A stretch of DNA of 64,000 nucleotides from Escherichia phage heid: the sequence record MN850577.1; one strand, given 5' to 3'. The notes beneath the pieces were generated by a model. The model was not told the DNA's origin, did not search any database, and saw only the letters and a list, made by a program, of their open reading frames with translations. The position numbers were made by a program, and so were the translations under genes. This document shows positions 1 through 64,000 of this stretch, one piece after another. The number at the start of each line of letters is the position of its first letter. Positions within the stretch are counted from its first letter, which is position 1.

Positions 1-1228
1 ATCTTTACAGACCTTATCTCACAAGGTCTAACACGGTACTAACAAGGTATCTTATAAGCCTGTTATTACCTGTATTTTTAAAAGACTGTCTAGGTAATTA
101 TTCAGAATCTTAAAATTTTTATAAAATAGGACTATCAAGTCATTTTTTAGGGTCTTTGAAGGAACTGAAAAATATCTGTAGAAGATGTATATCTGCTTGG
201 TAGCCCTTAACAACTCCCTTACAAGTACTTTGCAAAATTTTAAAATATCCTTAACAATTTCTTAACAACTCTCTCAAGCTCTTAACAACCCTTCAAAGGT
301 CTTAACAGATTCTTAACAGAACTAACAAGGCTGTAACAGTTTTCTAGGGATTGGTAACAATACCAATTAACAAGTGCTGAATAGGCTTTACAGAATCTTA
401 ACAGATGACTAACAAGAGCTAACAAGTTAATTTTAAAGAGTTATTTTGTTAAGATAATTAACAAGTCTCTAACAAGTGTTTAATCTTTTTAACAAGCTAT
501 TAACATGGTCACTATCTCTTGGTCTATAGTTCCCTTTCCCTCTTAGTGATTCTTTAAACATACCTCTTAAAAGCTCTCTATAGCTCTTTATAAGCTCTTT
601 TAAGTCTCTTCCTAGTAGTTACACCCCAACTATACAGAAAGCTCTTTATAGGGCTTTACAGGAGCTTTTAAGGCTATGTCAAAGGCTCTTACAAGGTTTT
701 TACATGGTCTTAACAGAGATTTAACAAGGGGCTAACAAGTTGCTAACAAGTGCCTTAAAAGCATAACTATGTAGGGTTTGTTAAGAAATTGTTAAGAAAT
801 TGTTAAGAAAATGTTAAGGGGGCTAGCATTTACGTAACTTTTAAGCTACTTTATAGCCCCTATAACATACTTTTAAGACACTAACAAGCCCTTTTTAGAT
901 ATTCACAAGATAGCTAACGAGATGATAAAGCTTACACCCTTATAAGATTCTTTTAAGGCTGTAGGAAGCTTTATAAAGAGCTTTTAAGGGTGAGTTAATG
1001 CAATCCCTTAAGTTAGGTTGATAAGGCTGTTATAGAGCTTTATAGAGCGTTTAAACGGTTGCCCTTCCCTTTCGGGTTATGGGCTTTTATTTAAGTTGAT
1101 TTGATAAGAGATTATAGAGTAGACTATAGAGTTATTGCTTTTAAGGTCTGGTAAGATTCTATCGAATCAGTAGGGTAGATTCTGGAAAGGAAAGGAAAGG
1201 GATTGTATAGAGGTTATTACATAGACGT
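1..1228. repeat. Non-coding A+T-rich region packed with short repeats: over 25 copies of CTTAACA(A/G)/CTAACAAG, often phased at about 11 bp, a tandem GTTAAGAAATT x3 at 779-818, and recurring AGCTCTTTATA and CTTTTAAGG motifs
   Basis: Read directly from sequence; no ORF of 60 aa or more on either strand; lies just 3' of the early-array terminator. Confidence 0.6.
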
Positions 1229-1282
1229 AAAAAAAGCCCCTATGAGAAGGAGCTTTGCAGGTATCTGGGGCTATTTAGCCCC
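1229..1282 (-). terminator. Probable intrinsic terminator ending the early gene array
   Basis: GC-rich inverted repeats (AGCCCC 1235-1240, GGGGCT 1267-1272, AGCCCC 1277-1282) followed on the minus strand by a U7 run (plus A-run 1229-1235), just after the stop of ORF 1293-1541. Confidence 0.45.
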
Positions 1283-1292
1283 GTTGCGTCGA

Positions 1293-1541
1293 TTAGTTGT
1301 AACCTTGTTTATTGTAGTACAGTGAGATAATCAAGTCACCCCAGTAATGATAGTGATGCTCGTCGTTTAATGCCTCTTTTACAGCGTCTTTCCAGAAGTC
1401 ATCAGTAGGGTTATAATCTGGGATAACTTGCTTGATAACTGTCTTCACTAATGAAAAGCATTCATCAGTTCCACCGATATCAAATTTAACGTCCAGAGTA
1501 TAACAGCCATAAGCATTGACAGTTGCGCGGATAGTTGCCAT
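1293..1541 (-). CDS. Hypothetical small early protein (82 aa)
   Basis: ORF with AGGAG Shine-Dalgarno 8 nt upstream and conserved family A promoter/UTR element. Confidence 0.55.
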   Translation of the reverse strand: MATIRATVNAYGCYTLDVKFDIGGTDECFSLVKTVIKQVIPDYNPTDDFWKDAVKEALNDEHHYHYWGDLIISLYYNKQGYN

Positions 1542-1636
1542 TTTTTGAATCTCCTAGTTTAAGGACTTTACTTAGTGGGGAAGGTCATTCCCTCCCCGTT
1601 GATTAGTAATTTACTGCATGTTGGCGTATGTTGCAA
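1542..1636 (-). promoter_or_regulatory. Family A early promoter/5' UTR element: -35 TTGCAA (1631-1636), 17-bp spacer, -10 TAAATT (1608-1613), stem-loop 1577-1597, SD AGGAG
   Basis: Seven copies of a conserved ~70-bp element; the -10 contains the stop codon of the upstream gene; hairpin with conserved core and covarying stem. Confidence 0.55.
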
Positions 1637-1874
1637 GCCTTTTTTCGTTGTATTTTGTCAGAATCTCACAAGATAAAACATCATATTTTGTAACCGCTTT
1701 GCCTTTGTCGAGGTCAAAGAATCCGAACGCTTTACCATCTTTGAATCCGACAACTTCGTAAGATTCTTTGATGATTTCACCATTGAACAAATCACTTTCG
1801 ATACGGTGAAATAATGCTACATCTTCTTTGTCGGTTGCAATTTGTAAAAGTGTGGTTAATTCTACGTTTTCCAT
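1611..1874 (-). CDS. Hypothetical small early protein (87 aa)
   Basis: ORF preceded by family A element. Confidence 0.55.
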   Translation of the reverse strand: MENVELTTLLQIATDKEDVALFHRIESDLFNGEIIKESYEVVGFKDGKAFGFFDLDKGKAVTKYDVLSCEILTKYNEKRLATYANMQ

Positions 1875-1963
1875 CTTGATGCCCCTAGTTTAAGGATTTT
1901 ATTGAGTGGGGGAGGTCATCCCCCGTTAATGAGTAATTTACAGATTTTTGATTGTCTCGTCAA
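1875..1963 (-). promoter_or_regulatory. Family A early promoter/5' UTR element: -35 TTGACG (1958-1963), 17 bp, -10 TAAATT (1935-1940), stem-loop 1908-1924
   Basis: Conserved element; the -10 overlaps the upstream stop codon; stem GGGGGA/TCCCCC. Confidence 0.55.
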
Positions 1964-2468
1964 TGTCTTTTTCAATATCTTTTAAAGTTTTTTCTAAGTT
2001 CTTGATATTGAAAGATAAACCCTCTCCCAATGTTTTGCTGTAACCACTAGGGCGCAAGTCATGCAGTTCGATTTCTTCCACTTCGAAGAGACTAACCAAC
2101 TCACCGCTTACACTGTAAGCCATTGAAACAGTATTTACAGGGGCTTTATAGAACTTGTTTAAGGACTTGATAGAACGCTCATAAGCCATTTTATAACCGT
2201 TTAAAAGGTCTTTAACGTGGTTGCGAACGTTTTTACACTCATCTAAGTAAATCCCTAAGAATAGCGGTAATAACTCTGCTACAGCTTGCATAAAGTGAGA
2301 GACTACAACGGTTGCAACATTACGACGATGTACATAATAAGCCCCATTTTCTGATTTAGTGATGGTTGCAAAGTGTACCCCATTGCAGCGAAATTCGTAG
2401 GTATCTTTAACAGGCTTAGCCATTACAGCATTTGAACGAATGTAGTTGATAGCTTGAAATTTGTTCAT
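1938..2468 (-). CDS. Hypothetical early protein (about 176 aa; ATG at 2468 preferred over the track's longer start)
   Basis: Conserved SD plus ATG context shared with the other early genes. Confidence 0.5.
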   Translation of the reverse strand: MNKFQAINYIRSNAVMAKPVKDTYEFRCNGVHFATITKSENGAYYVHRRNVATVVVSHFMQAVAELLPLFLGIYLDECKNVRNHVKDLLNGYKMAYERSIKSLNKFYKAPVNTVSMAYSVSGELVSLFEVEEIELHDLRPSGYSKTLGEGLSFNIKNLEKTLKDIEKDIDETIKNL

Positions 2469-2560
2469 TTTTGAATCTCCTAGTTTAAGGACTTTATTTA
2501 GTGGGGAGGTCATTACCTCCCGTTGATTAGTAATTTACTTGTTTTGATATCTGATTGCAA
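2469..2560 (-). promoter_or_regulatory. Family A early promoter/5' UTR element: -35 TTGCAA (2555-2560), 17 bp, -10 TAAATT (2532-2537), stem-loop 2503-2521
   Basis: Conserved element; stem variant GGAGGT/ACCTCC. Confidence 0.5.
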
Positions 2561-2628
2561 GCAATTTTTTAAGTTTATCTATAAAGAATCTTTTAAGTTA
2601 ATCCCTTTTAGATAAACCCCCTCGAACA

Positions 2629-2657
2629 AATCTACCAATGTCAAGGGGCGTTGTCAA
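2629..2657 (-). promoter_or_regulatory. Additional sigma70-like promoter: TTGACA, 17 bp, TAGATT
   Basis: Hexamers and spacing read from sequence in the 150-bp non-coding gap 2541-2689. Confidence 0.4.
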
Positions 2658-2689
2658 TACTTTTTTGAAAGTTTTTTGTAAGTTATTGA

Positions 2690-3031
2690 TTAACTGATGA
2701 ATATTTTTTCAGGTTTTACATAGCTGATACGCTGACTTTTTAGCAGGTCATCCCAGATTAACGCGGCGATATGGGCATAACCGGATTCACGTAAAAGCTT
2801 CATTGTTTTACTTCTCGTTTCAAAACGGCTTGCGTAGTACTCACTATTTAAAACCGTTTTATTCCCTTCGTTATCTACATGGATAATCTGCATCACTTGA
2901 AAGGGGCTTGTGTCCTCGCCTTTGTTCCACTGTTCAAAGTATTTTAGGCACTGCATAGGTGACATCTTATCACTTACTTGAGTTGACCAAGATGAATTTT
3001 CTTTATCGGTAATTACGGTTACATAAGCCAT
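2690..3031 (-). CDS. Hypothetical early protein (113 aa)
   Basis: ORF with family A element upstream. Confidence 0.5.
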   Translation of the reverse strand: MAYVTVITDKENSSWSTQVSDKMSPMQCLKYFEQWNKGEDTSPFQVMQIIHVDNEGNKTVLNSEYYASRFETRSKTMKLLRESGYAHIAALIWDDLLKSQRISYVKPEKIFIS

Positions 3032-3125
3032 TTTTGAATCTCCTAGTTTAAGGATTGTACTTAGTGGGGAAGGTCATTCCCTCCCCGTTGATTGACAATT
3101 TACAGATTTTTATCAGGCTTGTCTA
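3032..3125 (-). promoter_or_regulatory. Family A early promoter/5' UTR element: -35 TAGACA (3120-3125), 17 bp, -10 TAAATT (3097-3102), stem-loop 3066-3086
   Basis: Conserved element; the -35 overlaps the stop codon of ORF 3123-3356. Confidence 0.5.
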
Positions 3126-3356
3126 GTCTTTTTCAATGATAATTTCATACTGACCATCTACGCTGTCAAAATAGATACCGTCTTCATCTTCTGTCTTAAA
3201 GTAACATTGTATATCATCACTAGCGGGATAGTCTTGTCTTGCTATCTGACAGACCTGAACAGCATTTTCTTTACTTCCTGTAAACTCCTCAAGCCCTTTA
3301 AAATCACATGAATGACCATTACAAATAGAAAGGATAAGATAAACGGTTGTAAGCAT
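3123..3356 (-). CDS. Small protein with hydrophobic N-terminus and cysteines (77 aa), possibly secreted or a lipoprotein
   Basis: N-terminal LILSICNG resembles a signal/lipobox; SD AAGAGG. Confidence 0.4.
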   Translation of the reverse strand: MLTTVYLILSICNGHSCDFKGLEEFTGSKENAVQVCQIARQDYPASDDIQCYFKTEDEDGIYFDSVDGQYEIIIEKD

Positions 3357-3369
3357 GATTTAAGCCTCT

Positions 3370-3390
3370 TAAAAGCCCCTGTGAGGGGCT
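3370..3390 (-). terminator. Intrinsic terminator-like hairpin
   Basis: AGCCCC-TGTGA-GGGGCT followed on the minus strand by UUUU, between ORFs 3423-3965 and 3123-3356. Confidence 0.4.
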
Positions 3391-3422
3391 AATCAGTGTT
3401 TATAAGGTGATTGCATAGGTTT

Positions 3423-3965
3423 TTAGAAAAAGCTCTTTAAATCTCTCTCTGTGATGTTTCCCGCTAGTGTATCCATGATGTCACAAAAAACCTGAATACT
3501 ATCCGACTGTTGAATACTTTTAGCAAGAAGCTCCAGAGACTCATCAAGATAATTTAAATTTGGGTTATCCAATGAAGGAAGACAAAAAGGCGAAAACATC
3601 GCATTAAACTCGGTTACGTAAACCTTTTTAATCCAATTTAAATCGAAGTATTCTGTAAAACTTGCTACGCCAGACATATTATCACAAGAATAATCATCAT
3701 TCAGGTCATCCTCTGGGATATCAAGTTCTAAGATAACAATATTTTGGGTTTTCATCTGGAAAGCGGCCGTAATAGTGGCATTACCTAACGCTTGCTGGAT
3801 GCCTTCGGCTGTTATCTCTTTCTCATCGTCGCCATAGATTTTATTTTCTGGATACACGTAAAAATTGCCGTCCATGTCCGAACAATTCCATGCACCTGAT
3901 GGCTTGTCACCGTTATTAATCAGGTTGAGGAAATTTTCTTGAGTAGTACCGTGAAAGCATTTCAT
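3423..3965 (-). CDS. Acidic hypothetical early protein (180 aa)
   Basis: ORF; strongly acidic composition; N-terminal HGT and YVY motifs of unknown meaning. Confidence 0.5.
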   Translation of the reverse strand: MKCFHGTTQENFLNLINNGDKPSGAWNCSDMDGNFYVYPENKIYGDDEKEITAEGIQQALGNATITAAFQMKTQNIVILELDIPEDDLNDDYSCDNMSGVASFTEYFDLNWIKKVYVTEFNAMFSPFCLPSLDNPNLNYLDESLELLAKSIQQSDSIQVFCDIMDTLAGNITERDLKSFF

Positions 3966-4055
3966 TTTTGAATCTCCAGTTTAGGATTTAGTGGTAAAGC
4001 TCTTTATCTGGGGCTTACTTTATCGAACTATAAGCCCCTTGTAAAGTACTTTATT
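3966..4055 (-). promoter_or_regulatory. Family B intergenic element: 16-bp near-palindrome TGTAAAGTACTTTAT containing -35 TTTACA and the upstream stop codon, GC hairpin 4010-4038, -10 TAAAGT, SD
   Basis: Four near-identical copies of about 90 bp; -35/-10 spacing 17-18 bp. Confidence 0.45.
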
Positions 4056-4254
4056 TGTTATTTTTTACTACTTTTAAAACCGCACGATAGCCTAAGCAAT
4101 AGGAATCACCGAAGAGCGACCGACCCATGAAGGAGTCCTCTGTAATATCTTTCGCCGTGACGGTTTTTTCTACGCCGTGAAAGAGAACTACATCACCGAC
4201 TTTAATATCTTTGATGTGTGTAGTTTCAATGGTTAAACCGTTAATAATAGCCAT
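4051..4254 (-). CDS. Hypothetical small early protein (67 aa)
   Basis: ORF with family A element upstream. Confidence 0.5.
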   Translation of the reverse strand: MAIINGLTIETTHIKDIKVGDVVLFHGVEKTVTAKDITEDSFMGRSLFGDSYCLGYRAVLKVVKNNK

Positions 4255-4346
4255 TTTTGAATCTCCAGTTTAGGACTTTATTTAGTGGGGAAGGTCATTC
4301 CCGCCCCGTTGATGTGTAATTTAATCTATCTGAAAACCAATGTCAA
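4255..4346 (-). promoter_or_regulatory. Family A early promoter/5' UTR element: -35 TTGACA (4341-4346), 17 bp, -10 TAAATT (4318-4323), stem-loop 4287-4307; A-tract upstream of -35
   Basis: Hexamers and spacing read from sequence; T12 run at 4347-4360. Confidence 0.55.
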
Positions 4347-4360
4347 CAATTTTTTTTTTT

Positions 4361-4765
4361 TTAGAGTTCTGCATAAATTGCATCACAGATACCACGAAAA
4401 TCATGATTTGTCAAATTACGTTGTAACCAAGTGGCGAAAAAGTCAGCGATTGCAAAGTTAGCGTCATACTCGACAGATAGCCACACTTTAACAGCAAACC
4501 GAAACATTTTCAAATCAAGCTCTTTATTCATTACCTTAGATTTGCCTAACATGTCGGACATTTCATATTGTGCACCGTCTAGCGTGATACCTGCTGCAAC
4601 GTCAGCCAATGAGTTTTTTACGTTTTCAACGTCTAAGATAACGCTTTGAATCTTCCCAATAATGTTGTGCAATGTTTCGTCCGGTGCTGATGACGTAATA
4701 ACATTAATCCGGTTAACGGTCAAACGTGCTTTTAAGATTGATAACTCGCGATTATTAATAGCCAT
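4361..4765 (-). CDS. Hypothetical early protein (about 134 aa; ATG at 4765, the track start is a TTG)
   Basis: SD GGAGAA 7 nt before ATG. Confidence 0.5.
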   Translation of the reverse strand: MAINNRELSILKARLTVNRINVITSSAPDETLHNIIGKIQSVILDVENVKNSLADVAAGITLDGAQYEMSDMLGKSKVMNKELDLKMFRFAVKVWLSVEYDANFAIADFFATWLQRNLTNHDFRGICDAIYAEL

Positions 4766-4856
4766 TTTTAAGTTCTCCAATTTAGGATTTAGTGGTAAAG
4801 CTCTTTATCTGGGGCTTACTTTATCGAACTATAAGCCCCTTGTAAAGTACTTTATA
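4766..4856 (-). promoter_or_regulatory. Family B intergenic element (palindrome 4841-4856 containing stop codon 4852-4854, hairpin 4811-4839)
   Basis: Conserved repeat copy. Confidence 0.45.
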
Positions 4857-5124
4857 CTAAATGCAGCTTTTTACCTTTTACTATGATGTAACTCGATGCG
4901 CTATTGCTTTGCACATCCTGATAAATTCTGCGCAAACGGCCTTCGTAGTATACTTTCCAACTGGTTGGAATCTTTTTCCCGTATCCTGTAGCAGTTTTTT
5001 GTAGTCCTGCAAGTTGCCAATCTAAGATATGTTGTTCGGCTTGTAAATCCTCGAAGTGCATTACACCGTTCACATAGTGACGAAGGGTTACGTTTAAGGT
5101 GCGACCGTTGTTAGTAGTATACAT
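4852..5124 (-). CDS. Hypothetical small early protein (90 aa)
   Basis: ORF with family A element upstream. Confidence 0.5.
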   Translation of the reverse strand: MYTTNNGRTLNVTLRHYVNGVMHFEDLQAEQHILDWQLAGLQKTATGYGKKIPTSWKVYYEGRLRRIYQDVQSNSASSYIIVKGKKLHLV

Positions 5125-5215
5125 TTTGAATCTCCTAGTTTAAGGACTTTGTTTAGTGGGGAGGTCATTACCTCCCGTTGATTAGTAATTTACTTGTTTT
5201 AAAAACCAAAATCAA
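5125..5215 (-). promoter_or_regulatory. Family A early promoter/5' UTR element: -35 TTGATT (5210-5215), 17 bp, -10 TAAATT (5187-5192), stem-loop 5157-5176
   Basis: Conserved element; the -35 overlaps the upstream stop codon. Confidence 0.5.
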
Positions 5216-5544
5216 GAGAAATTTTTTCGTTTGCTCAATTCTTGAACAATTACAGCGTAGTAGTCTTTTAAGTCACTGACATTTAAAGCATTTATCAGAG
5301 AATTATAATCATCGACTAACTGAAAATCATCTTTGAAAATGTCGCTGATTTGATAAGTTTTTGATTGAAATCTGAAGCTCATTTCTAACCGTTTTATTTG
5401 TTCATCACTTAAACGCTCCAGAAAGCTCATTACAAGGCTATTATTGACCTGTTGCGTGATTGCCTTATTTGCTAGATTATAGGCTTTATATGCCTTATAT
5501 AGCGCGAAAATGGCAATGATTGCAGTGATACCAGTCATTAACAT
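5212..5544 (-). CDS. Small membrane-anchored protein (110 aa)
   Basis: N-terminal hydrophobic segment MLMTGITAIIAIFALY; SD AGAGGAAA. Confidence 0.5.
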   Translation of the reverse strand: MLMTGITAIIAIFALYKAYKAYNLANKAITQQVNNSLVMSFLERLSDEQIKRLEMSFRFQSKTYQISDIFKDDFQLVDDYNSLINALNVSDLKDYYAVIVQELSKRKNFS

Positions 5545-5834
5545 GGTGTTTCCTCTTTACGTGATACTTTGCCATTTACAGTTATCTCATAAGAATCTAG
5601 TAAGTCACTTTTAGATTTTACTGGACTTTTAAAAGTATCATCATAAATATTTACTTGCAATACAGGTTTTTTATACTCCCTGCAACTATTCCATAAACAA
5701 ATCACTACACGACGGCCTTTTATTTTACCGTGCAACCATTCCATAACATCATGATTATTTCTTGATGTCTCGATAAAATCAATTTTGTTGAGTAACTTGC
5801 TTAGATTTTCACGAACTTTATTGGATAATTTCAT
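5538..5834 (-). CDS. Hypothetical small early protein (98 aa)
   Basis: ORF with conserved SD context. Confidence 0.5.
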   Translation of the reverse strand: MKLSNKVRENLSKLLNKIDFIETSRNNHDVMEWLHGKIKGRRVVICLWNSCREYKKPVLQVNIYDDTFKSPVKSKSDLLDSYEITVNGKVSRKEETPC

Positions 5835-5926
5835 TTTTGAGTCTCCTAGTTTAAGGGTTAATTTGATAAAGCTCTTTATCTGGGGCTTAAGATATCAACT
5901 TTTAAGCCCCTTGTAAAGTACTTTAT
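5835..5926 (-). promoter_or_regulatory. Family B intergenic element (hairpin 5882-5910 with stem GGGGCTTAA/TTAAGCCCC and a different loop; palindrome 5911-5926)
   Basis: Stem conserved while the loop differs from the other copies. Confidence 0.45.
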
Positions 5927-6183
5927 CAGATTAAATTGCCAGTTAATGATAAGTGCATTTTGTAACCTTGTTTAGTGAATACGTTCACTTTACCGAGTGT
6001 TTTTACACCTTTAAAAAGGTTATTTGAACTGCGTTTTAAGGTTAAATGTTTATCAGCCTTCACGCCCCACCTTACATTAGATTGTTTTCCGTTGTCAACC
6101 ACTTTCCCGCATAACTTTTTAGCCATAACGCGAGCGTCATCACGAGTTTTTGCAGCAATTACAACGTTTTTGATAATAGCCAT
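5926..6183 (-). CDS. Basic hypothetical small protein (about 85 aa; ATG at 6183)
   Basis: ORF; same SD context as 4361-4765. Confidence 0.5.
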   Translation of the reverse strand: MAIIKNVVIAAKTRDDARVMAKKLCGKVVDNGKQSNVRWGVKADKHLTLKRSSNNLFKGVKTLGKVNVFTKQGYKMHLSLTGNLI

Positions 6184-6273
6184 TTTTAAGTTCTCCAATT
6201 TAGGATTTAGTGGTAAAGCTCTTTATCTGGGGCTTACTTTATCGAACTATAAGCCCCTTGTAAAGTACTTTAT
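6184..6273 (-). promoter_or_regulatory. Family B intergenic element (hairpin 6229-6257, palindrome 6258-6273 containing stop codon 6270-6272)
   Basis: Conserved repeat copy. Confidence 0.45.
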
Positions 6274-6650
6274 TTAATTTTGAAGATAGTTACGTAACCA
6301 TCACTACCGATTATTTGAGACACTCCAGCTTTTTCTACTTGATAGCCCATATTTTCAAGATGATAAACAGCATCATCATAACCATATGCGCCACCCTGAT
6401 AACGTCTCTTATCGCATTTTATCAGGTTTTTACCACGTCCCGCAAGTGCATGCAAAATGGCTTTTTCACTTGAAAGAGTACCATCTAGCATTGTCGCCGT
6501 GTAATGGTTGATTTTATTCCCGTTAATATCATACTTGAAATTGAACGAGTGAACAACAATAACGTTACCTTTAAAATTCTCATCAAGTGACTTCTCCAGT
6601 ACGCTACGAAAGTTGTCTTTGTTGATGAATTTAGGTGCACGATATTTCAT
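6270..6650 (-). CDS. Hypothetical early protein (126 aa), first gene of the early array
   Basis: ORF with family A element and a strong promoter upstream. Confidence 0.5.
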   Translation of the reverse strand: MKYRAPKFINKDNFRSVLEKSLDENFKGNVIVVHSFNFKYDINGNKINHYTATMLDGTLSSEKAILHALAGRGKNLIKCDKRRYQGGAYGYDDAVYHLENMGYQVEKAGVSQIIGSDGYVTIFKIK

Positions 6651-6745
6651 TTTTGAATCTCCTAGTTTAAGGACTTTACTTAGTGGGGAGCGTCATTCCC
6701 CCCCCCGTTGATGCAAATACTAGATAACCCCGTTCAAAGAGTCAA
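6651..6745 (-). promoter_or_regulatory. Family A variant: -35 TTGACT (6740-6745), 17 bp, -10 TAGTAT (6717-6722), stem-loop 6685-6706, SD AGGAG
   Basis: Best sigma70 match in the array. Confidence 0.55.
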
Positions 6746-6866
6746 TAAAAATTTTAAAAATATTTTTGGCAAAACTGTAATGAAACGGGTGCGCACGACT
6801 ACCACAAAACAGAACGCAAATCAAGAATTATTTTTCAATCCGCTACAAATTTTTCTCTTGACTTTT

Positions 6867-6902
6867 GGGGAGAGGGGGAGTAAGAGGGGGAGAGGGGTTG
6901 GG
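6867..6902 (+). other. G-tract cluster (GGGG AGA GGGGG AGTAAGA GGGGG AGA GGGG TT GGG), a canonical G-quadruplex-forming motif
   Basis: Five G-runs of 3 or more with loops of 2-7 nt, in an otherwise AT-rich genome. Confidence 0.5.
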
Positions 6903-6922
6903 CTGGCTGTCTATAAAAACCT

Positions 6923-7100
6923 ACCTGCACAATTCTAAAATGATTTTTCTTGCCCGACCTGAGCGGGGTCTGCACGTTTTGAAAATGAAAAAGCTCTTTG
7001 GAGATTACCTGCACAGTTTGAAAATGAATTTTCTCTTTGGAGTTCAAAATTTTCTCTACAGATTTCTCTACAGAACTCTACCTGCACAATTCTGAAATGA
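6923..7100. repeat. Four direct repeats of about 21 bp, (T)ACCTGCACA(R)TT(Y)TGAAAATGA, at 6923, 6970, 7007 and 7080; two copies extend to a 38-bp tandem unit ending CTCTTTGGAG
   Basis: Read directly; non-coding region between the macro-like gene and the early-array promoter. Confidence 0.6.
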
Positions 7101-7173
7101 AAAAGCCCTCCTTACCTGAAAAATTTACCAGATAAGAAAGGCTTAGGCTATTGTGAATATTCTACAGAGTTTC

Positions 7174-7959
7174 TTAGTTCTTTGCGTCTAAGAAGGTAAC
7201 TTCTGGTGAAGAGAAAACTGTCTCGATATCCTCATCAGTTCTTGCATAGATATAAGTATCTGCATCACTGCCAAATGTTACTGCAATCCTGTGATTGCTC
7301 TTCGACAGGTGGGTAACTAGAGCGTTACTCAGAGACATCTTTTCAACCGGAGGGTTACTTTGATGTATCTTACCTTTTCTTCGTCTGAAGAGGGTAACTG
7401 CGTTATCTGTGAACACTGCTACACCTGCAAAGTATTCTGGTTCACAGTAGTTCTTCCAACCTGAGCGTAACTTGTGGTACATCTCTCCTTCGTAGACATA
7501 AAGATACACATCTACACTCTTCATCACCTGATTAATGATAACTGTGACGGCTTGAGGGTCTAGCCCACCGATACCTGCACCAATCATAGGTAAACCAACC
7601 TTCTTCAACTGGTTGACTTCACAGTATCTGTTAAGCTGTTTCAAAGATGACTCTAAAGCACTGTATCGGGCATCTTTACCAGTCTTAAGCTGAGTGTAAA
7701 GGTTAGCTATACGACCTTGTTTTAAACGTGCTACAGAGAAATTACCCAGTAAATTTTCACAGGGTTTGTGTCCTATACCACCTGCATATAGATAAACTTC
7801 TGTATCGGTCTCATATGCTTTTGGGTAAAGTTTAGAAATCTTGTCAGCGATACCTGCACCCATTAAATTCATACAGTTGCAACCGTGACCGATGATGTCA
7901 AACTTACCTTTATCAAATGCGGCAAAGATATCACCATTGATTATTTTTACAATACCCAT
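7174..7959 (-). CDS. Macro-domain-like protein (261 aa), tentative ADP-ribose binding/hydrolase fold, with a C-terminal extension of unknown function
   Basis: Motifs GHGCNCMNLMGAGIA and LPMIGAGIGG resemble the macro-domain N-x-x-N/G-rich loops; call from motif memory only. Confidence 0.4.
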   Translation of the reverse strand: MGIVKIINGDIFAAFDKGKFDIIGHGCNCMNLMGAGIADKISKLYPKAYETDTEVYLYAGGIGHKPCENLLGNFSVARLKQGRIANLYTQLKTGKDARYSALESSLKQLNRYCEVNQLKKVGLPMIGAGIGGLDPQAVTVIINQVMKSVDVYLYVYEGEMYHKLRSGWKNYCEPEYFAGVAVFTDNAVTLFRRRKGKIHQSNPPVEKMSLSNALVTHLSKSNHRIAVTFGSDADTYIYARTDEDIETVFSSPEVTFLDAKN

Positions 7960-8159
7960 TTAACATCTCTCCCAAGATTCTTTATCTTCTGAAGGTTTTA
8001 CACGTTGCCCCTCATGGTCTACCCAGATACATCCACAACCTTCACAGATTACTGGCATTGCATAGCCAGCTTTAAAGTCATCTTCAGTGATAAGACCTTT
8101 TAAGTCACCTGTATCACGTCCAAACATTTCTATAGAACAGTCTTTGCAGAAGTCAGCCA
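7960..8159 (-). CDS. Small Cys-rich protein (about 66 aa), putative zinc-binding
   Basis: CxxC and CEGCGC motifs; ATG overlaps the stop of the upstream ORF. Confidence 0.4.
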
Positions 8160-8380
8160 TTGATAATTGCCTCTTGAATGATGATACCTTTACCACAACG
8201 GCTTTTAAAGTCTTCCAATGGTTGGGAGATGAAGCCACGCAAGCAATCACTAAATACTAAGTTTTTCCTGTAGGCTATCACATCGTTTGCTGTAAACGGG
8301 ATGACTTCATTTCTTCCAATGAATACTGCTGACCGGATGAGTTTCCGTGTCTTTTTATCTCTGGCTAGAATTACTCTCAT
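8153..8380 (-). CDS. Hypothetical protein (75 aa)
   Basis: ORF in operon context. Confidence 0.4.
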   Translation of the reverse strand: MRVILARDKKTRKLIRSAVFIGRNEVIPFTANDVIAYRKNLVFSDCLRGFISQPLEDFKSRCGKGIIIQEAIING

Positions 8381-8681
8381 AATTTACCTTCTCAGTTAGC
8401 TCATATAAATCAACATGCTCAATACTATCAATGTTGATATCAATCTTTTTGAAGCGTTCTATCACTTCATTGTCAGTCATCCATATCAGACACCAATGAT
8501 TCTGGATGGATTCTTCAAGAAGTTCAACACAATCTTTAAAAGTTTTTGTATCACTTCTTGTGCCTACTACTGCGATTGTTCCATATAGCCACTTACCATT
8601 GCCATAAGATACTTGTGCTACGCCAACTTCTTTACCTTTCTCGTAGTAAACGGCTACAAAGTCTCTTCCATTAATCTGCAT
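8355..8681 (-). CDS. Hypothetical protein (108 aa)
   Basis: ORF. Confidence 0.4.
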   Translation of the reverse strand: MQINGRDFVAVYYEKGKEVGVAQVSYGNGKWLYGTIAVVGTRSDTKTFKDCVELLEESIQNHWCLIWMTDNEVIERFKKIDINIDSIEHVDLYELTEKVNYESNSSQR

Positions 8682-8683
8682 AG

Positions 8684-8956
8684 TTACTTCCTCGTTTTGA
8701 GAACTGCTAAGATTTCTTTAGAGTCTGGTAAGAACCATGTGTAGTGATTCTCTTTGATTTCTGGATGAGTGTCAACCTTTATTTTGCACTCTTTACCAAC
8801 ATGCTTAAGCTGTGCTGTGATACCTTGCATAAAGATGTGACACATTACATTATCCATAATCGTAGGTAAGAAATCAATCCTCATGTAAGTATCTTTCGGT
8901 CTCGGTAGAAGTAAGTAACCTTCTGTGTAGAAAGTTTCATCATTACTTTGTGTCAT
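8684..8956 (-). CDS. Hypothetical protein (90 aa)
   Basis: ORF. Confidence 0.4.
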   Translation of the reverse strand: MTQSNDETFYTEGYLLLPRPKDTYMRIDFLPTIMDNVMCHIFMQGITAQLKHVGKECKIKVDTHPEIKENHYTWFLPDSKEILAVLKTRK

Positions 8957-9222
8957 TACTGCTTATTCCCTAATAAAATCATATCAATAAGGTTATTAGC
9001 TTTGATTGTGCACTGGTAAAATCCATCACGATAGAACTCAAGGGCTGCTGCCACATCACTACCAGTATTACCTTTGATAGTAAATCTTGAATCTTCTTGA
9101 GTATACTTATCACTCTCACTTACTTGGGAGTTTTTGAATGTACTGTTCACTTTGTTCGTTGAACACCCTGACATAATTATCAGTAACACAAACATTATAA
9201 AACTCTGGCTTAGTTTTTTCAT
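8956..9222 (-). CDS. Outer-membrane lipoprotein, o-spanin-like (88 aa)
   Basis: Signal peptide with lipobox LIIMSGC; starts inside the 3' end of the preceding membrane-protein gene in another frame. Confidence 0.45.
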   Translation of the reverse strand: MKKLSQSFIMFVLLIIMSGCSTNKVNSTFKNSQVSESDKYTQEDSRFTIKGNTGSDVAAALEFYRDGFYQCTIKANNLIDMILLGNKQ

Positions 9223-9463
9223 ACGTTAGTACCTCTTTTGTGTGCTTATTCTTAGCAAGCACATCTTTCAAATCATTTTTGTAATTGGTGCTGAGTGTGG
9301 CTAAACCTTCCTGATAAGCATCTTTGGCAACACTTATTAGTTTCTCATTATTTAGCTCAGTTTCAGCAACTTGGTAGTCTCTGTAAGAGTACCCTCCCCA
9401 GACACCTGTCCCAACTAAGAAAACAATTATGAAAGTAGCTTGACAGAACTCTTTAAATGTCAT
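9116..9463 (-). CDS. Type II membrane protein, i-spanin-like (115 aa)
   Basis: N-terminal TM segment FIIVFLVGTGVWGG, coiled-coil-like remainder, overlapping lipoprotein gene. Confidence 0.45.
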   Translation of the reverse strand: MTFKEFCQATFIIVFLVGTGVWGGYSYRDYQVAETELNNEKLISVAKDAYQEGLATLSTNYKNDLKDVLAKNKHTKEVLTYEKTKPEFYNVCVTDNYVRVFNEQSEQYIQKLPSK

Positions 9464-9482
9464 TTAACAATCTCCTGAAATG

Positions 9483-9503
9483 AAAAAGGCTCCCGAAGGA
9501 GCC
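9483..9503 (-). terminator. Intrinsic terminator
   Basis: GGCTCC-CGAA-GGAGCC hairpin followed on the minus strand by a U-run. Confidence 0.6.
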
Positions 9504-9515
9504 TGTATCTTAACC

Positions 9516-9995
9516 TTAACCGAGGACTTTAGCAAGGATATTTGCAGCCATCGAAGAAGCTTTTGCAGCAGCAACTACGCCAGCCTTGACAGTGCTATCC
9601 TTAATAGCAGATACCGTTGCAGCATCAGTAAAGAGATAAGTGATTGTTTTGGAACCACTTGTAAAGGAAAGCATAAGAGTAGTTTCCAGATTGAAAGAGC
9701 GATATGGAGCACCTTCTTTAACGATACCTTCAGCACCTAACTCTGAAGCCTTACCCATATCATAGATAGTCATCAGATTTTCTTTGTGTGCAGTCGTTGA
9801 ACCAGCACCTTTTACGTGCTTCTTAACGTTTAACAATGCACGATATTCACGAATGCTGCCATCAGCTTTTACATTAACAGCACGGAAAATTTTACCTTCA
9901 AAGTTACCTTGAATCATTTTACGAACTACTTCAGATTTGTTTGCCGTATCGTCCAGTGCTACCGTAATGATATTGTTCATAAGTTCTTCTCTCAA
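9516..9995 (-). CDS. Hypothetical protein (159 aa)
   Basis: ORF. Confidence 0.4.
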   Translation of the reverse strand: MREELMNNIITVALDDTANKSEVVRKMIQGNFEGKIFRAVNVKADGSIREYRALLNVKKHVKGAGSTTAHKENLMTIYDMGKASELGAEGIVKEGAPYRSFNLETTLMLSFTSGSKTITYLFTDAATVSAIKDSTVKAGVVAAAKASSMAANILAKVLG

Positions 9996-10687
9996 TGTTT
10001 AACTAACATGGTTTTAATGTGTGGAAGGATTCTGTTTACCTTCTGAACATTCTTCTCTGTATCTTCTATAAAGCATACTATATTAAAGTAAGGAAGAATG
10101 CAAGACTGAATCATCCTCACTTTCAAACTTTCTGCACTTATAGAGTTAGTTCCAAAACCACGCATAAAAAGCAAGTAATCATGCTCTATATTGTGCCTTA
10201 AAAACATCTCAGTAGGTATTCTCTGAGATTCACCTCTTGCTGTCAAGAGTCCAACTGCTGCATGATTTGCAATTGCATCAATAATGTTGAAAACATATGT
10301 TGGTTTTGCTCTTACAGAATCAAGAAGATTAGTGTACTGTGAGAATGACCCATCAGTCAATTCCGTTGAGCAATCTTCATGATTAAAATTTGTAAGAACA
10401 CCATCAATATCTGCTAAGATGAGGTTACCTTTTTCTACAAGGTCTTTATTGACTATCACTAAACTATCACGCCTTACACCTATAGTTTGTCCAGTCTCTT
10501 TGTCCACAACGTTCACAATGGGTTCTGATGTGTGGAACTCTTCAAGTGAACATACAACCTCTCTTGCAGTGTCTTCAAAATCTCTGCACTGTTCTGGAGT
10601 CCATACACAGGAATCAAGACCTAACTCATGAGGATGCAAGTCATAAGCGTGGCACAGGACTTCATCAGACTTTTTTAATTTTTTCAT
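9992..10687 (-). CDS. HAD-superfamily phosphatase-like protein (231 aa)
   Basis: Motif I LILADIDGVLT (DxDG) and C-terminal FIEDTEKN. Confidence 0.4.
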   Translation of the reverse strand: MKKLKKSDEVLCHAYDLHPHELGLDSCVWTPEQCRDFEDTAREVVCSLEEFHTSEPIVNVVDKETGQTIGVRRDSLVIVNKDLVEKGNLILADIDGVLTNFNHEDCSTELTDGSFSQYTNLLDSVRAKPTYVFNIIDAIANHAAVGLLTARGESQRIPTEMFLRHNIEHDYLLFMRGFGTNSISAESLKVRMIQSCILPYFNIVCFIEDTEKNVQKVNRILPHIKTMLVKH

Positions 10688-11213
10688 GGTTTACCTTAGA
10701 AATGTTTGTTGCAAATTCACATTGAGCAATAACTTTCATGTTGTTATAGACATCTTGAGAGTATTTCTTAGCTTTAGGGATTCTGTACGAATACCCAGCA
10801 TTATATGACGCTAAAACTTTTTGTAAAGTCTTCTTTGACTTTGGCTGACCATGCACCTTTGTCCAAAACTCAAGTTCTTTGTGCGTTTCCTTTGCAGCAT
10901 AGTCAAAGTCTTTTAAGAGTTTCTTTTTAGCCACATTAGGACTAATTTTGTTACGCTTTACAACAGTCTTCAAGTGATTCTGGAAAATACCATAATCGTG
11001 TGTCTTTTTATTCTCTACCTTCAGACCTAACTCTGACTCTTGTAAGGCTATAGCAGCTAGAGTGATACCCCAACCTTTACCCATATTATTCTCACCATAC
11101 TGGTAAGCTTTTAACATGTTTACTTTTTGACTAATTGATAGCTCTGGGCAGTCAACTGCATAAGATAAGTGTGCTGTAAACATTAAGCACAAACCTAGAA
11201 TCAATTTCTTCAT
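10665..11213 (-). CDS. Lytic transglycosylase (SLT domain) with signal peptide, candidate endolysin
   Basis: Signal peptide MKKLILGLCLMFTAHLSYA; SLT motifs IALQESELG, YGIFQN, SYNAGYS. Confidence 0.55.
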   Translation of the reverse strand: MKKLILGLCLMFTAHLSYAVDCPELSISQKVNMLKAYQYGENNMGKGWGITLAAIALQESELGLKVENKKTHDYGIFQNHLKTVVKRNKISPNVAKKKLLKDFDYAAKETHKELEFWTKVHGQPKSKKTLQKVLASYNAGYSYRIPKAKKYSQDVYNNMKVIAQCEFATNISKVNHEKIKKV

Positions 11214-11273
11214 TGGTTCTCCTGTTTAGTTTATCGTGACAACAATTATACAGTACTCTGCACAAAATACAAA

Positions 11274-11300
11274 TAAAAAAGGCCGCCGAAGCAGCCTTTT
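11274..11300 (-). terminator. Intrinsic terminator after the rIIB-like gene
   Basis: Minus-strand RNA hairpin GGCUGC-UUCG-GCGGCC (one G-U pair) followed by U6. Confidence 0.55.
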
Positions 11301-11313
11301 AAGAAATTACTTA

Positions 11314-12423
11314 TTAGATTTCACGTTTACGCTGAGAGATGAGTTCACCAGCAGTACCGACGATGACATGCAAAGCTTCAGTCTTACCGTCCCATGCTTT
11401 CAGCACTTTGCGTTGGTTATCAACGATTGCTGCAACTTCATAACGAGAGGAACGCATCTTCATATCGTTGTAATCAGTTGGGACAGATACAACATCTCGT
11501 GGATGGACACGAACCTTCAGGATTGTATCACCTGAGAAGCAACGGACATAATCCCAAGCACCAACATGAAGACCCTGGGAGCAAGTCACATTACGGTTAT
11601 TATCAACCATCCAACGTGGCATTTCTACAATGTTACCCAAGTCATTAGGTACTCTGTATGTGTGGGAGTCAACCAGCTTGCCTTCACGAGTAGAGACTTT
11701 CTTCCAACCAATGATGTAGCCTTCTTCATCAATCTCAACATCAAGGTGAGATACGAATCCCCAAAGTTGTTCTACAGAATCTTTAGATGGATTTTCCATC
11801 AGTTTTTCGAAGAACATTACAAGGCGTTCAAAACCTTTATCTCCAGTCTTCATCATGTGAAGAATACGGTCAACCAGAGTAGAACGCATCTCAACAGCAC
11901 CGTAGAATAGTTTGTCACCTTTGATTGTGATAGCACCCTGAGTGAAGTTTTCGATAGACTTACGAATGTTCATTAGTTCGAAAGCTTTCTTATACTCACC
12001 GGATACAACAGCCATCACGATTTCTTTGTAGTTTGGATGGGTAGATTCAACGATTTCAGAATCTGCACCGAAAGTCATGATAACAGAGTCGCCAGTAATC
12101 ATGTACTCAATCTGGTTGCCATTCTGCATAGCTTCGTGCAGTTTATTTACTGGAGCTTTCTGTACAGCGTCTTTAACGACCTTTTCAACTGGTTTGCCAG
12201 CTTTCTTTTTAAAAGTCTTAGCAACTTGCTTCAAAGTCTTCGTAGCTGGTGTAGAAGTCACCTTCTTCTTCCCTTTTAAGGTTGCTTCATGACGCTCTAC
12301 AGCACGACCAACTGAACGGGTTGAAGTGTTAAATTTCTGTGCAATAGCTGTTTTGGTCAGCTTACCTTCTTTAACCAGTTTGTAAATTTCTGCGTCAATC
12401 TGTGCTTTAGTTTTAGTAGTCAT
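11314..12423 (-). CDS. rIIB: rIIB-like protein (369 aa)
   Basis: Position immediately downstream of the rIIA-like gene; N-terminal HTH-like segment; similarity judged from memory. Confidence 0.4.
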   Translation of the reverse strand: MTTKTKAQIDAEIYKLVKEGKLTKTAIAQKFNTSTRSVGRAVERHEATLKGKKKVTSTPATKTLKQVAKTFKKKAGKPVEKVVKDAVQKAPVNKLHEAMQNGNQIEYMITGDSVIMTFGADSEIVESTHPNYKEIVMAVVSGEYKKAFELMNIRKSIENFTQGAITIKGDKLFYGAVEMRSTLVDRILHMMKTGDKGFERLVMFFEKLMENPSKDSVEQLWGFVSHLDVEIDEEGYIIGWKKVSTREGKLVDSHTYRVPNDLGNIVEMPRWMVDNNRNVTCSQGLHVGAWDYVRCFSGDTILKVRVHPRDVVSVPTDYNDMKMRSSRYEVAAIVDNQRKVLKAWDGKTEALHVIVGTAGELISQRKREI

Positions 12424-12467
12424 CTTATTACTCTCTCTTGTTAGTTAATCAATCAATTTGTGAGGCT

Positions 12468-12497
12468 ATTCTAAGGGGTTTTGAAGCCCCTTGTCAA
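12468..12497 (-). promoter_or_regulatory. Sigma70-like promoter TTGACA, 18 bp, TAGAAT with a GC palindrome in the spacer
   Basis: Hexamers read from sequence between the rIIA-like and rIIB-like genes. Confidence 0.4.
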
Positions 12498-12502
12498 ACA
12501 CT

Positions 12503-14869
12503 TTAATCGTAAATTGTAGTCCCTTCTGGAACACACTTCACATCAAAGCCTAAAAACTTACTCACTTCGATAGGTGATACTTTATTCCAATCTAAGTGTG
12601 AAAGCAAGAAGTTTTCTTGTTTTCTTTTTGAAAGATAGTTTGTCACCTTAATAACCATACGGTCACCAGCTTTCTTAATTTTATTGTAAAGCTTTGTATC
12701 ATTGTCAAGACAGTCTTTCAAAGTTTTCAATACACTAATAGTATAAGTGTATGCAAATGGTGCAGCAACGTATTGGATTTTACCGAACATTGCCTCTACA
12801 GCCTCTTCATTACCTTCTAGGAAGATAGTTTTGTTTGTATCCCGTGAATAGCAATAACCACGAGAAATCTTCCTATTATTGAATGTAAAGTTTCTGGCAA
12901 TAATCCAGCTACTTGTAAGGTCAAGAACACCATTCATGTAGATGCGTGTCATATACCTGTTGTGATTAATCCAATGAACATCAGTTAAGCTGTCGTTCAA
13001 GAGCTTCTCATCTACTTCAATCCAGTCTTCTGGTATCTTTTTCCAATTTGCTTTTCGGAAAACATAGACTGTCTTTCCAATAACATTAGCAACTGACTTA
13101 GCTACATCTTCTGGGGATGAGCAAAAACATTCACCATCAACTGTGTCACCAATTGCCTTAATGTAAAGCTGAGGTTCTTCAATTGTGTCTAAGTCCTCTG
13201 AAACCTCTTTATAGGAAGCTACAGATTCTGCTGGAACAGCTTTCCAGAGTTTTACAACACCTCTCACAGCCTCTTTACGCTGATAATGATGCTCCTTATC
13301 AGACATTTTCACAATCTTTAACAAGCTTTTATCAAGTTTGTGTAGATTGATTAAATCATCTAACTCTTTTTCAGTCGAGAATACAAACACAATACCATTG
13401 TATCTGTGGAACAGGCCTGACTCGTTAGCGTAGTCTCGACATGCACCACGCAAGATTTGATTTCGTCCTACAGTCTTCTCAGTACCGTTTTTATTGCGAC
13501 GGTCATTAATCACGAACAAAAACTGTTCAATTTGGCTTTTACGCATTGCACCAAAGATATTGAACATACTTGCCTCTTGAGTGTAGGAAAGTGCTGTTGC
13601 ACGAATCTTACTCTCTAAAGAGTTGAACTTGACATAAGCAACTGGGTCATAAAGGTAATCTACTTTAGGGATGTTGTTTCCGTTCCTATCAACCTTAATA
13701 TTACCTTTACCGTCACGTTCATAAATGACTGAGCCGTCTTCTGCGTAGATAATCCCACGACGAATGTTTAGCAATTCTTCTTCCAGAGAATCAAGCTTAA
13801 CGCCTCCCCACTCTAGCTTTGGACACACAGCATTAAACATCTCTCGTGAGTTCAAACGTAACTCAGCATAAGCCTGTGCAGCATCCATGAGTGTAGGTTG
13901 GCTATTAACTTTCTTGATAACATCCTTTGTAATGGCTTCAGTTATCTTTTTAGTAGCCTCAATGATAACATTTTTTGTCGTGTCATTCATCTGCAATGCT
14001 TCACGAGAAGCTGCAATAGCAACTGAACCAATAGGCATGTAGATGTTTACAAGGTCTACGCTCCTACGGAAAAATTCTGGCAATACTTTGAAGAAATCAT
14101 CACCAAGTAATGCTTCCATATTAACAGGGTAGGCAATGTTACCCATCACCACATTAAACTCTGTCCTGTTACCACTAGAACGCCAGCTTTGCTTATGAAT
14201 CATGGCATCATAAACACCTTCTTCACGGGCAATGACGTTCATATCTGCTAATACATCGTCGTACTCAATATTACTTTCTGGTTTTACAGTGAAGTATGAG
14301 TACACATTCCCAGCTTCTTCAAAGAACTTTGAGATACGGTGGTCAGCAACTGCCACACGTACAGCTAAACCATTAGGTTCTTTTGTTGGGTTAGTTGTCA
14401 GCTTAGTTACTTGAGGGATACCATTCTCAAGGTAAACAGAGTACTTATTAACAACACCATCAACATAGCTAGATACTGTGAATGACTGAGCAATTGCAAA
14501 TGGTGACTTTGAGCCGATACCCATTGCACCAATGTAGTCATTGGAGTCATTCTTTGTAGAAGCCCCGTAGTTTAGGTACAAGCTCATAACTTTGTCATGA
14601 GTTAATCCAGTTCCAAAATCACGAACTTCAAAGTAAGGCTCAAAACGAGTAGGTAAATGCACATGGAATGGGATGTTCTCTTTTCCAGCTTCTTTCTGAG
14701 CATCTACTGCGTTACATGACAGTTCACGAATAACTGCCCTTTCTTTAAATGTGTATACACCAGAACTCAAAAGGCTGAACATTTCAGGTGTCATTGTAAT
14801 CTGTGCTTGAGACGTCTCTAAAGAAGTTGAACTCTTAATCACTTCTGCGTGGTCGTTTACCATGCGCAT
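12503..14869 (-). CDS. rIIA: rIIA-like protein with N-terminal GHKL/HATPase-like segment (788 aa)
   Basis: N-terminal ELSCNAVDAQ resembles the GHKL N-box; size and gene order typical of rIIA/rIIB. Confidence 0.5.
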   Translation of the reverse strand: MRMVNDHAEVIKSSTSLETSQAQITMTPEMFSLLSSGVYTFKERAVIRELSCNAVDAQKEAGKENIPFHVHLPTRFEPYFEVRDFGTGLTHDKVMSLYLNYGASTKNDSNDYIGAMGIGSKSPFAIAQSFTVSSYVDGVVNKYSVYLENGIPQVTKLTTNPTKEPNGLAVRVAVADHRISKFFEEAGNVYSYFTVKPESNIEYDDVLADMNVIAREEGVYDAMIHKQSWRSSGNRTEFNVVMGNIAYPVNMEALLGDDFFKVLPEFFRRSVDLVNIYMPIGSVAIAASREALQMNDTTKNVIIEATKKITEAITKDVIKKVNSQPTLMDAAQAYAELRLNSREMFNAVCPKLEWGGVKLDSLEEELLNIRRGIIYAEDGSVIYERDGKGNIKVDRNGNNIPKVDYLYDPVAYVKFNSLESKIRATALSYTQEASMFNIFGAMRKSQIEQFLFVINDRRNKNGTEKTVGRNQILRGACRDYANESGLFHRYNGIVFVFSTEKELDDLINLHKLDKSLLKIVKMSDKEHHYQRKEAVRGVVKLWKAVPAESVASYKEVSEDLDTIEEPQLYIKAIGDTVDGECFCSSPEDVAKSVANVIGKTVYVFRKANWKKIPEDWIEVDEKLLNDSLTDVHWINHNRYMTRIYMNGVLDLTSSWIIARNFTFNNRKISRGYCYSRDTNKTIFLEGNEEAVEAMFGKIQYVAAPFAYTYTISVLKTLKDCLDNDTKLYNKIKKAGDRMVIKVTNYLSKRKQENFLLSHLDWNKVSPIEVSKFLGFDVKCVPEGTTIYD

Positions 14870-15055
14870 AATACTTTCCTCTCAGTTTACTGTTAAATTA
14901 CTTATTAAACATTTTACCAGAACCACCACACATAGGGCAACATCCTGCCCTTATGTACCCCTCTCCATTACAGTAGTCACATTTTTTGTGCTCTGCAAAG
15001 TACTTGCAAAGGAGGTAGACAAATACTGCTACACAACCAAGTGACAGTAAAATTT

Positions 15056-15391
15056 CTATCCAATATGCTTGCATGACTCACCTCTCATATTCTTGTAAAG
15101 GATAAAGCTTCTGTCATGGACGATACTTGTAGACACTGCAAAGTTACTTTCAAGCATCTGTTTGTTTGGATTGTAGAAGCTTTCTTTAAACTCGTCAAGT
15201 GCAAATTGGTGATTATCTGGAAGACCTTTTACACAGACCTTTATTGTAATTGCTGCTGCGACCTTGCCAGTCAGTTCTTCTTTAGCTGCTACTAAAATTT
15301 TGTTAAGAAACTTATGGCCATCTTCAGGCTTCTTGATGTTCTCCCAACGTTCTTCTAAGACAATGTTGATGTTCATCTCTTTGATTTTCAT
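15056..15391 (-). CDS. Hypothetical protein (111 aa)
   Basis: ORF. Confidence 0.4.
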   Translation of the reverse strand: MKIKEMNINIVLEERWENIKKPEDGHKFLNKILVAAKEELTGKVAAAITIKVCVKGLPDNHQFALDEFKESFYNPNKQMLESNFAVSTSIVHDRSFILYKNMRGESCKHIG

Positions 15392-15406
15392 AGTTTTCTC
15401 CAGAAA

Positions 15407-15430
15407 TTAAAAAGGCTCCCGTAGGAGCCT
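15407..15430 (-). terminator. Intrinsic terminator after the NAMPT-like gene
   Basis: AGGCTCC-CGTA-GGAGCCT hairpin followed on the minus strand by a U-run. Confidence 0.6.
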
Positions 15431-15444
15431 CTTATCATATACTT

Positions 15445-17226
15445 TTAAAGCTGCTTGTCAATATTATTTCGAATATCACCAAGAGTTGTGTAACCAAACT
15501 GCTCAGAGTCACTAAAGACTAAACGTAAAGCACAAGCTGGGTGGTCAAGTACATCTGCAAAACTCTGGAATCCATAGCCATCTACAGCTTTCAGCTTACC
15601 ACCATCCCACATAGGTGCTACACCACCAAAGGCAGATTTCTTAACACCACTATCTGTTTTAGGGTCTTTTGCAAGCATAATCTCTTTACCACCAATGCTT
15701 GCAAGAGTTGCTTTGACAGCAAATGCAAAGGTGTCACGAGTCATGTACTGGTAAGTGTAAGAACCTACGCCAAACACTACGTTAGAGCTTGCAAAACCCA
15801 TTTCATACAGACGCTTCAGGATTTCGTTTGCACGTTCCAGCGTGATAGAGTCACCATAGATAAGTCCGATATGCTCATCCAGTACCTTAAACCCTTTAGA
15901 GTTAATAGTTCCCCCAAAGATGTTGTACAGTGTCTTAATAGCTCCATCAATCTCAGCTACAGGACGTGTTACAACGTTTGCAGAACCAACCATATAAGCG
16001 TTTTTCAACAGCACTGTATCAGCAACTTCAAAGTCTTCTCTGTCAACAACCATTTCGTAGCCTTCTGACAGTAGCCATCCAGCAATACCATAATTGATGT
16101 TTTCAAGCTTCATGTTCAGAACAGCATTCAACATTGTGTCACTGGCTTCAAGCTTGCTTAAGTGTTCGTAATAAGCCTTTTTAGCACACTCTAAGTGGAT
16201 TGCTTTATAACCTGTGACAATATGTACAGGGTCTCCAGAGTCAGGACGAATTACCAGTTTACCGTCACGTCCCATAATCTCTTTGCGAAGTGCTGGTAAG
16301 ATTTCTGACACAGTTCTCCAGAAGTTATAAGTGTCTGAAACAACACTTGCAATACCAGTTGGGTAAGTTTCTGTTAAGAAACGACGGAAGGTTTGTAACT
16401 CACCTTTAAAGCGTCTTTCTTCTTCAATCAACTCATTACCACCTTCCCAAGCAATGTTTGCACACATTACAGAGTGCTCAGTGGCTGGTACAGAGCTACC
16501 AATATCAGAGATTGGGTAGGACTGTCCATAGATTCGTTTAGCCGTATACACAGCAGGGAAGCTATCAGTTCCTTTAAAGCTGGTTAAGTGGCCTACAGCG
16601 TTAAATGCGTCATCAGTAAAGCCGGACATACCACGCATAGCAAAGTCATGGCACTGATAAGGCAAATGCAAGTCGTTGTCACAAGTAAGGTCAGCCCACT
16701 TCTTACAGATACGTTTGTAGTGCAATGCAATAGTTGCAATGGTACAAGCCTTCCAAATCTCAGCAGAGAAAGCATCTTCCAGATAACCTGCTACCCAATG
16801 GAAACCTGAAACAGTGTTCTGGAAAACAATCATTGGGACACGCATAGGGACAACTGTACCTTCTTCTACAGCGTATACTTCAACTGGTAGATAACCTAAG
16901 TCGTGAAGTGCTTCCCAATGCTCTCGACTGATAGCATCTTTACCCAGAACACCATTCATGACTTCTAAGATTTCATCAATGGCTTCTTTTTTATCACGTT
17001 CAAAGAAAGTGGCGTTCCAGTGGTCTATCAAGTAATCTTTAACGAAACGTTGAATACCAAAAGCTACTACACCATCAATTGCTAAGGGGCTGTTAAACCA
17101 TTTGTCACTACGTGGTGTCAGGTTGAACATCAAGTACTCTGTTGCACTAGGGTACTGGTAAACATGACCAGATTTGTAAGCATCTGCGTTTAAACCTGCT
17201 GGTACTGCATAAAGTGATTTAGTCAT
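15445..17226 (-). CDS. Nicotinamide phosphoribosyltransferase-like protein (NAMPT/NadV family; candidate Namat of an NAD+ reconstitution pathway)
   Basis: 593-aa ORF with overall NAMPT-like features; adjacent to a PRPP-synthetase-like gene. Confidence 0.6.
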   Translation of the reverse strand: MTKSLYAVPAGLNADAYKSGHVYQYPSATEYLMFNLTPRSDKWFNSPLAIDGVVAFGIQRFVKDYLIDHWNATFFERDKKEAIDEILEVMNGVLGKDAISREHWEALHDLGYLPVEVYAVEEGTVVPMRVPMIVFQNTVSGFHWVAGYLEDAFSAEIWKACTIATIALHYKRICKKWADLTCDNDLHLPYQCHDFAMRGMSGFTDDAFNAVGHLTSFKGTDSFPAVYTAKRIYGQSYPISDIGSSVPATEHSVMCANIAWEGGNELIEEERRFKGELQTFRRFLTETYPTGIASVVSDTYNFWRTVSEILPALRKEIMGRDGKLVIRPDSGDPVHIVTGYKAIHLECAKKAYYEHLSKLEASDTMLNAVLNMKLENINYGIAGWLLSEGYEMVVDREDFEVADTVLLKNAYMVGSANVVTRPVAEIDGAIKTLYNIFGGTINSKGFKVLDEHIGLIYGDSITLERANEILKRLYEMGFASSNVVFGVGSYTYQYMTRDTFAFAVKATLASIGGKEIMLAKDPKTDSGVKKSAFGGVAPMWDGGKLKAVDGYGFQSFADVLDHPACALRLVFSDSEQFGYTTLGDIRNNIDKQL

Positions 17227-17271
17227 CTTTTAATCTCTCTCAAAATGGGGCTTTTAAGCCCCTATAAACTT

Positions 17272-18168
17272 TCAATCAAGGTTTGCTACAGTAACTTGAC
17301 TGTAATGTGTTAAGCCACGGTCTTTAGCTTCGCCTAAAGAGTTTGTAGTGTAAATATGGTCGATACCATTGTCAAGAAGGTTTTCAACATCTTTAGAGAA
17401 GATACCATGTGTTACATAAAGTTCCACACGTTTTGCACCTGCTTCACGAAGATGCTTCGCTGCTTCTATGAAGGTTCGACCACCATCACAGATATCATCC
17501 AGAATCATGACGGTTTTATCTGTCAAATCAACATCATCAAGGATTCGCATACCAGTAATTTCACCAGTCTTAAGGTTACGCACTTTAGACATTGTGATGT
17601 ATGGTTTATCCACCTCTTTAGCAGTCTCTGCAATCTTCTTAGCAGCACCTGCATCTGGGGCTACTAAGTAATCAATCAGTGGGTCATTTGCATAGTGGAC
17701 TGCAATTTCCTTTTGAGGAATACTCTGGAAGCAGTTAAACAGGTTATCTGGTACATAGCTGTGAGGGTCAACTGCACAGACTGCATCAAAACCCATTGCA
17801 TTAACCTGTTGTGCAAACACTTTCAAAGCTGCTGCATCACCTTTAAACATGTGACGGTCGTAACGTGCATTTGGCAAATAGTAAAAGATAGCAGTCTTCA
17901 TAGCAAACTTATGAGGTACTAAATCATCAATTGCTTCTTTAGCAAGTGCCACAGCAAACAATGTGTCCTTATCATAACCTTTTACAATCATAATCACATT
18001 GTTGATAGATGATGCTGCATAAGCAGTAAAATCAACAAACTCTGGCGAAAAGTGTCCACCAATCTCACCAGAAGGGAATTGGACGATGTTAAACTCTTCT
18101 TCATGAGTCCCTTTAGTTGGTGAATGAACTGTAACACGGATAGATGTTTTCATAGTTTTCTCTCTCAA
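17272..18168 (-). CDS. Ribose-phosphate pyrophosphokinase-like protein (PRPP synthetase family; candidate ADP-ribose pyrophosphate synthetase)
   Basis: Motifs VDPHS and MILDDICDGGRT (PRPP-binding loop variant). Confidence 0.6.
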   Translation of the reverse strand: MREKTMKTSIRVTVHSPTKGTHEEEFNIVQFPSGEIGGHFSPEFVDFTAYAASSINNVIMIVKGYDKDTLFAVALAKEAIDDLVPHKFAMKTAIFYYLPNARYDRHMFKGDAAALKVFAQQVNAMGFDAVCAVDPHSYVPDNLFNCFQSIPQKEIAVHYANDPLIDYLVAPDAGAAKKIAETAKEVDKPYITMSKVRNLKTGEITGMRILDDVDLTDKTVMILDDICDGGRTFIEAAKHLREAGAKRVELYVTHGIFSKDVENLLDNGIDHIYTTNSLGEAKDRGLTHYSQVTVANLD

Positions 18169-18443
18169 TCAAAAGTTACGTTTGTTACTGCCATTGCAGA
18201 TTTGCATTTTGCAGGGTCTACAACGTGATAAAGTACACTACAGTTACCTGTGCTGTCTGGTACAGGCTTTACCCATTGCTGCTTTATAGTTGGCTCTCCT
18301 AAGTCTTTGTAAGAGCCATCTGTAAAGTTGTTTACCATCTCAAGTGCAATTGGTTCTGGAACATGACCACGTATCATGTACATCTCACAACCATTACCAC
18401 CTTCACTGACTAATGGTAAAATCTCCCACTTCTCTTTAGCCAT
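18165..18443 (-). CDS. Hypothetical protein (92 aa), co-operonic with the NAD salvage pair
   Basis: ORF whose stop overlaps the start of the downstream gene. Confidence 0.4.
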   Translation of the reverse strand: MAKEKWEILPLVSEGGNGCEMYMIRGHVPEPIALEMVNNFTDGSYKDLGEPTIKQQWVKPVPDSTGNCSVLYHVVDPAKCKSAMAVTNVTFD

Positions 18444-18951
18444 TATAAGTTGCCCTATAAACTGTCTCGAACTTCAACAGGAGAGATATTGCCAAATCTG
18501 TATAGTTGTTGTCAAGCACATCTGGCATATTGTTTTTGATATATTTCTCTTGCTCTTCATAGGTCATCTTAGGTGTACTTAGGAGGCTATCTCCTTGCTT
18601 CTGGTTATCAGCTTTAGTTTGGATAAACCAGTTTGCACAGTGATGTTCACCACCTTTTGTAACAGGTTTGTGGTGACCTAATGTAAATGTTTGCTTACCC
18701 GTATACCTGCAAAGATTGTTCAGTGTTGCAATGGTGTTCTTCACAACACACCATTCATACAGGTTATCTATTGTGTAGTGTGGGTAATAACGGACAAGTG
18801 CTCTTTCACGGAAGTTATCACGATTCCAAAGAACCATGTGATTAGAATTTGAAGGGTCATATTTGTGGGAGTCTATAAACTCTTGACGCTCATCAAAGCT
18901 GAGTCTTAGAACTGACATTGCAACCGAACGTTTCAGGTTTGACAGATACAT
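18436..18951 (-). CDS. HNH-like endonuclease (171 aa), tentative
   Basis: Partial HNH pattern GHHKPVTKGGEHHCANW (HH..P...GG....N). Confidence 0.3.
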   Translation of the reverse strand: MYLSNLKRSVAMSVLRLSFDERQEFIDSHKYDPSNSNHMVLWNRDNFRERALVRYYPHYTIDNLYEWCVVKNTIATLNNLCRYTGKQTFTLGHHKPVTKGGEHHCANWFIQTKADNQKQGDSLLSTPKMTYEEQEKYIKNNMPDVLDNNYTDLAISLLLKFETVYRATYNG

Positions 18952-19002
18952 TTTACCTCCAAAATAAAAAGGGAACCTTTACAGTCCCCTTATAGTATCT
19001 GT

Positions 19003-19323
19003 TTACTGAGCTACTTTCAAGATGCTTGTGAATGAAATCTCACTCTCATCCATAAACTCTTTTGCTTCTCCAGTAACTTTCACAAAGTTATCTAGGCAGA
19101 TAATCTTCTTATCTTTCTTGCTGTAGGTTAGCTTAACCTTTTCAATATCTTTCTTAGAGCTTTTCTCTTCATTAAAGAGTTTTACAGCTTCTTTGAATGG
19201 GAGGTATGAGCCATCATCATCGCTAATAAAACCTGTACCACAATAGTAGAAGTTGTATTCTTTAGCCATAAACTGGCACAGTACGAAAATCTGTAATTTA
19301 CGAGTGTTATAAACTTTGCTCAT
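19003..19323 (-). CDS. Hypothetical protein (106 aa)
   Basis: ORF. Confidence 0.4.
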   Translation of the reverse strand: MSKVYNTRKLQIFVLCQFMAKEYNFYYCGTGFISDDDGSYLPFKEAVKLFNEEKSSKKDIEKVKLTYSKKDKKIICLDNFVKVTGEAKEFMDESEISFTSILKVAQ

Positions 19324-19325
19324 GG

Positions 19326-19592
19326 TTATTTAACCTTCTTGTTACGTTTACGGTTACGAGCTTTCTTAGCTGCTCGTTTAATAGCTGCTGCACCAGATTG
19401 GCGGTGGGCTTGTTTCTTACCACCTTTACCACGTCCTACGTAGATGTAAGGCTGCTGTTCAATTTGGCTTGCAAGAACCTGTGCAACCGCTGAAGCATCT
19501 ACACCGACCTGCTTTCCAGTCATAGAAACAATTGCTGCTGCTTTTTCCAGTGCCTTCAAGAATCCAGCTTTCATATTACCTAAAATTCCCAT
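19326..19592 (-). CDS. Small protein with highly basic C-terminal tail (88 aa), possibly nucleic-acid binding
   Basis: C-terminus KRAAKKARNRKRNKKVK. Confidence 0.4.
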   Translation of the reverse strand: MGILGNMKAGFLKALEKAAAIVSMTGKQVGVDASAVAQVLASQIEQQPYIYVGRGKGGKKQAHRQSGAAAIKRAAKKARNRKRNKKVK

Positions 19593-19688
19593 TTTTAGTC
19601 TCTCTCATTAAAGTTTAATACAGAACTTATGAAGTTCTTCTTCAGTGATACCAATTGGAGTTATACCTTAGTCCATTTGCCAGAATAA

Positions 19689-20174
19689 TCACTCTGCTCT
19701 CCACTGACAATCACCTTGCCATCCGTACTCTTTTCTCCAGAGGTTTTGGTTATCTGAACCACGATACGGTTTAACTGTTGGTTTAGATGAATCATACTTA
19801 CCATCAATCACCACGTCAACATATTTCATCACATCAAGGTGAATTTTTTCATGTAACTGAAAACCTGTCCAGAGCCAGATAGATTTTTCTGGGTAAACGG
19901 TTTTAATACGTTTGCATATGTTGGTAACCTCTTGAATGTTTCTATCATCCAGAGGTTCTCCACCAAGTATTGACAGCCCACTGATGGCATTATCATCCAT
20001 TAACTTAATGATGCCATAAAGGTTTGCATAAGTGAACTCTTTACCAGCATTAAACTTCCAAGATTCCTTATTAAAGCAACCTTCACAGTGATGCTTACAA
20101 CCAGCTATGAAGAGGCTTACACGAACCCCTTCACCATTAGCTGTGTCAAATGGTCGAATCTCCATGTAATTCAT
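19689..20174 (-). CDS. nrdG: Anaerobic ribonucleotide reductase activating protein (radical SAM)
   Basis: CKHHCEGC (Cx3Cx2C) motif; adjacent to class III RNR. Confidence 0.7.
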   Translation of the reverse strand: MNYMEIRPFDTANGEGVRVSLFIAGCKHHCEGCFNKESWKFNAGKEFTYANLYGIIKLMDDNAISGLSILGGEPLDDRNIQEVTNICKRIKTVYPEKSIWLWTGFQLHEKIHLDVMKYVDVVIDGKYDSSKPTVKPYRGSDNQNLWRKEYGWQGDCQWRAE

Positions 20175-20183
20175 CTAGTTACC

Positions 20184-20483
20184 TCACCAATACATATAAG
20201 TGTTCTTAGCGGATTTCTTTGGAGACTTGCTATCAATATCAAAATCTTCATCTAAGAAGGATGTCTTAGAAAGCTGCCTTATTTGTGTTCTTGTAAGACG
20301 TTTAGTGGCCTTCTTAATCTCTCTACAAGGCTGGCTTGTGAAGTCGTAAGAGCCACCTTTTCTAGACATCATATCAGAGTGGTAGTAGACCTCTGAAGCA
20401 TTTTCTCTGTTACGTACCTCATTTCTCCACTCATAAAGTCCATGAACGTTCTTTAAACCTTTTCTTCGAATTGTTTTACTCAT
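20184..20483 (-). CDS. Hypothetical protein (99 aa)
   Basis: ORF. Confidence 0.4.
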   Translation of the reverse strand: MSKTIRRKGLKNVHGLYEWRNEVRNRENASEVYYHSDMMSRKGGSYDFTSQPCREIKKATKRLTRTQIRQLSKTSFLDEDFDIDSKSPKKSAKNTYMYW

Positions 20484-20875
20484 TCAAATACCACCTGACA
20501 AGGAACCTGTTTAGTAATAAATTCTTCACAGTGCTCTTTAATGAAGTTTTGTAATGGTACACAATCTTGTGCGCAAGTCATTAGCATAATGTACTCTGGG
20601 TTCATGATGTTTTCAAGGGTGTAGAAGACAACATCATCAGACAGCTCGTGACCATCTTCTTCAGACCAAGTTCCAGAGACTACAGCTAGTTTATCAAGTA
20701 ATTCATTAGGCAATACTACACCATCTTCTACAGAATCACTTAGAACATTGTCACCAATATACAATGTGAAGTTCGTATGGAATGTTGAGTACCTTACGTG
20801 ATTCTTTTCACAAGAGCCACACTCTGAGGCATAATCTTTAATCCACTCTAACTGTTTTTGGTTCAACTTAATCAT
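20480..20875 (-). CDS. Hypothetical protein (131 aa)
   Basis: ORF. Confidence 0.4.
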   Translation of the reverse strand: MIKLNQKQLEWIKDYASECGSCEKNHVRYSTFHTNFTLYIGDNVLSDSVEDGVVLPNELLDKLAVVSGTWSEEDGHELSDDVVFYTLENIMNPEYIMLMTCAQDCVPLQNFIKEHCEEFITKQVPCQVVFE

Positions 20876-21087
20876 AATTTCACCTTAGTTGGTAATGCAC
20901 TGAATGCTATAGCTAACCCTAAAAATGGTTTGAAGCATGACCATAAATCCATCTGACCATGATATGAGAAACTCCATTGTGGGTCTGAAAATCCCCATAC
21001 CATAACACTAACACCAAAAAAGAAGACTGCTATATGTAGTATGGGTATCAATACTTTTAAGAGTGTTGTCATTGTTAATTCCACCAT
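20872..21087 (-). CDS. Small membrane protein (71 aa)
   Basis: Two hydrophobic segments. Confidence 0.4.
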   Translation of the reverse strand: MVELTMTTLLKVLIPILHIAVFFFGVSVMVWGFSDPQWSFSYHGQMDLWSCFKPFLGLAIAFSALPTKVKL

Positions 21088-21461
21088 ATAGTTTTACCAT
21101 TATCACATGTGTAAAGATACTCTACAGAAGTTTGTGGGACAAGTATAGTGGTGCTACCACTAAGTACACTCACAAAATGAGTAACCTCACGATGCTGATG
21201 AGTTTTTACACAATTGTTTGCCTCCATCCATATCACAGTTTTGTATGAATAGAACACAGCCAAGACACAAAGTGTAATAACTCCAACTATCATGGTAAAC
21301 TCAGGCAAAAAATCTGACTGTATGATGTCTCTAAATCGCATTATTCCAAGAATAAATAAGATTATCAGACATACAATCCCACAAACTGCTACATAAAGCC
21401 ACAAGTCCATAATGTAACTCCAAATAAAAAGGTGATGTAAGCCTATCAAGACCCACACCAC
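21075..21461 (-). CDS. Membrane protein (128 aa, about 3 TM segments)
   Basis: Hydrophobic segments. Confidence 0.4.
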   Translation of the reverse strand: MVWVLIGLHHLFIWSYIMDLWLYVAVCGIVCLIILFILGIMRFRDIIQSDFLPEFTMIVGVITLCVLAVFYSYKTVIWMEANNCVKTHQHREVTHFVSVLSGSTTILVPQTSVEYLYTCDNGKTIWWN

Positions 21462-21472
21462 CTTGTCAAGTT

Positions 21473-23617
21473 TTACATAGAAACCCTATCCTTAATTTCT
21501 GCCATCTTAGCGTCATTCATTCGAGACTGACCTTTAATTTTTGTGAATGACAAGTACCCGCACACCCTGTTAATCACAGAGATATCATGTGAATGGCAAA
21601 CCTCACATTCTTCAACATCAGCCTTTGGTCTGTTACCACAATGTTCACAGATTGCTAAGTCAAAGTTAAGCCCCTGATAGAAACCTTTCAACATCCCTCT
21701 TGTAATACAACTTTTAAGTGCTGTTAAGTTTTCTGGGTTAGCTACCCTTACATACTGGATTCTACCACCTCTACAGATATGGAAGAATGGCTCTTCTAAG
21801 TCCTGCTTCTCAAATGGTGAGATGTCTGCTGCAACATTCATATGGAAACTGTTTGTAAAGTATTCCTTGTCAGAGACACCTTTAATAACGCCAAACATAT
21901 CTCTGAACTGTTTTAACTGAGTTCCACAAAGTGATTCTGCTGGAGTGCCATATACCGCATACAAGAAGCCATCTTCGTTCTTAAACTCTTCAGTTTTCAT
22001 GTTAATGTATGCCAGAACATCATATGCAAAACTACAGCTTCCAACTTCATGGAGTCGTTTACCTTCAGCAAGAACAGATAGCTCATCAAGCGCAGTAACC
22101 CCAAAAGAAGCTGTGAAGGACTTCACGATATCCCAGCCAACCTTGTCAGTAGGTTTCTTATTCCCTTTGTACAGACCACCCTGTGTGAATGCAAGAGGGT
22201 TAGAGCTTGCTGGCATGTTAGCAATCATTTCGTAGCGTTTCTTGTGGAAGCTGCGAATCATCTCTAGGTACTTATCAAGCTCTTTCCAGAAATCTAAACC
22301 ATTCTCTTTAGAATACTGGTAAATCATTGGCAAGTTCAAAGATACAGCACCAATGTTAGCACGACCAACATAGAACTCTTCTCCATTCTCGTTAAGATAT
22401 GGAGATAAGAAAGCTCTGCAACCCATCGGTGAAATCACCTTACCAGAACGCTTAAAAGCATCTGCTACAGCACCATGACCAGATACACTTAAGAAATCTG
22501 GATACATCGCTTTAGAGCAACACTCAATAGCTTTTTCAAACAACCTTGCTTGGCATACATCAAGTTTATGTCTTGTCTCTTCATAGATATACACAAGTTT
22601 AGGAAACACAACAGGTTTTTTGCTTTTTCCTTGCCCGTTCATCCTTACATTAAGGATTGTATTGGCAATCATAAACTGAAGACGGTTATCTTCATTGTGC
22701 ATATCTGGTTCCAACAGGCCAAATGTCAGAGTAGTAAATGCAAAATCACCGCGACTGCAAGGAACAGTGTTAAGTTTCATTTCAAGAGATTGGAAACCTT
22801 GTGTTAACTCATTCTGTAATTGCTCCATTACGTAATTATAGTGTTGCTCTTTAGGTATTCCGTACTCTTCAGCTTTCTCTGAGTGGTACACTAAAGATTT
22901 TTTAGCATACGGTACAAGTACCTTATCAATCTCTGCTAAAGTAAAGCCACCAAATTGCTGTGCAGTTGCTGAAAGAACTACATCGCCAATAACCTGTAAG
23001 GCTGACAGCACAGACTTTGGTTCACAGTATTCGATACCAGACATTTCAAAGCCACCTTTCAGTACTTTACCGATGTCAAACAGGCAACAGTTGATACCAC
23101 CAAAAATTAGGTCTCTTAAATCATGGATGTAGATAAACCCTTTTTCAATGGCTTCAAGTTCCTCTGGTGTTAAATGGTACTGTTTAAAGATTTCTTTAGT
23201 CAAGTAACCACGAATAATTGAGCCTTTTGTAGAAATTAAACTGCTGTCAAAGTTAGCATTTTCACGGTCACCTAAGAAGAGTGTATCTCTAGTCTTTTGG
23301 TAAAGCTCATCCCAATTTTGAGCAACCTCTTTACGGTAATTTCTATATGTTGAGTAAGACTCATAAATCTCGTGATTGACTTCTGCCAAAGCACCCTCAA
23401 CAATACTGTGAATATCATTTACCGAAATTAGCAAATTATTCTGCTTAGTGGACTTTACCAGAATCCTCATAAATGCTGACTCAAGAGCTTGAGTAACATC
23501 TGGTGGAAGCTCTTTATAACCAACTCTGTTAGCTGACTTTGTGACTGCTGCTAAAACTTTTTTGATATCAGGTTCTTCAAGTGAGCCATTCTTTTTAATA
23601 ATCTGTACTTTGTTCAT
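21473..23617 (-). CDS. nrdD: Anaerobic ribonucleoside-triphosphate reductase, class III
   Basis: C-terminal glycyl-radical motif RVCGYL and Cys-rich zinc site CEHCGN...CEVCH; size 714 aa. Confidence 0.8.
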   Translation of the reverse strand: MNKVQIIKKNGSLEEPDIKKVLAAVTKSANRVGYKELPPDVTQALESAFMRILVKSTKQNNLLISVNDIHSIVEGALAEVNHEIYESYSTYRNYRKEVAQNWDELYQKTRDTLFLGDRENANFDSSLISTKGSIIRGYLTKEIFKQYHLTPEELEAIEKGFIYIHDLRDLIFGGINCCLFDIGKVLKGGFEMSGIEYCEPKSVLSALQVIGDVVLSATAQQFGGFTLAEIDKVLVPYAKKSLVYHSEKAEEYGIPKEQHYNYVMEQLQNELTQGFQSLEMKLNTVPCSRGDFAFTTLTFGLLEPDMHNEDNRLQFMIANTILNVRMNGQGKSKKPVVFPKLVYIYEETRHKLDVCQARLFEKAIECCSKAMYPDFLSVSGHGAVADAFKRSGKVISPMGCRAFLSPYLNENGEEFYVGRANIGAVSLNLPMIYQYSKENGLDFWKELDKYLEMIRSFHKKRYEMIANMPASSNPLAFTQGGLYKGNKKPTDKVGWDIVKSFTASFGVTALDELSVLAEGKRLHEVGSCSFAYDVLAYINMKTEEFKNEDGFLYAVYGTPAESLCGTQLKQFRDMFGVIKGVSDKEYFTNSFHMNVAADISPFEKQDLEEPFFHICRGGRIQYVRVANPENLTALKSCITRGMLKGFYQGLNFDLAICEHCGNRPKADVEECEVCHSHDISVINRVCGYLSFTKIKGQSRMNDAKMAEIKDRVSM

Positions 23618-23635
23618 TATTGCCCCTTTACATGC

Positions 23636-23657
23636 TAAAAAGGTCTCCGAAGAGACC
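23636..23657 (-). terminator. Intrinsic terminator upstream of nrdD
   Basis: GGTCTC-CGAA-GAGACC hairpin flanked by A/T runs. Confidence 0.5.
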
Positions 23658-23665
23658 CTTTCATT

Positions 23666-23872
23666 TTAAATCTTTTTAGAAAACTTCGCAAAGATTTCTC
23701 TTAGTTTTTCAGTGATGCCTAGCTGTATCTCTAATATTTCGAAGATAACCCATAGTAACATGGCTCCAAACAATGAACCTTGTTCAAAGTCAGTAAATAG
23801 GTTAACAATAAGCATACCAATCACAATAGCTGGTGCATCAACAACCAAACCTTCCCAAATGCGTTTAAGCAT
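23666..23872 (-). CDS. Small membrane protein (68 aa)
   Basis: Two hydrophobic segments. Confidence 0.4.
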   Translation of the reverse strand: MLKRIWEGLVVDAPAIVIGMLIVNLFTDFEQGSLFGAMLLWVIFEILEIQLGITEKLREIFAKFSKKI

Positions 23873-24107
23873 TATTCACCTCTGCCATAAAATTCTGTAG
23901 CGTCCCAACAGGTTTTAGGTTTTGTCCATCGGTTTTCATGATGAATGGCATCTGACGAACTGGCATCTGTGCAATATCCATCAGGTCTGACAGTTCATAA
24001 TCCTGCCCTAACATTCTCACAACATGGTCAATACCACGAGCTTTTGCAAAATTCTTTGCAGTCTCACACTGAGGGCATCCAGTTTTGGAGTAAATTATAT
24101 AAGTCAT
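23865..24107 (-). CDS. nrdH: NrdH-like glutaredoxin/thioredoxin-fold redoxin
   Basis: CPQC active-site motif; 80 aa; directly upstream of the RNR genes. Confidence 0.65.
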   Translation of the reverse strand: MTYIIYSKTGCPQCETAKNFAKARGIDHVVRMLGQDYELSDLMDIAQMPVRQMPFIMKTDGQNLKPVGTLQNFMAEVNNA

Positions 24108-25180
24108 TAAGGAACCTCTAAAAATCCACTATTCAAATCATCTACAACAGTATTCAACAGGTACGCACCGTTCTGTTGCTCCTGATTAGCATTCTGCTCT
24201 TTATCAATTTCCATCTTCTTAATCATGTACTTCAAAGGTGGTTCTTTGGGAGCTACAAAATCTCTTGGAATGCCAAACATATCATACAGTGGGGCAGCAT
24301 TATAGTAAACCCACTCATGAAGAAGCTTTGTATTTAAGCCAACTACAGCACGTCCTTCGGAGAAGATATAATACGACCATTTCTCTTCACTTTCAACTAC
24401 TTCATCTAAGATTACTTTAATCTCTGGAAGAATCTGTTGAAAAGCTTTCTGCCACTCATCATCTCTTAAAGTTTCTTTTAAAACTTCAATATCAATTTTA
24501 GTGTGAAGGATTTCGTCAAGCATAATCTTCTGGACAGCTTGAGCAATACCCTGAAATTTATCTTGAGCATCAAGTGCAAAGGTACATGCAAAGGATGCCA
24601 TAAAAGATATACCTTCAAGTGCAGTCACTGCAAACAGACCTTTTAGAATCACTTTATGGAAGTGTAAAGGGTCTTTGTCCAGAAGTGAATCACGTACATA
24701 ACTCAGTCGGTAGTTTATCCCTTCATCCAATAATTCTTCAAGAACACGATTCACAGTTTTTAATCGGTCTTGCACAGCAACATTCTGGTTAATCTCATCT
24801 AAGATTGTTTCAGGGTTTTTAATACATTGCCTTACAATCTCTGAGTAAGTAAGAGCATGTAGGTTTTCAATCTCAGACTGCTTCATAATTGCAGTTGCAT
24901 ATATGTCATCAGAGATAAAAGGTGCAAAGGCAAATGCCAAGCTCTTAGCAACTTGAGTGTCTGCTTCCCATTGCCACTTAAGAATCTCAAGCATTACACC
25001 TGACATTGATGCTGGGACACTCTCAAAATCAAGACGTGATTGTTCAAAAGGGAACTCATCTTCTGACCAATCTTGTGCTTTTTGTTGTTTATAAAGTTCA
25101 AAGATTTTTGGGTAGTGCTTATTGAGTGAGTCAAAAGTTTTTCTCTCACCACCTAAAAAGATTGGGTGCTGGTTAATCAT
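24107..25180 (-). CDS. nrdB: Ribonucleotide reductase class Ia beta subunit (about 357 aa; the track's longer start to 25240 is less likely)
   Basis: Ferritin-like di-iron protein features; adjacent to nrdA. Confidence 0.7.
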   Translation of the reverse strand: MINQHPIFLGGERKTFDSLNKHYPKIFELYKQQKAQDWSEDEFPFEQSRLDFESVPASMSGVMLEILKWQWEADTQVAKSLAFAFAPFISDDIYATAIMKQSEIENLHALTYSEIVRQCIKNPETILDEINQNVAVQDRLKTVNRVLEELLDEGINYRLSYVRDSLLDKDPLHFHKVILKGLFAVTALEGISFMASFACTFALDAQDKFQGIAQAVQKIMLDEILHTKIDIEVLKETLRDDEWQKAFQQILPEIKVILDEVVESEEKWSYYIFSEGRAVVGLNTKLLHEWVYYNAAPLYDMFGIPRDFVAPKEPPLKYMIKKMEIDKEQNANQEQQNGAYLLNTVVDDLNSGFLEVP

Positions 25181-25434
25181 AGTGTGATTTCTCCTTTCTT
25201 TATCATTTCTGAGGCTTGTTTTCTGTCTAAAACTTCCCAATTTTCTTTGTTAAACATCTCATAAGGTCTTGCATAGATTTTACCATCTACTGTGGAGATG
25301 TAAGAGATACCAGCAACCCATGAGTCATCCTTTTGTTTTATCATCATATCTGTGCTACTCACATAGTACATCGTTTTCCGAGGCTTGTGGAGCAAGTATA
25401 TAGGTCGCTCATGTTTTTCTATTAAATCTTTCAT
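25177..25434 (-). CDS. Hypothetical small protein between nrdA and nrdB (about 85 aa; start uncertain)
   Basis: ORF; internal ATG with SD GGAGAG avoids overlap with nrdA. Confidence 0.35.
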   Translation of the reverse strand: MKDLIEKHERPIYLLHKPRKTMYYVSSTDMMIKQKDDSWVAGISYISTVDGKIYARPYEMFNKENWEVLDRKQASEMIKKGEITL

Positions 25435-25489
25435 GGTCTCTCCAAAGTTATTTTTAGAGGGTCTTTTACGACCCTCATAGTTATTAAAA

Positions 25490-27724
25490 CTAAACACCAC
25501 AACCCTCGCAATAAGCATCTTGCAGTGCAGATTTACCTACACCAATGCGACTGTTAAGGTAGTACATGGTTTTCATACCAACTGAGTTGGCATAAATCAT
25601 GTACTTCAAAGCTTGAGCCAATGATACCTTCTTAGACTTTGCATAGTCAACATAGAAGTCTGAAGAAATAGCTTGACCAGTGAACTTTTGAACAATTGCA
25701 TAACAATCAATCATATCAAAGGTGTCAATATCCCAAGCAATTTCATAAACATACTTCAACTCTTCATAATCTGGAACAATAAACAGTACGTTACCAGTTG
25801 CAGATTTTTTAGTTAAAATAAAGTCACGAATTGGGTACAAGCCATTTGTCGTATTAGTTGCTAGTGAAGAACTCTCATTAGGCATGTAAGCTTCTAATAC
25901 AGAGTTTCGGATTCCACCATTCTCTTTGATACGTTGTGCTAAGTCATCCCAATCATATCTTAGTTTTGCATCATGCTTTTCATCAATCTTCTTGTTAGCT
26001 GTCTTTGGAGGAACCCAGCCTTCAGGATACTTAGTGAACTTCATGTACTCTGGAACACCACGCTCTTTAGCAAGTCTCAGAGAGGCTTCATGCAGATAGT
26101 AAGAGTGCATTTCAGCAAGCTCATGAAGCTTCGTTTTACCTGCTCGTGAAGAGTAGTTCACGTAGTTCTTCGCAAGGTAATGAGCCACATTTGTAAGGCC
26201 AATCCCAACAGAACGACGCTTCTGAACATGGTTACGCATCGACGGATACGGATAATCCATAAGGTCAATAACGGAGTCAACCATTGCAAGAGCATAATAA
26301 GCAACGTCAGCGTATTCATCTTCTGAAATTCTCCCTGCAACCAAACTAGCTAGGAAGCAAAGAGCCACCTCACCATCCTCTTTCACAGCATCATCTCTGT
26401 AAAGGTCTGTCTCTTTCTCAAAACCATACACTGGCAACACAATTTCCATACAAAGATTTGACATCTTCAATGACTCTTTAAATGGTGTATGCGTGTTTGC
26501 ATTGTTAGTGAAGAATGGATACACACGACCTGTAGCATAACGCTGTTGAATAAACAGCTTAGCAATTTCACGAGCCTTTACTCGTCTGTGCTTAACTCCT
26601 GAATGTACTGCGTGACCAACTGCCATAGCAAACTCATCAGCAGATGCTGTGTAGAACATGTCATAGAGTTTTGGTGCATCTTTGTAAGAGAATAGCAACC
26701 AATCTGTATCATACTGAACACACTGCCAGAAATAATCGTTTGTGCCGAATGAGTAGTCCATCTCATTAATACGTTTAGAAGGAACCGTTGTAGGGTGCTT
26801 CAAACGCAGTAAATCTTCAATCTGCGGGTCTAGAGCAGTGTAGAAGTTATTAGCTGAACCACCACGACTCTTCTGTTTGTTTGCCTCTACAGATGAACGT
26901 ACAAGCTTATAATAAGGCAGCTTACCCATGTGTTCAATAGTATTTTGACGGATGCCATCACCAATAGTGCGAGTCTCCATCAGCATCCCAATGCCAGCTT
27001 GCTTTGTGGTCATGTCATAGGCAACCTTTGCAGCAATACCTAGAGATTCAGCAGTATCATTCGCCTTAATCAAACAGCATGACGCATAACCTGATTTAGT
27101 AGCTCTTAAACCATTTAAATAAGGCGTAGGAGCATTAATCTTCAGGTCAGATAGGTAAGTGTACAGCTTGATAACATCTTGCAGTCTACGGTGCTTTGGT
27201 TGCTTCTCAAAGGCTTTCATAGCCATACCCATAAACATAAATTGTGGTGACTCAAAAAGTCTTCCTGTTTTAATATCACGGATACCATACTTGTCTCTGA
27301 ACTGTTTCAAGACTGCATAACCGTAAGAGATATCTTTTGAGTGTACGATGTAACCTTGCAGGTATTCAAGCTCTTCCTGTGAATAATCCATCTTCTCCCA
27401 AAGTCCTGCTCTCTCCATATTTTTAACGAAGGTAACCAGCGTAGGAACCTTAGTAAAGCCTCCAAAGGCTTCTTTGTAGATAATACCCAAAAGCAGTCGT
27501 CCTGCCATATCTGAGTACTCTTGAGTTTGTTTATCAACACAAACATCAATCATGGCTTGGTGCATCTCTTTTGTAGTGCAACCCTCATAGACACGTTTCA
27601 TGGCTTCCATAGTGACTTCTGACCAGATAATCCCACGTTTATCTGCCCATGATGCCCACTTATTCAGTCTTTCTGGGTCAAAGCTTACTACTGTACCGTT
27701 TGATTTTTTAATTGTCTTAATCAT
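25490..27724 (-). CDS. nrdA: Ribonucleotide reductase class Ia alpha subunit
   Basis: 744 aa with N-terminal ATP-cone-like segment and conserved RNR features. Confidence 0.8.
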   Translation of the reverse strand: MIKTIKKSNGTVVSFDPERLNKWASWADKRGIIWSEVTMEAMKRVYEGCTTKEMHQAMIDVCVDKQTQEYSDMAGRLLLGIIYKEAFGGFTKVPTLVTFVKNMERAGLWEKMDYSQEELEYLQGYIVHSKDISYGYAVLKQFRDKYGIRDIKTGRLFESPQFMFMGMAMKAFEKQPKHRRLQDVIKLYTYLSDLKINAPTPYLNGLRATKSGYASCCLIKANDTAESLGIAAKVAYDMTTKQAGIGMLMETRTIGDGIRQNTIEHMGKLPYYKLVRSSVEANKQKSRGGSANNFYTALDPQIEDLLRLKHPTTVPSKRINEMDYSFGTNDYFWQCVQYDTDWLLFSYKDAPKLYDMFYTASADEFAMAVGHAVHSGVKHRRVKAREIAKLFIQQRYATGRVYPFFTNNANTHTPFKESLKMSNLCMEIVLPVYGFEKETDLYRDDAVKEDGEVALCFLASLVAGRISEDEYADVAYYALAMVDSVIDLMDYPYPSMRNHVQKRRSVGIGLTNVAHYLAKNYVNYSSRAGKTKLHELAEMHSYYLHEASLRLAKERGVPEYMKFTKYPEGWVPPKTANKKIDEKHDAKLRYDWDDLAQRIKENGGIRNSVLEAYMPNESSSLATNTTNGLYPIRDFILTKKSATGNVLFIVPDYEELKYVYEIAWDIDTFDMIDCYAIVQKFTGQAISSDFYVDYAKSKKVSLAQALKYMIYANSVGMKTMYYLNSRIGVGKSALQDAYCEGCGV

Positions 27725-27741
27725 TTTTGAATCCTACAGAT

Positions 27742-27765
27742 GAAAAGAGCCTCCGAAGAGGCTCC
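27742..27765 (-). terminator. Intrinsic terminator upstream of nrdA
   Basis: GAGCCTC-CGAA-GAGGCTC hairpin followed on the minus strand by a U-run. Confidence 0.55.
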
Positions 27766-27770
27766 ATAGT

Positions 27771-28106
27771 TTAAATCTTGAAAATTTGCTCATTCTGCCA
27801 CATATCGTAAAACTTATCACTTACTTTTGTGACTGACGAGGTGTGCATACAATTTAGGAACCATGATGGTGCGCTAGCATCCATAATTGTTTCAAGTTTT
27901 TGTGTAACGTTCACATCCATGTCTGCAACAACGTAATTACCTCTCATCTTGCAAACAATTCTTCCAAACAAGATTGCACTTCTACCTCTTCGGTCATCAC
28001 AGTACATGACTGTGTCTCCGTGCTTAACATCTTGTCCGATACTATCAACACCTAACTTAGCACCTGAGATAATGTCATCATAAGATAGCTTTTTTGCTTT
28101 AGACAC
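27771..28106 (-). CDS. Hypothetical protein (111 aa)
   Basis: ORF. Confidence 0.4.
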   Translation of the reverse strand: MSKAKKLSYDDIISGAKLGVDSIGQDVKHGDTVMYCDDRRGRSAILFGRIVCKMRGNYVVADMDVNVTQKLETIMDASAPSWFLNCMHTSSVTKVSDKFYDMWQNEQIFKI

Positions 28107-28431
28107 GGTATTTCTCCAAGTTTCTTTTCAGATACAACCAGCCATAGTCAGTCCTTTCTACGCCCATAAAGAGTGGAGCCATCACAACTTTACCAAAAGT
28201 GTTTCTGTGTTGGCAGATTTCAAAAGAATACTCTTTCTCAATATCAATACCGTATTTGTACAGGACTGCTTTTAAAACTTGTTCATTGTCCAGAAGTGTA
28301 TCTGGAGTCTCACCATATTTTTCTAGTAACGGGTCATTCATAAACACCGTCATAGAAATATTGTAGTTTGAGAAGTGGCTCAGAAGAGCCACACCCTCTT
28401 TATTAATGTTCTGTGAATCCATTATAACCAA
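28099..28431 (-). CDS. Hypothetical protein (110 aa)
   Basis: ORF. Confidence 0.4.
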   Translation of the reverse strand: MVIMDSQNINKEGVALLSHFSNYNISMTVFMNDPLLEKYGETPDTLLDNEQVLKAVLYKYGIDIEKEYSFEICQHRNTFGKVVMAPLFMGVERTDYGWLYLKRNLEKYRV

Positions 28432-29158
28432 CCCCTTTTAACCAGCACTTCAGGTTATTAGCATCATAATTCAGTTTCGGGTATGAGGTTACATGGAACT
28501 GCTCACCATCATAGTAGACAATATCTGCAATCCATAGTCCGTTCTCTTTACAGAAGTCTTTATCTGCTTTAGAGGTAATTGGATTAACTTCTACAAAACC
28601 ATCTACACCCAAATCCTTTAAGCTACCTACAATACCTTTGCAGATAACGCATGTCTCAGATACTACCACAAAAAGTTCTTGGCTTTCAAGTTCTACAATG
28701 TATTCACCAAGCTGTACTTTAGGGAGATTTGATTGCTTCATAATCTTCCCATCGGCTGCACGAACAATAGCATACCACTCTTTACCATCAACTACTGACA
28801 TTCTGATAATACACTCTTGACCAGTACGCTTTTCAATGTCTGCAAGACGTTTTAAAGCTTCTTCATAGTTATCTGTGTACTTCAGGTCATTATTATGGCA
28901 AACAGCTTTCATAGCACCGTTATGGTCATGTTGTGACAGATAAATCAAACCGTCAAGAACATATTGCAAATCTGCCTGAGCATCCAGTGTCTCAATGGGG
29001 TCTTTCTCTTCAATTGCTTTTACAAGCTCTTTTGCTTCTTCAAGCATACACAGAGATTGAGATTTTAAAGATTCCCAATACTCATCACTGTAAGGTTGCT
29101 TTTGAGTGTTTCCACAACGAAGGTTCCAGTTTTTTACTGATTCTCTTGAGTTAAACAT
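28403..29158 (-). CDS. Protein with MazG-like nucleotide pyrophosphohydrolase N-terminal segment (251 aa), tentative
   Basis: EEAKELVKAIEE ... ETLDAQADLQYVLDGL resembles the MazG EExxE / E(L/I)GD helix motifs. Confidence 0.3.
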   Translation of the reverse strand: MFNSRESVKNWNLRCGNTQKQPYSDEYWESLKSQSLCMLEEAKELVKAIEEKDPIETLDAQADLQYVLDGLIYLSQHDHNGAMKAVCHNNDLKYTDNYEEALKRLADIEKRTGQECIIRMSVVDGKEWYAIVRAADGKIMKQSNLPKVQLGEYIVELESQELFVVVSETCVICKGIVGSLKDLGVDGFVEVNPITSKADKDFCKENGLWIADIVYYDGEQFHVTSYPKLNYDANNLKCWLKGVGYNGFTEH

Positions 29159-29397
29159 TCGGACTCCTTAAAATATTTGTTAACCTTTAGCTCTCGTGTT
29201 TCAATATATTCTAGATGTTCACGTAGCTCTTGACGTTTAAGCATTAGGTGCTGCATTTGAGACTCAACAGCTTCAACTTCTTTAATTATTGACTCTCTAG
29301 CATTTGCAAGGATGCGCTCAAGTTCTTCAATCTTGCTGTCAACTTTTGCTACATGACTCACAGCTTTACTTTTGTTAAACATTTTATTCTCTCTCAA
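29134..29397 (-). CDS. Hypothetical coiled-coil protein (87 aa)
   Basis: ORF. Confidence 0.4.
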   Translation of the reverse strand: MRENKMFNKSKAVSHVAKVDSKIEELERILANARESIIKEVEAVESQMQHLMLKRQELREHLEYIETRELKVNKYFKESECLTQENQ

Positions 29398-29403
29398 TAG
29401 TTA

Positions 29404-29901
29404 TCAAGCACAATTTGCTTTCATTACCTTATGGATTCTTTTTTCAGCATCTTCATAAGTTTCTTTAGTGATAAACTTAATTGCTGCAATATTGGCATTG
29501 TAGAAGAGTCTGAGCTTAGAGTCAATCCTTTTTGTCATTACATCGAATTTATGTTGAAGGTTTGCTTCACCATAGACTAGGCCACCTTTTGTGTAGTAGG
29601 TCTGAATAATGTAAAAGTCAAAAAATTCTTTTCCAAAACTCTCAATATCTTTTTTAATATACTCAGAAGAAGTCTCATAAGTCATCCAATCACTTTCCTT
29701 AGTGACTATCTTCTTCCGAGTCTTCCCAGCAACTTTTCTTTTGGTCACACTGTTAAACTGTTTCTTTCCGATATAATATTGTCCAGTCTTCTTACAGTGC
29801 ACTAAATAGACAAAGCCAAAATGTTTAGTGGGGTCAACTTCCCCACATAAAGATACCCAATGACCGTAGGTAGGGCAATTGCCAAATCCTTTAATCTTCA
29901 T
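29404..29901 (-). CDS. GIY-YIG-like endonuclease (165 aa), tentative
   Basis: FVYLVHCKKTGQYYIGKK matches the (G)IY-x10-YIG spacing. Confidence 0.35.
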   Translation of the reverse strand: MKIKGFGNCPTYGHWVSLCGEVDPTKHFGFVYLVHCKKTGQYYIGKKQFNSVTKRKVAGKTRKKIVTKESDWMTYETSSEYIKKDIESFGKEFFDFYIIQTYYTKGGLVYGEANLQHKFDVMTKRIDSKLRLFYNANIAAIKFITKETYEDAEKRIHKVMKANCA

Positions 29902-30422
29902 TCATAAGCTTCTCCGTGATTTGAAAACTCTTTATGTAGTTCTTCTCTTTTCTTTGTGACTGCATCTTTGGCATCTTCAATACTGTCAAAATACCCCAGA
30001 AAGTGAGATACTCCGTGTGTCATAACTCTGGCCTTCCATTTTTGGTTAGCCTTATAGAAAGATACACCCTTAACTCCAGATGTGTTGTTGGAGTGTGTTC
30101 TTCTATTCCAAGAGTTTTCAGCTTGTGTGCAAACCCTTAGATTTAATCTCCGATTATCATTAGTAATACCGTTTCGATGGTCTACTCTGTTAGGTAGGAA
30201 ACCGTCTGTGTACAGGATTGCTAAATCATGAGCCATATAGGGTTTTCTTTTAATTTTTATCCTAATATAACCTCGCTTATGTGGTGTACCTGCAATGGAA
30301 CCTATAACTGTTCTTTTAGCTGATTTCTTTATCCACGTAAAGACCCCTGTTTCGGGGTCATAGTGTAGATATTCTTTAAGTATCTGCTGAGTCAACATTT
30401 GGAGTCCAACCATACTTTTCAA
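29898..30422 (-). CDS. HNH homing endonuclease with AP2 DNA-binding domain
   Basis: HNH motif VDHRNGITNDNRRLNLRVCTQAEN; AP2-like GVSFYKANQKWKARV...GYFDSIEDAKDA; paralog of 39990-40502. Confidence 0.65.
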   Translation of the reverse strand: MKSMVGLQMLTQQILKEYLHYDPETGVFTWIKKSAKRTVIGSIAGTPHKRGYIRIKIKRKPYMAHDLAILYTDGFLPNRVDHRNGITNDNRRLNLRVCTQAENSWNRRTHSNNTSGVKGVSFYKANQKWKARVMTHGVSHFLGYFDSIEDAKDAVTKKREELHKEFSNHGEAYE

Positions 30423-31422
30423 ATGAAAAAATATCTGATTTATTTCGCTCTTGATAAGCTAGGAAGAAATGCTGTTCCATTAACTCTAACGGCGTCTTTG
30501 TAACGGTCTGTCCATCCCATGACACATAGGTATAAGAGTCTTTTTTAGCATAAAGTTCATAGATAGCGTCAAGACACTCTTTGTAGGTCTCTTTACCCTC
30601 TAAAGCATTCATCACAGCTACTTTACCAGCACCTTTTAGGCCGAAGTAGTTGTCTGCATTATCTCCAGCAACAGCCTGATAACACAAGAATTTAAAACCT
30701 ACACCAACTGTTTTTGCAGCTTTTGGTTTTGATTTGATAGGGCAATCCCAGATATTACCAACATTATTATCAGCGATAAAAATTAGTGGTGATTTTTCAT
30801 AAGTCATATCAATACAATAAGTCCCTTCAGCTTGTCGAAGGTCTTTGTCAATACTCATAAGAGCAGCTTTCTTACCCATCTTTTCAGCTTTAGCAATTAC
30901 GATTGAATCGGCTTCGAAGCCTCCCCTTAAGAGTTTGAACTCTGGTCTTGACAGAAGATATTCACGACAAGCAACTAAGTGTGTTGGTGTGACAGCATCT
31001 TTACGGTTACCTTGATATTGGTGCTCAAGACCTTTAATGTCTTTATGTTTATGCACACCTTTCTCTGTTAAGTAACCTACCCAAGTTCTCTCTTTACCAA
31101 CAACCTTAAGCCATTCCTGAAGAACCTGTTGAGTAGCCATGATAGCTTCTTTTTCACTCTTAGCTTCTTTCCAAGTCTGTCTTTCCCATTCATCTTCATC
31201 AAATGTCAGGCCAAGTTCTTCCACAAGGATTCTCTGGTCTGCTAACCATCTTGCAGCATCTTTCGCATTATCAAATGGTTCAGATTCTTCTGCTGTGAGT
31301 TTATTGACATATTTATATTTTGCTTTCTCAACTACACAAGCACCTTTATAGGCAATACTGTCAGAGTCAATAAAAACATGTGTAACTGAATCGGGAAGTT
31401 TTGTTAATGTGTACTTCTCCAT
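30376..31422 (-). CDS. FEN-family 5'-3' exonuclease / flap endonuclease (RNase H-like)
   Basis: N-terminal VFIDSDSIAYKGA and H3TH-like AGDNADNYFGLKGAGKVA. Confidence 0.55.
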   Translation of the reverse strand: MEKYTLTKLPDSVTHVFIDSDSIAYKGACVVEKAKYKYVNKLTAEESEPFDNAKDAARWLADQRILVEELGLTFDEDEWERQTWKEAKSEKEAIMATQQVLQEWLKVVGKERTWVGYLTEKGVHKHKDIKGLEHQYQGNRKDAVTPTHLVACREYLLSRPEFKLLRGGFEADSIVIAKAEKMGKKAALMSIDKDLRQAEGTYCIDMTYEKSPLIFIADNNVGNIWDCPIKSKPKAAKTVGVGFKFLCYQAVAGDNADNYFGLKGAGKVAVMNALEGKETYKECLDAIYELYAKKDSYTYVSWDGQTVTKTPLELMEQHFFLAYQERNKSDIFSFEKYGWTPNVDSADT

Positions 31423-31484
31423 TATGGCTCTCCATATGAAAAAGCCCCATACTAAGTACAGGGCTTTAAAGTAACTTTTAGAGA

Positions 31485-32342
31485 TTAGTCTTCTGTATCG
31501 AAGTCTTCATCTTCTTCGTCATCTGGGTCTGGTAAATCTTCATCATCACCATCATCAGAAGCATTCGAAGGTTTATGGTCTGTTGCGTCTTCTTCAGTGA
31601 TTTCACCGTTATCTTCAACACCATCAAGACCAAGCATAGCCAGTTCATCTTCATCCAGTTCAGGCTCACCATTAGCACCGTTACCACCAGTGTAAGGTAC
31701 AAGAGTGTCAATGATAAACTGTTCCTGAATAGGTTTTGTCAGAACATTGTTCTCAAAAGTGTAGAAGTGAGTAGAAAGAATCACACTACCAAAAGAACCG
31801 TTGCCAACTGCAATATCTGGATGAATTACATCATAGTTCTTGTCATCTTCATGTTTATCAGATGCTTGAGCTTTGATTTTCTTCATCGGCTGCTTAACAG
31901 CTACACGCTTACCATTTACTTCTTCAATCAGCATTACAGGGAATGACTGTTTAGCTGTCCATACAGCACCATCTTTATAAGCTGCTGCACGACTTACTTT
32001 CAAGATGTAGTAAGTGTCTGCTTCAAAAGGTGGTTTACAACCAAACTTCTCTTCGAAGTCATCTGCATCAACTGCTTCAGTAGTAACTTTATCCCAGCCT
32101 TCTGGATTTTTCTTAGACTTAGTAAACTCTTTAAACAGTTTGTTACCGTCTTCTGCCAGAATTGATACGCTGTAGTTACAATCTTTTCCTGGGAATTTCT
32201 TATCAATAGACTTACCTTTTCCCGGACGTGGTGAAGTGTTCAGGTAATAAAACCAGACATCTTTCAGCAGGTAACGCAGAGTTTGACGTTCAGTACCGTT
32301 GTACTTCTCTACCGGAGCTTTCATTTTAACAACTTTAGACAT
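31485..32342 (-). CDS. Single-stranded DNA-binding protein with acidic C-terminal tail
   Basis: C-terminus DDGDDEDLPDPDDEEDEDFDTED; position in the replication module. Confidence 0.5.
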   Translation of the reverse strand: MSKVVKMKAPVEKYNGTERQTLRYLLKDVWFYYLNTSPRPGKGKSIDKKFPGKDCNYSVSILAEDGNKLFKEFTKSKKNPEGWDKVTTEAVDADDFEEKFGCKPPFEADTYYILKVSRAAAYKDGAVWTAKQSFPVMLIEEVNGKRVAVKQPMKKIKAQASDKHEDDKNYDVIHPDIAVGNGSFGSVILSTHFYTFENNVLTKPIQEQFIIDTLVPYTGGNGANGEPELDEDELAMLGLDGVEDNGEITEEDATDHKPSNASDDGDDEDLPDPDDEEDEDFDTED

Positions 32343-32560
32343 TATTTAAACCTCTATCTCAATTTATGAAGAGTACCAATTCTAATTTGTTGATACTCTA
32401 TTGTCAAATACTAATTACTGGAAGTTGTGCTTATCTTTAGAAGCTGCTTTACGTGCAGTTTTTCCAGTTCTTACACGTTTCTCTTCATAGTATTTTGCTG
32501 GTTTTCCAGCAGTGGCTTTTAAGGAATCCCCAAAAACTTTTTCAAATGCTTTAGAGTGTT

Positions 32561-32854
32561 TCATGATATTCTCCGATATACTTGATATTCAAACACATTT
32601 TCTTTAATTATAAACAGCCAGCTAATATTATGCTGAGGTAGCGCAATGATGACTGTAATCATGCTTTGGTGGAAATCTTCTTTTATCTCAACTTCCCCAT
32701 CGCATTTCATAAGGAGCATTCTATAGAACCTATCAATCTTTGTCAAACACTCTTCCTGAAATTTATTTAAACTTTTTTCTTCAAAGAAGGGTGTGAACCC
32801 CTCTCTTTTATAACTATCACTCAGTTTCGAATGGGCAGTCATCTGCATCCTCAC
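32561..32854 (-). CDS. Hypothetical protein (97 aa)
   Basis: ORF. Confidence 0.35.
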   Translation of the reverse strand: MRMQMTAHSKLSDSYKREGFTPFFEEKSLNKFQEECLTKIDRFYRMLLMKCDGEVEIKEDFHQSMITVIIALPQHNISWLFIIKENVFEYQVYRRIS

Positions 32855-34808
32855 TTAATACAGGTGGAATCGTTGAGCTTTGACGATGCTCTTCAGTATA
32901 AACTTCACCAGTCTCACGGTCAAACACTTCATCCTCATAATGTGGTAAAGAGTCATCGTAATGGTCTTCAGCTTCACCAATACCAAACTGTTGGCGAATA
33001 TTTTCTGCTGCACCATCAATGTCAACTCCGCAACCAGATGCTTTGATGAGGCGTCCTGTATCTGGATTGTACCAAGTATGACCAGCAATACCCGTTGACT
33101 TACCGTGACGGCGACATTTAGTTAGCTTGATTTTTGTCAAGTTTTTCTTAACAGGGTCTGGGTCAACCTTGTTACGCATTAACAGAATGTTGTTCATAGA
33201 AATCTGGAAATACGCACCAGAGCCTTTAATATCCTCTTCAGAGATATCCCCACCTTCAGAGTTAGCCTTCTGACCACCTGCACTCTTACGAACGTGACAG
33301 ACGTTTACCTGTGCATACTGGTAGCGTTTGCAACGACGCAATAGTTCAGACAATACTTCCTCTTCATCCGTATCAGAACGTGACAGAGCCAACGTAATAG
33401 GGTCAAGAATAATAATCTTACAGTCTAAACTATTAACAAGATAGTCAACAAACTCCAGCAGGTTATCTTGGTCAATTGCCCCTTGATGGTCAACGATATG
33501 GATACGACGACCTTTAGATAGTTCTGCGTGTGCTTCCTTTAATTCATCCCAATCACGTTCGTCATAAGGAATCTCGGAAATCTGCTTGCTCAGGTGGATT
33601 GCACAGAGCATCTCCATCAACTCTTCATAGGTATCTTCTACAGGAATTACACCGATATTATAATCAGTTTCTTTCCAAGCTGAGTAAATCATCTCACGAG
33701 TGTAAGCTGACTTACCTACTGAAGATGGTGCTGCAATAGTTGTAATCTCACCTAGACCATAACCACCATAAGTCAGCCTGTTCAAATCTCCGAAAGATTC
33801 TGGGAAAGGAATCAATGGAATCTGACCACGATTCTTCATTGCCTCAAAACCATCTGCAAAGTTCTTGATACCAGCAGGACAGTAACGAGGTGCATTGTAG
33901 ATACGCTGCTTAAATCCTTCCAGAACTGTATCTTTCTCTTTATAGAACTTTGTCCACCACTCGTTAAGGTCTTTTACGCCTTCTGGATACTGGAATAAGC
34001 GAACCTTCTCAATAGGTAGGATACCAGCAGCCTCTTTGGTAGCTTTAGCACCTGCTTCATCGTTATCAAAGCACAAGTAAATCTCATCAAATGATGTGAT
34101 GTACTGATAGTTGTCTTTGATAGACTTAATGTTTGCACCTGATGGAACAGATACGTGACAGTAATTCTTACGACGAGACTTGTCCTTAATCGCAAGAGAA
34201 GTCATATAGATTGCTGTCGCACATTCCATCTCACCTTCCCAGATGAATAGACGGTTACCACCTTCTGGAGCAATCCATGAACCGAACATTGCTAGTTCAC
34301 CTTTAATGTCTCCAACACCACCAGAAAAGTCTTTTAGCTTACCACGTAGGTGCTCTTTTGGATGGTCTTCTGGGTAACGGTGACGAACACGGTAGCCAAC
34401 ATGTTCTAGCTTACCATCTTCATTACGTTTGTAAGTTGGATAGAAGTGCGCATCAATTTCACCGTCACTGTCAATGTCAACCTTGATACCTAAGCGTTCA
34501 AGGACTTTTGCAGGAATCTTCCTATCCTTTAAGTCCATTGCTTCAAGGTTTTCTTTTACATCGTCTAAATCCATTCCACGGAAAGTACGGTTTTTATTGT
34601 CTGAACCAGTAGAATAAGTGCTCACGATTTGTCCTTTATCAAAATCCCACTCTGGGAAACCTTTGTTACAACTAAAGCAAGTCATTGAATAAGAATCATC
34701 GTCATGATGATAGATTGAACCAGCATCTGATGAACCACAACGTGGACATGCGCAATGACCAACAAACTGACCAGCCTCTTTCAATTTACGACCTTTAGAC
34801 ATTAGCAC
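32817..34808 (-). CDS. Bifunctional DNA primase/helicase (T7 gp4-like)
   Basis: N-terminal zinc ribbon CPRCGSSD...CFSCNKG, TOPRIM-like middle, DnaB-type P-loop AAPSSVGKSAY. Confidence 0.75.
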   Translation of the reverse strand: MLMSKGRKLKEAGQFVGHCACPRCGSSDAGSIYHHDDDSYSMTCFSCNKGFPEWDFDKGQIVSTYSTGSDNKNRTFRGMDLDDVKENLEAMDLKDRKIPAKVLERLGIKVDIDSDGEIDAHFYPTYKRNEDGKLEHVGYRVRHRYPEDHPKEHLRGKLKDFSGGVGDIKGELAMFGSWIAPEGGNRLFIWEGEMECATAIYMTSLAIKDKSRRKNYCHVSVPSGANIKSIKDNYQYITSFDEIYLCFDNDEAGAKATKEAAGILPIEKVRLFQYPEGVKDLNEWWTKFYKEKDTVLEGFKQRIYNAPRYCPAGIKNFADGFEAMKNRGQIPLIPFPESFGDLNRLTYGGYGLGEITTIAAPSSVGKSAYTREMIYSAWKETDYNIGVIPVEDTYEELMEMLCAIHLSKQISEIPYDERDWDELKEAHAELSKGRRIHIVDHQGAIDQDNLLEFVDYLVNSLDCKIIILDPITLALSRSDTDEEEVLSELLRRCKRYQYAQVNVCHVRKSAGGQKANSEGGDISEEDIKGSGAYFQISMNNILLMRNKVDPDPVKKNLTKIKLTKCRRHGKSTGIAGHTWYNPDTGRLIKASGCGVDIDGAAENIRQQFGIGEAEDHYDDSLPHYEDEVFDRETGEVYTEEHRQSSTIPPVLSEDADDCPFETE

Positions 34809-34995
34809 CTCTTCGTTGTAGTTCTGCCTTCAATCCATTTTCAATCTTGTCCAGTTCATGAATTTCATCTGCAATCTCTTTCCTTCGTGATTCAACTCTC
34901 TTAAGACGTTCAATCATTACCTCATTGGAAAGAGATGAGAGTTCCACTAAACGGTGGTCAATAACTTTAAAATTGTCTTTTACTCTCATCTTCAT
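34795..34995 (-). CDS. Hypothetical coiled-coil protein (66 aa)
   Basis: ORF. Confidence 0.35.
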   Translation of the reverse strand: MKMRVKDNFKVIDHRLVELSSLSNEVMIERLKRVESRRKEIADEIHELDKIENGLKAELQRRGANV

Positions 34996-35003
34996 TCTCT
35001 CTT

Positions 35004-35747
35004 TTAAACTTTAATGATGGCTCTTAGCTTGTTCTCAAGGTCTGCAAGAGTACCATTATTATGAATAATGTCACGCTCATATTTTGTAGAAATCCCATTT
35101 TCTGAAACATGTGATGAAACTTTGTCCACATTGTCTCTTTTTACTTCAATAGTTTGGTGTGCAAATCTACTCAGCCATTCAGCTTCAGAGTCAAATCTTA
35201 AATCACTGATTAAGACAAAACCATATTGGTTTCTAAGTGAGCACATTTCATGGAATCTAACCATTCTTTTTTCAAGGTCTTTAGACCAGAACTTGTCGCC
35301 CATTACTTTACGGACAACTTCAGTACCCCAAATCTGTTGAATTTGTCTTGATGAGAATTTATACTTTTTACTAAACCCCAGACGTGTCAATAGAGTCGGT
35401 TTAGCAACCTTCTTAAGCTCCATGATTAATCGTCCGGTTAACTCTGACATAAGCTTGAAGTCCATATGGTAACGTTCATCTCTGAAGGTGAACTCCATAG
35501 CTTCCGTAACTTTAAACATCAGTTCAGAGTATGATAAGTCAAAAACCTGTGGAGTCTCTTTAGTTTCACCGCACAGGTCATTCCAAGTCAAGTCAAATAT
35601 CTTTGATGCAGATAGTTTAAGGTTGTCTGCAAAGGCCATTACAGCAACATTGTAGCCATACTCATCCTCTAAGATGTTCTTCACAATAGAACATGAGGTG
35701 TCTTTTCCAGAACGTGCCTTTCCAGTAAATGCGATAATATTACTCAT
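35004..35747 (-). CDS. Deoxynucleoside monophosphate kinase-like P-loop protein
   Basis: P-loop GKARSGKDT at the N-terminus. Confidence 0.55.
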   Translation of the reverse strand: MSNIIAFTGKARSGKDTSCSIVKNILEDEYGYNVAVMAFADNLKLSASKIFDLTWNDLCGETKETPQVFDLSYSELMFKVTEAMEFTFRDERYHMDFKLMSELTGRLIMELKKVAKPTLLTRLGFSKKYKFSSRQIQQIWGTEVVRKVMGDKFWSKDLEKRMVRFHEMCSLRNQYGFVLISDLRFDSEAEWLSRFAHQTIEVKRDNVDKVSSHVSENGISTKYERDIIHNNGTLADLENKLRAIIKV

Positions 35748-35765
35748 TTTATCTCCCTTAATTAC

Positions 35766-35790
35766 TAAAAAGCCCCCAACTAAGGAGGCT
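35766..35790 (-). terminator. Terminator-like hairpin (imperfect)
   Basis: AGCCCCC...GGAGGCT hairpin with A-run on plus. Confidence 0.35.
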
Positions 35791-35808
35791 TGTAAGATTT
35801 ATAAAGAC

Positions 35809-36609
35809 TTAGTGCAGTTGCTCAGCAGACTCTTTTTCAGCCATAGCTGAGATTTGCTTCACAAAATCATCACCGAAGTTAATGCGTAGTTTTTCTTCAA
35901 TGATTGAAGCACCAATGTTCACCAAAACATCATTGATGGCTTGCATACTAACGCCACCAGTCATCTCCTCAATGAACTCAATACTTACACCCATCATCTG
36001 TGAAAGTTGGATTAGTGCAACGATATTCATCATCGTAGAGATAGCTGGAATCATCAGTGCAACTTTCACCTGAAGTGGTTCTATATCAGCTACAGAGTCA
36101 TTTTCAACAGCTTCTTCCAAAGAATCTTTGGTTTGCTGGATAATTTCTTGGATTCGTGGGTTTAGTTCTTCTACCCCCCAATCAAGTTTTTCATATCGTG
36201 AAAGCTTCTCTTCCATTCGCTTCTCAAGAGCAGCCATAACAGCACTTGTTGATGAAATTATCATGGAAATTAACTCATTATTACCTAATAACAGTAATAA
36301 GTCCTTTTCTTCAGAGTTAAGGGAGATATAGTCATTTTTCTGCATCTCCTTAAAAATGAACTCTGCAAGAGCATCAACACCTACGACTATAGATGCTAAA
36401 GCAAGTGTAGTGTCTGTCAACATCATGTTAACCTGTTCTGCAAAAGCACCGTTATCAGACTTGTCTTCAGGCAAGTTATAGCTTGCAGGCATAAACTGTT
36501 CTGTGTAGTTGTTACCGCGAAGAATCATAGCCATGCTTTCTACGGCATTGATTAAAAATGCTTCGTCAATACCTTTTTCTTCAAGCATCTTTTCTACATC
36601 GATATTCAT
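35809..36609 (-). CDS. Hypothetical protein (266 aa)
   Basis: ORF. Confidence 0.4.
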   Translation of the reverse strand: MNIDVEKMLEEKGIDEAFLINAVESMAMILRGNNYTEQFMPASYNLPEDKSDNGAFAEQVNMMLTDTTLALASIVVGVDALAEFIFKEMQKNDYISLNSEEKDLLLLLGNNELISMIISSTSAVMAALEKRMEEKLSRYEKLDWGVEELNPRIQEIIQQTKDSLEEAVENDSVADIEPLQVKVALMIPAISTMMNIVALIQLSQMMGVSIEFIEEMTGGVSMQAINDVLVNIGASIIEEKLRINFGDDFVKQISAMAEKESAEQLH

Positions 36610-36610
36610 A

Positions 36611-37033
36611 TTATTTCTCTCTCAGTTGGTTAAGTTTCTTTCTAGAACATTTTAAGTTTTCGGATGAAGAAAAGTCAAGTGTCTTTTCAGAACGTGGATA
36701 ATAGTGCCTATCCCAAGAAGTTTCAACATCGTTAATCAGTGATGCTAGATTACACAGGTCTGTACCACTTTGCAACCTCTTTTTAAGAGAATCTAGTAAA
36801 GCAACTGTGTCTTTAGCTTTACGTCTTGCTGTAGCAACATCTTTCATATGCTCAAATACAGAGCATTTTAAGTCATCTTCATAGTTTTCAGACAACTCTA
36901 TTTCATGTTGTATATCAACCATTCTCCTGTGATGGTGAGCATATTCCCGTTGAGCAGCAATGTCAAGTTCTTCCAACTTCTGCAAAGCTCTAACAAAGTC
37001 AGCTATGTCTGGGTGAACAAACATTTTCTGCAT
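36611..37033 (-). CDS. Hypothetical protein (140 aa)
   Basis: ORF. Confidence 0.4.
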   Translation of the reverse strand: MQKMFVHPDIADFVRALQKLEELDIAAQREYAHHHRRMVDIQHEIELSENYEDDLKCSVFEHMKDVATARRKAKDTVALLDSLKKRLQSGTDLCNLASLINDVETSWDRHYYPRSEKTLDFSSSENLKCSRKKLNQLREK

Positions 37034-37290
37034 GTAAGCCTCTTTTAAGTAACTATTAAGTTTTAATCTTTTATCTTAACGTATTCTATACGTTATACTT
37101 TAAAGCTTTTTAAAAGCTATTAAATAATCTTTTAAGAGTTTTAAAGTATCTGTATAGTTAAACTGTTAAGTAACCTTTTAAGTAAAAACCCACTTCGCAA
37201 AGATTAACACCTTGTCAAGTACATTGTCAACTTGCTTTTTATAATTTTTTGCAGTAATGTATGAGGTTAATGATTTTAGAGGGAGTAAAA
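37034..37290. promoter_or_regulatory. AT-rich divergent intergenic region at the strand switch, with repeated CTTTTAAG motifs and TTGTCAA/TTGACAA elements
   Basis: 257 bp non-coding between the divergent operons; motifs read directly. Confidence 0.4.
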
Positions 37291-39990
37291 ATGGAAAACG
37301 TAGATTTTAAAAACTTACATTTGGTTGGTGATACAGAAACTGATGGTTTACTCCTTGAGTTCACTAAAGTTCACGTAATGGCCTTTGCAGACTATAAATC
37401 TGACGATGAAGAGCCACCTGTATGGGTCTTTACAGATGAGCCTATCCTCGGTCACAAGTACACTAAGTACATCAAGGGCGGCTTACGTGAAGGTGTTGAA
37501 TTTGCGTTAAAGGCAAAACGTCTTTGCATCCATAATGGTCTCGGCTATGACTGGTGGGTTTTCAATCACATTGCGCCTGATTTATGGAACTTTGATAATC
37601 CAAAATGTAAGCCGTGGAGTAATTTCTTTCAGGATTCTCTTATCCAGTCTCGTGTTCAGTGGATGGATAGGCCAACCCCAAAGGGTTATAAAGGTGCTCA
37701 TGGTTTGGCTGCATGGGGTGCTCGTGTTGGTGTCCGTAAACCAGAGATTGAACATTGGGGTGTGTGGAATGCAGAAATCTTCACTCGTGTTGTAGAAGAT
37801 ATCCGTATTAACGCCAAAACTAAACGGGCACTTGATAATGAGTATCTCAAGCTTAAGAAGTGTGGCATAGATACTTATGAAACCTATATGCGAGCTAAAG
37901 AAACATCTTTCTGGATGAGTCAACAAGCTATCAATGGTTGGAAAGCTGATAAGGAGCTTATGGAGTTCCATGTAAAGGAACTTGACAAGTTGACTAATGA
38001 GCTTGCTTCAGAGGTTGAACCACATCTACCTCCAACTATTAAGACCAAAGGTAAAGTCACTGGAGAAGAGTTTGCAAAAGCTTGGAATGAGTATGTTGAA
38101 GCATTTGGTCATGCAGATGGACTGAAAAGAATTACCAAGTACCCTAAGACAAAGTATCGTCAGCAGGTACGTAATGGTGAGATGCAGACTTATGAAATCA
38201 AACCATTTGGTAAGCCAACTACAAAGATTTTTAACATTGAAAAAAGGAATTGCTATACACCAACCAACTCTGTAACTGGTGAAGAGTACAAGGAGGGTTT
38301 TGTAGCAATGAAGGATGCTCGTGAAATTTGCAATGAGTTGAATGCAAAGATTGGTAAGAAATGCAAAGACTGGAAGCCAGTAAAAACAGTCAAAACTGTG
38401 AAGTACTATAACAGTCACGTTGTTAACCACTTTGAACTTGAGTCAAGTCGCTACACAGGTTTGATTGATGCACCGTATACACCAATTGAGTTTGAAGTTT
38501 CTCGTATGACTCAGGTAGCAGTTGTTAAAGACTACTTGAAATCAGTTGGTTGGATTCCAGATGACTGGAACTACAAGAAAGACTCAGATGGTCGCCCTGT
38601 CAAAGTTTGTCGTTTCAAAGACAATAAAAAGATGATTACAAAACATCCTAAGTGGCAGGAAATGGTTGAGCGGTGTGGTTTGAGCTATGTTGAGCACGAA
38701 GGTGTACAGTATATTGAGCATAACTGGTCTGTGAAGAAGTACACAGATTTGCTTGAGCCTTGCTTAATCCGTACTTCACCAAAACTTACTGAATCATCTT
38801 ATGATACGATTGAAGGTGAGCTTGGACAGAAGATTGCGAAATACTACACTTTGATGCACAGACGCAGAACTATTGAGAACTCAAAGGATGATGAAAAAGG
38901 TTGGTTGAACCAGATTCGTCCTGATGGTCGCCTTAGTGCTGGTGCAATGGTGTTTGGTACTTCAACTGGACGTATGACACAATATGGTATTGTAAACGTA
39001 CCGTCTGGTGCTGCTGTCTATGGGGAACCAATGAGGGCAGTGTGGATTTGTGAGGAAGGGACTAACGTTGTCTCTGTAGACATGAACTCAGCCCAGCTAG
39101 TTCTTCTTTGTAACTTTATGGGTGACAAAGACTTCACCAAAGCGGTAACGCAAGGTAAAGAAGAGATTGAGTTCATTCGTCAAGAAGATGGACGCTATTA
39201 CTGCAAACATTTTGATGAGTATCTCAACCCAGAAATTGATAAGTACCTTCGCTATGACTCTGAGAATGACCTGTACGTTGTCTATTCAGGGACTGATGCA
39301 CATACACTGAACAGTATTTACTTTAGCTTGAATGATGAGCAGGATATCTTGACTTGTCGAGCTACTCAGGATGAGAATCTTCTTCATGAGATTAGCAAAG
39401 GTCGTAAGAAAGCTAAGAATGGTATCTATGCACTGCTGTTCGGTGCAGGTGATGAGAAGTTTGCTAAGACGATTAAAGCTGCAACTACTCAGGAAGGAGC
39501 ACTGACTAAACAGACTTACTTTATTCGTTTGCCTAAAATTAAGAAGCTGCTAGATGACTTGGAAGCTGACTACAAAGCAACTAAAAAGGCACTTGAAGAG
39601 GTGTTTGGTAAGACTGCTGCAATCTCTAAAGGGGGTTTTGTAAAGGTTGCTGGAGCTTGGTTGTGGTGTAAATCTCCACATAAGTTATTGAATTATTTGC
39701 TCATGGGTTCGGAAAGTCAGATTCAGAACGAGGCAATTAACCTTGCTTGCCGTCGTATGATTGACGAAGGTTTGATGAAGTTGAACGGTCGCAAACCAGC
39801 TATAGGTGCTCGTTTATTGTGCTCCTATCACGATGAGACGAGTTGGGAATGCCCAGAAAGTATGACGGCAGAGGTGAAGGCTGTCACTGATTGGTATTAT
39901 GGACAAGCCTCTAAGAACTTAGGGCTTAAGAGTGAAACACTAGTAACTGGTACTGGTAAGGTTGGTAAAAGCTGGTATGAGGTACATTGA
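37291..39990 (+). CDS. Family A DNA polymerase with N-terminal 3'-5' exonuclease domain (about 899 aa; ATG at 37291)
   Basis: Exo motif GDTETDGL; size; SD GGGAG before ATG. Confidence 0.75.
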   Translation: MENVDFKNLHLVGDTETDGLLLEFTKVHVMAFADYKSDDEEPPVWVFTDEPILGHKYTKYIKGGLREGVEFALKAKRLCIHNGLGYDWWVFNHIAPDLWNFDNPKCKPWSNFFQDSLIQSRVQWMDRPTPKGYKGAHGLAAWGARVGVRKPEIEHWGVWNAEIFTRVVEDIRINAKTKRALDNEYLKLKKCGIDTYETYMRAKETSFWMSQQAINGWKADKELMEFHVKELDKLTNELASEVEPHLPPTIKTKGKVTGEEFAKAWNEYVEAFGHADGLKRITKYPKTKYRQQVRNGEMQTYEIKPFGKPTTKIFNIEKRNCYTPTNSVTGEEYKEGFVAMKDAREICNELNAKIGKKCKDWKPVKTVKTVKYYNSHVVNHFELESSRYTGLIDAPYTPIEFEVSRMTQVAVVKDYLKSVGWIPDDWNYKKDSDGRPVKVCRFKDNKKMITKHPKWQEMVERCGLSYVEHEGVQYIEHNWSVKKYTDLLEPCLIRTSPKLTESSYDTIEGELGQKIAKYYTLMHRRRTIENSKDDEKGWLNQIRPDGRLSAGAMVFGTSTGRMTQYGIVNVPSGAAVYGEPMRAVWICEEGTNVVSVDMNSAQLVLLCNFMGDKDFTKAVTQGKEEIEFIRQEDGRYYCKHFDEYLNPEIDKYLRYDSENDLYVVYSGTDAHTLNSIYFSLNDEQDILTCRATQDENLLHEISKGRKKAKNGIYALLFGAGDEKFAKTIKAATTQEGALTKQTYFIRLPKIKKLLDDLEADYKATKKALEEVFGKTAAISKGGFVKVAGAWLWCKSPHKLLNYLLMGSESQIQNEAINLACRRMIDEGLMKLNGRKPAIGARLLCSYHDETSWECPESMTAEVKAVTDWYYGQASKNLGLKSETLVTGTGKVGKSWYEVH

Positions 39991-40502
39991 TGAGAGATTG
40001 TGGATTCACACATGAACAGTTAAAGTCTTGGTTAGATTATGACCCCGAAACAGGGGTCTTAACATGGATTGGCAGACCTCCACATAGTAGTAGGGTGGTT
40101 ATTGGAAGCCAAGCTGGAGCAATTAAGCGCACAAGGTCTGGTGTGTATATGCACACACAGATTTTAGGATACAGGACAGGCAATCACCGAATTGCTTGGT
40201 TCTGGATGACAGGTAAGTGGCCTGATAAACACATTGACCACAAAGATGGAGATGGTTTGAATAACGCTTGGGACAATCTAAGGGAGGCCACAAAAGAACA
40301 GAACATGTCTAACAGGAGACAACCTAGAACATCAAAAAACTTAAAAGGTACAAGTAGAAGCAAGTCTGGTAAGTGGATAGCCCAGATTAACCATAATGGT
40401 AAGACTATACATATAGGGACATACACAACAGAAGAAGAAGCCCATAAAGCTTACTGTGAAGCTGCTATTAAACTCCACGGAGAGTTTGCAAAACTAAGTT
40501 GA
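39990..40502 (+). CDS. HNH homing endonuclease with AP2 domain, overlapping the polymerase stop
   Basis: YDPETGVLTWI, HNH motif IDHKDGDGLNNAWDNLREATKEQN, AP2-like KSGKWIAQINHNGKTIHIGTYTTEEEAHKAY. Confidence 0.65.
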   Translation: MRDCGFTHEQLKSWLDYDPETGVLTWIGRPPHSSRVVIGSQAGAIKRTRSGVYMHTQILGYRTGNHRIAWFWMTGKWPDKHIDHKDGDGLNNAWDNLREATKEQNMSNRRQPRTSKNLKGTSRSKSGKWIAQINHNGKTIHIGTYTTEEEAHKAYCEAAIKLHGEFAKLS

Positions 40503-40553
40503 CAAGGTGCTCAGGGAAGAGTACCTTATACAATATCTTGTATAGGAGGACTT

Positions 40554-40763
40554 ATGAGCCATCGTGGAAGAACCCATGCAGCGATGATGAAAGGCGCTTC
40601 AAAGGAAACTATCAAGAACCGTAAGCAGAAGTTGTTTGAGAGAATGAACAGGTTAATTGACAATTCATCTCTTTCAGGTTCTGAGAAGGTTTTCTTGAAA
40701 GGTAATCTGAAAAGCATTGCACAAGAACTTATTGACATTGAGTATTGGAGACATCAAAAATGA
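40554..40763 (+). CDS. Hypothetical protein (69 aa)
   Basis: ORF with SD TAGGAGGA. Confidence 0.45.
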   Translation: MSHRGRTHAAMMKGASKETIKNRKQKLFERMNRLIDNSSLSGSEKVFLKGNLKSIAQELIDIEYWRHQK

Positions 40764-40972
40764 CACTTGCAGACGTTATCCAACAACTTCATGATAACTG
40801 CTATACTCCAGAGTTGATTCAGGAGATGCTTATTGTAGTGATGCCTAGTAAGTTCGTAAAAGGTTTTAATAATGACTCTTTAAGGTCTGCGCATATCCTT
40901 ATTGTTGATGGTAAGATTGCAAGGGACCGTACTGGAGTCCTTAAGGGCGAACGTATTAATATTAACCTCTGA
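40760..40972 (+). CDS. Hypothetical protein (about 70 aa)
   Basis: ORF with SD GGAGA. Confidence 0.45.
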   Translation: MTLADVIQQLHDNCYTPELIQEMLIVVMPSKFVKGFNNDSLRSAHILIVDGKIARDRTGVLKGERININL

Positions 40973-41158
40973 ATATTGGAGATACCGAAAATGAAACGCA
41001 AAGTTAAGTTTTTTAATTTATATGGAAGAGTTGGTAAAGGTTTTGACTGGCAACTGTTACGCTCAAATGTTAAAAGCAATGAATTAGCACCACTTATCAT
41101 TCATTATCGACGTACATACAGAGAAGTAGAGCATCGTGAACAGTAAACAGGGGTGTAT

Positions 41159-41396
41159 TATGTGGAAATCAGTAATTGCGCTTGGTGTTATTTTTCTATC
41201 TGGCTGCAACCCTTCTTATGAAGATAAAAATGCTTCTTACAGCCTCCCACCAGAGATGCAAGATTGCAGAGTATACAAGTTACATGGTGATGCTATAAGC
41301 AGAGATATTGTTGTTGTCAGATGTCCAAACTCCCAAACAACAACATCTTATAGCTATGGCAAAAATGGTCAATCACACACTACGGTTATTGAGTGA
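41159..41396 (+). CDS. Small lipoprotein (about 78 aa)
   Basis: Signal peptide with lipobox FLSGC. Confidence 0.45.
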
Positions 41397-41406
41397 GGGT
41401 TTCACG

Positions 41407-41613
41407 ATGGAAGTCCTAGTAAACTATATCTATTGTTATGATGTTGTTCACTCTACTACAACGGTAGCTCAACGTAACCCAATCGTCCCACGAGAAGGTG
41501 AGTTGGTTCGCATTGATGGTTGGACTTACACTGTGGAAAGCATCATTCATAAGTTTGATGTTGCTGGTGATGTTCAAGTTATTGACGTAGAAATTGGTGG
41601 CAAGAGGAAATGA
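41407..41613 (+). CDS. Hypothetical protein (about 68 aa)
   Basis: ORF with SD GAGGG. Confidence 0.4.
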   Translation: MEVLVNYIYCYDVVHSTTTVAQRNPIVPREGELVRIDGWTYTVESIIHKFDVAGDVQVIDVEIGGKRK

Positions 41614-41801
41614 ACAAAGAAGATAAGTATAAAAATGCTGTACGGACTCCTGATGGAAAGATTCAGTCCTTCGTCCTGACAGTTGGTGGAAAGCCATTTC
41701 GTTGCCACTGCGGAGCAAACTGTTTTCATAAACCAGATAAAAATGACTTAGAGCTTTACGCATGTAATGCTTGCAATACTTGGTATCACTCAGAGGAATA
41801 A
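41610..41801 (+). CDS. Small zinc-ribbon protein (63 aa)
   Basis: CHCGANC...CNACNTW Cys4-type pattern. Confidence 0.45.
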   Translation: MNKEDKYKNAVRTPDGKIQSFVLTVGGKPFRCHCGANCFHKPDKNDLELYACNACNTWYHSEE

Positions 41802-41803
41802 AA

Positions 41804-42904
41804 ATGACAATCCTATACAAACAAAATAAAGATGGCTCTTTCAACGTCTGGTCATGCGTTGCTGTAGGTGACAAAGTTATTACAACCTATGGTAAAGAAA
41901 ATGGCAAGATGATGTTTGAAGAGTATACAGCAGAACCTAAAAACATCGGTAAAAAGAATGAGCGTAACGCTGAACAGCAAGCTCTCTTTGAAGTTGCTGC
42001 TAAGTATAAAAAGCAAGTTGACCGTAAAGGTTATGCTTACACAAAAGAGTCTGCACAGAATACTGAGAAGGTAGGTGTACAGCTTGCTCATGATGCTGCA
42101 AAGGTTAGTCATGCGAAGTACCTGAAGTTCCCTGCTGATGCTCAACCAAAACTTGATGGTGTTCGTTGTAGAATTTCAAGAGATGATGATTCAGTTAGTT
42201 TCACGGCTTATTCTCGTGAGAATACTGTTTACAACGTTCCAGAAGAACTAATCCCAGATTTGCTTTTGTTGCTTAAATTACATCCACAAGTTGAAGACTT
42301 TGATGGCGAGATTTATGCTCATGGTTGGGACTTAGAAGACATTGTGTCTATGATTAAGAATGCTGACAATCCAGACCGTCACCTTCTTAAATTCTACTGG
42401 TATGATATCTGCGACAATTCAAAATCTTGGCCTGAACGTCGTGAAGTTATTGATAACTCACCTATTGTTGAGCTTGGGGATACCTGTAGAGTTGTTCCTG
42501 TACAGACTATCCGTGTAAATTCTTGGGAAGAGTTTGATGAAGCTCATGATAAGTGGGTTGAAGCTAAGTTTGAAGGTGCAATGTACCGTTCAATCTCTGA
42601 AGACTCCTTCTATGAGTGTTGTCACCGTTCATACTTCTTGATTAAGCACAAGAAGATGCACACTGAAGAGTTTAAAGTGACTGGTGTAAAGACCGATAAG
42701 CGTGGTCATGGCAAGTTCGTTGTAGAGACTCTTCCTAACGTCTTTGTAGATGTTTCATGGAAGACTACTCACGAGAAGAAACAGTATCTTGCTGAACACC
42801 CTGAAGAGTTTATCGGGAAACCTTTAACGGTTCAGTTCCAGAAGATGACTCGTAAGGGGTCTTTACAGTTCCCTGTAGGGCTAGTTATTAGGGATTATGA
42901 ATAA
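41804..42904 (+). CDS. ATP-dependent DNA ligase
   Basis: Motif I KLDGVR (KxDG); size about 366 aa; SD GAGGAA. Confidence 0.7.
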   Translation: MTILYKQNKDGSFNVWSCVAVGDKVITTYGKENGKMMFEEYTAEPKNIGKKNERNAEQQALFEVAAKYKKQVDRKGYAYTKESAQNTEKVGVQLAHDAAKVSHAKYLKFPADAQPKLDGVRCRISRDDDSVSFTAYSRENTVYNVPEELIPDLLLLLKLHPQVEDFDGEIYAHGWDLEDIVSMIKNADNPDRHLLKFYWYDICDNSKSWPERREVIDNSPIVELGDTCRVVPVQTIRVNSWEEFDEAHDKWVEAKFEGAMYRSISEDSFYECCHRSYFLIKHKKMHTEEFKVTGVKTDKRGHGKFVVETLPNVFVDVSWKTTHEKKQYLAEHPEEFIGKPLTVQFQKMTRKGSLQFPVGLVIRDYE

Positions 42905-42907
42905 ACT

Positions 42908-43054
42908 ATGTTCAGTACAGTCATTCTGTTTATACTGGTTGTCTTTGTATTGTCATACGTTGCAAGTAAGCTTTTGGACACATCTTTTGCAATGGGTGTC
43001 TTGTTTACAATCTTTTGTTTCGTGACACATATAGCTATCAGAACTTTTTTATAA
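42908..43054 (+). CDS. Possible small hydrophobic membrane peptide (48 aa)
   Basis: ORF below the track threshold; two hydrophobic segments; weak SD. Confidence 0.25.
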   Translation: MFSTVILFILVVFVLSYVASKLLDTSFAMGVLFTIFCFVTHIAIRTFL

Positions 43055-43061
43055 AAAGTTG

Positions 43062-43119
43062 TTGACATAGAAAATTTGGTGAGTATACTGAGCAGCATAA
43101 ACCAACGGGTACTCACCAA
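43062..43119 (+). promoter_or_regulatory. Sigma70-like promoter TTGACA (43062-43067), 16 bp, TATACT (43084-43089), bracketed by a perfect 10-bp inverted repeat TTGGTGAGTA / TACTCACCAA (43076-43085 and 43110-43119)
   Basis: Hexamers and inverted repeat read directly. Confidence 0.55.
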
Positions 43120-43255
43120 CATCACTTAAGAGTCTTTGAAAAGGGTTTTTTAAGTGATGTGGGGCGAGGCTCGGTGAGGTGGGGTAAGGCATAGTGCGGT
43201 GCTGTTTGGTATGGGTAGTTAGTCTCATCTACATTAAAATGAGACTTACCTTTTT
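43120..43255 (+). repeat. G+T-rich structured repeat unit 1: palindromic box CATCACTTAA...TTAAGTGATG, GGT-periodic tract, hairpin AGTCTCAT-CTACATTAAA-ATGAGACT followed by T5
   Basis: Read directly; lies in the long leader of gene 43470-44057. Confidence 0.6.
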
Positions 43256-43393
43256 AAAAGGTCTTTAAGAGGGTTTTTTAATGAGGTAGGGTAAAGTAAT
43301 GCTTGGTCTGGTTTGGTAAGGCGCGGTCTGGTTTGGTAAGGTAAGGTTCGGTATGGTATGGGTGGATGGTAGTAGCCACGTTAAAAATCTACC
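43256..43393 (+). repeat. G+T-rich structured repeat unit 2: box AAAAGGTCTTTAAGAGGGTTTTTTAATGAGGTA, GGT-periodic tract, hairpin GGTAG-loop-CTACC
   Basis: Read directly. Confidence 0.6.
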
Positions 43394-43451
43394 AAGTTTC
43401 TAAAGAGTCTTCTGTTGAGGGTTCTTTACAAACAACTTAACAATCAACTAA

Positions 43452-44057
<606 letters not shown>

Positions 44058-44059
44058 TT

Positions 44060-44500
44060 ATGAATACAAAAGCATTAGCAGCAAAGTTTAGTTACGGTGA
44101 CACTGTATCACACTCTGAGATGGATACCTTCTTAGGTATTGTGAAGCCAACTTATCAAGGTGACATTGTTAAGTACGAAGATGAAATGAAGGCTTATGCG
44201 CTTACACGTCTAAACCGACTTGAGAAGTTTATTGAGAAGCTTCTTAAAGAAGAGAAGATTTATCTGGTTGCTTCAATGGGTGTTGGTTATCGTGTGGTTG
44301 AACCTAAGCATCAAGCAACTATTGCAAAACGTAAAATGTCTGGTAAGATTGGTCGAGCTTTAAAGCAAGCTACTCAAGCGATTGAGAATGTGAATACTAT
44401 GGCACTTAGTCATCAAGAACGTTCACGACTGATTGAACAGCAAAACCATTTAGCTGCTATGAAAGCTAACATTAATAAGCAACGTAGAAAACCTTTCTAA
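44060..44500 (+). CDS. Hypothetical protein with basic C-terminus (146 aa)
   Basis: ORF adjacent to 43470-44057. Confidence 0.5.
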   Translation: MNTKALAAKFSYGDTVSHSEMDTFLGIVKPTYQGDIVKYEDEMKAYALTRLNRLEKFIEKLLKEEKIYLVASMGVGYRVVEPKHQATIAKRKMSGKIGRALKQATQAIENVNTMALSHQERSRLIEQQNHLAAMKANINKQRRKPF

Positions 44501-44509
44501 GTTGACTAG

Positions 44510-44534
44510 GTAGCCTCTTCGGAGGCTCCTTTTT
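44510..44534 (+). terminator. Intrinsic terminator
   Basis: AGCCTC-TTCG-GAGGCT hairpin followed by T5. Confidence 0.6.
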
Positions 44535-44668
44535 AAAAGGTCTTTAAGAGGGTCTTTTAATGAGGTATTGTTCGGTGTTGTATGGTAGGGTCTGGTCCGG
44601 CAGGGTCTGGTTCGGTCCGGTAGGGTCTGGTATGGGTAGTTAATCGGAGCTACATAAAAATTCGATTA
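44530..44668 (+). repeat. G+T-rich structured repeat unit 3 (hairpin TAATCGGA-GCTACATAAAAA-TTCGATTA)
   Basis: Same architecture as units 1-2; hairpin stem changed on both arms while the loop is conserved. Confidence 0.6.
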
Positions 44669-44803
44669 CATCACTTAAGAGTCTTTTAAGAGGGTTTTTA
44701 AGTGAGGTGTGGCACGGTAATGCTAGGTAGGGTCAGGTCAGGTCAGGTGAGGTAAGGTGTGGGTAGTTAGTCTCAGCTACATTAAAATGAGACTTACCTT
44801 TTT
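44669..44803 (+). repeat. G+T-rich structured repeat unit 4 (GGTCAG x3 tract; hairpin AGTCTCA-GCTACATTAAA-ATGAGACT followed by T5)
   Basis: Read directly. Confidence 0.6.
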
Positions 44804-44920
44804 AAAAGGTCTTTAAGAGGGTCTTTTAATAAGGTATTGTATGGTGTAGTTTGGTTAGGTATGGTTGGGTGTGGTAAGGTAGGGTATGGAAGGATGGCAG
44901 TAGCCTTATAAAAAATCTGC
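44804..44920 (+). repeat. G+T-rich structured repeat unit 5 (hairpin GGCAG-loop-CTGCC)
   Basis: Read directly. Confidence 0.55.
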
Positions 44921-44940
44921 CAAATAAGCTATAAAATCTG

Positions 44941-44969
44941 TTGACAAGTCAGGTGTTATAGCTTATTTT
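44941..44969 (+). promoter_or_regulatory. Sigma70-like promoter TTGACA, 17 bp, TATTTT (weak -10)
   Basis: Hexamers read from sequence upstream of gene 45014. Confidence 0.35.
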
Positions 44970-45013
44970 TATACTCAATGTAATACAAAATTTAATATAA
45001 CTTTGAGGTCATT

Positions 45014-45397
45014 ATGAAAAAGGTTTTATTAGCTGCTGCAATGGTTATGGCAATGAATTTACCAGTTAATGCAACAGAACTTCCAAATGTGGACTTATCA
45101 GGTGTTCCAGAAGACACTTGCCAGATTGTTAAAGGTGTTGCTCTAGCTAATGGTGAGTTACTTAAACCAATCTCTGAAGAGTCTTTAACAGAGATGACTG
45201 ATAAGGTAACTGACTATCAGTATCGTGTTCTTGCAGAGTATTTCCTACAATCTGCAAATATTAAAGAGAAGCACCCTGATGATATTGATGTACAGGCTAT
45301 GCTCAATCATCGTATTCAGTTTAAAGAAGACTTGATGCAAAAAGCTATGTATGGTGTTGAGTATTTCTTAGAAAACAGAAGCTGCACAGGTATTTGA
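45014..45397 (+). CDS. Secreted/periplasmic protein with signal peptide (127 aa)
   Basis: N-terminal MKKVLLAAAMVMAMNLPVNA; two cysteines. Confidence 0.5.
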   Translation: MKKVLLAAAMVMAMNLPVNATELPNVDLSGVPEDTCQIVKGVALANGELLKPISEESLTEMTDKVTDYQYRVLAEYFLQSANIKEKHPDDIDVQAMLNHRIQFKEDLMQKAMYGVEYFLENRSCTGI

Positions 45398-45398
45398 T

Positions 45399-45611
45399 AT
45401 GGCTCTTAAAAAGTTACATCCCAGAAGCGGTTATGGTAAGATAATTGACGATACAGACGGCTTTACAGTCTTTACAGTTATCTGTCAAGATGATTCACAG
45501 ATTGAAAAGGCTCTTGACGATTATCTTAACGATGAACGTGAAAAGGTCAGGGCTACTAACATAGACTCATTAATTGATACTTCACGCAAACGGAAGAAGA
45601 AAGATGAATGA
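45399..45611 (+). CDS. Hypothetical protein (70 aa)
   Basis: ORF. Confidence 0.4.
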   Translation: MALKKLHPRSGYGKIIDDTDGFTVFTVICQDDSQIEKALDDYLNDEREKVRATNIDSLIDTSRKRKKKDE

Positions 45612-45903
45612 GGTTTTTGACCCTTATGCCCCACAAGATGATTGGGAGGCTGATAGAGAGGCTGAAATGGAGAGTTATATTTGTCCAATGGATGTAGACG
45701 AAATGAGAGACTTCGTTGCACATCGTTTTAAGAGAGAGATTAAATCCAGAGGTCTTTCTCAAGAGCAAGTTGCTAAAATTTGTGGTATCTCTCAGGCTCG
45801 TGTGTCCAACATAATTCATCTCACTGGTAATGTCTCCCTTGAGTATATGTTGGAAGTATGTGAAAAATTTGGTGTTAATTTTAATTTAAGGTTGGCAGAT
45901 TAA
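45604..45903 (+). CDS. HTH (XRE-like) DNA-binding protein (about 99 aa)
   Basis: LSQEQVAKICGISQARVSNIIH helix-turn-helix pattern. Confidence 0.5.
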   Translation: MNEVFDPYAPQDDWEADREAEMESYICPMDVDEMRDFVAHRFKREIKSRGLSQEQVAKICGISQARVSNIIHLTGNVSLEYMLEVCEKFGVNFNLRLAD

Positions 45904-45904
45904 T

Positions 45905-46264
45905 ATGAAACGTGAAAACATTATCCACTCTGAAAACTTCGCATTAGGCTTTTACGGTGTACCTACTCACCTTGAAAAGTATTATGGTGTGAAGATTCTC
46001 TCCAATCTCATTATGGCTTACAAAGATGGTAAGATTAAGCATACTGAGAAGAAACGTGTCATGGGTTATATGGCTGTAGGTTCAGCAATATCAAACATCA
46101 AGCTGGAAACCACTAGCAGTCAGTTTGTGAAAGACCACTTCATTAAAGAGCTTTACCAGAATCTTGATGGTGTAGATGTTCAGGCTGTTTGGCTGGATGT
46201 TGACGGTCATAACTACACAAGTTTTGTTTTCAAAAACGATGACATTAAGTGCTTGTTCCCATAA
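45905..46264 (+). CDS. Hypothetical protein (119 aa)
   Basis: ORF. Confidence 0.4.
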   Translation: MKRENIIHSENFALGFYGVPTHLEKYYGVKILSNLIMAYKDGKIKHTEKKRVMGYMAVGSAISNIKLETTSSQFVKDHFIKELYQNLDGVDVQAVWLDVDGHNYTSFVFKNDDIKCLFP

Positions 46265-46277
46265 TAGGTGATTAACT

Positions 46278-46793
46278 ATGATTGATATCTACTTACAAGA
46301 TGCTCATGCAGATTTCCTTAAAACGATGCTTAAAAAGTTTATGGCTTCACAGTATGAGAATGAAGCATCTTTTAAAATAGTTACATGTGGCGACGAAGCT
46401 GGTTTTGTTGAGATTGAACATGAAGGTACTGGAAAGACTGTTTGTAAGCTACCTGATAGCATGTTCTCTAAAACGTTCTTAACAAAGACTAGTATAAATG
46501 TTAAGCTTGTTCCTCAGATTGAAACATACTCTGGTACAGATTACCCTAAAGGCTTCAAGTCACTGATGAAACACTTCTTAGATGACTTTGTGAGTAATCT
46601 TCTAAGTGAGGTAACAGAAAGCCGTACAATATTAACTGTAGAGAATCTAGGGAACACTATCAGGGTTACTTCTGACCGATATTCTATGAGTCTCTTAGAC
46701 TTCGTTCCTAAGAACTTTGATGGTATTCTGGATGAAGAAGATGACTGTGTAGACTTTATATTGGTTCTTGAGCCAGTTTTTGAGGTTAAATAG
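46278..46793 (+). CDS. Hypothetical protein (171 aa)
   Basis: ORF. Confidence 0.4.
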   Translation: MIDIYLQDAHADFLKTMLKKFMASQYENEASFKIVTCGDEAGFVEIEHEGTGKTVCKLPDSMFSKTFLTKTSINVKLVPQIETYSGTDYPKGFKSLMKHFLDDFVSNLLSEVTESRTILTVENLGNTIRVTSDRYSMSLLDFVPKNFDGILDEEDDCVDFILVLEPVFEVK

Positions 46794-47054
46794 ATGAAAA
46801 TTGAACACTGCTATGAGTCTGATGGAACACCTATCCGATGTCCACATTGTGGGTGTACAGACTTACAAGGTGAGGTAAGTGAAATAGTCAATGGTCATAT
46901 TGCTGAAGAAAGTACCCGATGCACAGGGTGTAATGAAATTATCGCTTTCTGGGCTTATGGTTCATACCAACCCTCTCCACATTTTATCTACCATCGTAGT
47001 AAATTTGTGAAGAGTGTCATCAACTGGTTCATTAAGAAAGGGTTTACAAAATGA
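46794..47054 (+). CDS. Small zinc-ribbon protein (86 aa)
   Basis: CPHCGC...CTGC pattern. Confidence 0.4.
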   Translation: MKIEHCYESDGTPIRCPHCGCTDLQGEVSEIVNGHIAEESTRCTGCNEIIAFWAYGSYQPSPHFIYHRSKFVKSVINWFIKKGFTK

Positions 47055-47596
47055 TTAAACTAATATTTGCAAGTGGTGAAAACGGTGAATTTGGTACACC
47101 GACTGGTATGCCGTGGCCTCGACATAAACAGGACATGCAAGAGTTTAAGAGACTCACTAAAAATAACTTAGTAGTCATGGGTAATGAGACTTTTAAGACT
47201 CTGGGTAGTAAACCTCTACCAGAACGTGCAAACCTAATCTTAACAAATTCTGTACCATATTTAGGCATAGATTTTGGCAAAGATGATGTAATGTATGCTA
47301 AGGCCAGTAAAGAATCCTTTGGAGCATTTTTGAAGTATCTTGATAGCTCTATTGATGAAGATGTCTTTGTAATTGGTGGTGCAGGTGTTCTTGTCGATGC
47401 TTTGCCGTATGCTGGTGTAGTTTTCCATACAGTTTTCCATAAAGTCACTGAAGAGGCCACTGTGTATTTACCTTTTGAAAACTTCTTCGATAAACTGTAT
47501 GATAACCGTGTGTTTACAAAGGTACAGTCAAAACCATCAGAGGATGGTAAAGCAACTTTTGAAATTTATGTTCCACAAGTAAAAGGACACTTTTGA
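47051..47596 (+). CDS. folA: Dihydrofolate reductase
   Basis: N-terminal LIFASGENGEFG..GMPW and VVMGNETFKTLG..PLPER motifs; adjacent to thymidylate synthase. Confidence 0.7.
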   Translation: MIKLIFASGENGEFGTPTGMPWPRHKQDMQEFKRLTKNNLVVMGNETFKTLGSKPLPERANLILTNSVPYLGIDFGKDDVMYAKASKESFGAFLKYLDSSIDEDVFVIGGAGVLVDALPYAGVVFHTVFHKVTEEATVYLPFENFFDKLYDNRVFTKVQSKPSEDGKATFEIYVPQVKGHF

Positions 47597-47597
47597 T

Positions 47598-48497
47598 ATG
47601 TCACAAGCAGATTTGAGTTACAAAAATATCCTGAACCATGTTTTATCAGTTGGTGAACTGCGTACTACACGAACTGGAGATGTTATCTCTGCTTTTGCTC
47701 CACCAAAATTTCGTTTTGATATGCGTACTGGTTTCCCACTCTTAACATCTAAACAGGTGTTTACACGGCAAGTTATTGGGGAAGCTTTATGGTTCCTGAA
47801 CGGTGAGAATAAACTTGGTGAACTCCGTTACCGTACTTGGGGTGAAAATGATGGGGAACGTTGGACTATCTGGTCAGATGATTTTAAACGCTGGTTAAGC
47901 TCTAACTATTCCTCTGAGCAAGACTGGTTAGAAGATGCAGGTGGAAGAATCTACGGGGTTCAGTGGAGAAACTTTGAAGGTCATAATGGTTGTGTTGTAG
48001 ACCAGTTAGAGACCTTAGTAACGAAGATGAAAGGTGATATCACAGACCGCTACATGCTTGTTAATGCTTGGAATGCAGCAGATATTGCAGCTAACTCAAT
48101 GGCTTTAGCACCTTGCCATGTTCTGTTTCAGATTTATATCACTAACGAGGGTGAAGTTGACTTACAATGGTATCAGCGTTCTGTAGACACCTTTCTAGGG
48201 CTTCCGTTTAATATTGCGTCTTATGGCTTCATCTTAGAAGTTCTTTGTAAGATGACTGGATACACTCCACGATACTTGATAGGTGTCTTTGGAGACACTC
48301 AGATTTACCAGAACCATATGAAGCAGGTTTATGAACTGATGAACAATGAAGAGTTCCATGCACCTACTTTTGAGATTGGTGTACAGCTTAACACCCTAAG
48401 TGACCTTAAACATCTTACTGCAAGTGACTTTATCGGTGGCATTAACAACTACCAACATGCAGGAAAGATTGAAGCGCCTTTGTCAGTAGGCAAGTAA
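47598..48497 (+). CDS. thyA: Thymidylate synthase
   Basis: RTGDV near the N-terminus, active-site region LAPCHVLFQIY, size 299 aa. Confidence 0.8.
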   Translation: MSQADLSYKNILNHVLSVGELRTTRTGDVISAFAPPKFRFDMRTGFPLLTSKQVFTRQVIGEALWFLNGENKLGELRYRTWGENDGERWTIWSDDFKRWLSSNYSSEQDWLEDAGGRIYGVQWRNFEGHNGCVVDQLETLVTKMKGDITDRYMLVNAWNAADIAANSMALAPCHVLFQIYITNEGEVDLQWYQRSVDTFLGLPFNIASYGFILEVLCKMTGYTPRYLIGVFGDTQIYQNHMKQVYELMNNEEFHAPTFEIGVQLNTLSDLKHLTASDFIGGINNYQHAGKIEAPLSVGK

Positions 48498-48498
48498 A

Positions 48499-48533
48499 AC
48501 AAAAAAGGCTCCCGTAAAAAGGAGCCTTAAAAT
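48499..48533. terminator. Bidirectional intrinsic terminator between convergent genes
   Basis: AAGGCTCC-loop-GGAGCCTT hairpin flanked by an A-run and a T-run. Confidence 0.6.
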
Positions 48534-48534
48534 T

Positions 48535-48906
48535 TTATTTTTCAGTATTCTTTGTGTTCTTCTCAGTAATAGCTTGCAAGGCTGATACTGATTGAGCCAG
48601 ATTGTTCACACTGTCAGAGAATTTATCAAGAGTTTTGGTAAGTTTTGCGTTTTCACCCTTAACATTCTCTAACTGAACTTTCTGGTTCTCCATCCCTAGC
48701 TGAATCAGTCTCATGTCAGACTGTAAATCACGAATAGCTGAATAGTTACTTTTGGAATAATTATCTAGCTGCTGTAACTTTGTTGTGACAGACACTTCTT
48801 GCTTACCACTTGAAACTTGCATAGTGGTATACATCCCAATAACACTAAAAATACCAACTACAATTGCACCAATATTATTTTTAAAAGCTTCCTCTAGCCA
48901 CTTCAT
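48535..48906 (-). CDS. Membrane-anchored coiled-coil protein (123 aa)
   Basis: N-terminal TM segment. Confidence 0.4.
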   Translation of the reverse strand: MKWLEEAFKNNIGAIVVGIFSVIGMYTTMQVSSGKQEVSVTTKLQQLDNYSKSNYSAIRDLQSDMRLIQLGMENQKVQLENVKGENAKLTKTLDKFSDSVNNLAQSVSALQAITEKNTKNTEK

Positions 48907-49101
48907 TTATTTCTCCCCCTTAAAAGCTTTTTCTAAGTTATCTACGAACTCATCATCAATAGGTGTGTCTGTTTTACTCGCAAGGTATCTTGCAAGCTTA
49001 AAGAACACTTTCTCAATCATGTATTCACTTAGAAGGGATAAAATGAGTTTCCAGAAGAAGCTACCTAGATTTTTTAGAAGAATTGCTAGGATTGTAGGCA
49101 T
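48907..49101 (-). CDS. Small hydrophobic protein (64 aa)
   Basis: ORF. Confidence 0.35.
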   Translation of the reverse strand: MPTILAILLKNLGSFFWKLILSLLSEYMIEKVFFKLARYLASKTDTPIDDEFVDNLEKAFKGEK

Positions 49102-49180
49102 TTAATCACCTCATCAGCCAAGATGGTGAGAATACCTATAAAGAATATTAACACCATCTTAACAATCAGTCAACAAGGGA

Positions 49181-51532
49181 TTAAGCAGTTCTTACCCAAG
49201 CCATTAACTTGTAGAACTGGTTAGTAACACTAAATGCTGAACCAGAACCTGTACCACCAGTGTTACCACTAACTGTATGAGTGTGAGCACCGATACCTAC
49301 ACTGTGAGCATGGTTACCAGCAGAAGCGGCAGTACCACTTACAGAGTGGGTGTGAGCACCGTTAGCATCGGTGTAACCCGGTCCTACACCAATACTACCA
49401 CCACCACCACCAGAGTAGTGTGTAGAGTTCTGACCAATCCACGAAATGGAATGGTTGTGGTTACCAGCAGATGAAGTAGAGCCACTTACAGAGTGAGCGT
49501 GAGCACCAGTCGTGTTAGTGTTTTTTGTTCCGTAGTCAAAAGATGAAGTGGTAGCAGAAAAACTGTGAGTGTGTGATGGTAAGTTACCAACAGCTAACGT
49601 CACAGAATCTGAACCACCTGTTGTAGCAACATCTGAACCGTTAGCTGCTGCAACCCTGATAGTTCTACCAACACCGTTGTTCAGATACGTCCAAGTTAGA
49701 CCAGGCAGTGCTGTATTAGGGTTAACATTGCTGTTAAACCATGTCACAATACCTACTGGATAGATTTTGTTAAGGTCTGTAGAGTCACTTACTGCCTGTG
49801 CAATCTTCTGGTCAGTTTCAGTTTTAGTGTATGCACCAAGCTCTGAAGGGGTTGGCTTCTGAGCCTCTGTGTAAACCTTAGACCACTTAGCCTCAAAACC
49901 TTTACTGTCTACAGATGTTCTGTACCACATCCCACCATTTTTATACTGGAACTTTAGTTGCGCACAGGCAGTAGAAGATGGCACCGCCTGATACATTTGA
50001 AACACAAGTGCTGTGTAATCAGCATTTGTTGAGGTTACATTATATAAGCCTGTTTTAGCGTTCCATGCCACACCATCTGCATTCTGCTCTGTAGCTTCTC
50101 CTGTAGAACCTGCAACCATGAATCTCTGATTAGCTGCTGACTGAGTGAAGTATCTAGCATCTAAGTTAGACCAATCAGAAGGTTTTACCTGTCCAGTAAT
50201 CTGTAGAGATTTAGACAGAAGAACTTCGTCAGCTAAGTCGAGTCTTGCACCAGTCAAGTAGTTATGGAATGATGCCGTACCAGAACCATTAGTACCACAA
50301 CCGATAAACCACTTATTTGTGTTATCAGTATTCTTACCAACAATGTAAGAAGAATTATTCTGAGCCTTGCTGTAGATTCTTAATGCTTCACCATCAGATT
50401 GAATATTCTGCTGTAAAGTGAATGTGTTAGCTTCATTCTTCTTAGCAAGATTTGCGTATGAACCGATAAGAACATAACGAGAGTCAATGTTAGTCCAGTC
50501 AGAAGGTTGAACTTGACCAGTTACAGTTAGTGTTTTATTGATATTAACACTTGTCCCTACAGTAATCTTGCCACTAGTTTTGTAGTTTTCTAGAGATACG
50601 TTATCACCTTCGTTACTATTACCAATGTACCATCTGTTGACACCTGTGCTATCAATCGCCTTAATGTACAATGGTTGTGCAGCATTGGCATTCTGTAGCC
50701 TAATTGCTTCACCATCTTTTTTGAAAACACTTAGTTGGTTGAATGTGTTTAAACCACTGAATGTGTTATTACCAACTAGCTGCGCAAATCTCTGATTAGC
50801 TGCTGTCTGAGTAAAGTATCTAGCATCTAAGTTAGAGAAGTCAGAAGGTTGAACCTGTCCAGTAATAGCAAGAGCCTTATTAACAGACACAATTGCACCT
50901 AGAGTGATTCTTGAACCTCTGCTGTTTTCGAGATGAACATCAAGACTTCCTTGAGTTAGATTCCCAACAGCCCAAGTTTTATCATTATTGGCATTTCGAC
51001 CTACAATAGCAGAGTATGCCTCACTTGCACCCGCAGGGGTCTTCAGTGTCAACTGCTCACCATTTGCTACGACACTCTGTTTAGCTTGGAATGAGTTTGT
51101 AACAGCAAGTCTTGCATATCTTGCATCATTCTCTTCATCAGTTCTCATCCCAAGTTCATTAGGACTTGGCTTATTAAGAGTATGATAAACAGTTGCAGAC
51201 CTTGAAGCATCTGCAATAGTTAGTTTAAGGCCATTTGCATTGATTTTAAAAGCCTTTAAAACATCCCCCATAGTAATCTCAGAAGAACCTGTAGGGTCAA
51301 ATACTGCCTTACCACCATAAAGTAACTTGACAATTCCTAAGTCACCCGTCATAGTGCTACCAGCAATCTGGACAAACCTTTCTAGTTTAAAAGATGCTAA
51401 GAAGTCTTGATAGGTCATTCGACGGTCTTCATCACCCAGCATTTCAGGTCTCTTTTTAACCCTGACATGAAGGAGGTCGTCTGAACGAATTGTATCAATT
51501 GAGTTTAACTCACTCAACTTGTAATCTGCCAT
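49181..51532 (-). CDS. Tail fiber protein (783 aa) with three internal repeats and C-terminal His-box repeats
   Basis: Triplicated segment ...ITGQVQPSDW(S/T)N(L/I)D(A/S)RY...; HxH boxes (GAHAHSVSG, GNHNHS, GAHTHSVSG); C-terminus shared with 51579-52727. Confidence 0.65.
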   Translation of the reverse strand: MADYKLSELNSIDTIRSDDLLHVRVKKRPEMLGDEDRRMTYQDFLASFKLERFVQIAGSTMTGDLGIVKLLYGGKAVFDPTGSSEITMGDVLKAFKINANGLKLTIADASRSATVYHTLNKPSPNELGMRTDEENDARYARLAVTNSFQAKQSVVANGEQLTLKTPAGASEAYSAIVGRNANNDKTWAVGNLTQGSLDVHLENSRGSRITLGAIVSVNKALAITGQVQPSDFSNLDARYFTQTAANQRFAQLVGNNTFSGLNTFNQLSVFKKDGEAIRLQNANAAQPLYIKAIDSTGVNRWYIGNSNEGDNVSLENYKTSGKITVGTSVNINKTLTVTGQVQPSDWTNIDSRYVLIGSYANLAKKNEANTFTLQQNIQSDGEALRIYSKAQNNSSYIVGKNTDNTNKWFIGCGTNGSGTASFHNYLTGARLDLADEVLLSKSLQITGQVKPSDWSNLDARYFTQSAANQRFMVAGSTGEATEQNADGVAWNAKTGLYNVTSTNADYTALVFQMYQAVPSSTACAQLKFQYKNGGMWYRTSVDSKGFEAKWSKVYTEAQKPTPSELGAYTKTETDQKIAQAVSDSTDLNKIYPVGIVTWFNSNVNPNTALPGLTWTYLNNGVGRTIRVAAANGSDVATTGGSDSVTLAVGNLPSHTHSFSATTSSFDYGTKNTNTTGAHAHSVSGSTSSAGNHNHSISWIGQNSTHYSGGGGGSIGVGPGYTDANGAHTHSVSGTAASAGNHAHSVGIGAHTHTVSGNTGGTGSGSAFSVTNQFYKLMAWVRTA

Positions 51533-51545
51533 TATAAATTTTCCT

Positions 51546-51569
51546 CTTAAAAGGGGCTATACAGCCCCT
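51546..51569 (-). terminator. Intrinsic terminator between the two fiber genes
   Basis: AGGGGCT-ATAC-AGCCCCT hairpin followed on the minus strand by a U-run. Confidence 0.5.
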
Positions 51570-51578
51570 GTAAAGAAA

Positions 51579-52727
51579 TTAAGCTGTTCTCTGCCATACA
51601 TACAATACGAAGGATGGCTGTTCAACGCTAAATGCTTGACCAGAACCAGTTGTGCCAGTTGTGCCAGAGTGCGAATGCTCACCTGCTCCGGTTACTGTTA
51701 CTGTTGCTGAGTGGCTGTGGGAACCAATTGCAACAGAATGGCTATGAGCACCAATACCAACTGTGTGATTATGCGCACCAATTGCTACAGAGTGAGTGTG
51801 GTTGTTAGCTGTTGTCAGCGTAGCTCTTGGGTCATAGCTTGCCCCCTCAACTGATAAACCTCTCCAACCACCATCAGCATAACCACGATTAATGAATGTT
51901 GTTTGTGTTAAACCAGCAGCACTGGTTGTTCTGTTACCATAGTCATAAGTAGATACAGTCTTTGTTCCATAGTCAAACGTTGTAGTCCCTTTAGTACCGT
52001 AGTCAAAAGCACTGATAGAGGCCGTTGCACCGTGTGTGTGACCACCACCAGTGACGTATACTGAGTGAGTATGTGCAGGAATGTTGTTAACTGTCAGTGC
52101 AGTAGTCTGCGAACCAAACGTTGAACCAACTGGCCTAGAAGCACTATCATAACCTACAAGTGCTCTTCCTTTTGAAACTAACTCCCAAGTACCTCCACAA
52201 ATTAAATATGTAGAAGGGTTTGCAGGATTCATAGAGAGATGGATAGTACCTACTGGATAAGAAGCCTGAACAGCCTTGTACAAGTTATTTACTGCTCTTG
52301 CTGTAGCATACTTATCTGCATCCTCGTTATAAAGGTTAGATGTCACCCAGTTCTGAACATTACTTAACCCAACCTGTGCCTTAGTGGTATTGTGTGGGTT
52401 GCTCTTATCATCAATATGTTGTTGAATAAGATTATTAACCTCTTCTGAAGACATAATCTGTAGATTTGCTCTTGCCTCAGCTACATTAACAATGTCTGAT
52501 AAGTTATTTTCAGCAACTAACTGGAGAGCATTAATAACGTTATCTAAACCAATTTGTGTCTTAGTAACACCATGTGGGTTATTTCTTAGGCTTGAGTGTG
52601 GAGCAAGTAATTGCTCAAGAGTGCATCTCTTATCCTCGATACCCTGTTTAAGATGGAAGATATCACTAAGGTCAATTGGTAAGGCTGCTTGAGGCAAGGC
52701 ACTAATTTGAATTTCACCTACTGCCAT
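51579..52727 (-). CDS. Second tail fiber protein (382 aa) sharing the His-box C-terminal domain
   Basis: HTHS/HNHT/HSHS boxes and C-terminus ...GSGQAFSVEQPSFVLYVWQRTA paralogous to the 783-aa fiber. Confidence 0.6.
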   Translation of the reverse strand: MAVGEIQISALPQAALPIDLSDIFHLKQGIEDKRCTLEQLLAPHSSLRNNPHGVTKTQIGLDNVINALQLVAENNLSDIVNVAEARANLQIMSSEEVNNLIQQHIDDKSNPHNTTKAQVGLSNVQNWVTSNLYNEDADKYATARAVNNLYKAVQASYPVGTIHLSMNPANPSTYLICGGTWELVSKGRALVGYDSASRPVGSTFGSQTTALTVNNIPAHTHSVYVTGGGHTHGATASISAFDYGTKGTTTFDYGTKTVSTYDYGNRTTSAAGLTQTTFINRGYADGGWRGLSVEGASYDPRATLTTANNHTHSVAIGAHNHTVGIGAHSHSVAIGSHSHSATVTVTGAGEHSHSGTTGTTGSGQAFSVEQPSFVLYVWQRTA

Positions 52728-52729
52728 TA

Positions 52730-60745
<8,016 letters not shown>

Positions 60746-60746
<1 letters not shown>

Positions 60747-60985
60747 TACATTTTTCCTGCTCTTCTAAGTTCGTTGTAAGCAATTTCCTCTTTATACGAC
60801 CTCTGAATCTCAAGAAATTGTCTCAATGATAATAAATCAGAGAATGTCATAGCAAAGAGTTGGTCAAGTGTTTCTTTACACCCTTCCATACCATAAATAG
60901 CAAGCACAAATTTCATCTCGTCTGCTTCTTCATAGGTTGCCTCTACAGCAGCATCAGTTAGTGGTGTCTGTAGAGTGTTACCCAT
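60746..60985 (-). CDS. Tail assembly chaperone (second of pair)
   Basis: Small ORF between the tube-chaperone gene and the tape measure. Confidence 0.45.
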
Positions 60986-60987
60986 GT

Positions 60988-61386
60988 TTACTGAGAAGTT
61001 AGGCTTTTGAAAATGCTTGCTTCGAAAAAACTTCCGAAGTTTGCCTCCAGCGCAAATGCTAAGTAATCAATAAACTCACCGTAGTTTGCTTGGAAGTACG
61101 TATCAATATTAAGTGGGAAGTCATCAACAGTTGCCCCTTGAAACAGCAGGGTAGCCATCTCTTCAAGGTTAATTTCTTCAATTCTGTCAAAACAAGCTTC
61201 AACAAGTTCTTTAAATGGAACCATTGGAGCTTCTTTCTTACCCTTGTCAGTCAGACTTGATAGCATCTGTGCAAAGGTTGGGACAACAATCTTACCCAAC
61301 TTCATAGACATCTTAATACCATCTCTTGCCCCAAGCAGAACGATATTTACTTTCTTACCATTAATTACTCTAGATTCTGTTTTCAT
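60988..61386 (-). CDS. Tail assembly chaperone
   Basis: 132-aa ORF immediately downstream of the tube gene. Confidence 0.45.
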   Translation of the reverse strand: MKTESRVINGKKVNIVLLGARDGIKMSMKLGKIVVPTFAQMLSSLTDKGKKEAPMVPFKELVEACFDRIEEINLEEMATLLFQGATVDDFPLNIDTYFQANYGEFIDYLAFALEANFGSFFEASIFKSLTSQ

Positions 61387-61410
61387 TGTGATTCCTTAAT
61401 ACTTTAAAAG

Positions 61411-61446
61411 AAACAAAAAAGGGGAAGACCTTTTAAAGTCTCCCCC
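61411..61446 (-). terminator. Intrinsic terminator after the tail tube gene
   Basis: GGGGAAGAC...GTCTCCCCC hairpin followed on the minus strand by a U-run. Confidence 0.5.
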
Positions 61447-61458
61447 TTATAGGATTTA

Positions 61459-61905
61459 TTAAACACTTGACGCTGGAATTGTAGAAGTGTAGTCTAACTT
61501 CTCACAACCAAAAATCCAAGTTTTAGAGTTCTGGTCACGACCAAGTTCAATCTGTGGTAACTCCTGCAACCAAGCGTTAATACCAGTTGCCAGAACAGAG
61601 CCTGATGGGTCGTAGATTACGAAGTTAGAAGAGATATCTTCTTCAAGTTCCATATTGTCTTGTTTAGCTTGAATTGCAGAAAGCATCTGGTTAGAGAGAG
61701 AAGTCTGCATTAGCTCAATCTCAATAGTACCTGTCTTGTCTGCATTTCGTGTCAGAGCAACCTGACCACCTGCACCAACAACTGGTGTCACAAGTGGTGA
61801 TGTTCTCTGTAGACGCAAGAATGAGTCTGGAGCAAAGCCTTCAATAGCAATGCCGTTCCAGCTACATACAACGTCTTTAGGGGAATATTGCTGATACATA
61901 GCCAT
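61459..61905 (-). CDS. Tail tube protein
   Basis: 148 aa immediately downstream of the sheath gene. Confidence 0.6.
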   Translation of the reverse strand: MAMYQQYSPKDVVCSWNGIAIEGFAPDSFLRLQRTSPLVTPVVGAGGQVALTRNADKTGTIEIELMQTSLSNQMLSAIQAKQDNMELEEDISSNFVIYDPSGSVLATGINAWLQELPQIELGRDQNSKTWIFGCEKLDYTSTIPASSV

Positions 61906-61920
61906 TCCAATTTACCTCTA

Positions 61921-63273
61921 TTATTCGTAAGCCACTGTACCTTTCAAGTCAACATCCAAGATAGCCCCTGCTAAGATACCTGCGAAGGTAACATCTTTCA
62001 GGATACGTGCTTTCTTGTCTGCTAAAGCAACTTGAGAGGCTTTAGGAACATTAACTGTGTAAGATGACAGGAAGTTTCTGTTGACTGCTCTTTGCAGAGA
62101 GGTTTCAATGACTTGACGAATACGGGTAATACCAGTATCATCATAAGTAATCTTACCACCCTTCTGGTTAATTAGCAAGTCTCTCAGAGAAGTTTTCAGG
62201 TCTGATTCTAACCAGTCAACACCACGGACGATATCAATCCATTCCCCACCAGAAGTAATCCCTCTACGAACCACTGGAACACCACCATCAAGGTCAATAA
62301 AGTTACAGTGACGAACATCTAAAGCAGACTTCTGAATACTTGTCAGAGGTCTCTGATTAGATGGTTGTAGAGAAGCTGCTACGCCAGTTAGCTGAGCATT
62401 ACCCCAAGCAATTGAGCCTGCATCATATGGAGCACCATAAGCAATGTATGCCATCTCTGGATAATCTTCTGCTGCTGCGTGATGCCACAAGCAAACTGTA
62501 CGAGTGTACATATTCTTAGCAAGCTGTGCTGGAACATCATTTGCACTGGCTAATTCTGTACCTTGTAGGGCTGTTACATCGGAGTTAGCCGTAAAGAAGA
62601 TTTTCTTACGAGCCTGAATCTCAGAAGCCATTGCTAAGACAAACTGTTGAGTTCTGTCTTCTGCTGCAATGAAATACCAGTCAGTAGAGTAAGCTTCGAT
62701 AGCTGCCAGAGCAGTTGCTGCTGTATCAGCAGTTGTACTTGCAATATATACAGTCTGTGCTGTGGTTGTTACTTTCACAAAGTCATTATCACCAGCTTTG
62801 GTAATAATCATTGTGGCAGAGCCATTGCTACCAGTTACATTCACAGAAACCTTATCTTTGATTGTTGGGTCAGCTTCAATCTGTGTTTTAAACTGTTGCA
62901 ACACTACCTCAGCAGTGTCTGAATCTTGTGCTGTGTACTGGTATGGTTGAGAAATTCCACCGCCAACAGCTACAGTAATTGAGTAGTCTGTACTTTCGGT
63001 AACGGCATCAGGAATTGATACAGTGTACTGCATAGCGCGTCTACCGATATAAAGCTGAGTTACTTTAGGAGTCTGACTCCAAAGTTGTTTAGCAGCCTTA
63101 TATGCAGCAGTATTCTCATCGAAATCTTCAGCAACTTCAGTTAAGGAAGTGTAACCACGTACTCTTTCTTCAAAGTTATCTGTTGAAGCTAAGAATAGTG
63201 GCAAACCAAAACCTTCTCTTGTAGTTCCTGCGGTGTTCAATGTAATATCTACATTAACAATTGGATTCCACAT
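61921..63273 (-). CDS. Contractile tail sheath protein
   Basis: 450 aa; position upstream of tube, chaperones and tape measure. Confidence 0.6.
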   Translation of the reverse strand: MWNPIVNVDITLNTAGTTREGFGLPLFLASTDNFEERVRGYTSLTEVAEDFDENTAAYKAAKQLWSQTPKVTQLYIGRRAMQYTVSIPDAVTESTDYSITVAVGGGISQPYQYTAQDSDTAEVVLQQFKTQIEADPTIKDKVSVNVTGSNGSATMIITKAGDNDFVKVTTTAQTVYIASTTADTAATALAAIEAYSTDWYFIAAEDRTQQFVLAMASEIQARKKIFFTANSDVTALQGTELASANDVPAQLAKNMYTRTVCLWHHAAAEDYPEMAYIAYGAPYDAGSIAWGNAQLTGVAASLQPSNQRPLTSIQKSALDVRHCNFIDLDGGVPVVRRGITSGGEWIDIVRGVDWLESDLKTSLRDLLINQKGGKITYDDTGITRIRQVIETSLQRAVNRNFLSSYTVNVPKASQVALADKKARILKDVTFAGILAGAILDVDLKGTVAYE

Positions 63274-63873
63274 TTATTTTACCCCTTTGGAGTCTACATC
63301 TAGATGGATAGTATATTCTGGTGGCTCTTGTCCTTCTTCATAAACCAACTCACCATCAACAATGACACGCTCAATAATACTTCCACGTTCATCCTTCAGG
63401 ACTGAGTTTTTTACAAGAGTTACAACAAGAGGTGCAGAATTTTCGAAATCTGTATTGAGATAAGTATAGTCATTCGGGATAGCTCCAGTGTCTAGTACTG
63501 TAGCTCCTGTTTCTTCAAGGATTAAATCTCTGACTGAACTCATCTCTAATCGTTGTTTAAGCTCAAGCATAATACTGTGAGCACCTTTACCATTCACCGT
63601 AATTAATACTGGAATCTGAAAAGCAATTCTGTAGCAAACTACATCATCCTCAACAAACTTATCAAGAACCCAACCATAAGGTGTTGCAGCATCTTGACAA
63701 TATACGGTAATAAATGGCTGGTCAGGTTTTAAACCTTTGTCATTTGAGTTATCAGAAGGGTAAGCTCTAATTACATTTGGTCTATTATTTTTATCACGAG
63801 CTAGTCTGTGACCAATAACACCCACTAAGGTTCTAACTAGACCTTTTTCAAGTTCTGCTGTTTCTAACTGCAT
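63274..63873 (-). CDS. Tail completion / neck-proximal protein (199 aa)
   Basis: Position immediately upstream of the sheath gene. Confidence 0.35.
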   Translation of the reverse strand: MQLETAELEKGLVRTLVGVIGHRLARDKNNRPNVIRAYPSDNSNDKGLKPDQPFITVYCQDAATPYGWVLDKFVEDDVVCYRIAFQIPVLITVNGKGAHSIMLELKQRLEMSSVRDLILEETGATVLDTGAIPNDYTYLNTDFENSAPLVVTLVKNSVLKDERGSIIERVIVDGELVYEEGQEPPEYTIHLDVDSKGVK

Positions 63874-64000
63874 TCATTTTATCCCTTCTAATAATGATAT
63901 ATTCATAATGGGATGTATGGGCTAATTGCTGTGACCAATCCATAGTCATAAATACTTCATACTCATGACCATCAATCATAACAATATCAGACTCATTCCA

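What the first reader, a model, noticed from the sequence alone, without database searches (positions are those of the whole stretch)
1..1228. A 1.2-kb non-coding region saturated with phased TTAACA repeats
The region has no ORF of 60 aa or more and contains over 25 copies of CTTAACA(A/G)/CTAACAAG, many spaced about 11 bp apart (one helical turn), plus an opposite-orientation tandem GTTAAGAAATT x3 (779-818) and recurring AGCTCTTTATA and CTTTTAAGG motifs that also appear in the early intergenic elements and the 37034-37290 strand-switch region. Phased short repeats are typical of replication origins, partition or packaging sites, or arrays of binding sites that titrate a DNA-binding protein. 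It lies just beyond the terminator of the early array and may be near a genome end.
Basis: seen in the sequence. Interest (0 to 1): 0.6.

Follow-up and report, generated by a model that had tools for sequence, protein, structure and literature searches.

The report
Phage genome-end repeat with phased TAACA arrays
This non-coding stretch holds the roughly 625-bp direct terminal repeat of a Felix O1-like phage, where replicated DNA is cut for packaging, and it is built of short TAACA motifs spaced one DNA turn apart; the terminal repeat is already known for this genus, the motif lattice is apparently undescribed.

Summary
TAACA occurs 25 times on the + strand and 7 times on the - strand in 1-1228, against 2.5 +/- 1.5 in shuffles. 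Ten of 24 neighbour spacings are exactly 11 bp.

The window is a Felixounavirus. Window 199-823 aligns to the direct terminal repeat (DTR) mapped experimentally in phage UAB_Phi87. Four independent GenBank records start or end exactly at 199 and at 823. The finding is therefore the concatemer junction, meaning the physical genome ends.

Both DTR boundaries carry TAGCCC(CC)TTAACA in inverted orientation. A 10-11-bp periodicity runs through about 1.06 kb here, and through the whole ~1.65-kb gap in relatives. TAACA enrichment persists in Kolesnikvirus and Pectobacterium phage Arno18, where the sequence is otherwise almost unalignable. Motif bases are more conserved than spacers.

Best reading: a terminus-generation and packaging-recognition region. 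An unidentified protein would bind the phased motifs, and nicks at the two inverted boundary sites would allow the DTR to be duplicated. That mechanism is inferred, not shown.

Origin, promoter-decoy and end-protection roles are not excluded. The closest tested analogue is the T7 junction (CCTAAAG x13). I judge it a new member of a known kind, of moderate interest.

The parts
1..198 (.). Left flank of the terminal repeat. It is unique sequence between the last late gene, which lies upstream of the window, and the left terminus. It still shows the 10-11-bp periodicity, has TAACA at 29 and 40, and has an AT-rich stretch at about 89-135.
   Evidence: Autocorrelation peaks at lag 11 (40%). Relatives carry about 400 further non-coding bases upstream with more CTTAACA/CTAACAAG units.
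187..212 (+). Left DTR boundary element GTATATCTGCTT|GGTAGCCCTTAACA. The physical end lies at 198/199, or at 196/197 in the two UAB phages.
   Evidence: The Pr103Blw, HP1, NBEco004 and D4 records start or end at window 199. The boundary sequence is conserved in 12 genomes of 4 genera. The Kolesnikvirus vEam_W_25 record ends 1 nt from the aligned position and is followed by Illumina adapter.
199..823 (.). Direct terminal repeat (DTR), about 625 bp in this phage. It is present once per concatemer junction and at both ends of virion DNA.
   Evidence: Aligned to the annotated DTRs of Pr103Blw (581 bp, PhageTerm), HP1 (570 bp) and UAB_69. It is 90% identical to the run-off-sequenced DTR of UAB_Phi87 (PMC4837284, Fig. 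S1). The other ends of NBEco004 and D4 fall at window 823.
206..505 (+). Left array: 17 TAACA cores, consensus (C)YTAACA(A/G)G, all pointing inward from the left terminus and phased at about 10.3 bp.
   Evidence: Motif columns are 0.91 conserved against 0.76 for spacers. The per-position profile is 0.88-0.94 on TAACA against 0.68-0.82 around it.
218..246 (+). Candidate sigma-70 promoter (CTTACA-N17-TAAAAT here, TTAACA-N17-TAAAAT in fjerdesal), 20-48 bp inside the left terminus and firing inward. The -35 is itself one of the repeat units. This is inferred only.
   Evidence: Consensus scan. The block TTTGCAAAATTTTAAAATATC keeps the same geometry in all genera, including Kolesnikvirus and Arno18.
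346..368 (.). A 22-23-bp palindromic insert, GGGATTGGTAACAATACCAATT, absent at this position in most relatives.
   Evidence: Alignment gap. The same element sits at another position in UAB_69 and occurs twice in IME338.
446..464 (.). Head-to-head motif pair TTGTTAA-GATAA-TTAACAA, a perfect 7-bp inverted repeat.
   Evidence: Sequence. The block 441-460 is 100% conserved in 12 genomes.
521..700 (+). Central part of the DTR, made of degenerate variants of the same 10-11-bp unit (CTCTTTATAG, GCTTTACAGG, GCTTTTAAGG, CTCTTACAAGG).
   Evidence: TRF arrays at 560-610. Autocorrelation at lags 10-12 is 39-41%.
709..750 (+). Four units at exactly 11-bp spacing, with TAACA at 711, 722, 733 and 744.
   Evidence: Lag-11 identity is 61% in 701-823.
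778..818 (-). Four inverted units (TTGTTAAGAAA, period 11) pointing inward from the right terminus. Relatives have three.
   Evidence: TRF 778-818, 3.7 copies, 96% matches. An 11-bp unit gap appears in the alignment.
812..826 (-). Right DTR boundary element. On the - strand it reads TAGCCCCCTTAACA, an inverted copy of the left boundary element. The physical end is at 823/824, or 815-825 by other determinations.
   Evidence: Positions 801-840 are 0.95-0.96 conserved. Only three TAGCC(C)nT(A)TAACA elements exist in 64 kb: 201 (+), 825 (-) and 854 (+).
803..876 (.). A 23-nt inverted repeat (arms 803-825 and 854-876, 78% complementary, 28-nt spacer) straddling the right terminus. Its second arm carries the third TAGCCCC-TATAACA copy.
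   Evidence: the repeat finder I13. As single-stranded DNA it folds at -9.1 kcal/mol, z = -1.7, which is weak. GCCCCTATAACATACT is invariant in 5 genomes.
824..1060 (.). Right flank, built of TTATAG/TTTAAG-type units at the same 10-11-bp period, with a fully conserved block at 941-960.
   Evidence: Autocorrelation is 41% at lags 11 and 21.
1061..1092 (+). Conserved hairpin GCCCTTCCCTTTCGGGTTATGGGC followed by TTTTATTT. It looks like a weak + strand terminator that would stop transcription coming out of the DTR.
   Evidence: 100% conserved in 12 genomes. Fold energy is -11.6 kcal/mol, z = -1.2. It was not picked up by the strict terminator scan.
1233..1283 (-). Terminator hairpins closing the - strand array of small genes. 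They mark the right limit of the non-coding gap.
   Evidence: Terminator scan. Fold energy is -23.5 kcal/mol, z = -3.6.

Best explanation
SHOWN: The region is the concatemer junction of a Felix O1-like myophage. Window 199-823 is the short direct terminal repeat, and its two boundaries are the physical ends of virion DNA. The boundaries carry the same element, TAGCCC(CC)TTAACA, in inverted orientation. The whole non-coding gap is a degenerate lattice of 10-11-bp units whose conserved core is TAACA. These cores point inward from each terminus and lie on one face of the helix.

INFERRED: The lattice is the assembly platform for the machinery that generates the termini and starts packaging. A still unidentified sequence-specific protein, doing the job of a small terminase or recognition subunit, would bind the phased TAACA cores cooperatively and bend or wrap the junction DNA. 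This would position a nuclease at the two inverted boundary elements; the candidates are the T4-type large terminase or a partner nickase. The nuclease would nick opposite strands just 5' of each element, about 625 bp apart. Strand-displacement synthesis from the two 3' ends would then give each daughter genome a full copy of the repeat, as in the classical Watson model proposed for T7. A conserved sigma-70-like promoter just inside the left end, and a weak terminator at 1061-1092, suggest the repeat is also transcribed. That transcription could assist genome entry or junction processing.
For: Identity and context:
- The window is a Felixounavirus; 219 phage records cover at least 80% of the region.
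- The gap lies between convergent late and small-gene arrays.

DTR mapping:
- Annotated DTRs of Pr103Blw, HP1 and UAB_69 map to window 199-823 or 197-825.
- Bal31 digestion plus run-off sequencing defined a 608-bp DTR in UAB_Phi87 (PMC4837284). The published sequence aligns to window 197-815 at 90% identity.
- Six records break at window 199/200.
- NBEco004 and D4 have their other end at 823.
- A Kolesnikvirus record shows adapter read-through 1 nt from the aligned left terminus.

Inverted boundary elements:
- They are conserved in three genera.
- Only three such elements occur in 64 kb, all at the boundaries.

Motif statistics, phasing and conservation:
- TAACA is 25 observed against 2.5 in shuffles.
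- Rayleigh R is 0.61 at 10.3 bp.
- The lag-11 autocorrelation peak runs across 1-1060 and across the gaps of all genera.
- TAACA bases are conserved at 0.88-0.94 against 0.68-0.82 for neighbouring bases. Only 1.4% of circular shifts reach the observed difference.
- Enrichment persists in Kolesnikvirus (20+11 copies in 1441 bp) and Arno18 (8+14), although only 3-10% of the query aligns there.

Analogue: the T7 junction has 13 CCTAAAG copies in and around its 160-bp repeat, with 13-bp spacing in the runs just right of the repeat.
Against: - No small terminase or other recognition subunit is recognisable. The ORF upstream of TerL is a 66-aa acidic protein, and a Pharokka-annotated complete genome lists only a large terminase.
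- The only recognisable HTH protein (window 45574-45903) is not detectable in Kolesnikvirus or Pectobacterium phages, which keep the array.
- The lattice spans about 1.65 kb in relatives, which from general knowledge is much longer than typical terminase recognition sites.
- The two cut positions are not exactly symmetric relative to the shared element. They are offset by 2-4 nt, and different determinations of the right end differ by up to 10 nt.
- No binding, nicking or packaging data exist.
- The DTR of this particular phage is inferred from homologues, not from its own reads.
Confidence: 0.55

Rival explanations
1. The lattice is an array of -35-like promoter decoys or a promoter cluster at the entering genome end. 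TTAACA is 5/6 of the sigma-70 -35 hexamer, and the phage's own early promoters use TTGACA or TTTACA within CTTTACAAGG. The array would recruit or titrate host RNA polymerase, or a phage factor that reads this element. The purpose would be to pull the genome in by transcription or to time the early-to-middle switch.
For: - A conserved TTAACA/CTTACA-N17-TAAAAT candidate promoter lies 20-48 bp from the left end.
- Early intergenic cassettes contain TTGACA-N17-TAAATT or CTTTACAAGGGGCTTA...TAAAGT, and they share CTTTACAAG and AAAGAGCTTTA strings with the terminal units.
- A + strand terminator-like hairpin at 1061-1092 is 100% conserved.
- T7 also has host promoters close to its left end: A0 at 224, inside its repeat array, and A1-A3 at 498-750.
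Against: - Only one or two of the 32 cores have a -10-like hexamer at the right distance.
- This reading does not explain the inverted copies at the right boundary, nor the coincidence of the boundary elements with the cut sites.
- It is unknown which end enters the cell first.
Confidence: 0.15
2. The region is a replication origin. The phased repeats would be iterons for a phage initiator, next to AT-rich DNA that melts.
For: - The first kilobase is AT-rich (32.7% GC against 36-44% in most other 1-kb windows).
- There are direct phased repeats with 85% AT stretches at 89-135 and 420-466.
- Conservation extends across the subfamily.
- In T7, replication-associated promoters phiOL and phiOR sit next to the ends.
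Against: - The unit is 10-11 bp and the array runs for more than 1 kb here; from general knowledge, classical origins have a few 17-22-bp iterons.
- The adjacent ORFs have no recognisable initiator, helicase-loader or DNA-binding domain.
- There is no exact DnaA box and no exact IHF site.
- GC skew simply follows transcription direction.
- The coincidence with the mapped termini is explained without invoking an origin.
Confidence: 0.12
3. The lattice is an end-protection or end-anchoring site. An injected or early protein would coat the repeated motifs at both genome ends, to shield them from RecBCD or to tether them, either in the capsid and portal or for recombination between terminal repeats that builds concatemers.
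For: - The motifs are concentrated at, and point inward from, both physical ends.
- The one-face phasing suits a cooperative coat.
- The lattice extends beyond the repeat on both sides.
Against: No candidate protein was found. From general knowledge, end protection by known phage proteins (T4 gp2, Mu Gam) is not sequence-specific, so a conserved motif would not be needed. This reading also does not explain the identical elements exactly at the cut sites.
Confidence: 0.08
4. The array is a functionless degenerate minisatellite produced by replication slippage in dispensable spacer DNA around the terminal repeat.
For: Unit-number variation occurs, with 4 against 3 TGTTAAG units. Small palindromic indels move about between strains.
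Against: - The TAACA core is more conserved than the spacers.
- The core is kept in genera where the surrounding sequence no longer aligns.
- The orientation pattern relative to the termini is conserved.
- Several 20-bp blocks are 100% conserved.
Confidence: 0.05

Closest known systems
Direct terminal repeat of Felixounavirus phages (UAB_Phi87, 608 bp, mapped by Bal31 and run-off sequencing; Pr103Blw, 581 bp, by PhageTerm)
   Same: It is the homologous DNA segment, about 90% identical, in the same position between the late genes and the small-gene array, and with the same boundary sequences.
   Different: The published work reports only the length and sequence of the repeat. In the papers I read I found no description of the phased TAACA lattice, its extension into both flanks, the inverted boundary elements or their conservation across the subfamily. 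The Felix O1 genome paper lists only direct repeats of 24 bp or more, and all of them lie elsewhere.
Phage T7 concatemer junction: a 160-bp terminal repeat with flanking short-repeat arrays (SRL/SRR in my recollection of Dunn and Studier 1983)
   Same: Both are non-coding junctions holding a short exact terminal repeat. In both, one short motif is repeated many times in one orientation inside the repeat and on both sides of it. In T7 this is CCTAAAG x13, from -106 to +332 relative to the repeat start (tested; autocorrelation peak at lag 13). Host-type promoters lie close to the left end.
   Different: - The motif differs, and the period is 13 bp in T7 against 10-11 bp here.
- The T7 array is about 0.4 kb, against about 1.65 kb for the gap in relatives here.
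- I noticed no inverted copy of the array at the right boundary of the T7 repeat, but did not search for one.
- The large terminase here is T4-type (Terminase_6N/6C).
- No phage RNA polymerase is annotated here. To my knowledge T7 junction processing involves T7 RNA polymerase pausing.
- To my knowledge the role of the T7 repeats is itself unsettled.
Terminase recognition sites built of repeated elements: P1 pac (seven TGATC(A/G) hexamers flanking the cut), lambda cosB (R sites for gpNu1 plus IHF) and SPP1 pacL/pacR. This comparison is from my own knowledge and was not tested here.
   Same: Short repeated motifs cluster on both sides of the cleavage position. Their phasing is compatible with a bent or wrapped nucleoprotein complex.
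   Different: Those sites are roughly 100-250 bp with 3-7 elements, and each has an identified small terminase. Here there are at least 32 cores over more than 1 kb and no recognisable small terminase. P1 uses Dam-methylated GATC, whereas this window has no GATC at all.
Iteron-type replication origins (lambda ori, plasmid oriV)
   Same: Both have direct repeats in helical phase within AT-rich non-coding DNA.
   Different: The unit length is 10-11 bp against about 17-22 bp. The copy number and extent are far larger here. There is no adjacent initiator gene and no DnaA box. The region also coincides with the genome termini.

Membership tests
Short exact direct terminal repeat (DTR) of Ounavirinae virion DNA | Homology to a terminal repeat whose ends were mapped experimentally | tested here: met
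   The UAB_Phi87 DTR (Bal31 plus run-off sequencing; PMC4837284, Fig. S1) aligns to window 197-815 at 90% identity. The UAB_69 DTR feature maps to 197-825.
Short exact direct terminal repeat (DTR) of Ounavirinae virion DNA | Independent genome records begin and end at the two boundaries and carry the segment at both ends | tested here: met
   Six records break at window 199/200, each with two matching places in the record. Pr103Blw and HP1 repeat features map to 199-823. The NBEco004 end and the D4 start fall at window 823.
Short exact direct terminal repeat (DTR) of Ounavirinae virion DNA | Doubled read coverage and fixed read starts at the boundaries in this phage itself | not testable with these tools
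   No reads are available. The window holds a single copy of the segment, and its own source record is unknown.
Terminase recognition site with repeated binding elements (cosB / pac type) | Repeated short elements flanking the cleavage position or positions | tested here: met
   TAACA cores begin 9 bp inside the left end (208) and 7 bp inside the right end (812-816), and continue on both sides of each end.
Terminase recognition site with repeated binding elements (cosB / pac type) | A small terminase or recognition subunit encoded with the large terminase | tested here: not met
   The ORF upstream of TerL is 66 aa, acidic and has no significant domain. Neighbouring ORFs are DUF7217 and DUF7338. 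The Pharokka-annotated genome D4 lists only a large terminase.
Terminase recognition site with repeated binding elements (cosB / pac type) | Terminase binds the repeats, and the site is sufficient for cutting or packaging | not testable with these tools
   This needs EMSA or footprinting and a plasmid-packaging assay.
T7-type concatemer junction | A short terminal repeat in a non-coding junction, with one short motif repeated within it and on both sides | tested here: met
   For this window. The T7 control gives CCTAAAG x13 around its 160-bp repeat.
T7-type concatemer junction | T7-type packaging and processing machinery (gp18/gp19-type terminase and phage RNA polymerase acting at the junction) | tested here: not met
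   TerL matches T4-type Terminase_6N/6C. No RNA polymerase or gp18-like protein is annotated in a complete relative.
Iteron-type replication origin | A few iterons of about 17-22 bp with an adjacent initiator gene | tested here: not met
   The repeat unit is 10-11 bp and there are dozens of copies. The ten flanking ORFs match only families of unknown function.
Iteron-type replication origin | DnaA boxes or IHF sites and an AT-rich unwinding element | tested here: inconclusive
   There is no exact DnaA box (four scattered one-mismatch hits) and no exact IHF consensus. Two stretches of 85% AT exist.
Known structured RNA (Rfam) | Match to a covariance model | tested here: not met
   No match at E up to 1 in 1-1700 on either strand.

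The most novel reading that the evidence does not exclude
Felix O1-like phages have no recognisable small terminase. In this reading they mark their genome ends with a lattice of TAACA sites more than 1 kb long, phased at one helical turn. An unknown protein would coat or wrap this lattice and direct two opposite-strand nicks to inverted TAGCCC-TTAACA elements about 625 bp apart, and the terminal repeat would then be duplicated by strand displacement. This would give a sequence-defined, directly testable case of how short exact terminal repeats are generated outside the T7 group, and it would expose a new class of terminus-recognition protein.
Probability: 0.3. Interest if true: 0.6.

Novelty: new member of a known kind. 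Interest (0 to 1): 0.4.

Why it matters
To my knowledge, how phages with short exact terminal repeats recognise and duplicate their ends is worked out in any detail only for T7 and T3, and incompletely even there. Felix O1-like phages are widely used for Salmonella and E. coli typing, biocontrol and therapy. Their terminal repeat has been recorded only as a length.

Three findings here give concrete, mutable targets for packaging, transduction and engineering studies:
- Both ends carry the same inverted element.
- The whole junction is a conserved lattice of TAACA sites phased at one helical turn.
- No recognition subunit is identifiable.

The boundaries (window 199 and 823) also give a simple rule for orienting and trimming Ounavirinae assemblies. 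Many of these are deposited permuted, marked as circular, or with assembly leftovers.

Tried and rejected
- Rfam scan of 1-1700 on both strands at E up to 1: no match.
- E. coli complete genomes searched with 150-900: no match, so the DNA is not host-derived.
- PHROGs and Pfam on ten ORFs flanking the gap: only families of unknown function.
- Search for a small terminase next to TerL in fjerdesal: the candidates were a 66-aa acidic ORF, DUF7217 and DUF7338, none informative. The full Pharokka annotation of phage D4 has no small terminase.
- The single recognisable HTH protein (window 45574-45903, HTH_3) was considered as the TAACA binder. tblastn finds it in Felixounavirus, Mooglevirus and Suspvirus but not in Erwinia or Pectobacterium phages that keep the array. 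It is therefore unlikely to be the common binder.
- DnaA-box, IHF and GATC scans: nothing specific.
- Hairpin folding at the two boundaries: weak at the right (z = -1.7) and none at the left.
- Right DTR boundary in Kolesnikvirus: I tried to define it from the vEam_W_25 record, which has a 401-bp end duplication. That record's start coincides with a 12-bp internal inverted repeat and may be an assembly artefact, so only its adapter-tagged end was used.
- Literature searches for a description of these repeats, a Felix O1 origin, or transcript maps: nothing beyond DTR lengths.
- A generic pattern search for the boundary element was badly designed and uninformative. It was replaced by a regex count.
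Full report
**1. What is in the sequence**

Window 1-1228 has no ORF of 60 aa or more. The longest is 53 aa with a TTG start, and no + strand ORF of 30 aa or more lies in 1-1200.

The pentamer TAACA occurs 25 times on the + strand and 7 times on the - strand. In the remaining 62.8 kb it occurs about 1.5 times per kb per strand. One thousand dinucleotide-preserving shuffles of the region give 2.5 +/- 1.5 copies, with a maximum of 8. An unbiased k-mer comparison with the rest of the window puts TAACA, TAACAA, TAACAAG and CTAACAAG at the top (p from 1e-17 to 1e-20). The extended consensus is (C)YTAACA(A/G)G.

Of 24 neighbour spacings, ten are exactly 11 bp and six are 19-21 bp. Pairwise distances up to 70 bp give a Rayleigh R of 0.61 at a period of 10.3 bp. 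TRF confirms the opposite-orientation array at 778-818: period 11, 3.7 copies, 96% matches.

The periodicity is not limited to the exact TAACA copies. Sequence autocorrelation peaks at lags 10-11, 20-22 and 31-32 in every sub-segment from 1 to 1060, reaching 40-61% identity at lag 11. Three coding controls give 26-29%. For example, 638-762 reads as about eleven consecutive units.

No other part of the window has such a cluster.

**2. What the region is**

The window is a Felixounavirus, a Felix O1-like myophage. The region matches 255 phage records, and 219 of them cover at least 80% of it. The best match is Escherichia phage fjerdesal at 95%.

In annotated relatives the region is the larger part of a non-coding gap of about 1.65 kb. 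The gap lies between the 3' end of a + strand late block (tail protein, lysin) and the 3' end of a long - strand array of small genes. The window starts about 400 bp into that gap.

The decisive evidence came from the distant BLAST listing. Six records from different laboratories start or end at query position 199/200, and each holds the segment twice. Three records annotate a terminal repeat here:
- Pr103Blw, 581 bp, by PhageTerm.
- Mooglevirus HP1, 570 bp.
- UAB_69, 'DTR'.

Through a multiple alignment these features map to window 199-823, or 197-825 for UAB_69.

For UAB_Phi87 the ends were determined experimentally by Bal31 digestion and run-off sequencing, giving 608 bp (PMC4837284). The repeat sequence printed in that paper's Figure S1 aligns to window 197-815 at 90% identity.

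The opposite ends of two further records fall at window 823. NBEco004 ends ...GAAAATGTTAAAGGGGC, and D4 begins GCCCCCTTAACATTTTC.

A Kolesnikvirus record, Erwinia phage vEam_W_25, ends ...GAGAAGCGGCCAC followed by nine bases of Illumina adapter. That places a physical end 1 nt from the aligned Felix O1-type left terminus.

The finding is therefore the concatemer junction. It contains the direct terminal repeat, about 625 bp in this phage, plus its two flanks. The assignment for this particular phage rests on homology, not on its own reads.

**3. Anatomy**

The left boundary reads ...GTATATCTGCTT|GGTAGCCCTTAACA. The right boundary reads ...TGTTAAGGGGGC|TAGCATTTACG. Read from the right end inward on the other strand, it is GCTA|GCCCCCTTAACATTTTCTTAACA. 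Both virion ends therefore begin, 5' to 3', with G..GCCC(CC)TTAACA followed by further TTAACA units.

The element TAGCC(C)nT(A)TAACA occurs only three times in 64 kb: at 201 (+), 825 (-) and 854 (+). The third copy forms a 23-nt inverted repeat with the second, straddling the right end. The boundary elements are conserved in Felixounavirus, Mooglevirus and Suspvirus. The latter two have TAGCCCTAAACA and TAGCCCCCTTTACA.

Inside the repeat:
- 17 + oriented cores fill 206-505.
- A fully conserved head-to-head pair, TTGTTAA-GATAA-TTAACAA, sits at 446-464.
- The centre, 521-700, holds degenerate units.
- Four units at exactly 11 bp (709-750) face four inverted units (778-818).

The lattice continues into both flanks.

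A sigma-70-like promoter, (C)TTAACA/CTTACA-N17-TAAAAT, lies 20-48 bp inside the left end. The block TTTGCAAAATTTTAAAATATC and its geometry are kept in all genera. A hairpin plus T-run at 1061-1092 is 100% conserved but only weakly stable. Strong - strand terminators at 1233-1283 close the gap.

**4. Evidence for function of the motif**

In a 12-genome alignment covering three genera (80-98% identity to the window), TAACA columns of the left array are 0.91 conserved against 0.76 for spacers. The position-specific profile is 0.88-0.94 on T-A-A-C-A and 0.68-0.82 around it. Only 1.4% of circular shifts of the motif mask reach the observed difference. One caveat applies: aligners favour aligning repeat copies.

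An alignment-free argument points the same way. In Kolesnikvirus (phiEa21-4, SE5) and in Pectobacterium phage Arno18 only 3-10% of the query aligns. Yet the syntenic non-coding gap holds 20+11 and 8+14 TAACA/TGTTA copies, against 6+5 in the flanking 3.6 kb. These copies show + oriented units on the left, - oriented units at 11-bp spacing on the right, and the same 10-12-bp autocorrelation.

The core, its phasing and its orientation relative to the ends are therefore under selection across the subfamily.

**5. How it most likely works**

The following is shown:
- The position of the termini.
- The inverted boundary elements.
- The phased, conserved lattice.

The following is inferred. A sequence-specific protein binds the cores on one face of the helix and organises the junction. 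A nuclease nicks opposite strands just 5' of each boundary element. Strand-displacement synthesis from the two 3' ends then gives each daughter a full repeat. This is the Watson model proposed for T7, cited here from my own knowledge. The apparent blunt ends seen in sequencing libraries correspond to 5' ends, which is what this model predicts at 199 (top strand) and 823 (bottom strand).

There are four weak points:
- No small terminase is recognisable.
- The only recognisable HTH protein is absent from the distant genera that keep the array.
- The cut positions are 2-4 nt off perfect symmetry, and determinations of the right end vary from 815 to 825.
- The lattice is far longer than known terminase sites.

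**6. Rivals**

(a) Promoter decoys or transcription-driven entry. TTAACA is 5/6 of the -35 hexamer, and the phage's early intergenic cassettes use TTGACA-N17-TAAATT or CTTTACAAGG...TAAAGT, sharing strings with the terminal units. However, only one or two cores have a -10 partner.

(b) Replication origin. The DNA is AT-rich and has phased repeats. Against this, the units are 10-11 bp, there is no adjacent initiator, there is no exact DnaA or IHF site, and the skew only follows transcription.

(c) End protection or anchoring. There is no candidate protein, and from general knowledge known end-protection proteins do not need a specific sequence.

(d) Slippage junk. This is contradicted by the conservation pattern, although unit-number changes and small mobile palindromes show that slippage does occur.

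**7. Comparison with known systems**

The segment is a member of the Felixounavirus terminal-repeat family, by homology and by matching boundaries.

In architecture it is closest to the T7 concatemer junction. I checked T7 directly: CCTAAAG occurs 13 times from -106 to +332 around the 160-bp repeat, with 13-bp spacing in the runs just right of the repeat and host promoters nearby.

It differs from T7 in motif, period (10-11 bp against 13 bp), extent, terminase type (T4-like Terminase_6N/6C) and the absence of an annotated phage RNA polymerase. I noticed no inverted right-boundary array in the T7 sequence, but did not search for one.

P1 pac, lambda cosB and SPP1 pac are functional analogies from my own knowledge. 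They were not tested here. The defining small-terminase feature was tested and not met, so the claim is 'works like', not 'is a member of'.

**8. Novelty and score**

The terminal repeat of this genus is already known (2016 onward). The papers I could read give only its length and sequence, and the Felix O1 genome paper lists no repeats in this region. GenBank 'repeat_region' features in some records mark only fragments.

The following appear undescribed:
- The phased lattice.
- Its extension beyond the repeat.
- The inverted boundary elements.
- The subfamily-wide conservation.

They fit a known kind of element, so I classify this as a new member of a known kind, with interest 0.4. The literature search was limited to open-access text, so an earlier description cannot be excluded.

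Noticed in passing
window 1-64000: GATC is completely absent: 0 observed against 227 expected from a trinucleotide Markov model. The next most avoided 4-bp palindromes are CCGG (0.46) and GGCC (0.53). The absence of MboI/GATC sites has already been reported for the genus, in the VpaE1 and Alf5 papers.
   Followed up: yes
window 346-368; L004 2905-2922; L014 1905-1922 and 2627-2644: A 22-23-bp palindromic element (GGGATTGGTAACAATACCAATT) sits at different positions inside the terminal-repeat region in different strains, and is absent there in most relatives. It looks like a small mobile or recombining palindrome. A second, GATTC...GAATC-type palindromic indel varies around window 1152-1180.
   Followed up: partly
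window 1541-6270, - strand intergenic regions: The small-gene array uses two recurring intergenic cassettes. One is TTGACA-N17-TAAATT followed by a 5' stem-loop (CAACGGGGAGGGAATGACCTTCCCCAC) and a conserved RBS region. The other is CTTTACAAGGGGCTTA..TAAAGTAAGCCCC, with a promoter-like pair embedded in a hairpin, followed by AGATAAAGAGCTTTACC. These correspond to the 39-bp and 57-bp repeats listed in the Felix O1 paper.
   Followed up: partly
window 37034-37260: The divergent strand-switch region is very AT-rich and carries CTTTTAAG three times (37042, 37129, 37175), plus TTGTCAAG/TTGTCAAC promoter-like hexamers. There is no TAACA array here.
   Followed up: partly
L010 (PP079183.1, Erwinia phage vEam_W_25) record end: The GenBank record ends with 9 nt of Illumina adapter (AGATCGGAA) directly after the physical genome end. 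It also carries a 401-bp exact duplication of its start. This looks like an assembly leftover that happens to mark a true terminus.
   Followed up: yes
window 778-818 and 1160-1220: Unit slippage: the window has four TGTTAAG units where relatives have three. Positions 1160-1220, including (GGAAA)3.4 at 1184-1200, form the least conserved part of the gap, at 0.44-0.68.
   Followed up: no
window 45574-45903 (+): This is the only recognisable sequence-specific DNA-binding protein found: an XRE/HTH_3 protein of 99-109 aa in the DNA-metabolism block. It is conserved in Felixounavirus, Mooglevirus and Suspvirus but is not detected in Kolesnikvirus.
   Followed up: partly
several GenBank records of the genus (e.g. 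NBEco004, BPS17S6, IME338): Some records are deposited as circular or permuted, and some annotate 26-50-aa 'hypothetical proteins' inside the non-coding terminal region. Examples are UAB69_gp027 and gp028 and a 45-aa CDS in D4.
   Followed up: no

Follow-up and report, generated by a model that had tools for sequence, protein, structure and literature searches.

The 64,000-nt stretch of DNA analyzed here (Escherichia phage heid, record MN850577.1; hereafter the window) comes from a Felixounavirus (Felix O1-like) phage with 99.4% identity to Escherichia phage fjerdesal. An early-gene module of 13 ORFan genes occupies its minus strand at 1293-6745, and across the Ounavirinae the size of this module ranges from 9 to 19 genes. 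Pfam gave no match for the 10 module proteins scanned, and all 13 proteins match PHROGs families, solely ones of unknown function. An intrinsic terminator upstream insulates the module from the phosphatase operon and a second closes it 3' of the last gene (Table 1). Each gene had been predicted to possess its own promoter within a conserved element; this holds for 11 of the 13, which are preceded by seven elements of one family (A) and four of another (B), but not for the remaining two. The 110-aa gene at 5212-5544 is translationally coupled, and the gene at 3123-3356 is preceded by a hairpin alone. Between the genes for 180 aa and 77 aa lies a hairpin followed by TTTT; it has no promoter motif, and in phage wV8 the homologous site carries the annotation of a rho-independent terminator. 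The core motifs of the elements occur 4-6 times in the window against 0.00-0.03 expected by chance, and no element copy was found in the window beyond 1539-6745.

Table 1. Regulatory features of the module, in order of transcription; all lie on the minus strand.
Feature	Span	-35	-10	Hairpin	ATG	Gene or remark
Terminator	7103..7144					upstream of module; identical to Felix O1 t13
A7	6648..6745	TTGACT 6745-6740	TAGTAT 6722-6717	6706-6685	6650	SD 6662-6659; 126-aa ORFan 6270-6650; first promoter of module
B4	6181..6273	TTTACA 6264-6259	TAAAGT 6241-6236	long 6273-6212; upper stem-loop 6257-6229	6183	85-aa ORFan
B3	5832..5926	5917-5912	TATCTT 5894-5889, TGn before	long 5926-5865	5834	98-aa ORFan, then coupled 110-aa gene
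A6	5122..5215	TTGATT 5215-5210	TAAATT 5192-5187	GGGAGGT/ACCTCCC 5176-5158	5124	
B2	4763..4855	4846-4841	4823-4818	long 4855-4794	4765	
A5	4252..4346	TTGACA 4346-4341	TAAATT 4323-4318	4307-4287	4254	
B1	3963..4054	4045-4040	4022-4017	long 4054-3993	3965	
U-tract hairpin	3371..3390			AGCCCCT-CAC-AGGGGCT		between 180-aa and 77-aa genes
A4	3029..3125	TAGACA 3125-3120	3102-3097	3086-3066	3031	
Third promoter-in-hairpin	2611..2657	TTGACA 2657-2652	TAGATT 2634-2629	CCCCTTGA/TCGAGGGG 2648-2618		single copy
A3	2466..2560	TTGCAA 2560-2555	2537-2532	2521-2503	2468	176-aa ORFan
A2	1872..1963	TTGACG 1963-1958	TAAATT 1940-1935	GGGGGA/TCCCCC 1924-1908	1874	
A1	1539..1636	TTGCAA 1636-1631	TAAATT 1613-1608	1597-1577	1541	last gene, 1293-1541
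Terminator	1233..1256					closes module, 3' of last gene

All seven family A copies of the original prediction are present and have a common layout, in which a -35 hexamer, a 17-bp spacer (7/7) and a -10 hexamer (TAAATT in six copies, TAGTAT in one) are followed by a GC hairpin and an AGGAG Shine-Dalgarno (SD) sequence. The SD does not lie 8 nt before the ATG throughout, as had been stated, but at 7-9 nt, and the proposed ATGACC core, while present in the window copies, is genus-specific and partly inside the stem. For comparison, 64 A and 53 B copies (117 in total) were collected from 10 genomes of four Ounavirinae genera. In 48 of 53 unique copies, the A hairpin begins 11 nt past the -10 and 3 nt past the first A of CAAC. 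All 36 unique A hairpins combine a GGG/CCC base and covarying inner pairs with this fixed start position, and they fold with a mean dG of -12.5 kcal/mol (z -4.4).

The four family B elements were likewise recovered. They had been described as a 16-bp near-palindrome with an 8-9 bp GC hairpin; both exist, but the palindrome is perfect over 12 nt (TAAAGTACTTTA) and forms part of a long hairpin, and the GC hairpin is only the top of this ~60-nt structure. The whole element folds as a three-helix hairpin (6 + 5 + 9 bp), interrupted by two internal loops, with energies of -21.6 to -27.1 kcal/mol and z of -5.2 to -6.8, a copy from an Erwinia phage included. A second palindrome (TAAAGAGCTTTA) lies 3' of the GC hairpin; the loop of B3 is unlike that of the other B copies. 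The -10 is enclosed by the upper stem-loop, in its loop and 3' arm, and this upper stem-loop ends at about -1. The 45-nt leader of the predicted B transcript is unstructured (dG -2.7 kcal/mol, z -0.06), and 30/30 aligned B copies from four genera share an unchanged GATAAAG at about +2 to +8. A further promoter of this kind is present once, upstream of A3 with no ORF in between; here TGn precedes the -10, which sits in the hairpin loop, and TTTATCT follows.

The claim that stems vary while still pairing was borne out by compensatory changes across the 10 genomes. In a set of 62 unique B upper stems, pairing at pairs 1-9 is 94-100%, with the alternatives GC/UA, UG/CG/UA and UA/AU, and falls to 29-47% beyond pair 9. 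Sequences from related phages are not independent, and some covariation counts represent only one or two events, e.g., the outer-helix change from GC to UA. In the B stems G·U wobbles outnumber A·C mismatches by 49 cells to 1, which places the selection on the sense-strand RNA, and in both families folding is better for the sense than for the antisense strand.

The elements were also held to contain real sigma70-type promoters, and comparison upholds this as a prediction: the -35, the 17-bp spacing and three -10 positions (1, 2 and 6) stay invariant throughout the 117 copies, whereas the spacer and inner -10 bases vary. Every A copy (64/64) has a -35 of TTGnnn or TAGACA, the 17-bp spacer, an upstream A-tract and a -10 of TAAATT, TAAAGT, TAGTAT or TAATAT; -10 positions 1, 2 and 6 are among the columns already invariant in the seven window copies, and the -35 hexamers sit in unrelated, non-homologous coding sequence. 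Each of the 53 B copies combines TTTACA with a 17-bp spacer and a TAnnnT -10 whose inner three bases vary, and 25 of them carry TG at -15/-14. The match to consensus is mediocre (8-10 of 12), and a consensus scan of the region gave 27 sites against 18 ± 4.1 expected, without significant enrichment. A literature search returned neither mapped start sites nor transcriptomes for any Felix O1-like phage, and the start sites used here are those predicted from the motifs. The extreme compaction, with stop codons inside promoter parts, is genuine in A1, A2, A4, A6 and all four B copies. The upstream TAA forms the first three bases of the -10 in A1 and A2, TAG and TGA stops lie inside the -35 of A4 (TAGACA) and A6 (TTGATT), respectively, and in 4/4 B copies a TAA or TGA falls within the 5' half of the palindrome or directly adjoins it.

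With a probability of about 0.7, the region 1233-7144 is best read as a Felix O1-like phage's hyperplastic module of early genes, in which the elements are ~95-nt regulatory cassettes of the PeSL (promoter-early stem-loop) type. PeSLs are known from the T4-type phages RB49, phi1, PST and nt-1 (Arbiol et al., 2010, PMC2839356; Comeau et al., 2014, PMC4122927). They share with the present elements an AT-rich tract, a sigma70-like promoter, a GGGG...CCCC stem-loop placed after the -10, between -35 and -10 or over the -10, and an SD, as well as a location ahead of ORFans in a hyperplastic region where indels of close relatives break within elements. However, the present phage belongs to another subfamily (Ounavirinae) and its elements have no sequence similarity to PeSLs. 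They form only two dominant, highly homogeneous families in a single module, whereas PeSLs number ~50 copies in several regions; their hexamers are further from consensus, and the B hairpin tops a 60-nt three-helix structure. No U-tract follows any A or B hairpin and none is called terminator-like, so that the terminator role of the PeSL stem-loop is not simply transferable. Terminator activity, promoter strength and mini-circles have been measured for PeSLs. The identification as the Felix O1-group counterpart of PeSLs was missed by the original prediction, as was the role of the elements as recombination break points.

Four parts would make up each cassette: an A-rich tract similar to an UP element, a promoter recognized by host sigma70 RNA polymerase (-35, 17 bp, -10 TAnnnT), a hairpin of a G-run and a C-run under selection as sense-strand RNA, and a conserved leader whose ribosome-binding site is strong. 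The A hairpin begins ~3 nt past the predicted start, and each A transcript is therefore expected to carry a 5'-terminal hairpin, which most likely slows 5'-end-dependent decay. The hairpins that enclose the -10 and end at about -1, namely those of family B, the promoter at 2657-2611 and two further families in the Erwinia phage, would form solely in read-through RNA from the upstream gene. There they may act as attenuators, processing sites or 3' protective structures, making the cassette transcriptionally semi-autonomous.

The originally proposed 5'-terminal stabilizing or processing stem-loop can be extended to every hairpin, each on the transcript of its own promoter. Hairpins of this kind, e.g., in the ompA leader, protect and stabilize E. 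coli mRNAs. The geometry of family A is consistent with the idea, as its hairpin lies 2-4 nt from the predicted 5' end and keeps its start position despite varying sequence. Family B does not fit: its upper stem sits 3' of the -35 and ends at about -1, and the transcript would begin 3' of the stem with an unstructured leader. The transcript of its own promoter therefore lacks the hairpin, which can form in read-through RNA alone, and a role as 5' stabilizer is thereby excluded. Since the same geometry recurs at 2657-2611 and in two more families of the Erwinia phage phiEa21-4, a single 5'-end function cannot explain all hairpins, and the proposal in its general form is doubtful. An action on DNA, with the hairpins and palindromes as operators for a dimeric regulator of phage or host (TAAAGnnCTTTA flanking the B promoter) or as targets of a recombinase or cruciform-binding protein, is improbable. 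The 12-nt palindrome TAAAGnnCTTTA does occur twice per B copy (9 window matches, 0.22 expected), with related half-sites in the non-coding region 1-1200, the invariance of GATAAAG would suit a DNA site, and the PeSL authors speculated on protein binding to GGGG...CCCC. Yet the G·U excess is meaningless for recognition of duplex DNA, the stem sequence covaries rather than being conserved, and mismatches in the local palindrome (11/14, 58/61) are compensated in the long-hairpin model (11/61: GC 23, UA 4); the data do not favor the near-palindrome as a stand-alone protein site, and point to its being part of the long hairpin.

Slightly less probable again is a middle class of promoters that need a phage-made factor reading a conserved -10-proximal block, e.g., GTAAATTACTAATCAACGG. 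Hexamers off consensus (TAAATT; TTGCAA or TTGATT) and the unusual conservation of the 12 nt past the -10 speak for such a factor, as does the RT-PCR peak of Felix O1 ORFs 14, 17, 19 and 23 at 25 min (PMC3185647), from which it follows that module timing is not uniformly early. Against this, module ORFs 16, 20, 21 and 22 peak 5 min after infection (PMC3185647), the Felix O1 authors detected neither a sigma factor nor a polymerase modifier, and all copies retain a canonical -35, 17-bp spacing, TAnnnT and the A-tract; in Moogle and SUSP1, with a -10 of TAAAGT, the downstream block is altered while the sigma70-critical bases are kept. A single operon transcribed from 6745-6717 alone, with the elements as inter-cistronic processing or translation signals devoid of promoter activity, is very unlikely. 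Canonical terminators do lie only at the two module ends, save for the weak U-tract hairpin at 3390-3371, and conservation within the element is highest in leader and SD, but this leaves the invariance of promoter positions, the maintenance of -35 hexamers in unrelated coding sequences and the TGn motifs unexplained.

Among other known systems, the early genes of T7 are separated by RNase III sites between cistrons and transcribed from three shared upstream promoters, none of which lies inside a hairpin. The B structures resemble these sites as long, internally looped inter-cistronic hairpins of ~20 bp on read-through RNA of an early cluster, and putative RNase III cleavage would give the upstream message a 3' hairpin; they differ in having a promoter inside the hairpin and share no sequence similarity. 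In Felix O1, 57-bp and 39-bp direct repeats were listed and transcription regulation was stated to be unknown (PMC3185647), and the wV8 GenBank record holds DR_1 to DR_9. Of the Felix O1 repeats, the 57-bp one corresponds to the core of family B and the 39-bp one to the promoter region of family A, but these records treat the elements solely as repeats, annotate two hairpins as opposite-strand terminators and propose no promoter, RNA-structure or recombination role.

The cassettes of the PeSL-type reading are probably also recombination points for gene gain and loss, as already described for T4-type phages. The 60-95 bp that they have in common would provide the homology by which whole cassettes are inserted, deleted and swapped between and within genomes. 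The PeSL authors themselves drew the comparison with integron cassettes and phage “morons,” which are likewise small accessory genes in mobile units with their own or met expression signals; unlike integrons, the present system has no integrase and no attC-type site, and exchange is explained by cassette homology. Between close relatives (I14.1, HK3, REP10, adrianh, REP5, and Felix O1), 5/5 distinct cassette indels have both ends inside elements. Variants of hairpin and leader are swapped among paralogous positions, and phage Michonne has one empty cassette.

The module lies on the minus strand, as do all the genes concerned, and consists of 13 small genes between two intrinsic terminators. 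Across 1200-7200 the window is 99.4% identical to Escherichia phage fjerdesal (Felixounavirus, subfamily Ounavirinae), and ~250 related phage records match this region. Felix O1, wV8, Moogle, Citrobacter phage Michonne, phiSUSP1 and Erwinia phage phiEa21-4 also have the module, in each case after the macro-domain phosphatase gene. Across genera it comprises 9 to 19 genes, which identifies it as a hyperplastic region. All 13 proteins match PHROGs, solely in families of unknown function, and a Pfam scan of 10 of the 13 returned no matches.

The seven elements of family A and the four of family B, all of them promoter-and-hairpin cassettes, were found where the original prediction had placed them, and the -35, -10, hairpin, Shine-Dalgarno (SD) and ATG coordinates were computed exactly for each. 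The core motifs give 4-6 matches against 0.00-0.03 expected from shuffles, with no further occurrence in the 64-kb window. Stop codons were said to sit inside promoter parts, and this is borne out at A1, A2, A4, A6 and all four B elements: the upstream TAA forms bases 1-3 of the -10 at A1 and A2, TAG and TGA lie within the -35 of A4 and A6, respectively, and TAA or TGA falls in or adjoins the 5' palindrome half of every B copy. The claim that each early gene has its own promoter element stands for 11 of the 13 genes; gene 5212-5544 overlaps its upstream neighbor and has no element, and gene 3123-3356 is preceded by a hairpin only. The distance from SD to ATG, given as 8 nt, is in fact 7-9 nt.

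Promoter-hairpin elements and borders of the early module
Feature	Coordinates	Strand	Description
Intrinsic terminator, upstream border of module	7144-7103	minus	Felix O1 terminator t13
Family A elements A1-A7	from 1539 (A1) up to 6745 (A7)	minus	promoter, then hairpin
Family B element B4	6273-6181	minus	-10 inside hairpin
Family B element B3	5926-5832	minus	-10 inside hairpin
Family B element B2	4855-4763	minus	-10 inside hairpin
Family B element B1	4054-3963	minus	-10 inside hairpin
Third promoter-in-hairpin, single copy	2657-2611	minus	TTGACA, 17 bp, TGn, TAGATT
Intrinsic terminator, downstream border of module	1256-1233	minus	terminator scan

Do these elements act as promoters? A consensus promoter scan is unconvincing alone (27 sites vs 18 ± 4.1 expected, not a significant enrichment); several A copies fall below its threshold and those with TTGCAA or TTGATT are missed. 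The case consequently rests on comparing copies gathered from the window and nine further genomes, spanning four genera: 64 belong to A and 55 to B, with 53 correctly anchored copies used for the B promoter statistics. The -35, the 17-bp spacing and TAnnnT are kept in 117/117 copies (10 genomes), with A-tracts upstream of the -35. The 64 A copies carry TTGACA, TTGCAA, TTGACG, TTGACT, TTGATT or TAGACA, a spacer of exactly 17 bp, and a -10 of TAAATT (n = 39), TAAAGT (n = 13), TAGTAT (n = 7) or TAATAT (n = 5). Homology among them begins only at about -18, and the -35 hexamers sit in the C-terminal coding sequence of differing, unrelated upstream genes at a constant distance of 17 bp. All 53 B copies have TTTACA, 17 bp and TAnnnT, their -10 sequences including TAAAGT, TAAGAT, TATCTT, TAGTAT and TAATCT, and 25 carry TG at -15/-14. 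Positions 1, 2 and 6 of the -10 are also invariant among the seven window A copies; conservation of these positions, with the inner ones free, is the recognition signature of sigma70. From these comparisons we strongly infer that both families would function as promoters, and the promoter interpretation of the original prediction appears well supported. By RT-PCR in Felix O1, expression of module ORFs 16, 20, 21 and 22 peaked 5 min after infection and that of ORFs 14, 17, 19 and 23 at 25 min; a literature search found no start-site or transcriptome data for Felix O1-type phages. The single-copy promoter at 2657-2611 has its -10 in the loop of hairpin CCCCTTGA/TCGAGGGG, followed by TTTATCT. A3 follows it with no intervening ORF, which seems to give the 176-aa gene two tandem promoters.

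The hairpins of both families fold better on the sense than on the antisense strand. A pattern scan of viral contigs for B stems matched only Ounavirinae-sized contigs, mostly of 82-94 kb. The distinct upper stems of these copies and the loci collected before came to 62 in all, in which G·U cells number 49 and A·C cells 1. Wobble asymmetry and better sense folding together point to selection on the sense single strand, most simply RNA, and not on duplex symmetry; the 49:1 ratio is direct sequence evidence for hairpins acting as sense-strand RNA, a point that the PeSL (promoter-early stem-loop) papers on T4-type phages did not establish. The wV8 record (NC_012749, 7000-15500) annotates two hairpins as rho-independent terminators and places them on the opposite strand from the genes; the asymmetry argues against hairpin function on that strand. 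No U-tract follows the hairpins of either family, A being followed by ACTAA and the B upper stem by AGATAAAG, and a terminator scan of the minus strand listed only the two module borders, calling no A or B hairpin terminator-like. Rfam 15 covariance models run over 1-9000 (E ≤ 1) returned two sub-threshold chance matches only, one of them MIR781 over B3 (26.6 bits vs a gathering score of 88).

The A hairpin folds in 53/53 unique sequences (mean dG -12.5 kcal/mol, mean z -4.4) and begins exactly 3 nt past the first A of CAAC in 48 of them. Only the GGG/CCC base is common to all 36 distinct hairpins: GC, AU, CG and GU occur at pair 4, six pair types at pair 5, and the loop spans 4-8 nt. A transcription start 7-9 nt downstream of the -10, as predicted, would leave 2-4 nt between the 5' end of the transcript and the hairpin. 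A degenerate operator was considered at "TAAAGTCCTTAA" and rejected, as this sequence varies between copies and is missing in Moogle and SUSP1. The loop of the A3 hairpin contains an in-frame ATG (ATGACC), annotated in fjerdesal as the start of the gene at window 1938-2513 (576 nt); relatives have the same gene as 531 nt from an SD-preceded ATG at 2468, and the fjerdesal call is probably over-extended. Every A and B leader (e.g., 1551-1566, 4771-4783) also contains a conserved mini-hairpin, UCCU-UAAACU-AGGA, which half-sequesters the SD. It is thermodynamically very weak, a variant (UCC-UAAACU-GGA) has lost both partners of one base pair, and it could serve translational control or be a nuclease target site.

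Pairing in the family B upper stem is 93.4% vs 86.9% in shuffles, none of 500 reaching as high, and at most 61% with slid partners. Across the 62 distinct stems, pairs 1-9 are paired in 94-100% and those beyond pair 9 in 29-47%, with alternatives of GC/UA at pair 3, UG/CG/UA at pair 5, UA/AU at pairs 7 and 8, and five types at pair 9. The 5' arm directly follows the -35, the loop and 3' arm take in the -10, and ~1 nt separates the end of the stem from the predicted start, the A of CAGATAAAG. RNA initiated at the B promoter therefore does not include the hairpin, and the 45-nt leader of this RNA is unstructured (dG -2.7 kcal/mol, z -0.06). The 5' stabilizing stem-loop of the original prediction is thus plausible for family A, whose geometry is compatible with a hairpin at the 5' terminus, and is contradicted by the geometry of family B. 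An alternative upstream B promoter (TAAAGT within the palindrome), which would make the hairpin 5'-terminal as in A, was rejected: the four window copies have no -35 at 16-18 bp upstream, and the first T of TAAAGT is present in just 22 of 30 aligned copies. Layouts with the -10 in the hairpin recur at 2657-2611 and in two further families of phiEa21-4. The latter precede early genes at 9650-14510, alongside family B; one has TTGCAA or TTTACA, then GGGGTTATGG...ATAACCCC, the other TTGACA with TAAAAT in the loop of GAGGGG/CCCCTC, and both end in a conserved (C)ATCAAC or GTCGAAAC start region.

What, then, is the wider B structure? The palindrome described in the original prediction is present as a 12-nt motif, TAAAGTACTTTA, and has a partner, TAAAGAGCTTTA, 3' of the hairpin. 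Together with the upper stem the two fold into one hairpin of 60 nt, with 6 + 5 + 9 bp and two internal loops (dG -21.6 to -27.1 kcal/mol, z -5.2 to -6.8), a fold shared by the copy in the Erwinia phage. Two local operators (TAAAGnnCTTTA) flanking the promoter would be the other reading, and TAAAGnnCTTTA is real as a motif; however, pair counts slightly favor the nested arrangement over two local palindromes, and the wobble asymmetry likewise speaks for one long RNA hairpin. The changes at columns 11 and 61 are mismatches in the local palindromes but pair with each other as GC (23) or UA (4), and the inner helix CUUUA/UAAAG is invariant and hence uninformative. Since the changes in the outer helix probably represent one or two events, the operators are retained as a minor rival. 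An additional perfect palindrome at 46144 is within a coding region and probably due to chance.

The long B hairpin encloses the promoter and is absent from its own transcript, so the 60-nt structure would exist only in RNA read through from the upstream gene. There it could act in attenuation, processing or 3'-end protection. Its dimensions recall the T7 early RNase III sites, which have about two turns of double-stranded RNA and an internal loop; the two internal loops of the B fold are kept in the Erwinia phage. A bolder proposal, which we regard as unlikely, is that family B puts the same 60 nt to dual use, in DNA as a sigma70 promoter, in read-through RNA as a three-helix hairpin. RNase III-like cleavage of the hairpin, or a polymerase block set by it exactly at the next promoter, would leave the cassettes insulated and self-contained, and hairpin-bearing cassettes would be mobile in an integron-like manner, possibly via circular intermediates. 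If true, phages beyond the T4-like group would share this as a general principle in the design of their accessory-gene regions.

Alignment of the module with those of I14.1, HK3, REP10, adrianh, REP5 and Felix O1 revealed five distinct cassette gain/loss events (at A7, at B3, B4-B3, A2-A1 and A5-A4). Both ends lie within A or B elements in 5/5, and the alignments on either side of each event share 60-110 nt of element sequence. At orthologous positions, hairpin and leader variants differ between phages of ~90% identity, and the same variants recur at paralogous ones, a single variant occupying three positions in adrianh. In Michonne (7085-7255) two B elements stand in tandem and enclose no gene, the first one's ATG being fused directly to CTTTACA of the second; this "empty cassette" is likely the footprint of a cassette deletion.

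In T4-type phages, the cassettes known as promoter-early stem-loop elements (PeSLs) measure ~100 nt. Each combines an AT-rich tract, a sigma70-like promoter and an SD with a GGGG...CCCC stem-loop, which takes one of five placements with respect to the promoter; PeSLs cluster ahead of ORFans in hyperplastic regions and bring about modular shuffling (PMC2839356, PMC4122927). Features of the class also include a stem-loop that is an effective terminator/attenuator, a promoter that is strong in vivo and cassette mini-circles that arise by recombination between flanking elements. Every defining feature of PeSLs at the level of sequence recurs here: a promoter preceded by an AT-rich region; a stem-loop placed after the -10 in A, and between -35 and +1, over the -10, in B and at 2657-2611; an intergenic position from upstream stop to downstream SD and ATG, before ORFans; and break points within the elements between close relatives. 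Judged by these features, the A and B elements are PeSL-type cassettes in Ounavirinae. The Felix O1 genome paper noted them only as 57-bp and 39-bp direct repeats and stated the regulation of transcription as unknown, and the wV8 record (7000-15500) annotates them just as repeat regions DR_1 to DR_9. A full-text search with the element sequences matched the Felix O1 paper solely, and a literature search for prior descriptions found only its repeat list; the wV8 paper does not mention promoters, nor the 2014 PeSL paper (PMC4122927) Felix O1-type phages.

Added here are the sense-strand wobble asymmetry, the fixed position of the hairpins relative to the predicted start and the 60-nt B hairpin that embeds a promoter. 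The elements probably explain how Felix O1-type phages, widely used in Salmonella and E. coli typing, biocontrol and therapy, transcribe their first genes, a point left open by the Felix O1 genome paper. They also explain differences in module gene content among otherwise ~90%-identical isolates. The concept of regulatory cassettes as recombination linkers is extended from T4-type phages to an unrelated myovirus subfamily, supporting PeSL-type cassettes as a recurrent solution for shuffling accessory/anti-host genes. As compact, naturally insulated promoter-plus-RBS parts, the cassettes could serve phage engineering.

Downstream of the module, window 1-1200 (1.2 kb, non-coding, 33% GC) is kept in relatives at 83-86% identity and carries 22 copies of TAACA(A/G) on the plus strand, mostly ~10-11 bp apart or multiples thereof, three inverted copies of TTGTTAAGAAA at ~775-815 and several ATAAAGAGCT-like half-sites similar to the family B palindrome. 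It looks like a phased iteron array, with an origin, a packaging site or an array bound by protein as candidate roles. At the other end, the non-coding leader from the terminator to the first early promoter (6746-7140) repeats TACCTGCAC(A) 3-4 times with similar flanks (repeat families D5 and D7), and at ~6850-6900 its sense strand has a C-rich, G-poor tract of ~45 nt resembling a Rho utilization site.

Follow-up and report, generated by a model that had tools for sequence, protein, structure and literature searches.

The DNA analyzed here, a 64-kb stretch that we refer to as the window, derives from a Felixounavirus genome (a Felix O1/wV8-like myovirus), and its segment 6000-8000 matched 235 phage records with a best identity of 97%. 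All genes surrounding the locus of interest lie on the minus strand in the ORF listing. Read in this direction, a macro-domain gene is followed by a strong terminator, four repeats, a G-rich tract, an A/T-rich block, a sigma-70 promoter and the next gene (Table 1). The G-tract is C-rich when read along the minus strand. The macro-domain gene, which we compared across 29 related loci, is the upstream neighbor of the repeats and is syntenic in all four genera that carry them. In this genome, 520 bp separate it from the 126-aa gene that opens the terminal small-gene cluster. Upstream of this gap lies a long operon that ends in a very stable terminator, and the small-gene cluster on the downstream side starts at a strong sigma-70 promoter. 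The earlier note had described a non-coding gap between a macro-like gene and a good early promoter, which is correct. The elements lie where it placed them, and the flanking genes and the promoter run on the minus strand. The terminator is also annotated in wV8, XTG1 and ASO1A, and its Felix O1 counterpart has a dG of -21.8, the most stable among the values legible in Table 2 of the Felix O1 paper (PMC3185647). The early promoter is annotated as such in ASO1A, and repeat DR_6 of wV8 covers the same site. Its transcript would carry a 5′-UTR hairpin holding the longest homopolymer of the window (C9, plus strand). We read these 520 bp as a conserved stretch of non-coding DNA with a probable control function that divides two transcription units.

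Table 1. Features of the gap and its flanking genes, in the order of minus-strand transcription
Feature	Position in window	Strand	Details
Macro-domain gene (phosphatase-like)	7174-7959	-	ORF; Pfam Macro E=1e-7; PHROG 335
Rho-independent terminator, Felix O1 't13'	7103-7144	-	17-pair stem; T-tract enters repeat unit 1
Repeat unit 1, CTTTTTCATTTCAGAATTGTGCAGGTAG	7078-7105	-	Equivalent unit in Pr103Blw 28.1 bits
Tandem TCTGTAGAGAAA x2, second small repeat family	7050-7074	-	TTTCTCTACAGA duplication; repeat search
Repeat unit 2, AAAATTCATTTTCAAACTGTGCAGGTAA	7005-7032	-	Matrix 35.5 bits
Repeat unit 3, CTTTTTCATTTTCAAAACGTGCAGACCC	6966-6993	-	Matrix 30.7 bits
Repeat unit 4, AAAAATCATTTTAGAATTGTGCAGGTAG	6921-6948	-	Matrix 34.2 bits
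Exchangeable 54-nt segment	6867-6920	.	Allele A in window; between unit 4 and AAAAGTCAA
G-rich purine tract	6865-6902	+	G4 motif 6867-6902; mirror repeat 6865-6899
Nearly invariant 44-45-nt block	6823-6867	.	Back-to-back AGTCAAGA / TCTTGACT arms
Early sigma-70 promoter, TTGACT-17-TAGTAT, with A/T-rich upstream element	6717-6768 (hexamers 6717-6745)	-	Consensus scan
5′-UTR hairpin, GGGGGGGGGAATGACGCTCCCC	6685-6706	-	G9 in leader
First gene of terminal small-gene cluster, 126 aa	6270-6650	-	ORF; PHROG 4495, no assigned function

The repeats form a single-copy, non-coding array of ~190 bp (6921-7105) that begins in the terminator tail, where unit 1 overlaps the T-tract, and stops ~180 bp short of the promoter, placing the units 180-380 bp upstream of it. 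In the direction of transcription, each unit of ~28 nt has the form W5-TCATTTT-N6-GTGCAGGTA, in which W5 is an A5 or T5 tract and N6 denotes six variable bases. All four units share the same orientation, with start-to-start spacings of 73/39/45. The 5′ flank of unit 4, AGGTC(G/T)GGCAAG, is kept as far as Erwinia phages, and the tandem of TCTGTAGAGAAA recurs in Hafnia phage Zyzzx, there after the last unit. The four direct repeats seen in the earlier note are real, at 6923, 6968/6970, 7007 and 7080, and the TTTCTCTACAGA duplication that it claimed was confirmed. Its written repeat consensus needs correction, matching only one copy at ≤3 mismatches because it carries one base too many.

A weight matrix built from the units and scanned against both strands of the complete Pr103Blw genome (88,421 bp) scored the four units at 28-35 bits and the next best site at 14.8, with the information content of the matrix highest in TCATTT and GTGC. 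Within the 64-kb window, no further copies were found at ≤2 mismatches except a partial one near 11276, which sits behind another terminator. An exact-pattern scan of IMG/VR with 15 specified bases returned chiefly chance single matches, and clusters occurred solely in Ounavirinae contigs. Four units were in register in 23 of the 23 Felixounavirus and Mooglevirus IMG/VR loci that span the gap, and they were retained even in clades whose macro protein is only 64-70% identical; a contig with a 41%-identical macro gene and a different terminator kept three. Distant BLAST searches and inspection revealed the same array in the same place (after a macro-like gene and a terminator, before a promoter) in Citrobacter phage Mijalis (Mooglevirus), Erwinia phage phiEa104 (Kolesnikvirus), and Hafnia phage Zyzzx, with three or four high-scoring units in each and a weaker fourth in the Hafnia phage. 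The number, order and orientation of the units are shared by four Ounavirinae genera, with a copy number of 3-5 and spacings of 36-75 bp across phages (37/37/39 in the Erwinia phage, 43/53 in the Hafnia phage). The 3′ end of the unit varies by genus (AGGTA, ATAG or TTATAA), and the TCATTTT and GTGC boxes stay constant while the unit flanks diverge, the pattern that selection acting on the boxes leaves behind. When the gap was compared with distant clades, identity ranged from 0.65 to 0.91, at least as high as that of the macro coding region. Unique, conserved and non-coding, the repeats behave like a selected cis-element.

We rejected a protein-coding function on either strand: indels of 2 and 4 nt separate the clades and no frame is kept across genera. 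ORFs have been annotated over the array in the sense direction (wV8 gene 13) and in antisense (Pr103Blw_00144 and Mijalis118), but they change frame, start or length between lineages. In wV8 and in the Mooglevirus, Erwinia and Hafnia phages, breaks or stops interrupt the reading frames through the array, and the variable columns of the best-conserved block are distributed 13/12/13 over the codon positions, with no third-position excess. These annotated ORFs are probably spurious. A structured RNA was likewise rejected, with fold z-scores of -1.9 for the minus strand, owing to the terminator, and +0.6; the only Rfam matches were chance-level miRNA hits, all outside the region. The units are not sigma-70 promoters on either strand, given that the consensus scan found none in the array and that, compared by eye, no pair of candidate -10 and -35 positions is conserved across clades. 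A phage-specific promoter class was dismissed because the motif occurs at a single locus. The region 6651-7173 contains no DnaA site (TTWTNCACA), no GATC, and no exact IHF consensus, with two one-mismatch IHF matches against 1.3 expected; Fis sites are not enriched in the region, and the units do not match a CRP-type consensus by eye. We also compared the units by eye with consensuses for sigma-E, sigma-32, sigma-54, the marbox, Fur, ArgR, CRP, LexA, and the UP-element, among which only the UP-element likeness of the A-form units (~11/14) is noteworthy.

The 54-nt segment next to unit 4 exists as two unrelated alleles, A, with the G-tract (68 GenBank records), and B (140 records). C-rich remnants of allele A are visible in Erwinia and Hafnia phages. 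The G4 motif of allele A, GGGGAGAGGGGGAGTAAGAGGGGGAGAGGGGTTGGG, comprises five G-runs (4, 5, 5, 4 and 3). Under the canonical rule of at least four runs of at least three G with loops of 1-7 nt, the window holds this one G3+N1-7 motif and no other on either strand, compared with 0.04 per window in dinucleotide shuffles, and its G4Hunter score of 2.36 (threshold >1.5) is the window maximum. This bears out the suggestion in the earlier note that a motif of five runs of three to five G at 6867-6902 is unusual here. The tract is also a perfect mirror repeat of 16+3+16, TTGGGGAGAGGGGGAG-TAA-GAGGGGGAGAGGGGTT, with a purine core of 14+3+14, and no other mirror repeat with arms ≥10 occurs in the window; being perfect and purine-rich, it constitutes a textbook H-DNA motif. 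In Mooglevirus, the tract has a different sequence that keeps 12 of the 14 mirror positions and shows two symmetric double changes, a hint of selection for symmetry that comes from a single deep split. The same note had counted the G4 tract as part of the element. The tract cannot be required, because about two-thirds of the Felixounavirus records carry the unrelated allele B, and it is an optional, structure-prone variant found in about a third of isolates.

Four independent assemblies break or degrade where the C-rich strand is copied across the tract. Contigs L007 and L008 end at the identical base in mid-tract, the latter continuing into a Nextera adapter, and contig L023 ends 36 nt past the tract. 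The KhF1 GenBank record opens with ~130 nt of N-rich, degraded sequence, located where a read of the C-rich strand would have just passed the tract. These breaks are indirect evidence that the tract forms a putative polymerase-blocking structure. Four IMG/VR contigs ending inside the gap had also prompted the idea of a genome terminus or packaging site. This idea was rejected, as the 581-bp direct terminal repeat of Pr103Blw (PhageTerm) maps to window 199-823, 5.8 kb away. The contig ends in the gap are assembly artefacts at the G-tract, because one enters the Nextera adapter and another is a chimera with a sequence recognized by its protein as E. coli mukB.

Our preferred reading, which we hold tentatively, is that the repeats are a putative protein-binding array which, placed between terminator and early promoter, would serve as an insulated module of control; we infer both the protein binding and the regulatory or insulating effect. 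Each 28-bp copy would be the site of one sequence-specific DNA-binding protein. The TCATTTT and GTGC boxes are ~11.5 bp apart, so that they would face the same side of the helix, and the A5/T5 tract that precedes them would bend the DNA. Four occupied sites behind the terminator would form a nucleoprotein block, which would halt read-through and determine how active the downstream promoter or promoters are, or when they fire. The 54-nt segment would act as a replaceable spacer, filled in this genome by a purine mirror repeat predicted to fold into G4 or H-DNA, and the G-tract may be a supercoil-sensitive or polymerase-blocking extra that is not required. Variable unit spacing (36-75 bp) is as would be expected for independent binding sites.

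The binder is probably an Enterobacterales-wide host factor or a core phage protein. The only recognizable phage HTH protein that we tested (window 45574-45903, Pfam HTH_3), which is of the XRE type, was rejected as a candidate, since it was undetectable by tblastn in the array-bearing Erwinia and Hafnia phages; its absence from these searches points to a host factor or another core phage protein. About 10 further promoters of the downstream cluster carry no such sites in the matrix scan, so that a simple repressor would govern the first promoter alone. Moreover, 180-380 bp from the promoter is too far for a classical operator. Both functions proposed in the earlier note, an operator or enhancer array and an origin with iterons, are candidates; the distance does not suit a classical operator, and the hallmarks of a classical origin are missing. 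A single-copy repeat array would suit a replication origin or some other unique cis-site equally well.

One regulatory parallel is the central control region of phi29, in which four p4 binding sites lie between early and late promoters. Like the array, it is one locus with four sites rich in CTTTTT / CATTTT between transcription units, and in both cases a bound complex would bend the DNA and set promoter use. Unlike the phi29 sites, those of the array are direct rather than inverted repeats and lie 180-380 bp from the only good promoter rather than between a known early/late promoter pair; no p4 or p6 homologue is known in these phages. Conserved intergenic repeats in early regions, flanked by variable small genes, are also found in T4-type PeSL cassettes and among the Felix O1/wV8 repeats DR_1 and DR_6-DR_9. 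Those repeats combine a promoter with a hairpin before many genes, whereas the array units are neither and occur at one locus only.

The main rival is a replication origin, which we regard as unlikely: the units would be iterons bound by an initiator, the adjacent tract and A/T block would unwind or prime, and the nearby strong promoter would help with either step. Iterons are known from lambda ori, P1, F, and other iteron plasmids, where repeats of ~20-28 bp in the same orientation occupy one non-coding locus per replicon and adjoin an asymmetric or A/T-rich stretch with an inverted repeat. The array resembles them in all of these respects. Its four direct repeats at one locus agree with the three or more of ~17-28 bp that an iteron origin would have, and 3-5 of them are kept at one locus per genome across genera. 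The repeats are followed by a purine/pyrimidine-asymmetric tract and then by an A/T block (72-75% A/T) containing an 8-bp inverted repeat, an arrangement similar to that of lambdoid origins. In addition, the strong terminator would shield the array from incoming transcription, the phage encodes a T7 gp4-like primase-helicase, and the unit ends of the Erwinia phages, CTATGCACA / TTATGCACG, match the DnaA box TTATNCACA at 7/8 positions, a likeness confined to these phages. The iterons of the F and P1 plasmids may share short words (ACAAATTG, TGTGC.GG) with the unit, to which we gave no weight.

Several observations nevertheless set the array apart from an iteron origin. Its spacing is irregular (36-75 bp) and lacks helical phasing, and no cognate initiator gene lies at or near the site: none was recognized in the Pr103Blw annotation or by Pfam and PHROGs among eight neighboring ORFs, of which the macro-domain protein is the sole assigned one. 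The region is without DnaA or IHF sites and without GATC, and the Felixounavirus units match the DnaA box at just 5/8 positions. Cumulative GC skew falls steadily at 7 kb and turns at 36-38 kb, evidence that weighs weakly because phage skew mostly follows transcription. The primase-helicase and polymerase genes are 27-31 kb away from the array, and the adjoining tract is swapped for an unrelated allele in two-thirds of genomes. Three copies of GTTACTTAAMAG (37042-37186) form a competing cluster next to the polymerase gene, in a divergent region where the skew turns, and this site at ~37.1 kb is a better candidate for a classical origin than the array.

Rather improbable is the proposal that the units have no sequence-specific function and are decayed duplicates of the terminator tail, persisting as a homology patch for module exchange. 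Unit 1 is itself the terminator tail, units 1 and 4 share TCAGGT..GG of the 3′ arm of the stem, and two other terminators end in the same sequence, TTTTTCATTT / TTTTTTATTT..GTGCAG (Table 2 in PMC3185647). Both flanks are mosaic: the macro alleles span 41-100% identity, the spacer comes in two forms, and the promoter is followed by 0-2 extra genes, giving gaps of 520, 800 or 1000 bp. Decay, however, does not fit a conservation at least as high as that of coding DNA or a copy number steady at 3-5, and recent exchange does not explain why four genera keep TCATTTT/GTGC while the unit flanks diverge.

An antisense function, to which we assign little probability, would have a plus-strand promoter fire across the array and yield an antisense RNA or a small repeat-containing protein. 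The nearly invariant block beside the tract, with 37 of 45 columns identical between clades, no codon-position bias, and an identity of 0.82-0.91 to distant clades, includes a plus-strand TTGACT (6859-6864) that could be the -35 element. Felixounavirus and Mooglevirus show no variation in TTGACT or in the A/T-rich stretch that precedes it, the Hafnia phage also has the hexamer, and all variants of allele B that were seen provide a reasonable extended -10 (TGnTAGCCT or TAGTCT) at a distance of 17 nt. One frame of each unit is open and reads LHxxKM, and the small protein would then correspond to the annotated ORFs of Pr103Blw and Mijalis. Against this, the -10 of allele A, the allele of this window, would be TAAGAG, without the key final T. 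The frame or start is lost through a 2-nt deletion in wV8 and stops in Mooglevirus, Erwinia and Hafnia phages, the ATG is missing in three loci, variable columns are spread equally over codon positions (13/12/13), and the plus direction has no terminator, RNA fold signal or Rfam family.

The least probable reading is that the array and its structure-prone neighbor would be a pause or boundary site for DNA entry, in analogy to the injection stop signal of T5. The iss region of T5-like phages is untranslated, more conserved than neighboring genes, and rich in repeats (Davison, bioRxiv 10.1101/866236). The gap is likewise a large conserved untranslated repeat region, and the array lies 6.7-6.9 kb from the right physical end, that is, at 7.6-7.8% of the genome compared with 7.9% in T5. 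As in T5, it marks the boundary of a terminal block of small genes rich in promoters, here ~13, many with their own promoter repeat, which look like host-takeover genes. Proteins on the four units would keep the entering genome in place until the terminal-block genes have acted, which, if true, would be the first case of a Felix O1-like myovirus delivering its genome in two steps. Unlike the T5 region, however, the array has no paired DnaA boxes or large inverted repeats and lies outside the 581-bp terminal repeat, and the genes downstream of it point toward the end. The literature we searched reports no two-step DNA transfer in Felix O1-like phages.

Felix O1-like phages, the classic typing phages of Salmonella, have become candidates for therapy and biocontrol. 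The direct repeats listed in the Felix O1 paper are all perfect, ≥24 bp long and located elsewhere in the genome, and the same paper states that the temporal control of transcription is not understood (PMC3185647). The array is not mentioned in the papers on Felix O1, wV8, UAB_Phi87 or PhageMaP (Bas63). It offers a small, subfamily-wide, single-copy non-coding target in these phages.

The G-tract has a counterpart in the c-MYC NHE III1, a nuclease-hypersensitive G4/H-DNA element upstream of a promoter. Both are purine-rich and follow the G4 as well as the mirror-repeat (triplex) rules, and the tract precedes a strong promoter by ~120-155 bp, a position at which negative supercoils build up. 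Unlike the c-MYC element, it resides in a bacteriophage, is optional (68 versus 140 records), and has no known binding factors. Its alleles constitute a natural experiment: with allele A in about one-third of otherwise near-identical isolates, phages carrying A and B are directly comparable, which gives access to how non-B DNA affects transcription or replication in phages. The tract also has a practical consequence, as it breaks assemblies and lowers read quality (the KhF1 record and several IMG/VR contigs), and contig ends at this position should not be taken as genome termini.

Among the records related to phage heid, several are faulty at the gap, the non-coding region at 6651-7173 between the macro-domain gene and the 126-aa gene. 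Three IMG/VR contigs from metagenome 3300045988 (L007, L008 and L017) carry assembly artefacts inside it. In L017, the third copy of the 28-nt repeat unit runs into sequence that we take to be the start of E. coli mukB on the reverse strand, and this mukB-like junction identifies the contig as a chimera. The GenBank record of phage KhF1 (KT184313) is N-rich and degraded over its first ~130 nt (L160 1-130), up to the G-tract, a G-rich purine tract adjoining the repeat array. The two ends of this record share a ~250-nt overlap inside the gap, so its starting point reflects a failure of sequencing and not a genome terminus. The physical genome end lies elsewhere within the window, since positions 199-890 are homologous to the 581-bp direct terminal repeat of the complete relative Pr103Blw. 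Repeats resembling CTTGTTAAGA crowd this region, one every 10-11 bp, and 16 of the 86 loose matches in the window fall there; Pr103Blw contains families of such repeats with 7-8 copies each. In the terminal-repeat region, these repeats may act as a signal for packaging or for replication of the genome ends.

A cluster of GTTACTTAA(A/C)AG repeats occupies the divergent intergenic region adjoining the DNA polymerase gene, at the turn of the cumulative GC skew between 36 and 38 kb. Judged by classical criteria, the cluster is a better candidate than the gap array for an origin or early-control region. Unit-like sequence also occurs behind other terminators. A partial fifth copy leads directly into a promoter-like TTGTAT-16-TATAAT, and TTTTTCATTTCAG is also the ending of the terminator at ~9486.

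Features in the window and in related contigs (coordinates refer to the window unless a contig is named)
Feature	Position	Strand	Detail
Hairpin on G9 run (C9 on plus strand)	6685-6706		Leader of 126-aa gene
Partial fifth unit copy, CCTTTTTTATTTGTATTTTGTGCAGAG	11240-11300	-	3' of terminator t2
GTTACTTAA(A/C)AG, three copies	37042-37186		0-1 mismatch per copy
XRE/Cro-type HTH protein	45574-45903	+	Pfam HTH_3, E=6e-10
Promoter-plus-hairpin cassette			TTTACA..GGGGCTTA..TAAGCCCC..TAAAGT; = wV8 DR_7/DR_9
Cassettes in relatives	L001 238-287, 1308-1357, 1687-1736; L006 4700-4790
Nextera adapter	L008 4083-4122		At contig end, immediately after ...CTCTTACTCC
Contig end	L007 end		Breaks off at the base where L008 does
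Foreign sequence	L017 4010-4198		Joined after unit 3

Gene content around the gap is mosaic. Alleles of the upstream macro gene show 100%, 64-70% and 41% identity, and relatives (L006, L015, L016, L018, L019, L029 and others) carry 0, 1 or 2 extra small genes inserted after the promoter, between window positions 6651 and 6716, so that the distance to the 126-aa gene is ~520, 800 or 1000 nt, respectively. The leader hairpin of the 126-aa gene, annotated as a plus-strand terminator in XTG1 and KhF1, contains the longest homopolymer of the window, a G9/C9 run that is broken up in L006 and KhF1 (GGGGAGGGAATGACC). Downstream of the gap, a repeated promoter-plus-hairpin cassette precedes most small genes. 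These cassettes resemble the PeSL cassettes of T4-type phages, and weak 'miRNA' Rfam matches at 5850-5939 may correspond to the hairpin of one of them.

The XRE/Cro-type HTH protein is kept in Felixounavirus, Mooglevirus and Suspvirus and was not detected by tblastn in Erwinia and Hafnia Ounavirinae. GATC, the Dam, MboI and DpnII site, is completely avoided across window positions 1-64000, with zero occurrences on both strands against 178 ± 11 expected from dinucleotide shuffles.

Follow-up and report, generated by a model that had tools for sequence, protein, structure and literature searches.

A two-domain macrodomain protein of a Felixounavirus as a candidate counter-defence ADP-ribosylhydrolase

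A macrodomain gene lies some kilobases downstream of an NAD+ reconstitution pair in a tailed phage of Escherichia, and the question is which ADP-ribose (ADPR) compound its product acts on and which host defence it answers. The window, meaning the whole stretch analysed, is 64,000 nt of Escherichia phage heid (MN850577.1), whose genome is that of a Felixounavirus (FelixO1-like phage). Our best reading, held at a probability of about 45%, is an accessory, probably early counter-defence ADP-ribosylhydrolase that combines a Tk.4/AdfM-type macrodomain with a lineage-specific C-terminal domain, and whose likeliest role is anti-DarT2. An Adpp-like ADPR-1''-phosphate (ADPR-1''P) phosphatase is a strong rival of that role, and the two are non-exclusive. 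The relatives of the protein are phage proteins recently reported to disarm bacterial ADP-ribose- and NAD-based defences. The family is already known, and a large share of the findings was foreshadowed by papers of 2025-2026; the increment is moderate, and novelty is confined to the C-terminal domain, an orphan, and to a cassette-like swap of alleles.

The gene and its neighbourhood

The features of the locus and of the NAD+ reconstitution pair are as follows.

7174..7959, minus strand: coding sequence of the macrodomain protein (ATG start, 261 aa and stop; from the ORF list)
7960..8160, minus strand: 66-aa ORF upstream of the macrodomain gene, with CxxC...CxxC cysteine pairs (from sequence and translation)
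7103..7144, minus strand: terminator-like hairpin of the intrinsic type, with a 17 bp stem, an 8-nt loop and then a U-rich tail (from a scan)
15445..17226, minus strand: Namat, the NAMPT-like nicotinamide ADP-ribose transferase of NARP1 (Pfam NAPRTase and NAMPT_N)
17272..18153, minus strand: Adps, the PRPP-synthetase-like ADPR pyrophosphokinase of NARP1, in the ORF 17272-18168 (Pfam Pribosyltran and Pribosyl_synth)

An earlier note on this DNA had placed the gene at the head of an operon whose four small proteins (7960-8956) are unknown. Every gene concerned is on the minus strand; those ORFs therefore lie upstream, and the macrodomain gene is the terminal gene of the unit. The TAA stop of the 66-aa ORF directly adjoins the macrodomain ATG, which suggests translational coupling; the counterpart of this ORF in phages VpaE1 and Bas63 is a 201-nt gene annotated as hypothetical. 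The terminator-like hairpin begins 30 nt past the macrodomain stop codon, and its RNA fold (-24.6 kcal/mol, z = -3.07) was matched in stability by 0 of 200 shuffles. An Rfam scan of the intergenic region beside the gene returned no family.

The same-strand block runs from Adps and Namat through rIIA, rIIB and PNK to the macrodomain gene, which is last; the PNK-like gene (PseT-like polynucleotide kinase) occupies 9992-10687. The macrodomain gene is probably expressed early. No darT lies next to it, the neighbours being small phage ORFs without Pfam matches, and the annotations of Bas63 and VpaE1 show no toxin gene. A phage-encoded ADP-ribosyltransferase partner was considered and rejected, none being annotated across the whole VpaE1 genome, which served as the Felixounavirus reference; Tpt1/KptA and RNA ligase are likewise not annotated there. 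The VpaE1 gene labelled 'NAD synthetase' corresponds in the window to a GIY-YIG SegE-like endonuclease.

Namat lies 7.5 kb upstream of the macrodomain gene on the same strand; wherever a long-form locus includes enough DNA on that side, Namat and Adps are found 7.5-9.5 kb upstream, again on the same strand. Namat is 98% identical to Bas63 gp80 and Adps 80% identical to Bas63 gp79, so that the pair at 15445-18168 is orthologous to Bas63 genes 79-80, which have been characterised experimentally as a NARP1 NAD+ reconstitution operon. The earlier note had spoken of NAD+ salvage enzymes; the NAD+ reconstitution pair stands, with one NAMPT-like and one PRPP-synthetase-like member, but it is not classical salvage, because NARP1 uses ADPR and nicotinamide.

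The macrodomain protein itself is 99% identical (258 of 261 residues) to its orthologue Bas63 gp95 (bas63_0095), annotated as 'putative phosphatase'; GenBank and PHROG label the protein 'phosphatase'. A protein of Salmonella phage DaR-2019a is 100% identical. Elsewhere the gene is swapped, cassette-like, for a 41%-identical allele while the flanks remain ~94% identical, which fits a gene in an arms race. Accessory status is suggested by positive fitness scores (0.6-1.1) for Bas63 gene 95 in those supplement sheets of the PhageMaP knockout screen that we consulted. The main text of that screen makes no mention of gene 95, and DarTG and aRES are not mentioned among the defence systems in the PhageMaP paper.

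Macrodomain fold and active site

The following features fall within the N-terminal domain.

7492..7959, minus strand: macrodomain, aa 1-156, of the ALC1-like/TARG1-DarG-Poa1p fold class, phage Tk.4-type 'NxYTQ' group
7846..7887, minus strand: loop-1 and active-site motif HGCNCMNLMGAGIA, aa 25-38 (from translation), with H25, N28, G34 and G36 conserved
7690..7704, minus strand: NLYTQ motif, aa 86-90, with Q90 at the catalytic Lys position of TARG1 (K84) and DarG (K80)
7564..7590, minus strand: loop-2 (diphosphate-binding) motif PMIGAGIGG, aa 124-132 (from translation)

The macrodomain call is confirmed far above chance. The earlier note had described roughly 150 N-terminal residues as macro-domain-like and had proposed comparison with macro families and structure prediction, taking the absence of a macro fold as refutation; Pfam, profile and fold evidence now agree on a macrodomain, placed at aa 1-156. 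The Pfam family PF01661 matches aa 25-141 over profile positions 2-117 of 118 (E=1e-7, 32.3 bits, gathering cut-off 22), and PHROG 335 matches at E=1.9e-113. A family profile run against PDB sequences found TARG1 (9e-17), Mycobacterium tuberculosis DarG (2.4e-16), Poa1p (3e-14) and SCO6735 (5E3B, E=1.1e-13). The AlphaFold2 model of the full-length protein (pLDDT 90.6, pTM 0.89) shows the three-layer alpha/beta/alpha macro fold, and in Foldseek it retrieves 242 PDB macro structures at E<=0.001, among them TARG1 (E=3e-10, target-normalised TM 0.84-0.87), DarG (0.84) and Poa1p (0.76).

Both ADP-ribose-loop motifs quoted in the earlier note are present. In an alignment of 30 homologues, reaching from a 96%-identical relative down to ~27% identity, H25, G26, N28, C29, M33, G36 and A38 are invariant in the loop-1 region, as are Q90 and, in loop 2, P124, G127 and G129. 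The loop-1 motif, whose Gly-rich part MGAGIA spans aa 33-38, aligns with 'NTVNxVGVMGKG' of DarG and 'HSCNC' of Poa1p, and PMIGAGIGG is nearly identical to 'PPLGAGNGG' of DarG. Judged by these motifs, both loops are intact for predicted ADP-ribose binding. The catalytic Lys of the TARG1/DarG mechanism is absent, Q90 standing at K84/K80 as a Gln that is invariant across the family, and the dyad partner Asp125 of TARG1 is also absent, the aligned residue being G131. By sequence the product really does look like an ADP-ribose-processing macrodomain enzyme, with catalysis predicted.

The C-terminal domain

The remainder of the protein forms a second domain.

7177..7491, minus strand: C-terminal domain, aa 157-261, with a linker helix, six beta strands and a short helix; lineage-specific

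What the earlier note had called a C-terminal extension of roughly 110 aa and of unknown function is indeed such, comprising ~105 aa that form a beta-rich folded unit with no detectable relatives. In the full-length AlphaFold2 model its pLDDT is mostly 82-92. Both domains of the protein are under purifying selection, dN/dS for the C-terminal one being ~0.18-0.20. A single-sequence phmmer search of 1.84 billion representative proteins with this domain found its own family only, a profile search of 5.8 billion proteins added nothing new, Pfam, NCBIfam and PHROG gave no significant match, and a BFVD structure search returned only the SUSP2 orthologue. One apparent relative, P0033, was discarded as a spurious low-complexity hit, being a repetitive actinobacterial protein that matches 'ADTYTFAAT'. 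The extension of 260-aa relatives in Erwinia phages is unrelated (no hmmsearch match; hhalign probability 0.07) and was left out as evidence for this domain. An acidic DNA mimic and a basic DNA binder were both considered, and neither is supported: the pI of the domain varies from 4.6 to 9.5 across homologues, and since net charge is not conserved, neither mimicry nor DNA binding is indicated.

An unlikely idea is that the domain has a new fold, binds a partner and so lends the macrodomain a further activity against host defence. In one version it would capture or inhibit DarT-like toxins, as a functional analogue of the DarG C-terminal domain that is unrelated in sequence; in the other it would dock Adps or Namat and channel released ADPR to NAD+ reconstitution. 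Under either version, the exchange of whole alleles (type A, type B and the Erwinia-type extension) would stem from their being matched to different variants of host defence.

Candidate roles

For the anti-DarT2 hydrolase, the proposed mechanism is that an ADP-ribose adduct would be held in the cleft between loops 1 and 2 and its C1'' linkage hydrolysed by a Lys-independent, Gln/Asn-positioned water, as described for SCO6735 of Streptomyces coelicolor. The likeliest substrate in vivo would be ADP-ribosyl-thymidine that host DarT2 places on single-stranded phage DNA, and its removal would restore replication, by analogy with the genetics of T4 Tk.4/AdfM. ADPR-1''-phosphate might be dephosphorylated at the same site, as in many macrodomains. 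The C-terminal domain, probably packed on the macrodomain, may serve as a specificity or partner-binding module.

T4 Tk.4 is described as AdfM (anti-DarT factor Macrodomain) in the HIDEN-SEQ preprint (10.1101/2025.11.20.689424). Knockout of tk.4 sensitises T4 to DarTG2, which is purely genetic evidence from the same preprint, and the anti-DarTG2 phenotype is known from T4 only. Tk.4-type proteins are the closest characterised homologues by sequence (35% identity, 84.7 bits, E=3e-25), with HGCNC, NLYTQ and IG(A/C)GI(G/A)G in common and Gln in place of the catalytic Lys. In a neighbour-joining tree both fall in a 25-member NxYTQ group (bootstrap 100), within which branching has bootstrap values of 1-2; the long-form proteins of the Ounavirinae group together there (bootstrap 91). 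The tk.4 gene, like the one studied here, is non-essential and sits in the early region of a virulent myovirus whose genome also carries the rII genes. Unlike our protein, with its extra folded 105-aa C-terminal domain, Tk.4 is a 159-aa single domain, and T4 is without NARP1. Against an anti-DarT2 role, proteins that are 35% identical may differ in substrate specificity. Moreover, Vibrio phage Gary has an equally related Adpp (39% identity to Tk.4) that is an ADPR-1''P phosphatase, and our phage has NARP1.

SCO6735 (PDB 5E3B) has no catalytic Lys and still removes ADP-ribose from thymidine in DNA; its Gln85 is essential for this dT-ADPr hydrolysis (Q85A is inactive), and Asn27 and His24 contribute (PMC9411070). 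It is ALC1-like, with Gln at the TARG1-K84/DarG-K80 position and conserved His and Asn, and Q90, N28 and H25 of our protein were matched to Gln85, Asn27 and His24 transitively, through that paper and a TARG1/DarG alignment. Hydrolysis of dT-ADPr is compatible with Gln in place of the catalytic Lys. SCO6735 differs in being a bacterial, SOS-regulated, single-domain protein, and its longer mobile loop bears DNA-binding lysines. The DarG macrodomain (Thermus aquaticus and M. tuberculosis; PDB 5M31, 5M3E, 5M3I) resembles ours in fold class, loop 2, the active-site Asn and the order of an N-terminal macrodomain followed by a second domain; it differs in having K80 where we find Gln and an adjacent darT, and our C-terminal domain has no similarity to its DarT-binding domain. 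The sole defence and annotation models matched were those for DarG, over the macro part only: PADLOC at 3e-13 (model positions 18-147 of 329) and NCBIfam at 9.5e-13, where the DarG equivalog NF048014 scored 48.1 bits (model positions 4-154 of 338), far below the 250-bit cut-off for that assignment. Another protein named AdfM, PhiKZ gp104, retains this Lys (FPTK), and its identity to ours is only ~23%.

An Adpp-like role in trans with the NARP1 of the phage is less probable, though a strong rival, and would not exclude the anti-DarT2 one. Host RES-domain defences (aRES) cleave NAD+ into nicotinamide and ADPR-1''P, which Adps cannot use; the macrodomain would strip the 1''-phosphate to leave ADPR, from which Adps and Namat would rebuild NAD+. 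The phage does carry an orthologue of the proven Bas63 operon, at the recurrent upstream spacing described above. Poa1p ranks with the best matches in the PDB, but its Ser30 is not conserved, the counterpart here being L32. Poa1p-like macrodomain proteins of NARP1 operons are ADPR-1''P phosphatases that overcome aRES, the example being Adpp of the NARP1-AP operon of Vibrio phage Gary (preprint 10.64898/2026.01.28.702374). Gary Adpp has Gln at the same position, is accompanied by Adps and Namat and is homologous to our protein (26% identity, 52.8 bits), as is the K412 operon macrodomain protein (28% identity); this similarity is clearly below that to Tk.4 (52.8 against 84.7 bits). The likeness would also account for the 'phosphatase' annotation. 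Adpp, however, has NVYGQ rather than NLYTQ and no C-terminal domain, and the Gary and Pseudomonas Adpp groups (NVYGQ and NLYGQ) fall outside the NxYTQ group, although the NARP1-operon macrodomain protein of Acinetobacter phiAbaA1 (NAYTQ) falls inside it. Position argues against the role too: adpp lies between or next to the genes for Adps and Namat, and Osterman et al. 2026 define Adpp by a macrodomain gene within two genes of them, whereas ours is 15 genes (7.5 kb) downstream, outside the operon (Bas63 g95 against g79-80), and is absent from their Table S1. Co-occurrence with NARP1 in one phage lineage may also reflect shared ancestry.

A general 'clean-up' enzyme or protein/RNA de-ADP-ribosylase seems quite improbable. 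It would act on proteins or RNA that host ADP-ribosyltransferase defences have modified, taking off the ADP-ribose. Alternatively, it would work with the nearby PseT-like PNK on by-products of RNA repair, namely the ADPR-1''P or Appr>p of Tpt1/KptA-type reactions. The best structural matches, human TARG1/OARD1 and yeast Poa1p, have the HxxN/GxG and loop-2 architecture in common with our protein but are eukaryotic housekeeping enzymes; TARG1, the best PDB relative, hydrolyses protein and OAADPr substrates, yet its catalytic dyad (K84, D125) is missing here. SCO6735 is active on protein as well as DNA substrates, the PNK-like gene is in the same block, and the survey of Iyer et al. ties phage macrodomain genes to early host-manipulation and RNA-repair neighbourhoods. 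The PhageMaP text describes Bas63 gp107 as slightly similar in structure to RNA 2'-phosphotransferase, whereas the VpaE1 annotation, as noted, offers none of the enzymes that such a pathway would involve, and the literature searched held no experimental precedent in phages. Least probable is a non-catalytic binder or degrader of ADPR-derived immune signals (for example the cADPR isomers of Thoeris), in which the C-terminal domain would aid sequestration or oligomerisation. Macrodomains do bind ADPR derivatives, Iyer et al. consider that phage macrodomains mainly target soluble ADPR signals, and one report (10.64898/2026.05.28.727677) describes phage proteins of another kind that break down Thoeris signals and thereby feed the synthesis of NAD+. 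Invariance of H25, N28 and Q90 in 30 of 30 aligned homologues is nevertheless a pattern typical of an enzyme, the literature found reports no homologue with such activity, and those homologues that have been characterised have DarT2 damage or ADPR-1''P as their target.

Of the roles put forward in the earlier note, reversal of DarT ADP-ribosylation is thus supported by analogy, with experimental precedent in the homologue Tk.4/AdfM, and supply of ADPR to the NAD+ reconstitution pair likewise, with precedent in the homologue Adpp of NARP1-AP operons; degradation of ADPR-derived immune signals gained no specific support. Between the first two, sequence cannot choose.

Felixounaviruses are often considered for phage therapy and biocontrol, and in Bas63 they offer a tractable model. 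Knowing whether gp95 acts against DarTG2, aRES or both would help in predicting host range, and would show if a single macrodomain family deals with two distinct ADP-ribose/NAD-based defences. Should the protein release ADPR or dephosphorylate ADPR-1''P, the proven NARP1 pathway of this phage would be extended by a gene outside the operon, and the share of phages published as 'NARP1-AP' (15%) would then be an underestimate. The C-terminal module, well folded, under selection and without relatives on a known enzyme, makes a clean case in which to look for a new interaction domain.

Macrodomain and active site

The earlier note had read an ORF at 7174-7959 as a macro-domain-like protein; its boundaries proved exact, and the strand is minus.

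7174-7959, minus strand: macro CDS, ATG at 7959-7957, stop codon at 7176-7174, 261 aa

Both motifs quoted there were found (HGCNCMNLMGAGIA at aa 25-38 and PMIGAGIGG at aa 124-132), and the macro-domain call was solid in every test (Pfam, PDB profile search, AlphaFold2 and Foldseek). Pfam Macro (PF01661; curated cut-off 22 bits) gave 32.3 bits with 116 of 118 profile positions covered. Against PDB sequences, a profile of 30 homologues matched TARG1 (9e-17), M. tuberculosis DarG (2.4e-16), yeast Poa1p (3e-14), and SCO6735 and T. aquaticus DarG (both 1.1e-13). The AlphaFold2 model, for which the alignment of the 30 homologues was the input, reached pLDDT 90.6 and pTM 0.89; its Foldseek matches were TARG1 (E=3e-10; TM 0.84-0.87, normalised by target), DarG (0.84) and Poa1p (0.76). 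According to the note, a structure prediction with no macro fold would refute the call; the fold is present in the model and in the Foldseek matches, so the observation stands. PHROG 335, labelled "phosphatase", contains the protein (E=1.9e-113). DarG models were the sole matches in PADLOC and NCBIfam, to the macro part only, and the NCBIfam DarG score was 48 bits against an equivalog cut-off of 250 bits.

The macrodomain (aa 1-156) has three motifs, H25-G-C-N28-C...M-G-A-G36-I-A, N86-L-Y-T-Q90 and P124-M-I-G-A-G-I-G-G132, and 16 positions are invariant across the 30 homologues. Alignments place a conserved Thr in common with TARG1, two DarG macrodomains and PhiKZ gp104; the residue after it is Lys in TARG1 (Lys84), DarG (Lys80) and PhiKZ gp104, and Gln90 in the window protein. 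Gln also occupies this catalytic-Lys position in the T4-type Tk.4 and in all phage relatives examined, and TARG1 Asp125 has no counterpart in the window protein. In SCO6735, Gln85 is the equivalent of the TARG1/DarG catalytic Lys; with the Q85A mutation, thymidine-linked ADP-ribose on DNA was no longer hydrolysed, and Asn27 and His24 matter too (PMC9411070). Q90, N28 and H25 of the window protein have the same spacing as that set, an equivalence that is transitive, through the TARG1 and DarG alignment. As aligned, the predicted ADPR-binding loops are intact and the His/Asn/Gln set is SCO6735-like. We would not read Gln for Lys as a sign of inactivity, because Gln85 of SCO6735 is essential for that hydrolysis.

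C-terminal domain and allele exchange

In residues 157-261 a linker helix is followed by six strands and a short helix, modelled confidently in the full-length protein, where the pTM points to a fixed arrangement with the macrodomain; modelled alone the domain has pLDDT 76.7. Pfam and NCBIfam had no match to it and PHROG none that was significant, phmmer against 1.84 billion representative proteins returned its own family only, a profile search of 5.8 billion proteins added no further relatives, and BFVD gave the SUSP2 orthologue only. We nevertheless take the domain to be real, because its dN/dS among 19 distinct close alleles is 0.18-0.20 (macrodomain 0.07-0.08). It is also ancestral to a wider lineage: in profile-profile comparison it matches the extensions of more distant syntenic homologues (P0010-P0019, on metagenomic contigs, with genes downstream of rIIA-rIIB-...-PNK) at 96% probability, E=1e-9. 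Identity to these homologues is 11-23% in the C-terminal domain versus about 41-45% in the macrodomain, and the former evolves much faster. Its net charge is not conserved across homologues. As a working inference we regard it as a putative specificity or partner-binding module.

Two Erwinia phage contigs (L034:8483-9265 and L035:9998-10780) encode 260-aa relatives with a macrodomain of the same clade, about 44% identical, and an extension of equal length (~105 aa) in which no similarity to the window C-terminal domain was detectable; the macrodomain thus seems to accept different C-terminal modules. In two IMG/VR Felixounavirus contigs (L032, L033) the body of the macro gene (window about 7122-7816) is swapped for a 41%-identical protein allele (type B, 259 aa) with the two-domain layout unchanged. 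Upstream DNA there is about 94% identical, downstream DNA about 80-88%, and Namat and Adps 97-98%. This swap is a gene-sized recombination cassette, as is typical of genes under host-driven diversification.

Genome setting and the NARP1 pair

By sequence the phage is a Felixounavirus (FelixO1-like myovirus), and many Escherichia and Salmonella genomes of this genus share 93-96% identity with it over the 7 kb around the macro gene. Salmonella phage DaR-2019a has an identical protein (100%), and the product of gene 95 of BASEL phage Bas63/JohannRWettstein ("putative phosphatase") is 99% identical (258/261). Every gene in this part of the window is on the minus strand, so the four small ORFs of 7960-8956, which the macro gene had been said to head, lie upstream of it. 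The order of transcription is Adps (18153-17272), Namat (17226-15445), rIIA, rIIB, SLT-like, PseT-like polynucleotide kinase, spanins, small ORFs, macro: NARP1 opens, and the macro gene closes, a run of host-takeover genes on one strand. The hairpin, repeats and new promoter 3' of the macro gene indicate that it ends a transcription unit and does not head one.

7960-8160, minus strand: 66-aa ORF with two CxxC pairs (FCKDCS...ICEGCGC), its TAA abutting the macro ATG
7144-7103, minus strand: hairpin, 17-bp stem followed by a U-rich tail (-24.6 kcal/mol, z=-3.07)
6910-7115, plus strand: four direct repeats of about 25-34 nt, core CCTGCACA(A/G)TT..GAAAATGA, beyond the terminator hairpin
about 6865-6905, minus strand: C-rich tract 3' of the macro gene
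6745-6717, minus strand: TTGACT-17-TAGTAT promoter preceded by an A/T-rich stretch, ahead of the next ORF
5' leader of ORF 6270-6650: G8...C4 hairpin
6181-6275, 5828-5926, 4763-4855, 3960-4056, 3029-3103, 2466-2538, 1542-1614: examples of recurring intergenic elements

The 66-aa ORF, last of the four before the macro gene, without a Pfam match and with hypothetical genes of VpaE1 and Bas63 as counterparts, is possibly a zinc ribbon. Rfam had no match in the intergenic region 6651-7173. The recurring elements, of about 60-100 nt, lie between small minus-strand genes at 1500-6700; they match one another at 80-100% identity, in the window as well as in related phages, and resemble early-region promoter/terminator cassettes in repeated copies. 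ORF 9992-10687 (minus strand, 231 aa) carries the PseT-like kinase annotation of its relatives on a weak basis: it had no Pfam match at E<=0.01, and its metagenomic homologues get weak Pfam marks for HAD_PNKP.

The pair at 15445-18168, described earlier as NAD+ salvage, does consist of a NAMPT-like ORF (15445-17226) and a PRPP-synthetase-like ORF (17272-18168); as orthologues of Bas63 gp80 and gp79 they are NARP1 and not salvage. Namat is 98% identical to gp80 and Adps (17272-18153) 80% to gp79, the latter divergent over the N-terminal ~180 residues and nearly identical in the C-terminal third, which suggests recombination inside Adps. Several relatives, though not the window, have an HNH endonuclease gene between the two. 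ORF 29404-29901 (minus strand, 165 aa) is a SegE-like GIY-YIG endonuclease (Pfam E=3.7e-28); RefSeq NC_027337 labels the gene at the corresponding position 'NAD synthetase', probably a propagated misannotation. NAD+ reconstitution pathway 1 was first found in the Bas63 operon of genes 79-80: Adps pyrophosphorylates ADP-ribose, and the resulting ADPR-PP is joined to nicotinamide by Namat. Since the substrate is free ADPR, an ADPR-releasing enzyme in the same phage is relevant.

Phage relatives and likely role

In hundreds of genomes the macro gene already bears one of the labels phosphatase, macro-domain protein or OAADPr deacetylase, and both roles of its family (AdfM and Adpp) were published in 2025-2026. 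The papers found do not describe a two-domain architecture that includes an orphan fold, the linkage to NARP1 in the long-form lineage (macrodomain plus C-terminal extension) or the allele swaps. NARP1 lies within cis-distance of the macro gene throughout that lineage; 257 phage records have the macro protein and 257 have NARP1, a comparison of totals.

With T4-type Tk.4 (159 aa) the window protein has 35% identity (84.7 bits, E=3e-25) and all three motifs in common. In a 2025 preprint tk.4 was the single T4 gene needed on DarTG2-expressing cells, confirmed by a clean knockout, and was named adfM (10.1101/2025.11.20.689424). According to a 2026 preprint, Adpp, a group of Poa1p-like macro proteins inside NARP1 operons, converts ADPR-1''-phosphate, the product of the RES-domain aRES defence, to ADPR, and so rescues NARP1 (10.64898/2026.01.28.702374). 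The tested Adpp, that of Vibrio phage Gary (its sequence taken from Table S1 of that paper), shares 26% identity with the window protein (52.8 bits) and 39% with Tk.4 (85.9 bits), so that T4 AdfM and Adpp form one family; in Vibrio phage K412 the macro protein of an Adps-macro-Namat operon is 28% identical to ours. A neighbour-joining tree (40 sequences) groups the long-form Ounavirinae-type proteins in one clade (bootstrap 91) nested in the NxYTQ group (n=25, bootstrap 100), which includes Tk.4 and one Acinetobacter phage NARP1-operon macro protein and for which this tree gave no internal branching order. The NARP1 macro proteins of Gary/phi3 (NVYGQ), Pseudomonas (NLYGQ) and K412/RYC (NLHAQ) fall outside it, and TARG1 and DarG are more distant still.

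PhiKZ gp104, likewise called AdfM, removed DarT2 adducts in vitro; it has a DarG-like, Lys-type macrodomain with ~23% identity to the window protein. The name was thus given independently to two non-orthologous proteins, gp104 (DarG-like, Lys) and Tk.4 (Poa1p-like, Gln), and this double use will confuse annotation transfer to proteins like the one studied here.

The role we favour, at a probability of about 0.45, would be to reverse DarT2-type ADP-ribosylation of thymidine in phage DNA, because the closest characterised homologue has that phenotype and chemistry of the Gln type has been proven for this substrate. A strong rival, to which we give a lower probability, is an Adpp-like ADPR-1''P phosphatase feeding the phage's own NARP1; the two are not exclusive, because macrodomains often hydrolyse ADP-ribose adducts and dephosphorylate ADPR-1''P alike. 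We give a small probability to de-ADP-ribosylation of protein or RNA, or to clean-up in RNA repair, and regard signal sequestration as unlikely. In the PhageMaP supplement Bas63 gene 95 has fitness of 0.6-1.1 (terminase -1 to -3), and is dispensable on laboratory hosts and on the defence systems visible there. The window protein would be an accessory counter-defence hydrolase whose substrate is an ADP-ribose adduct.
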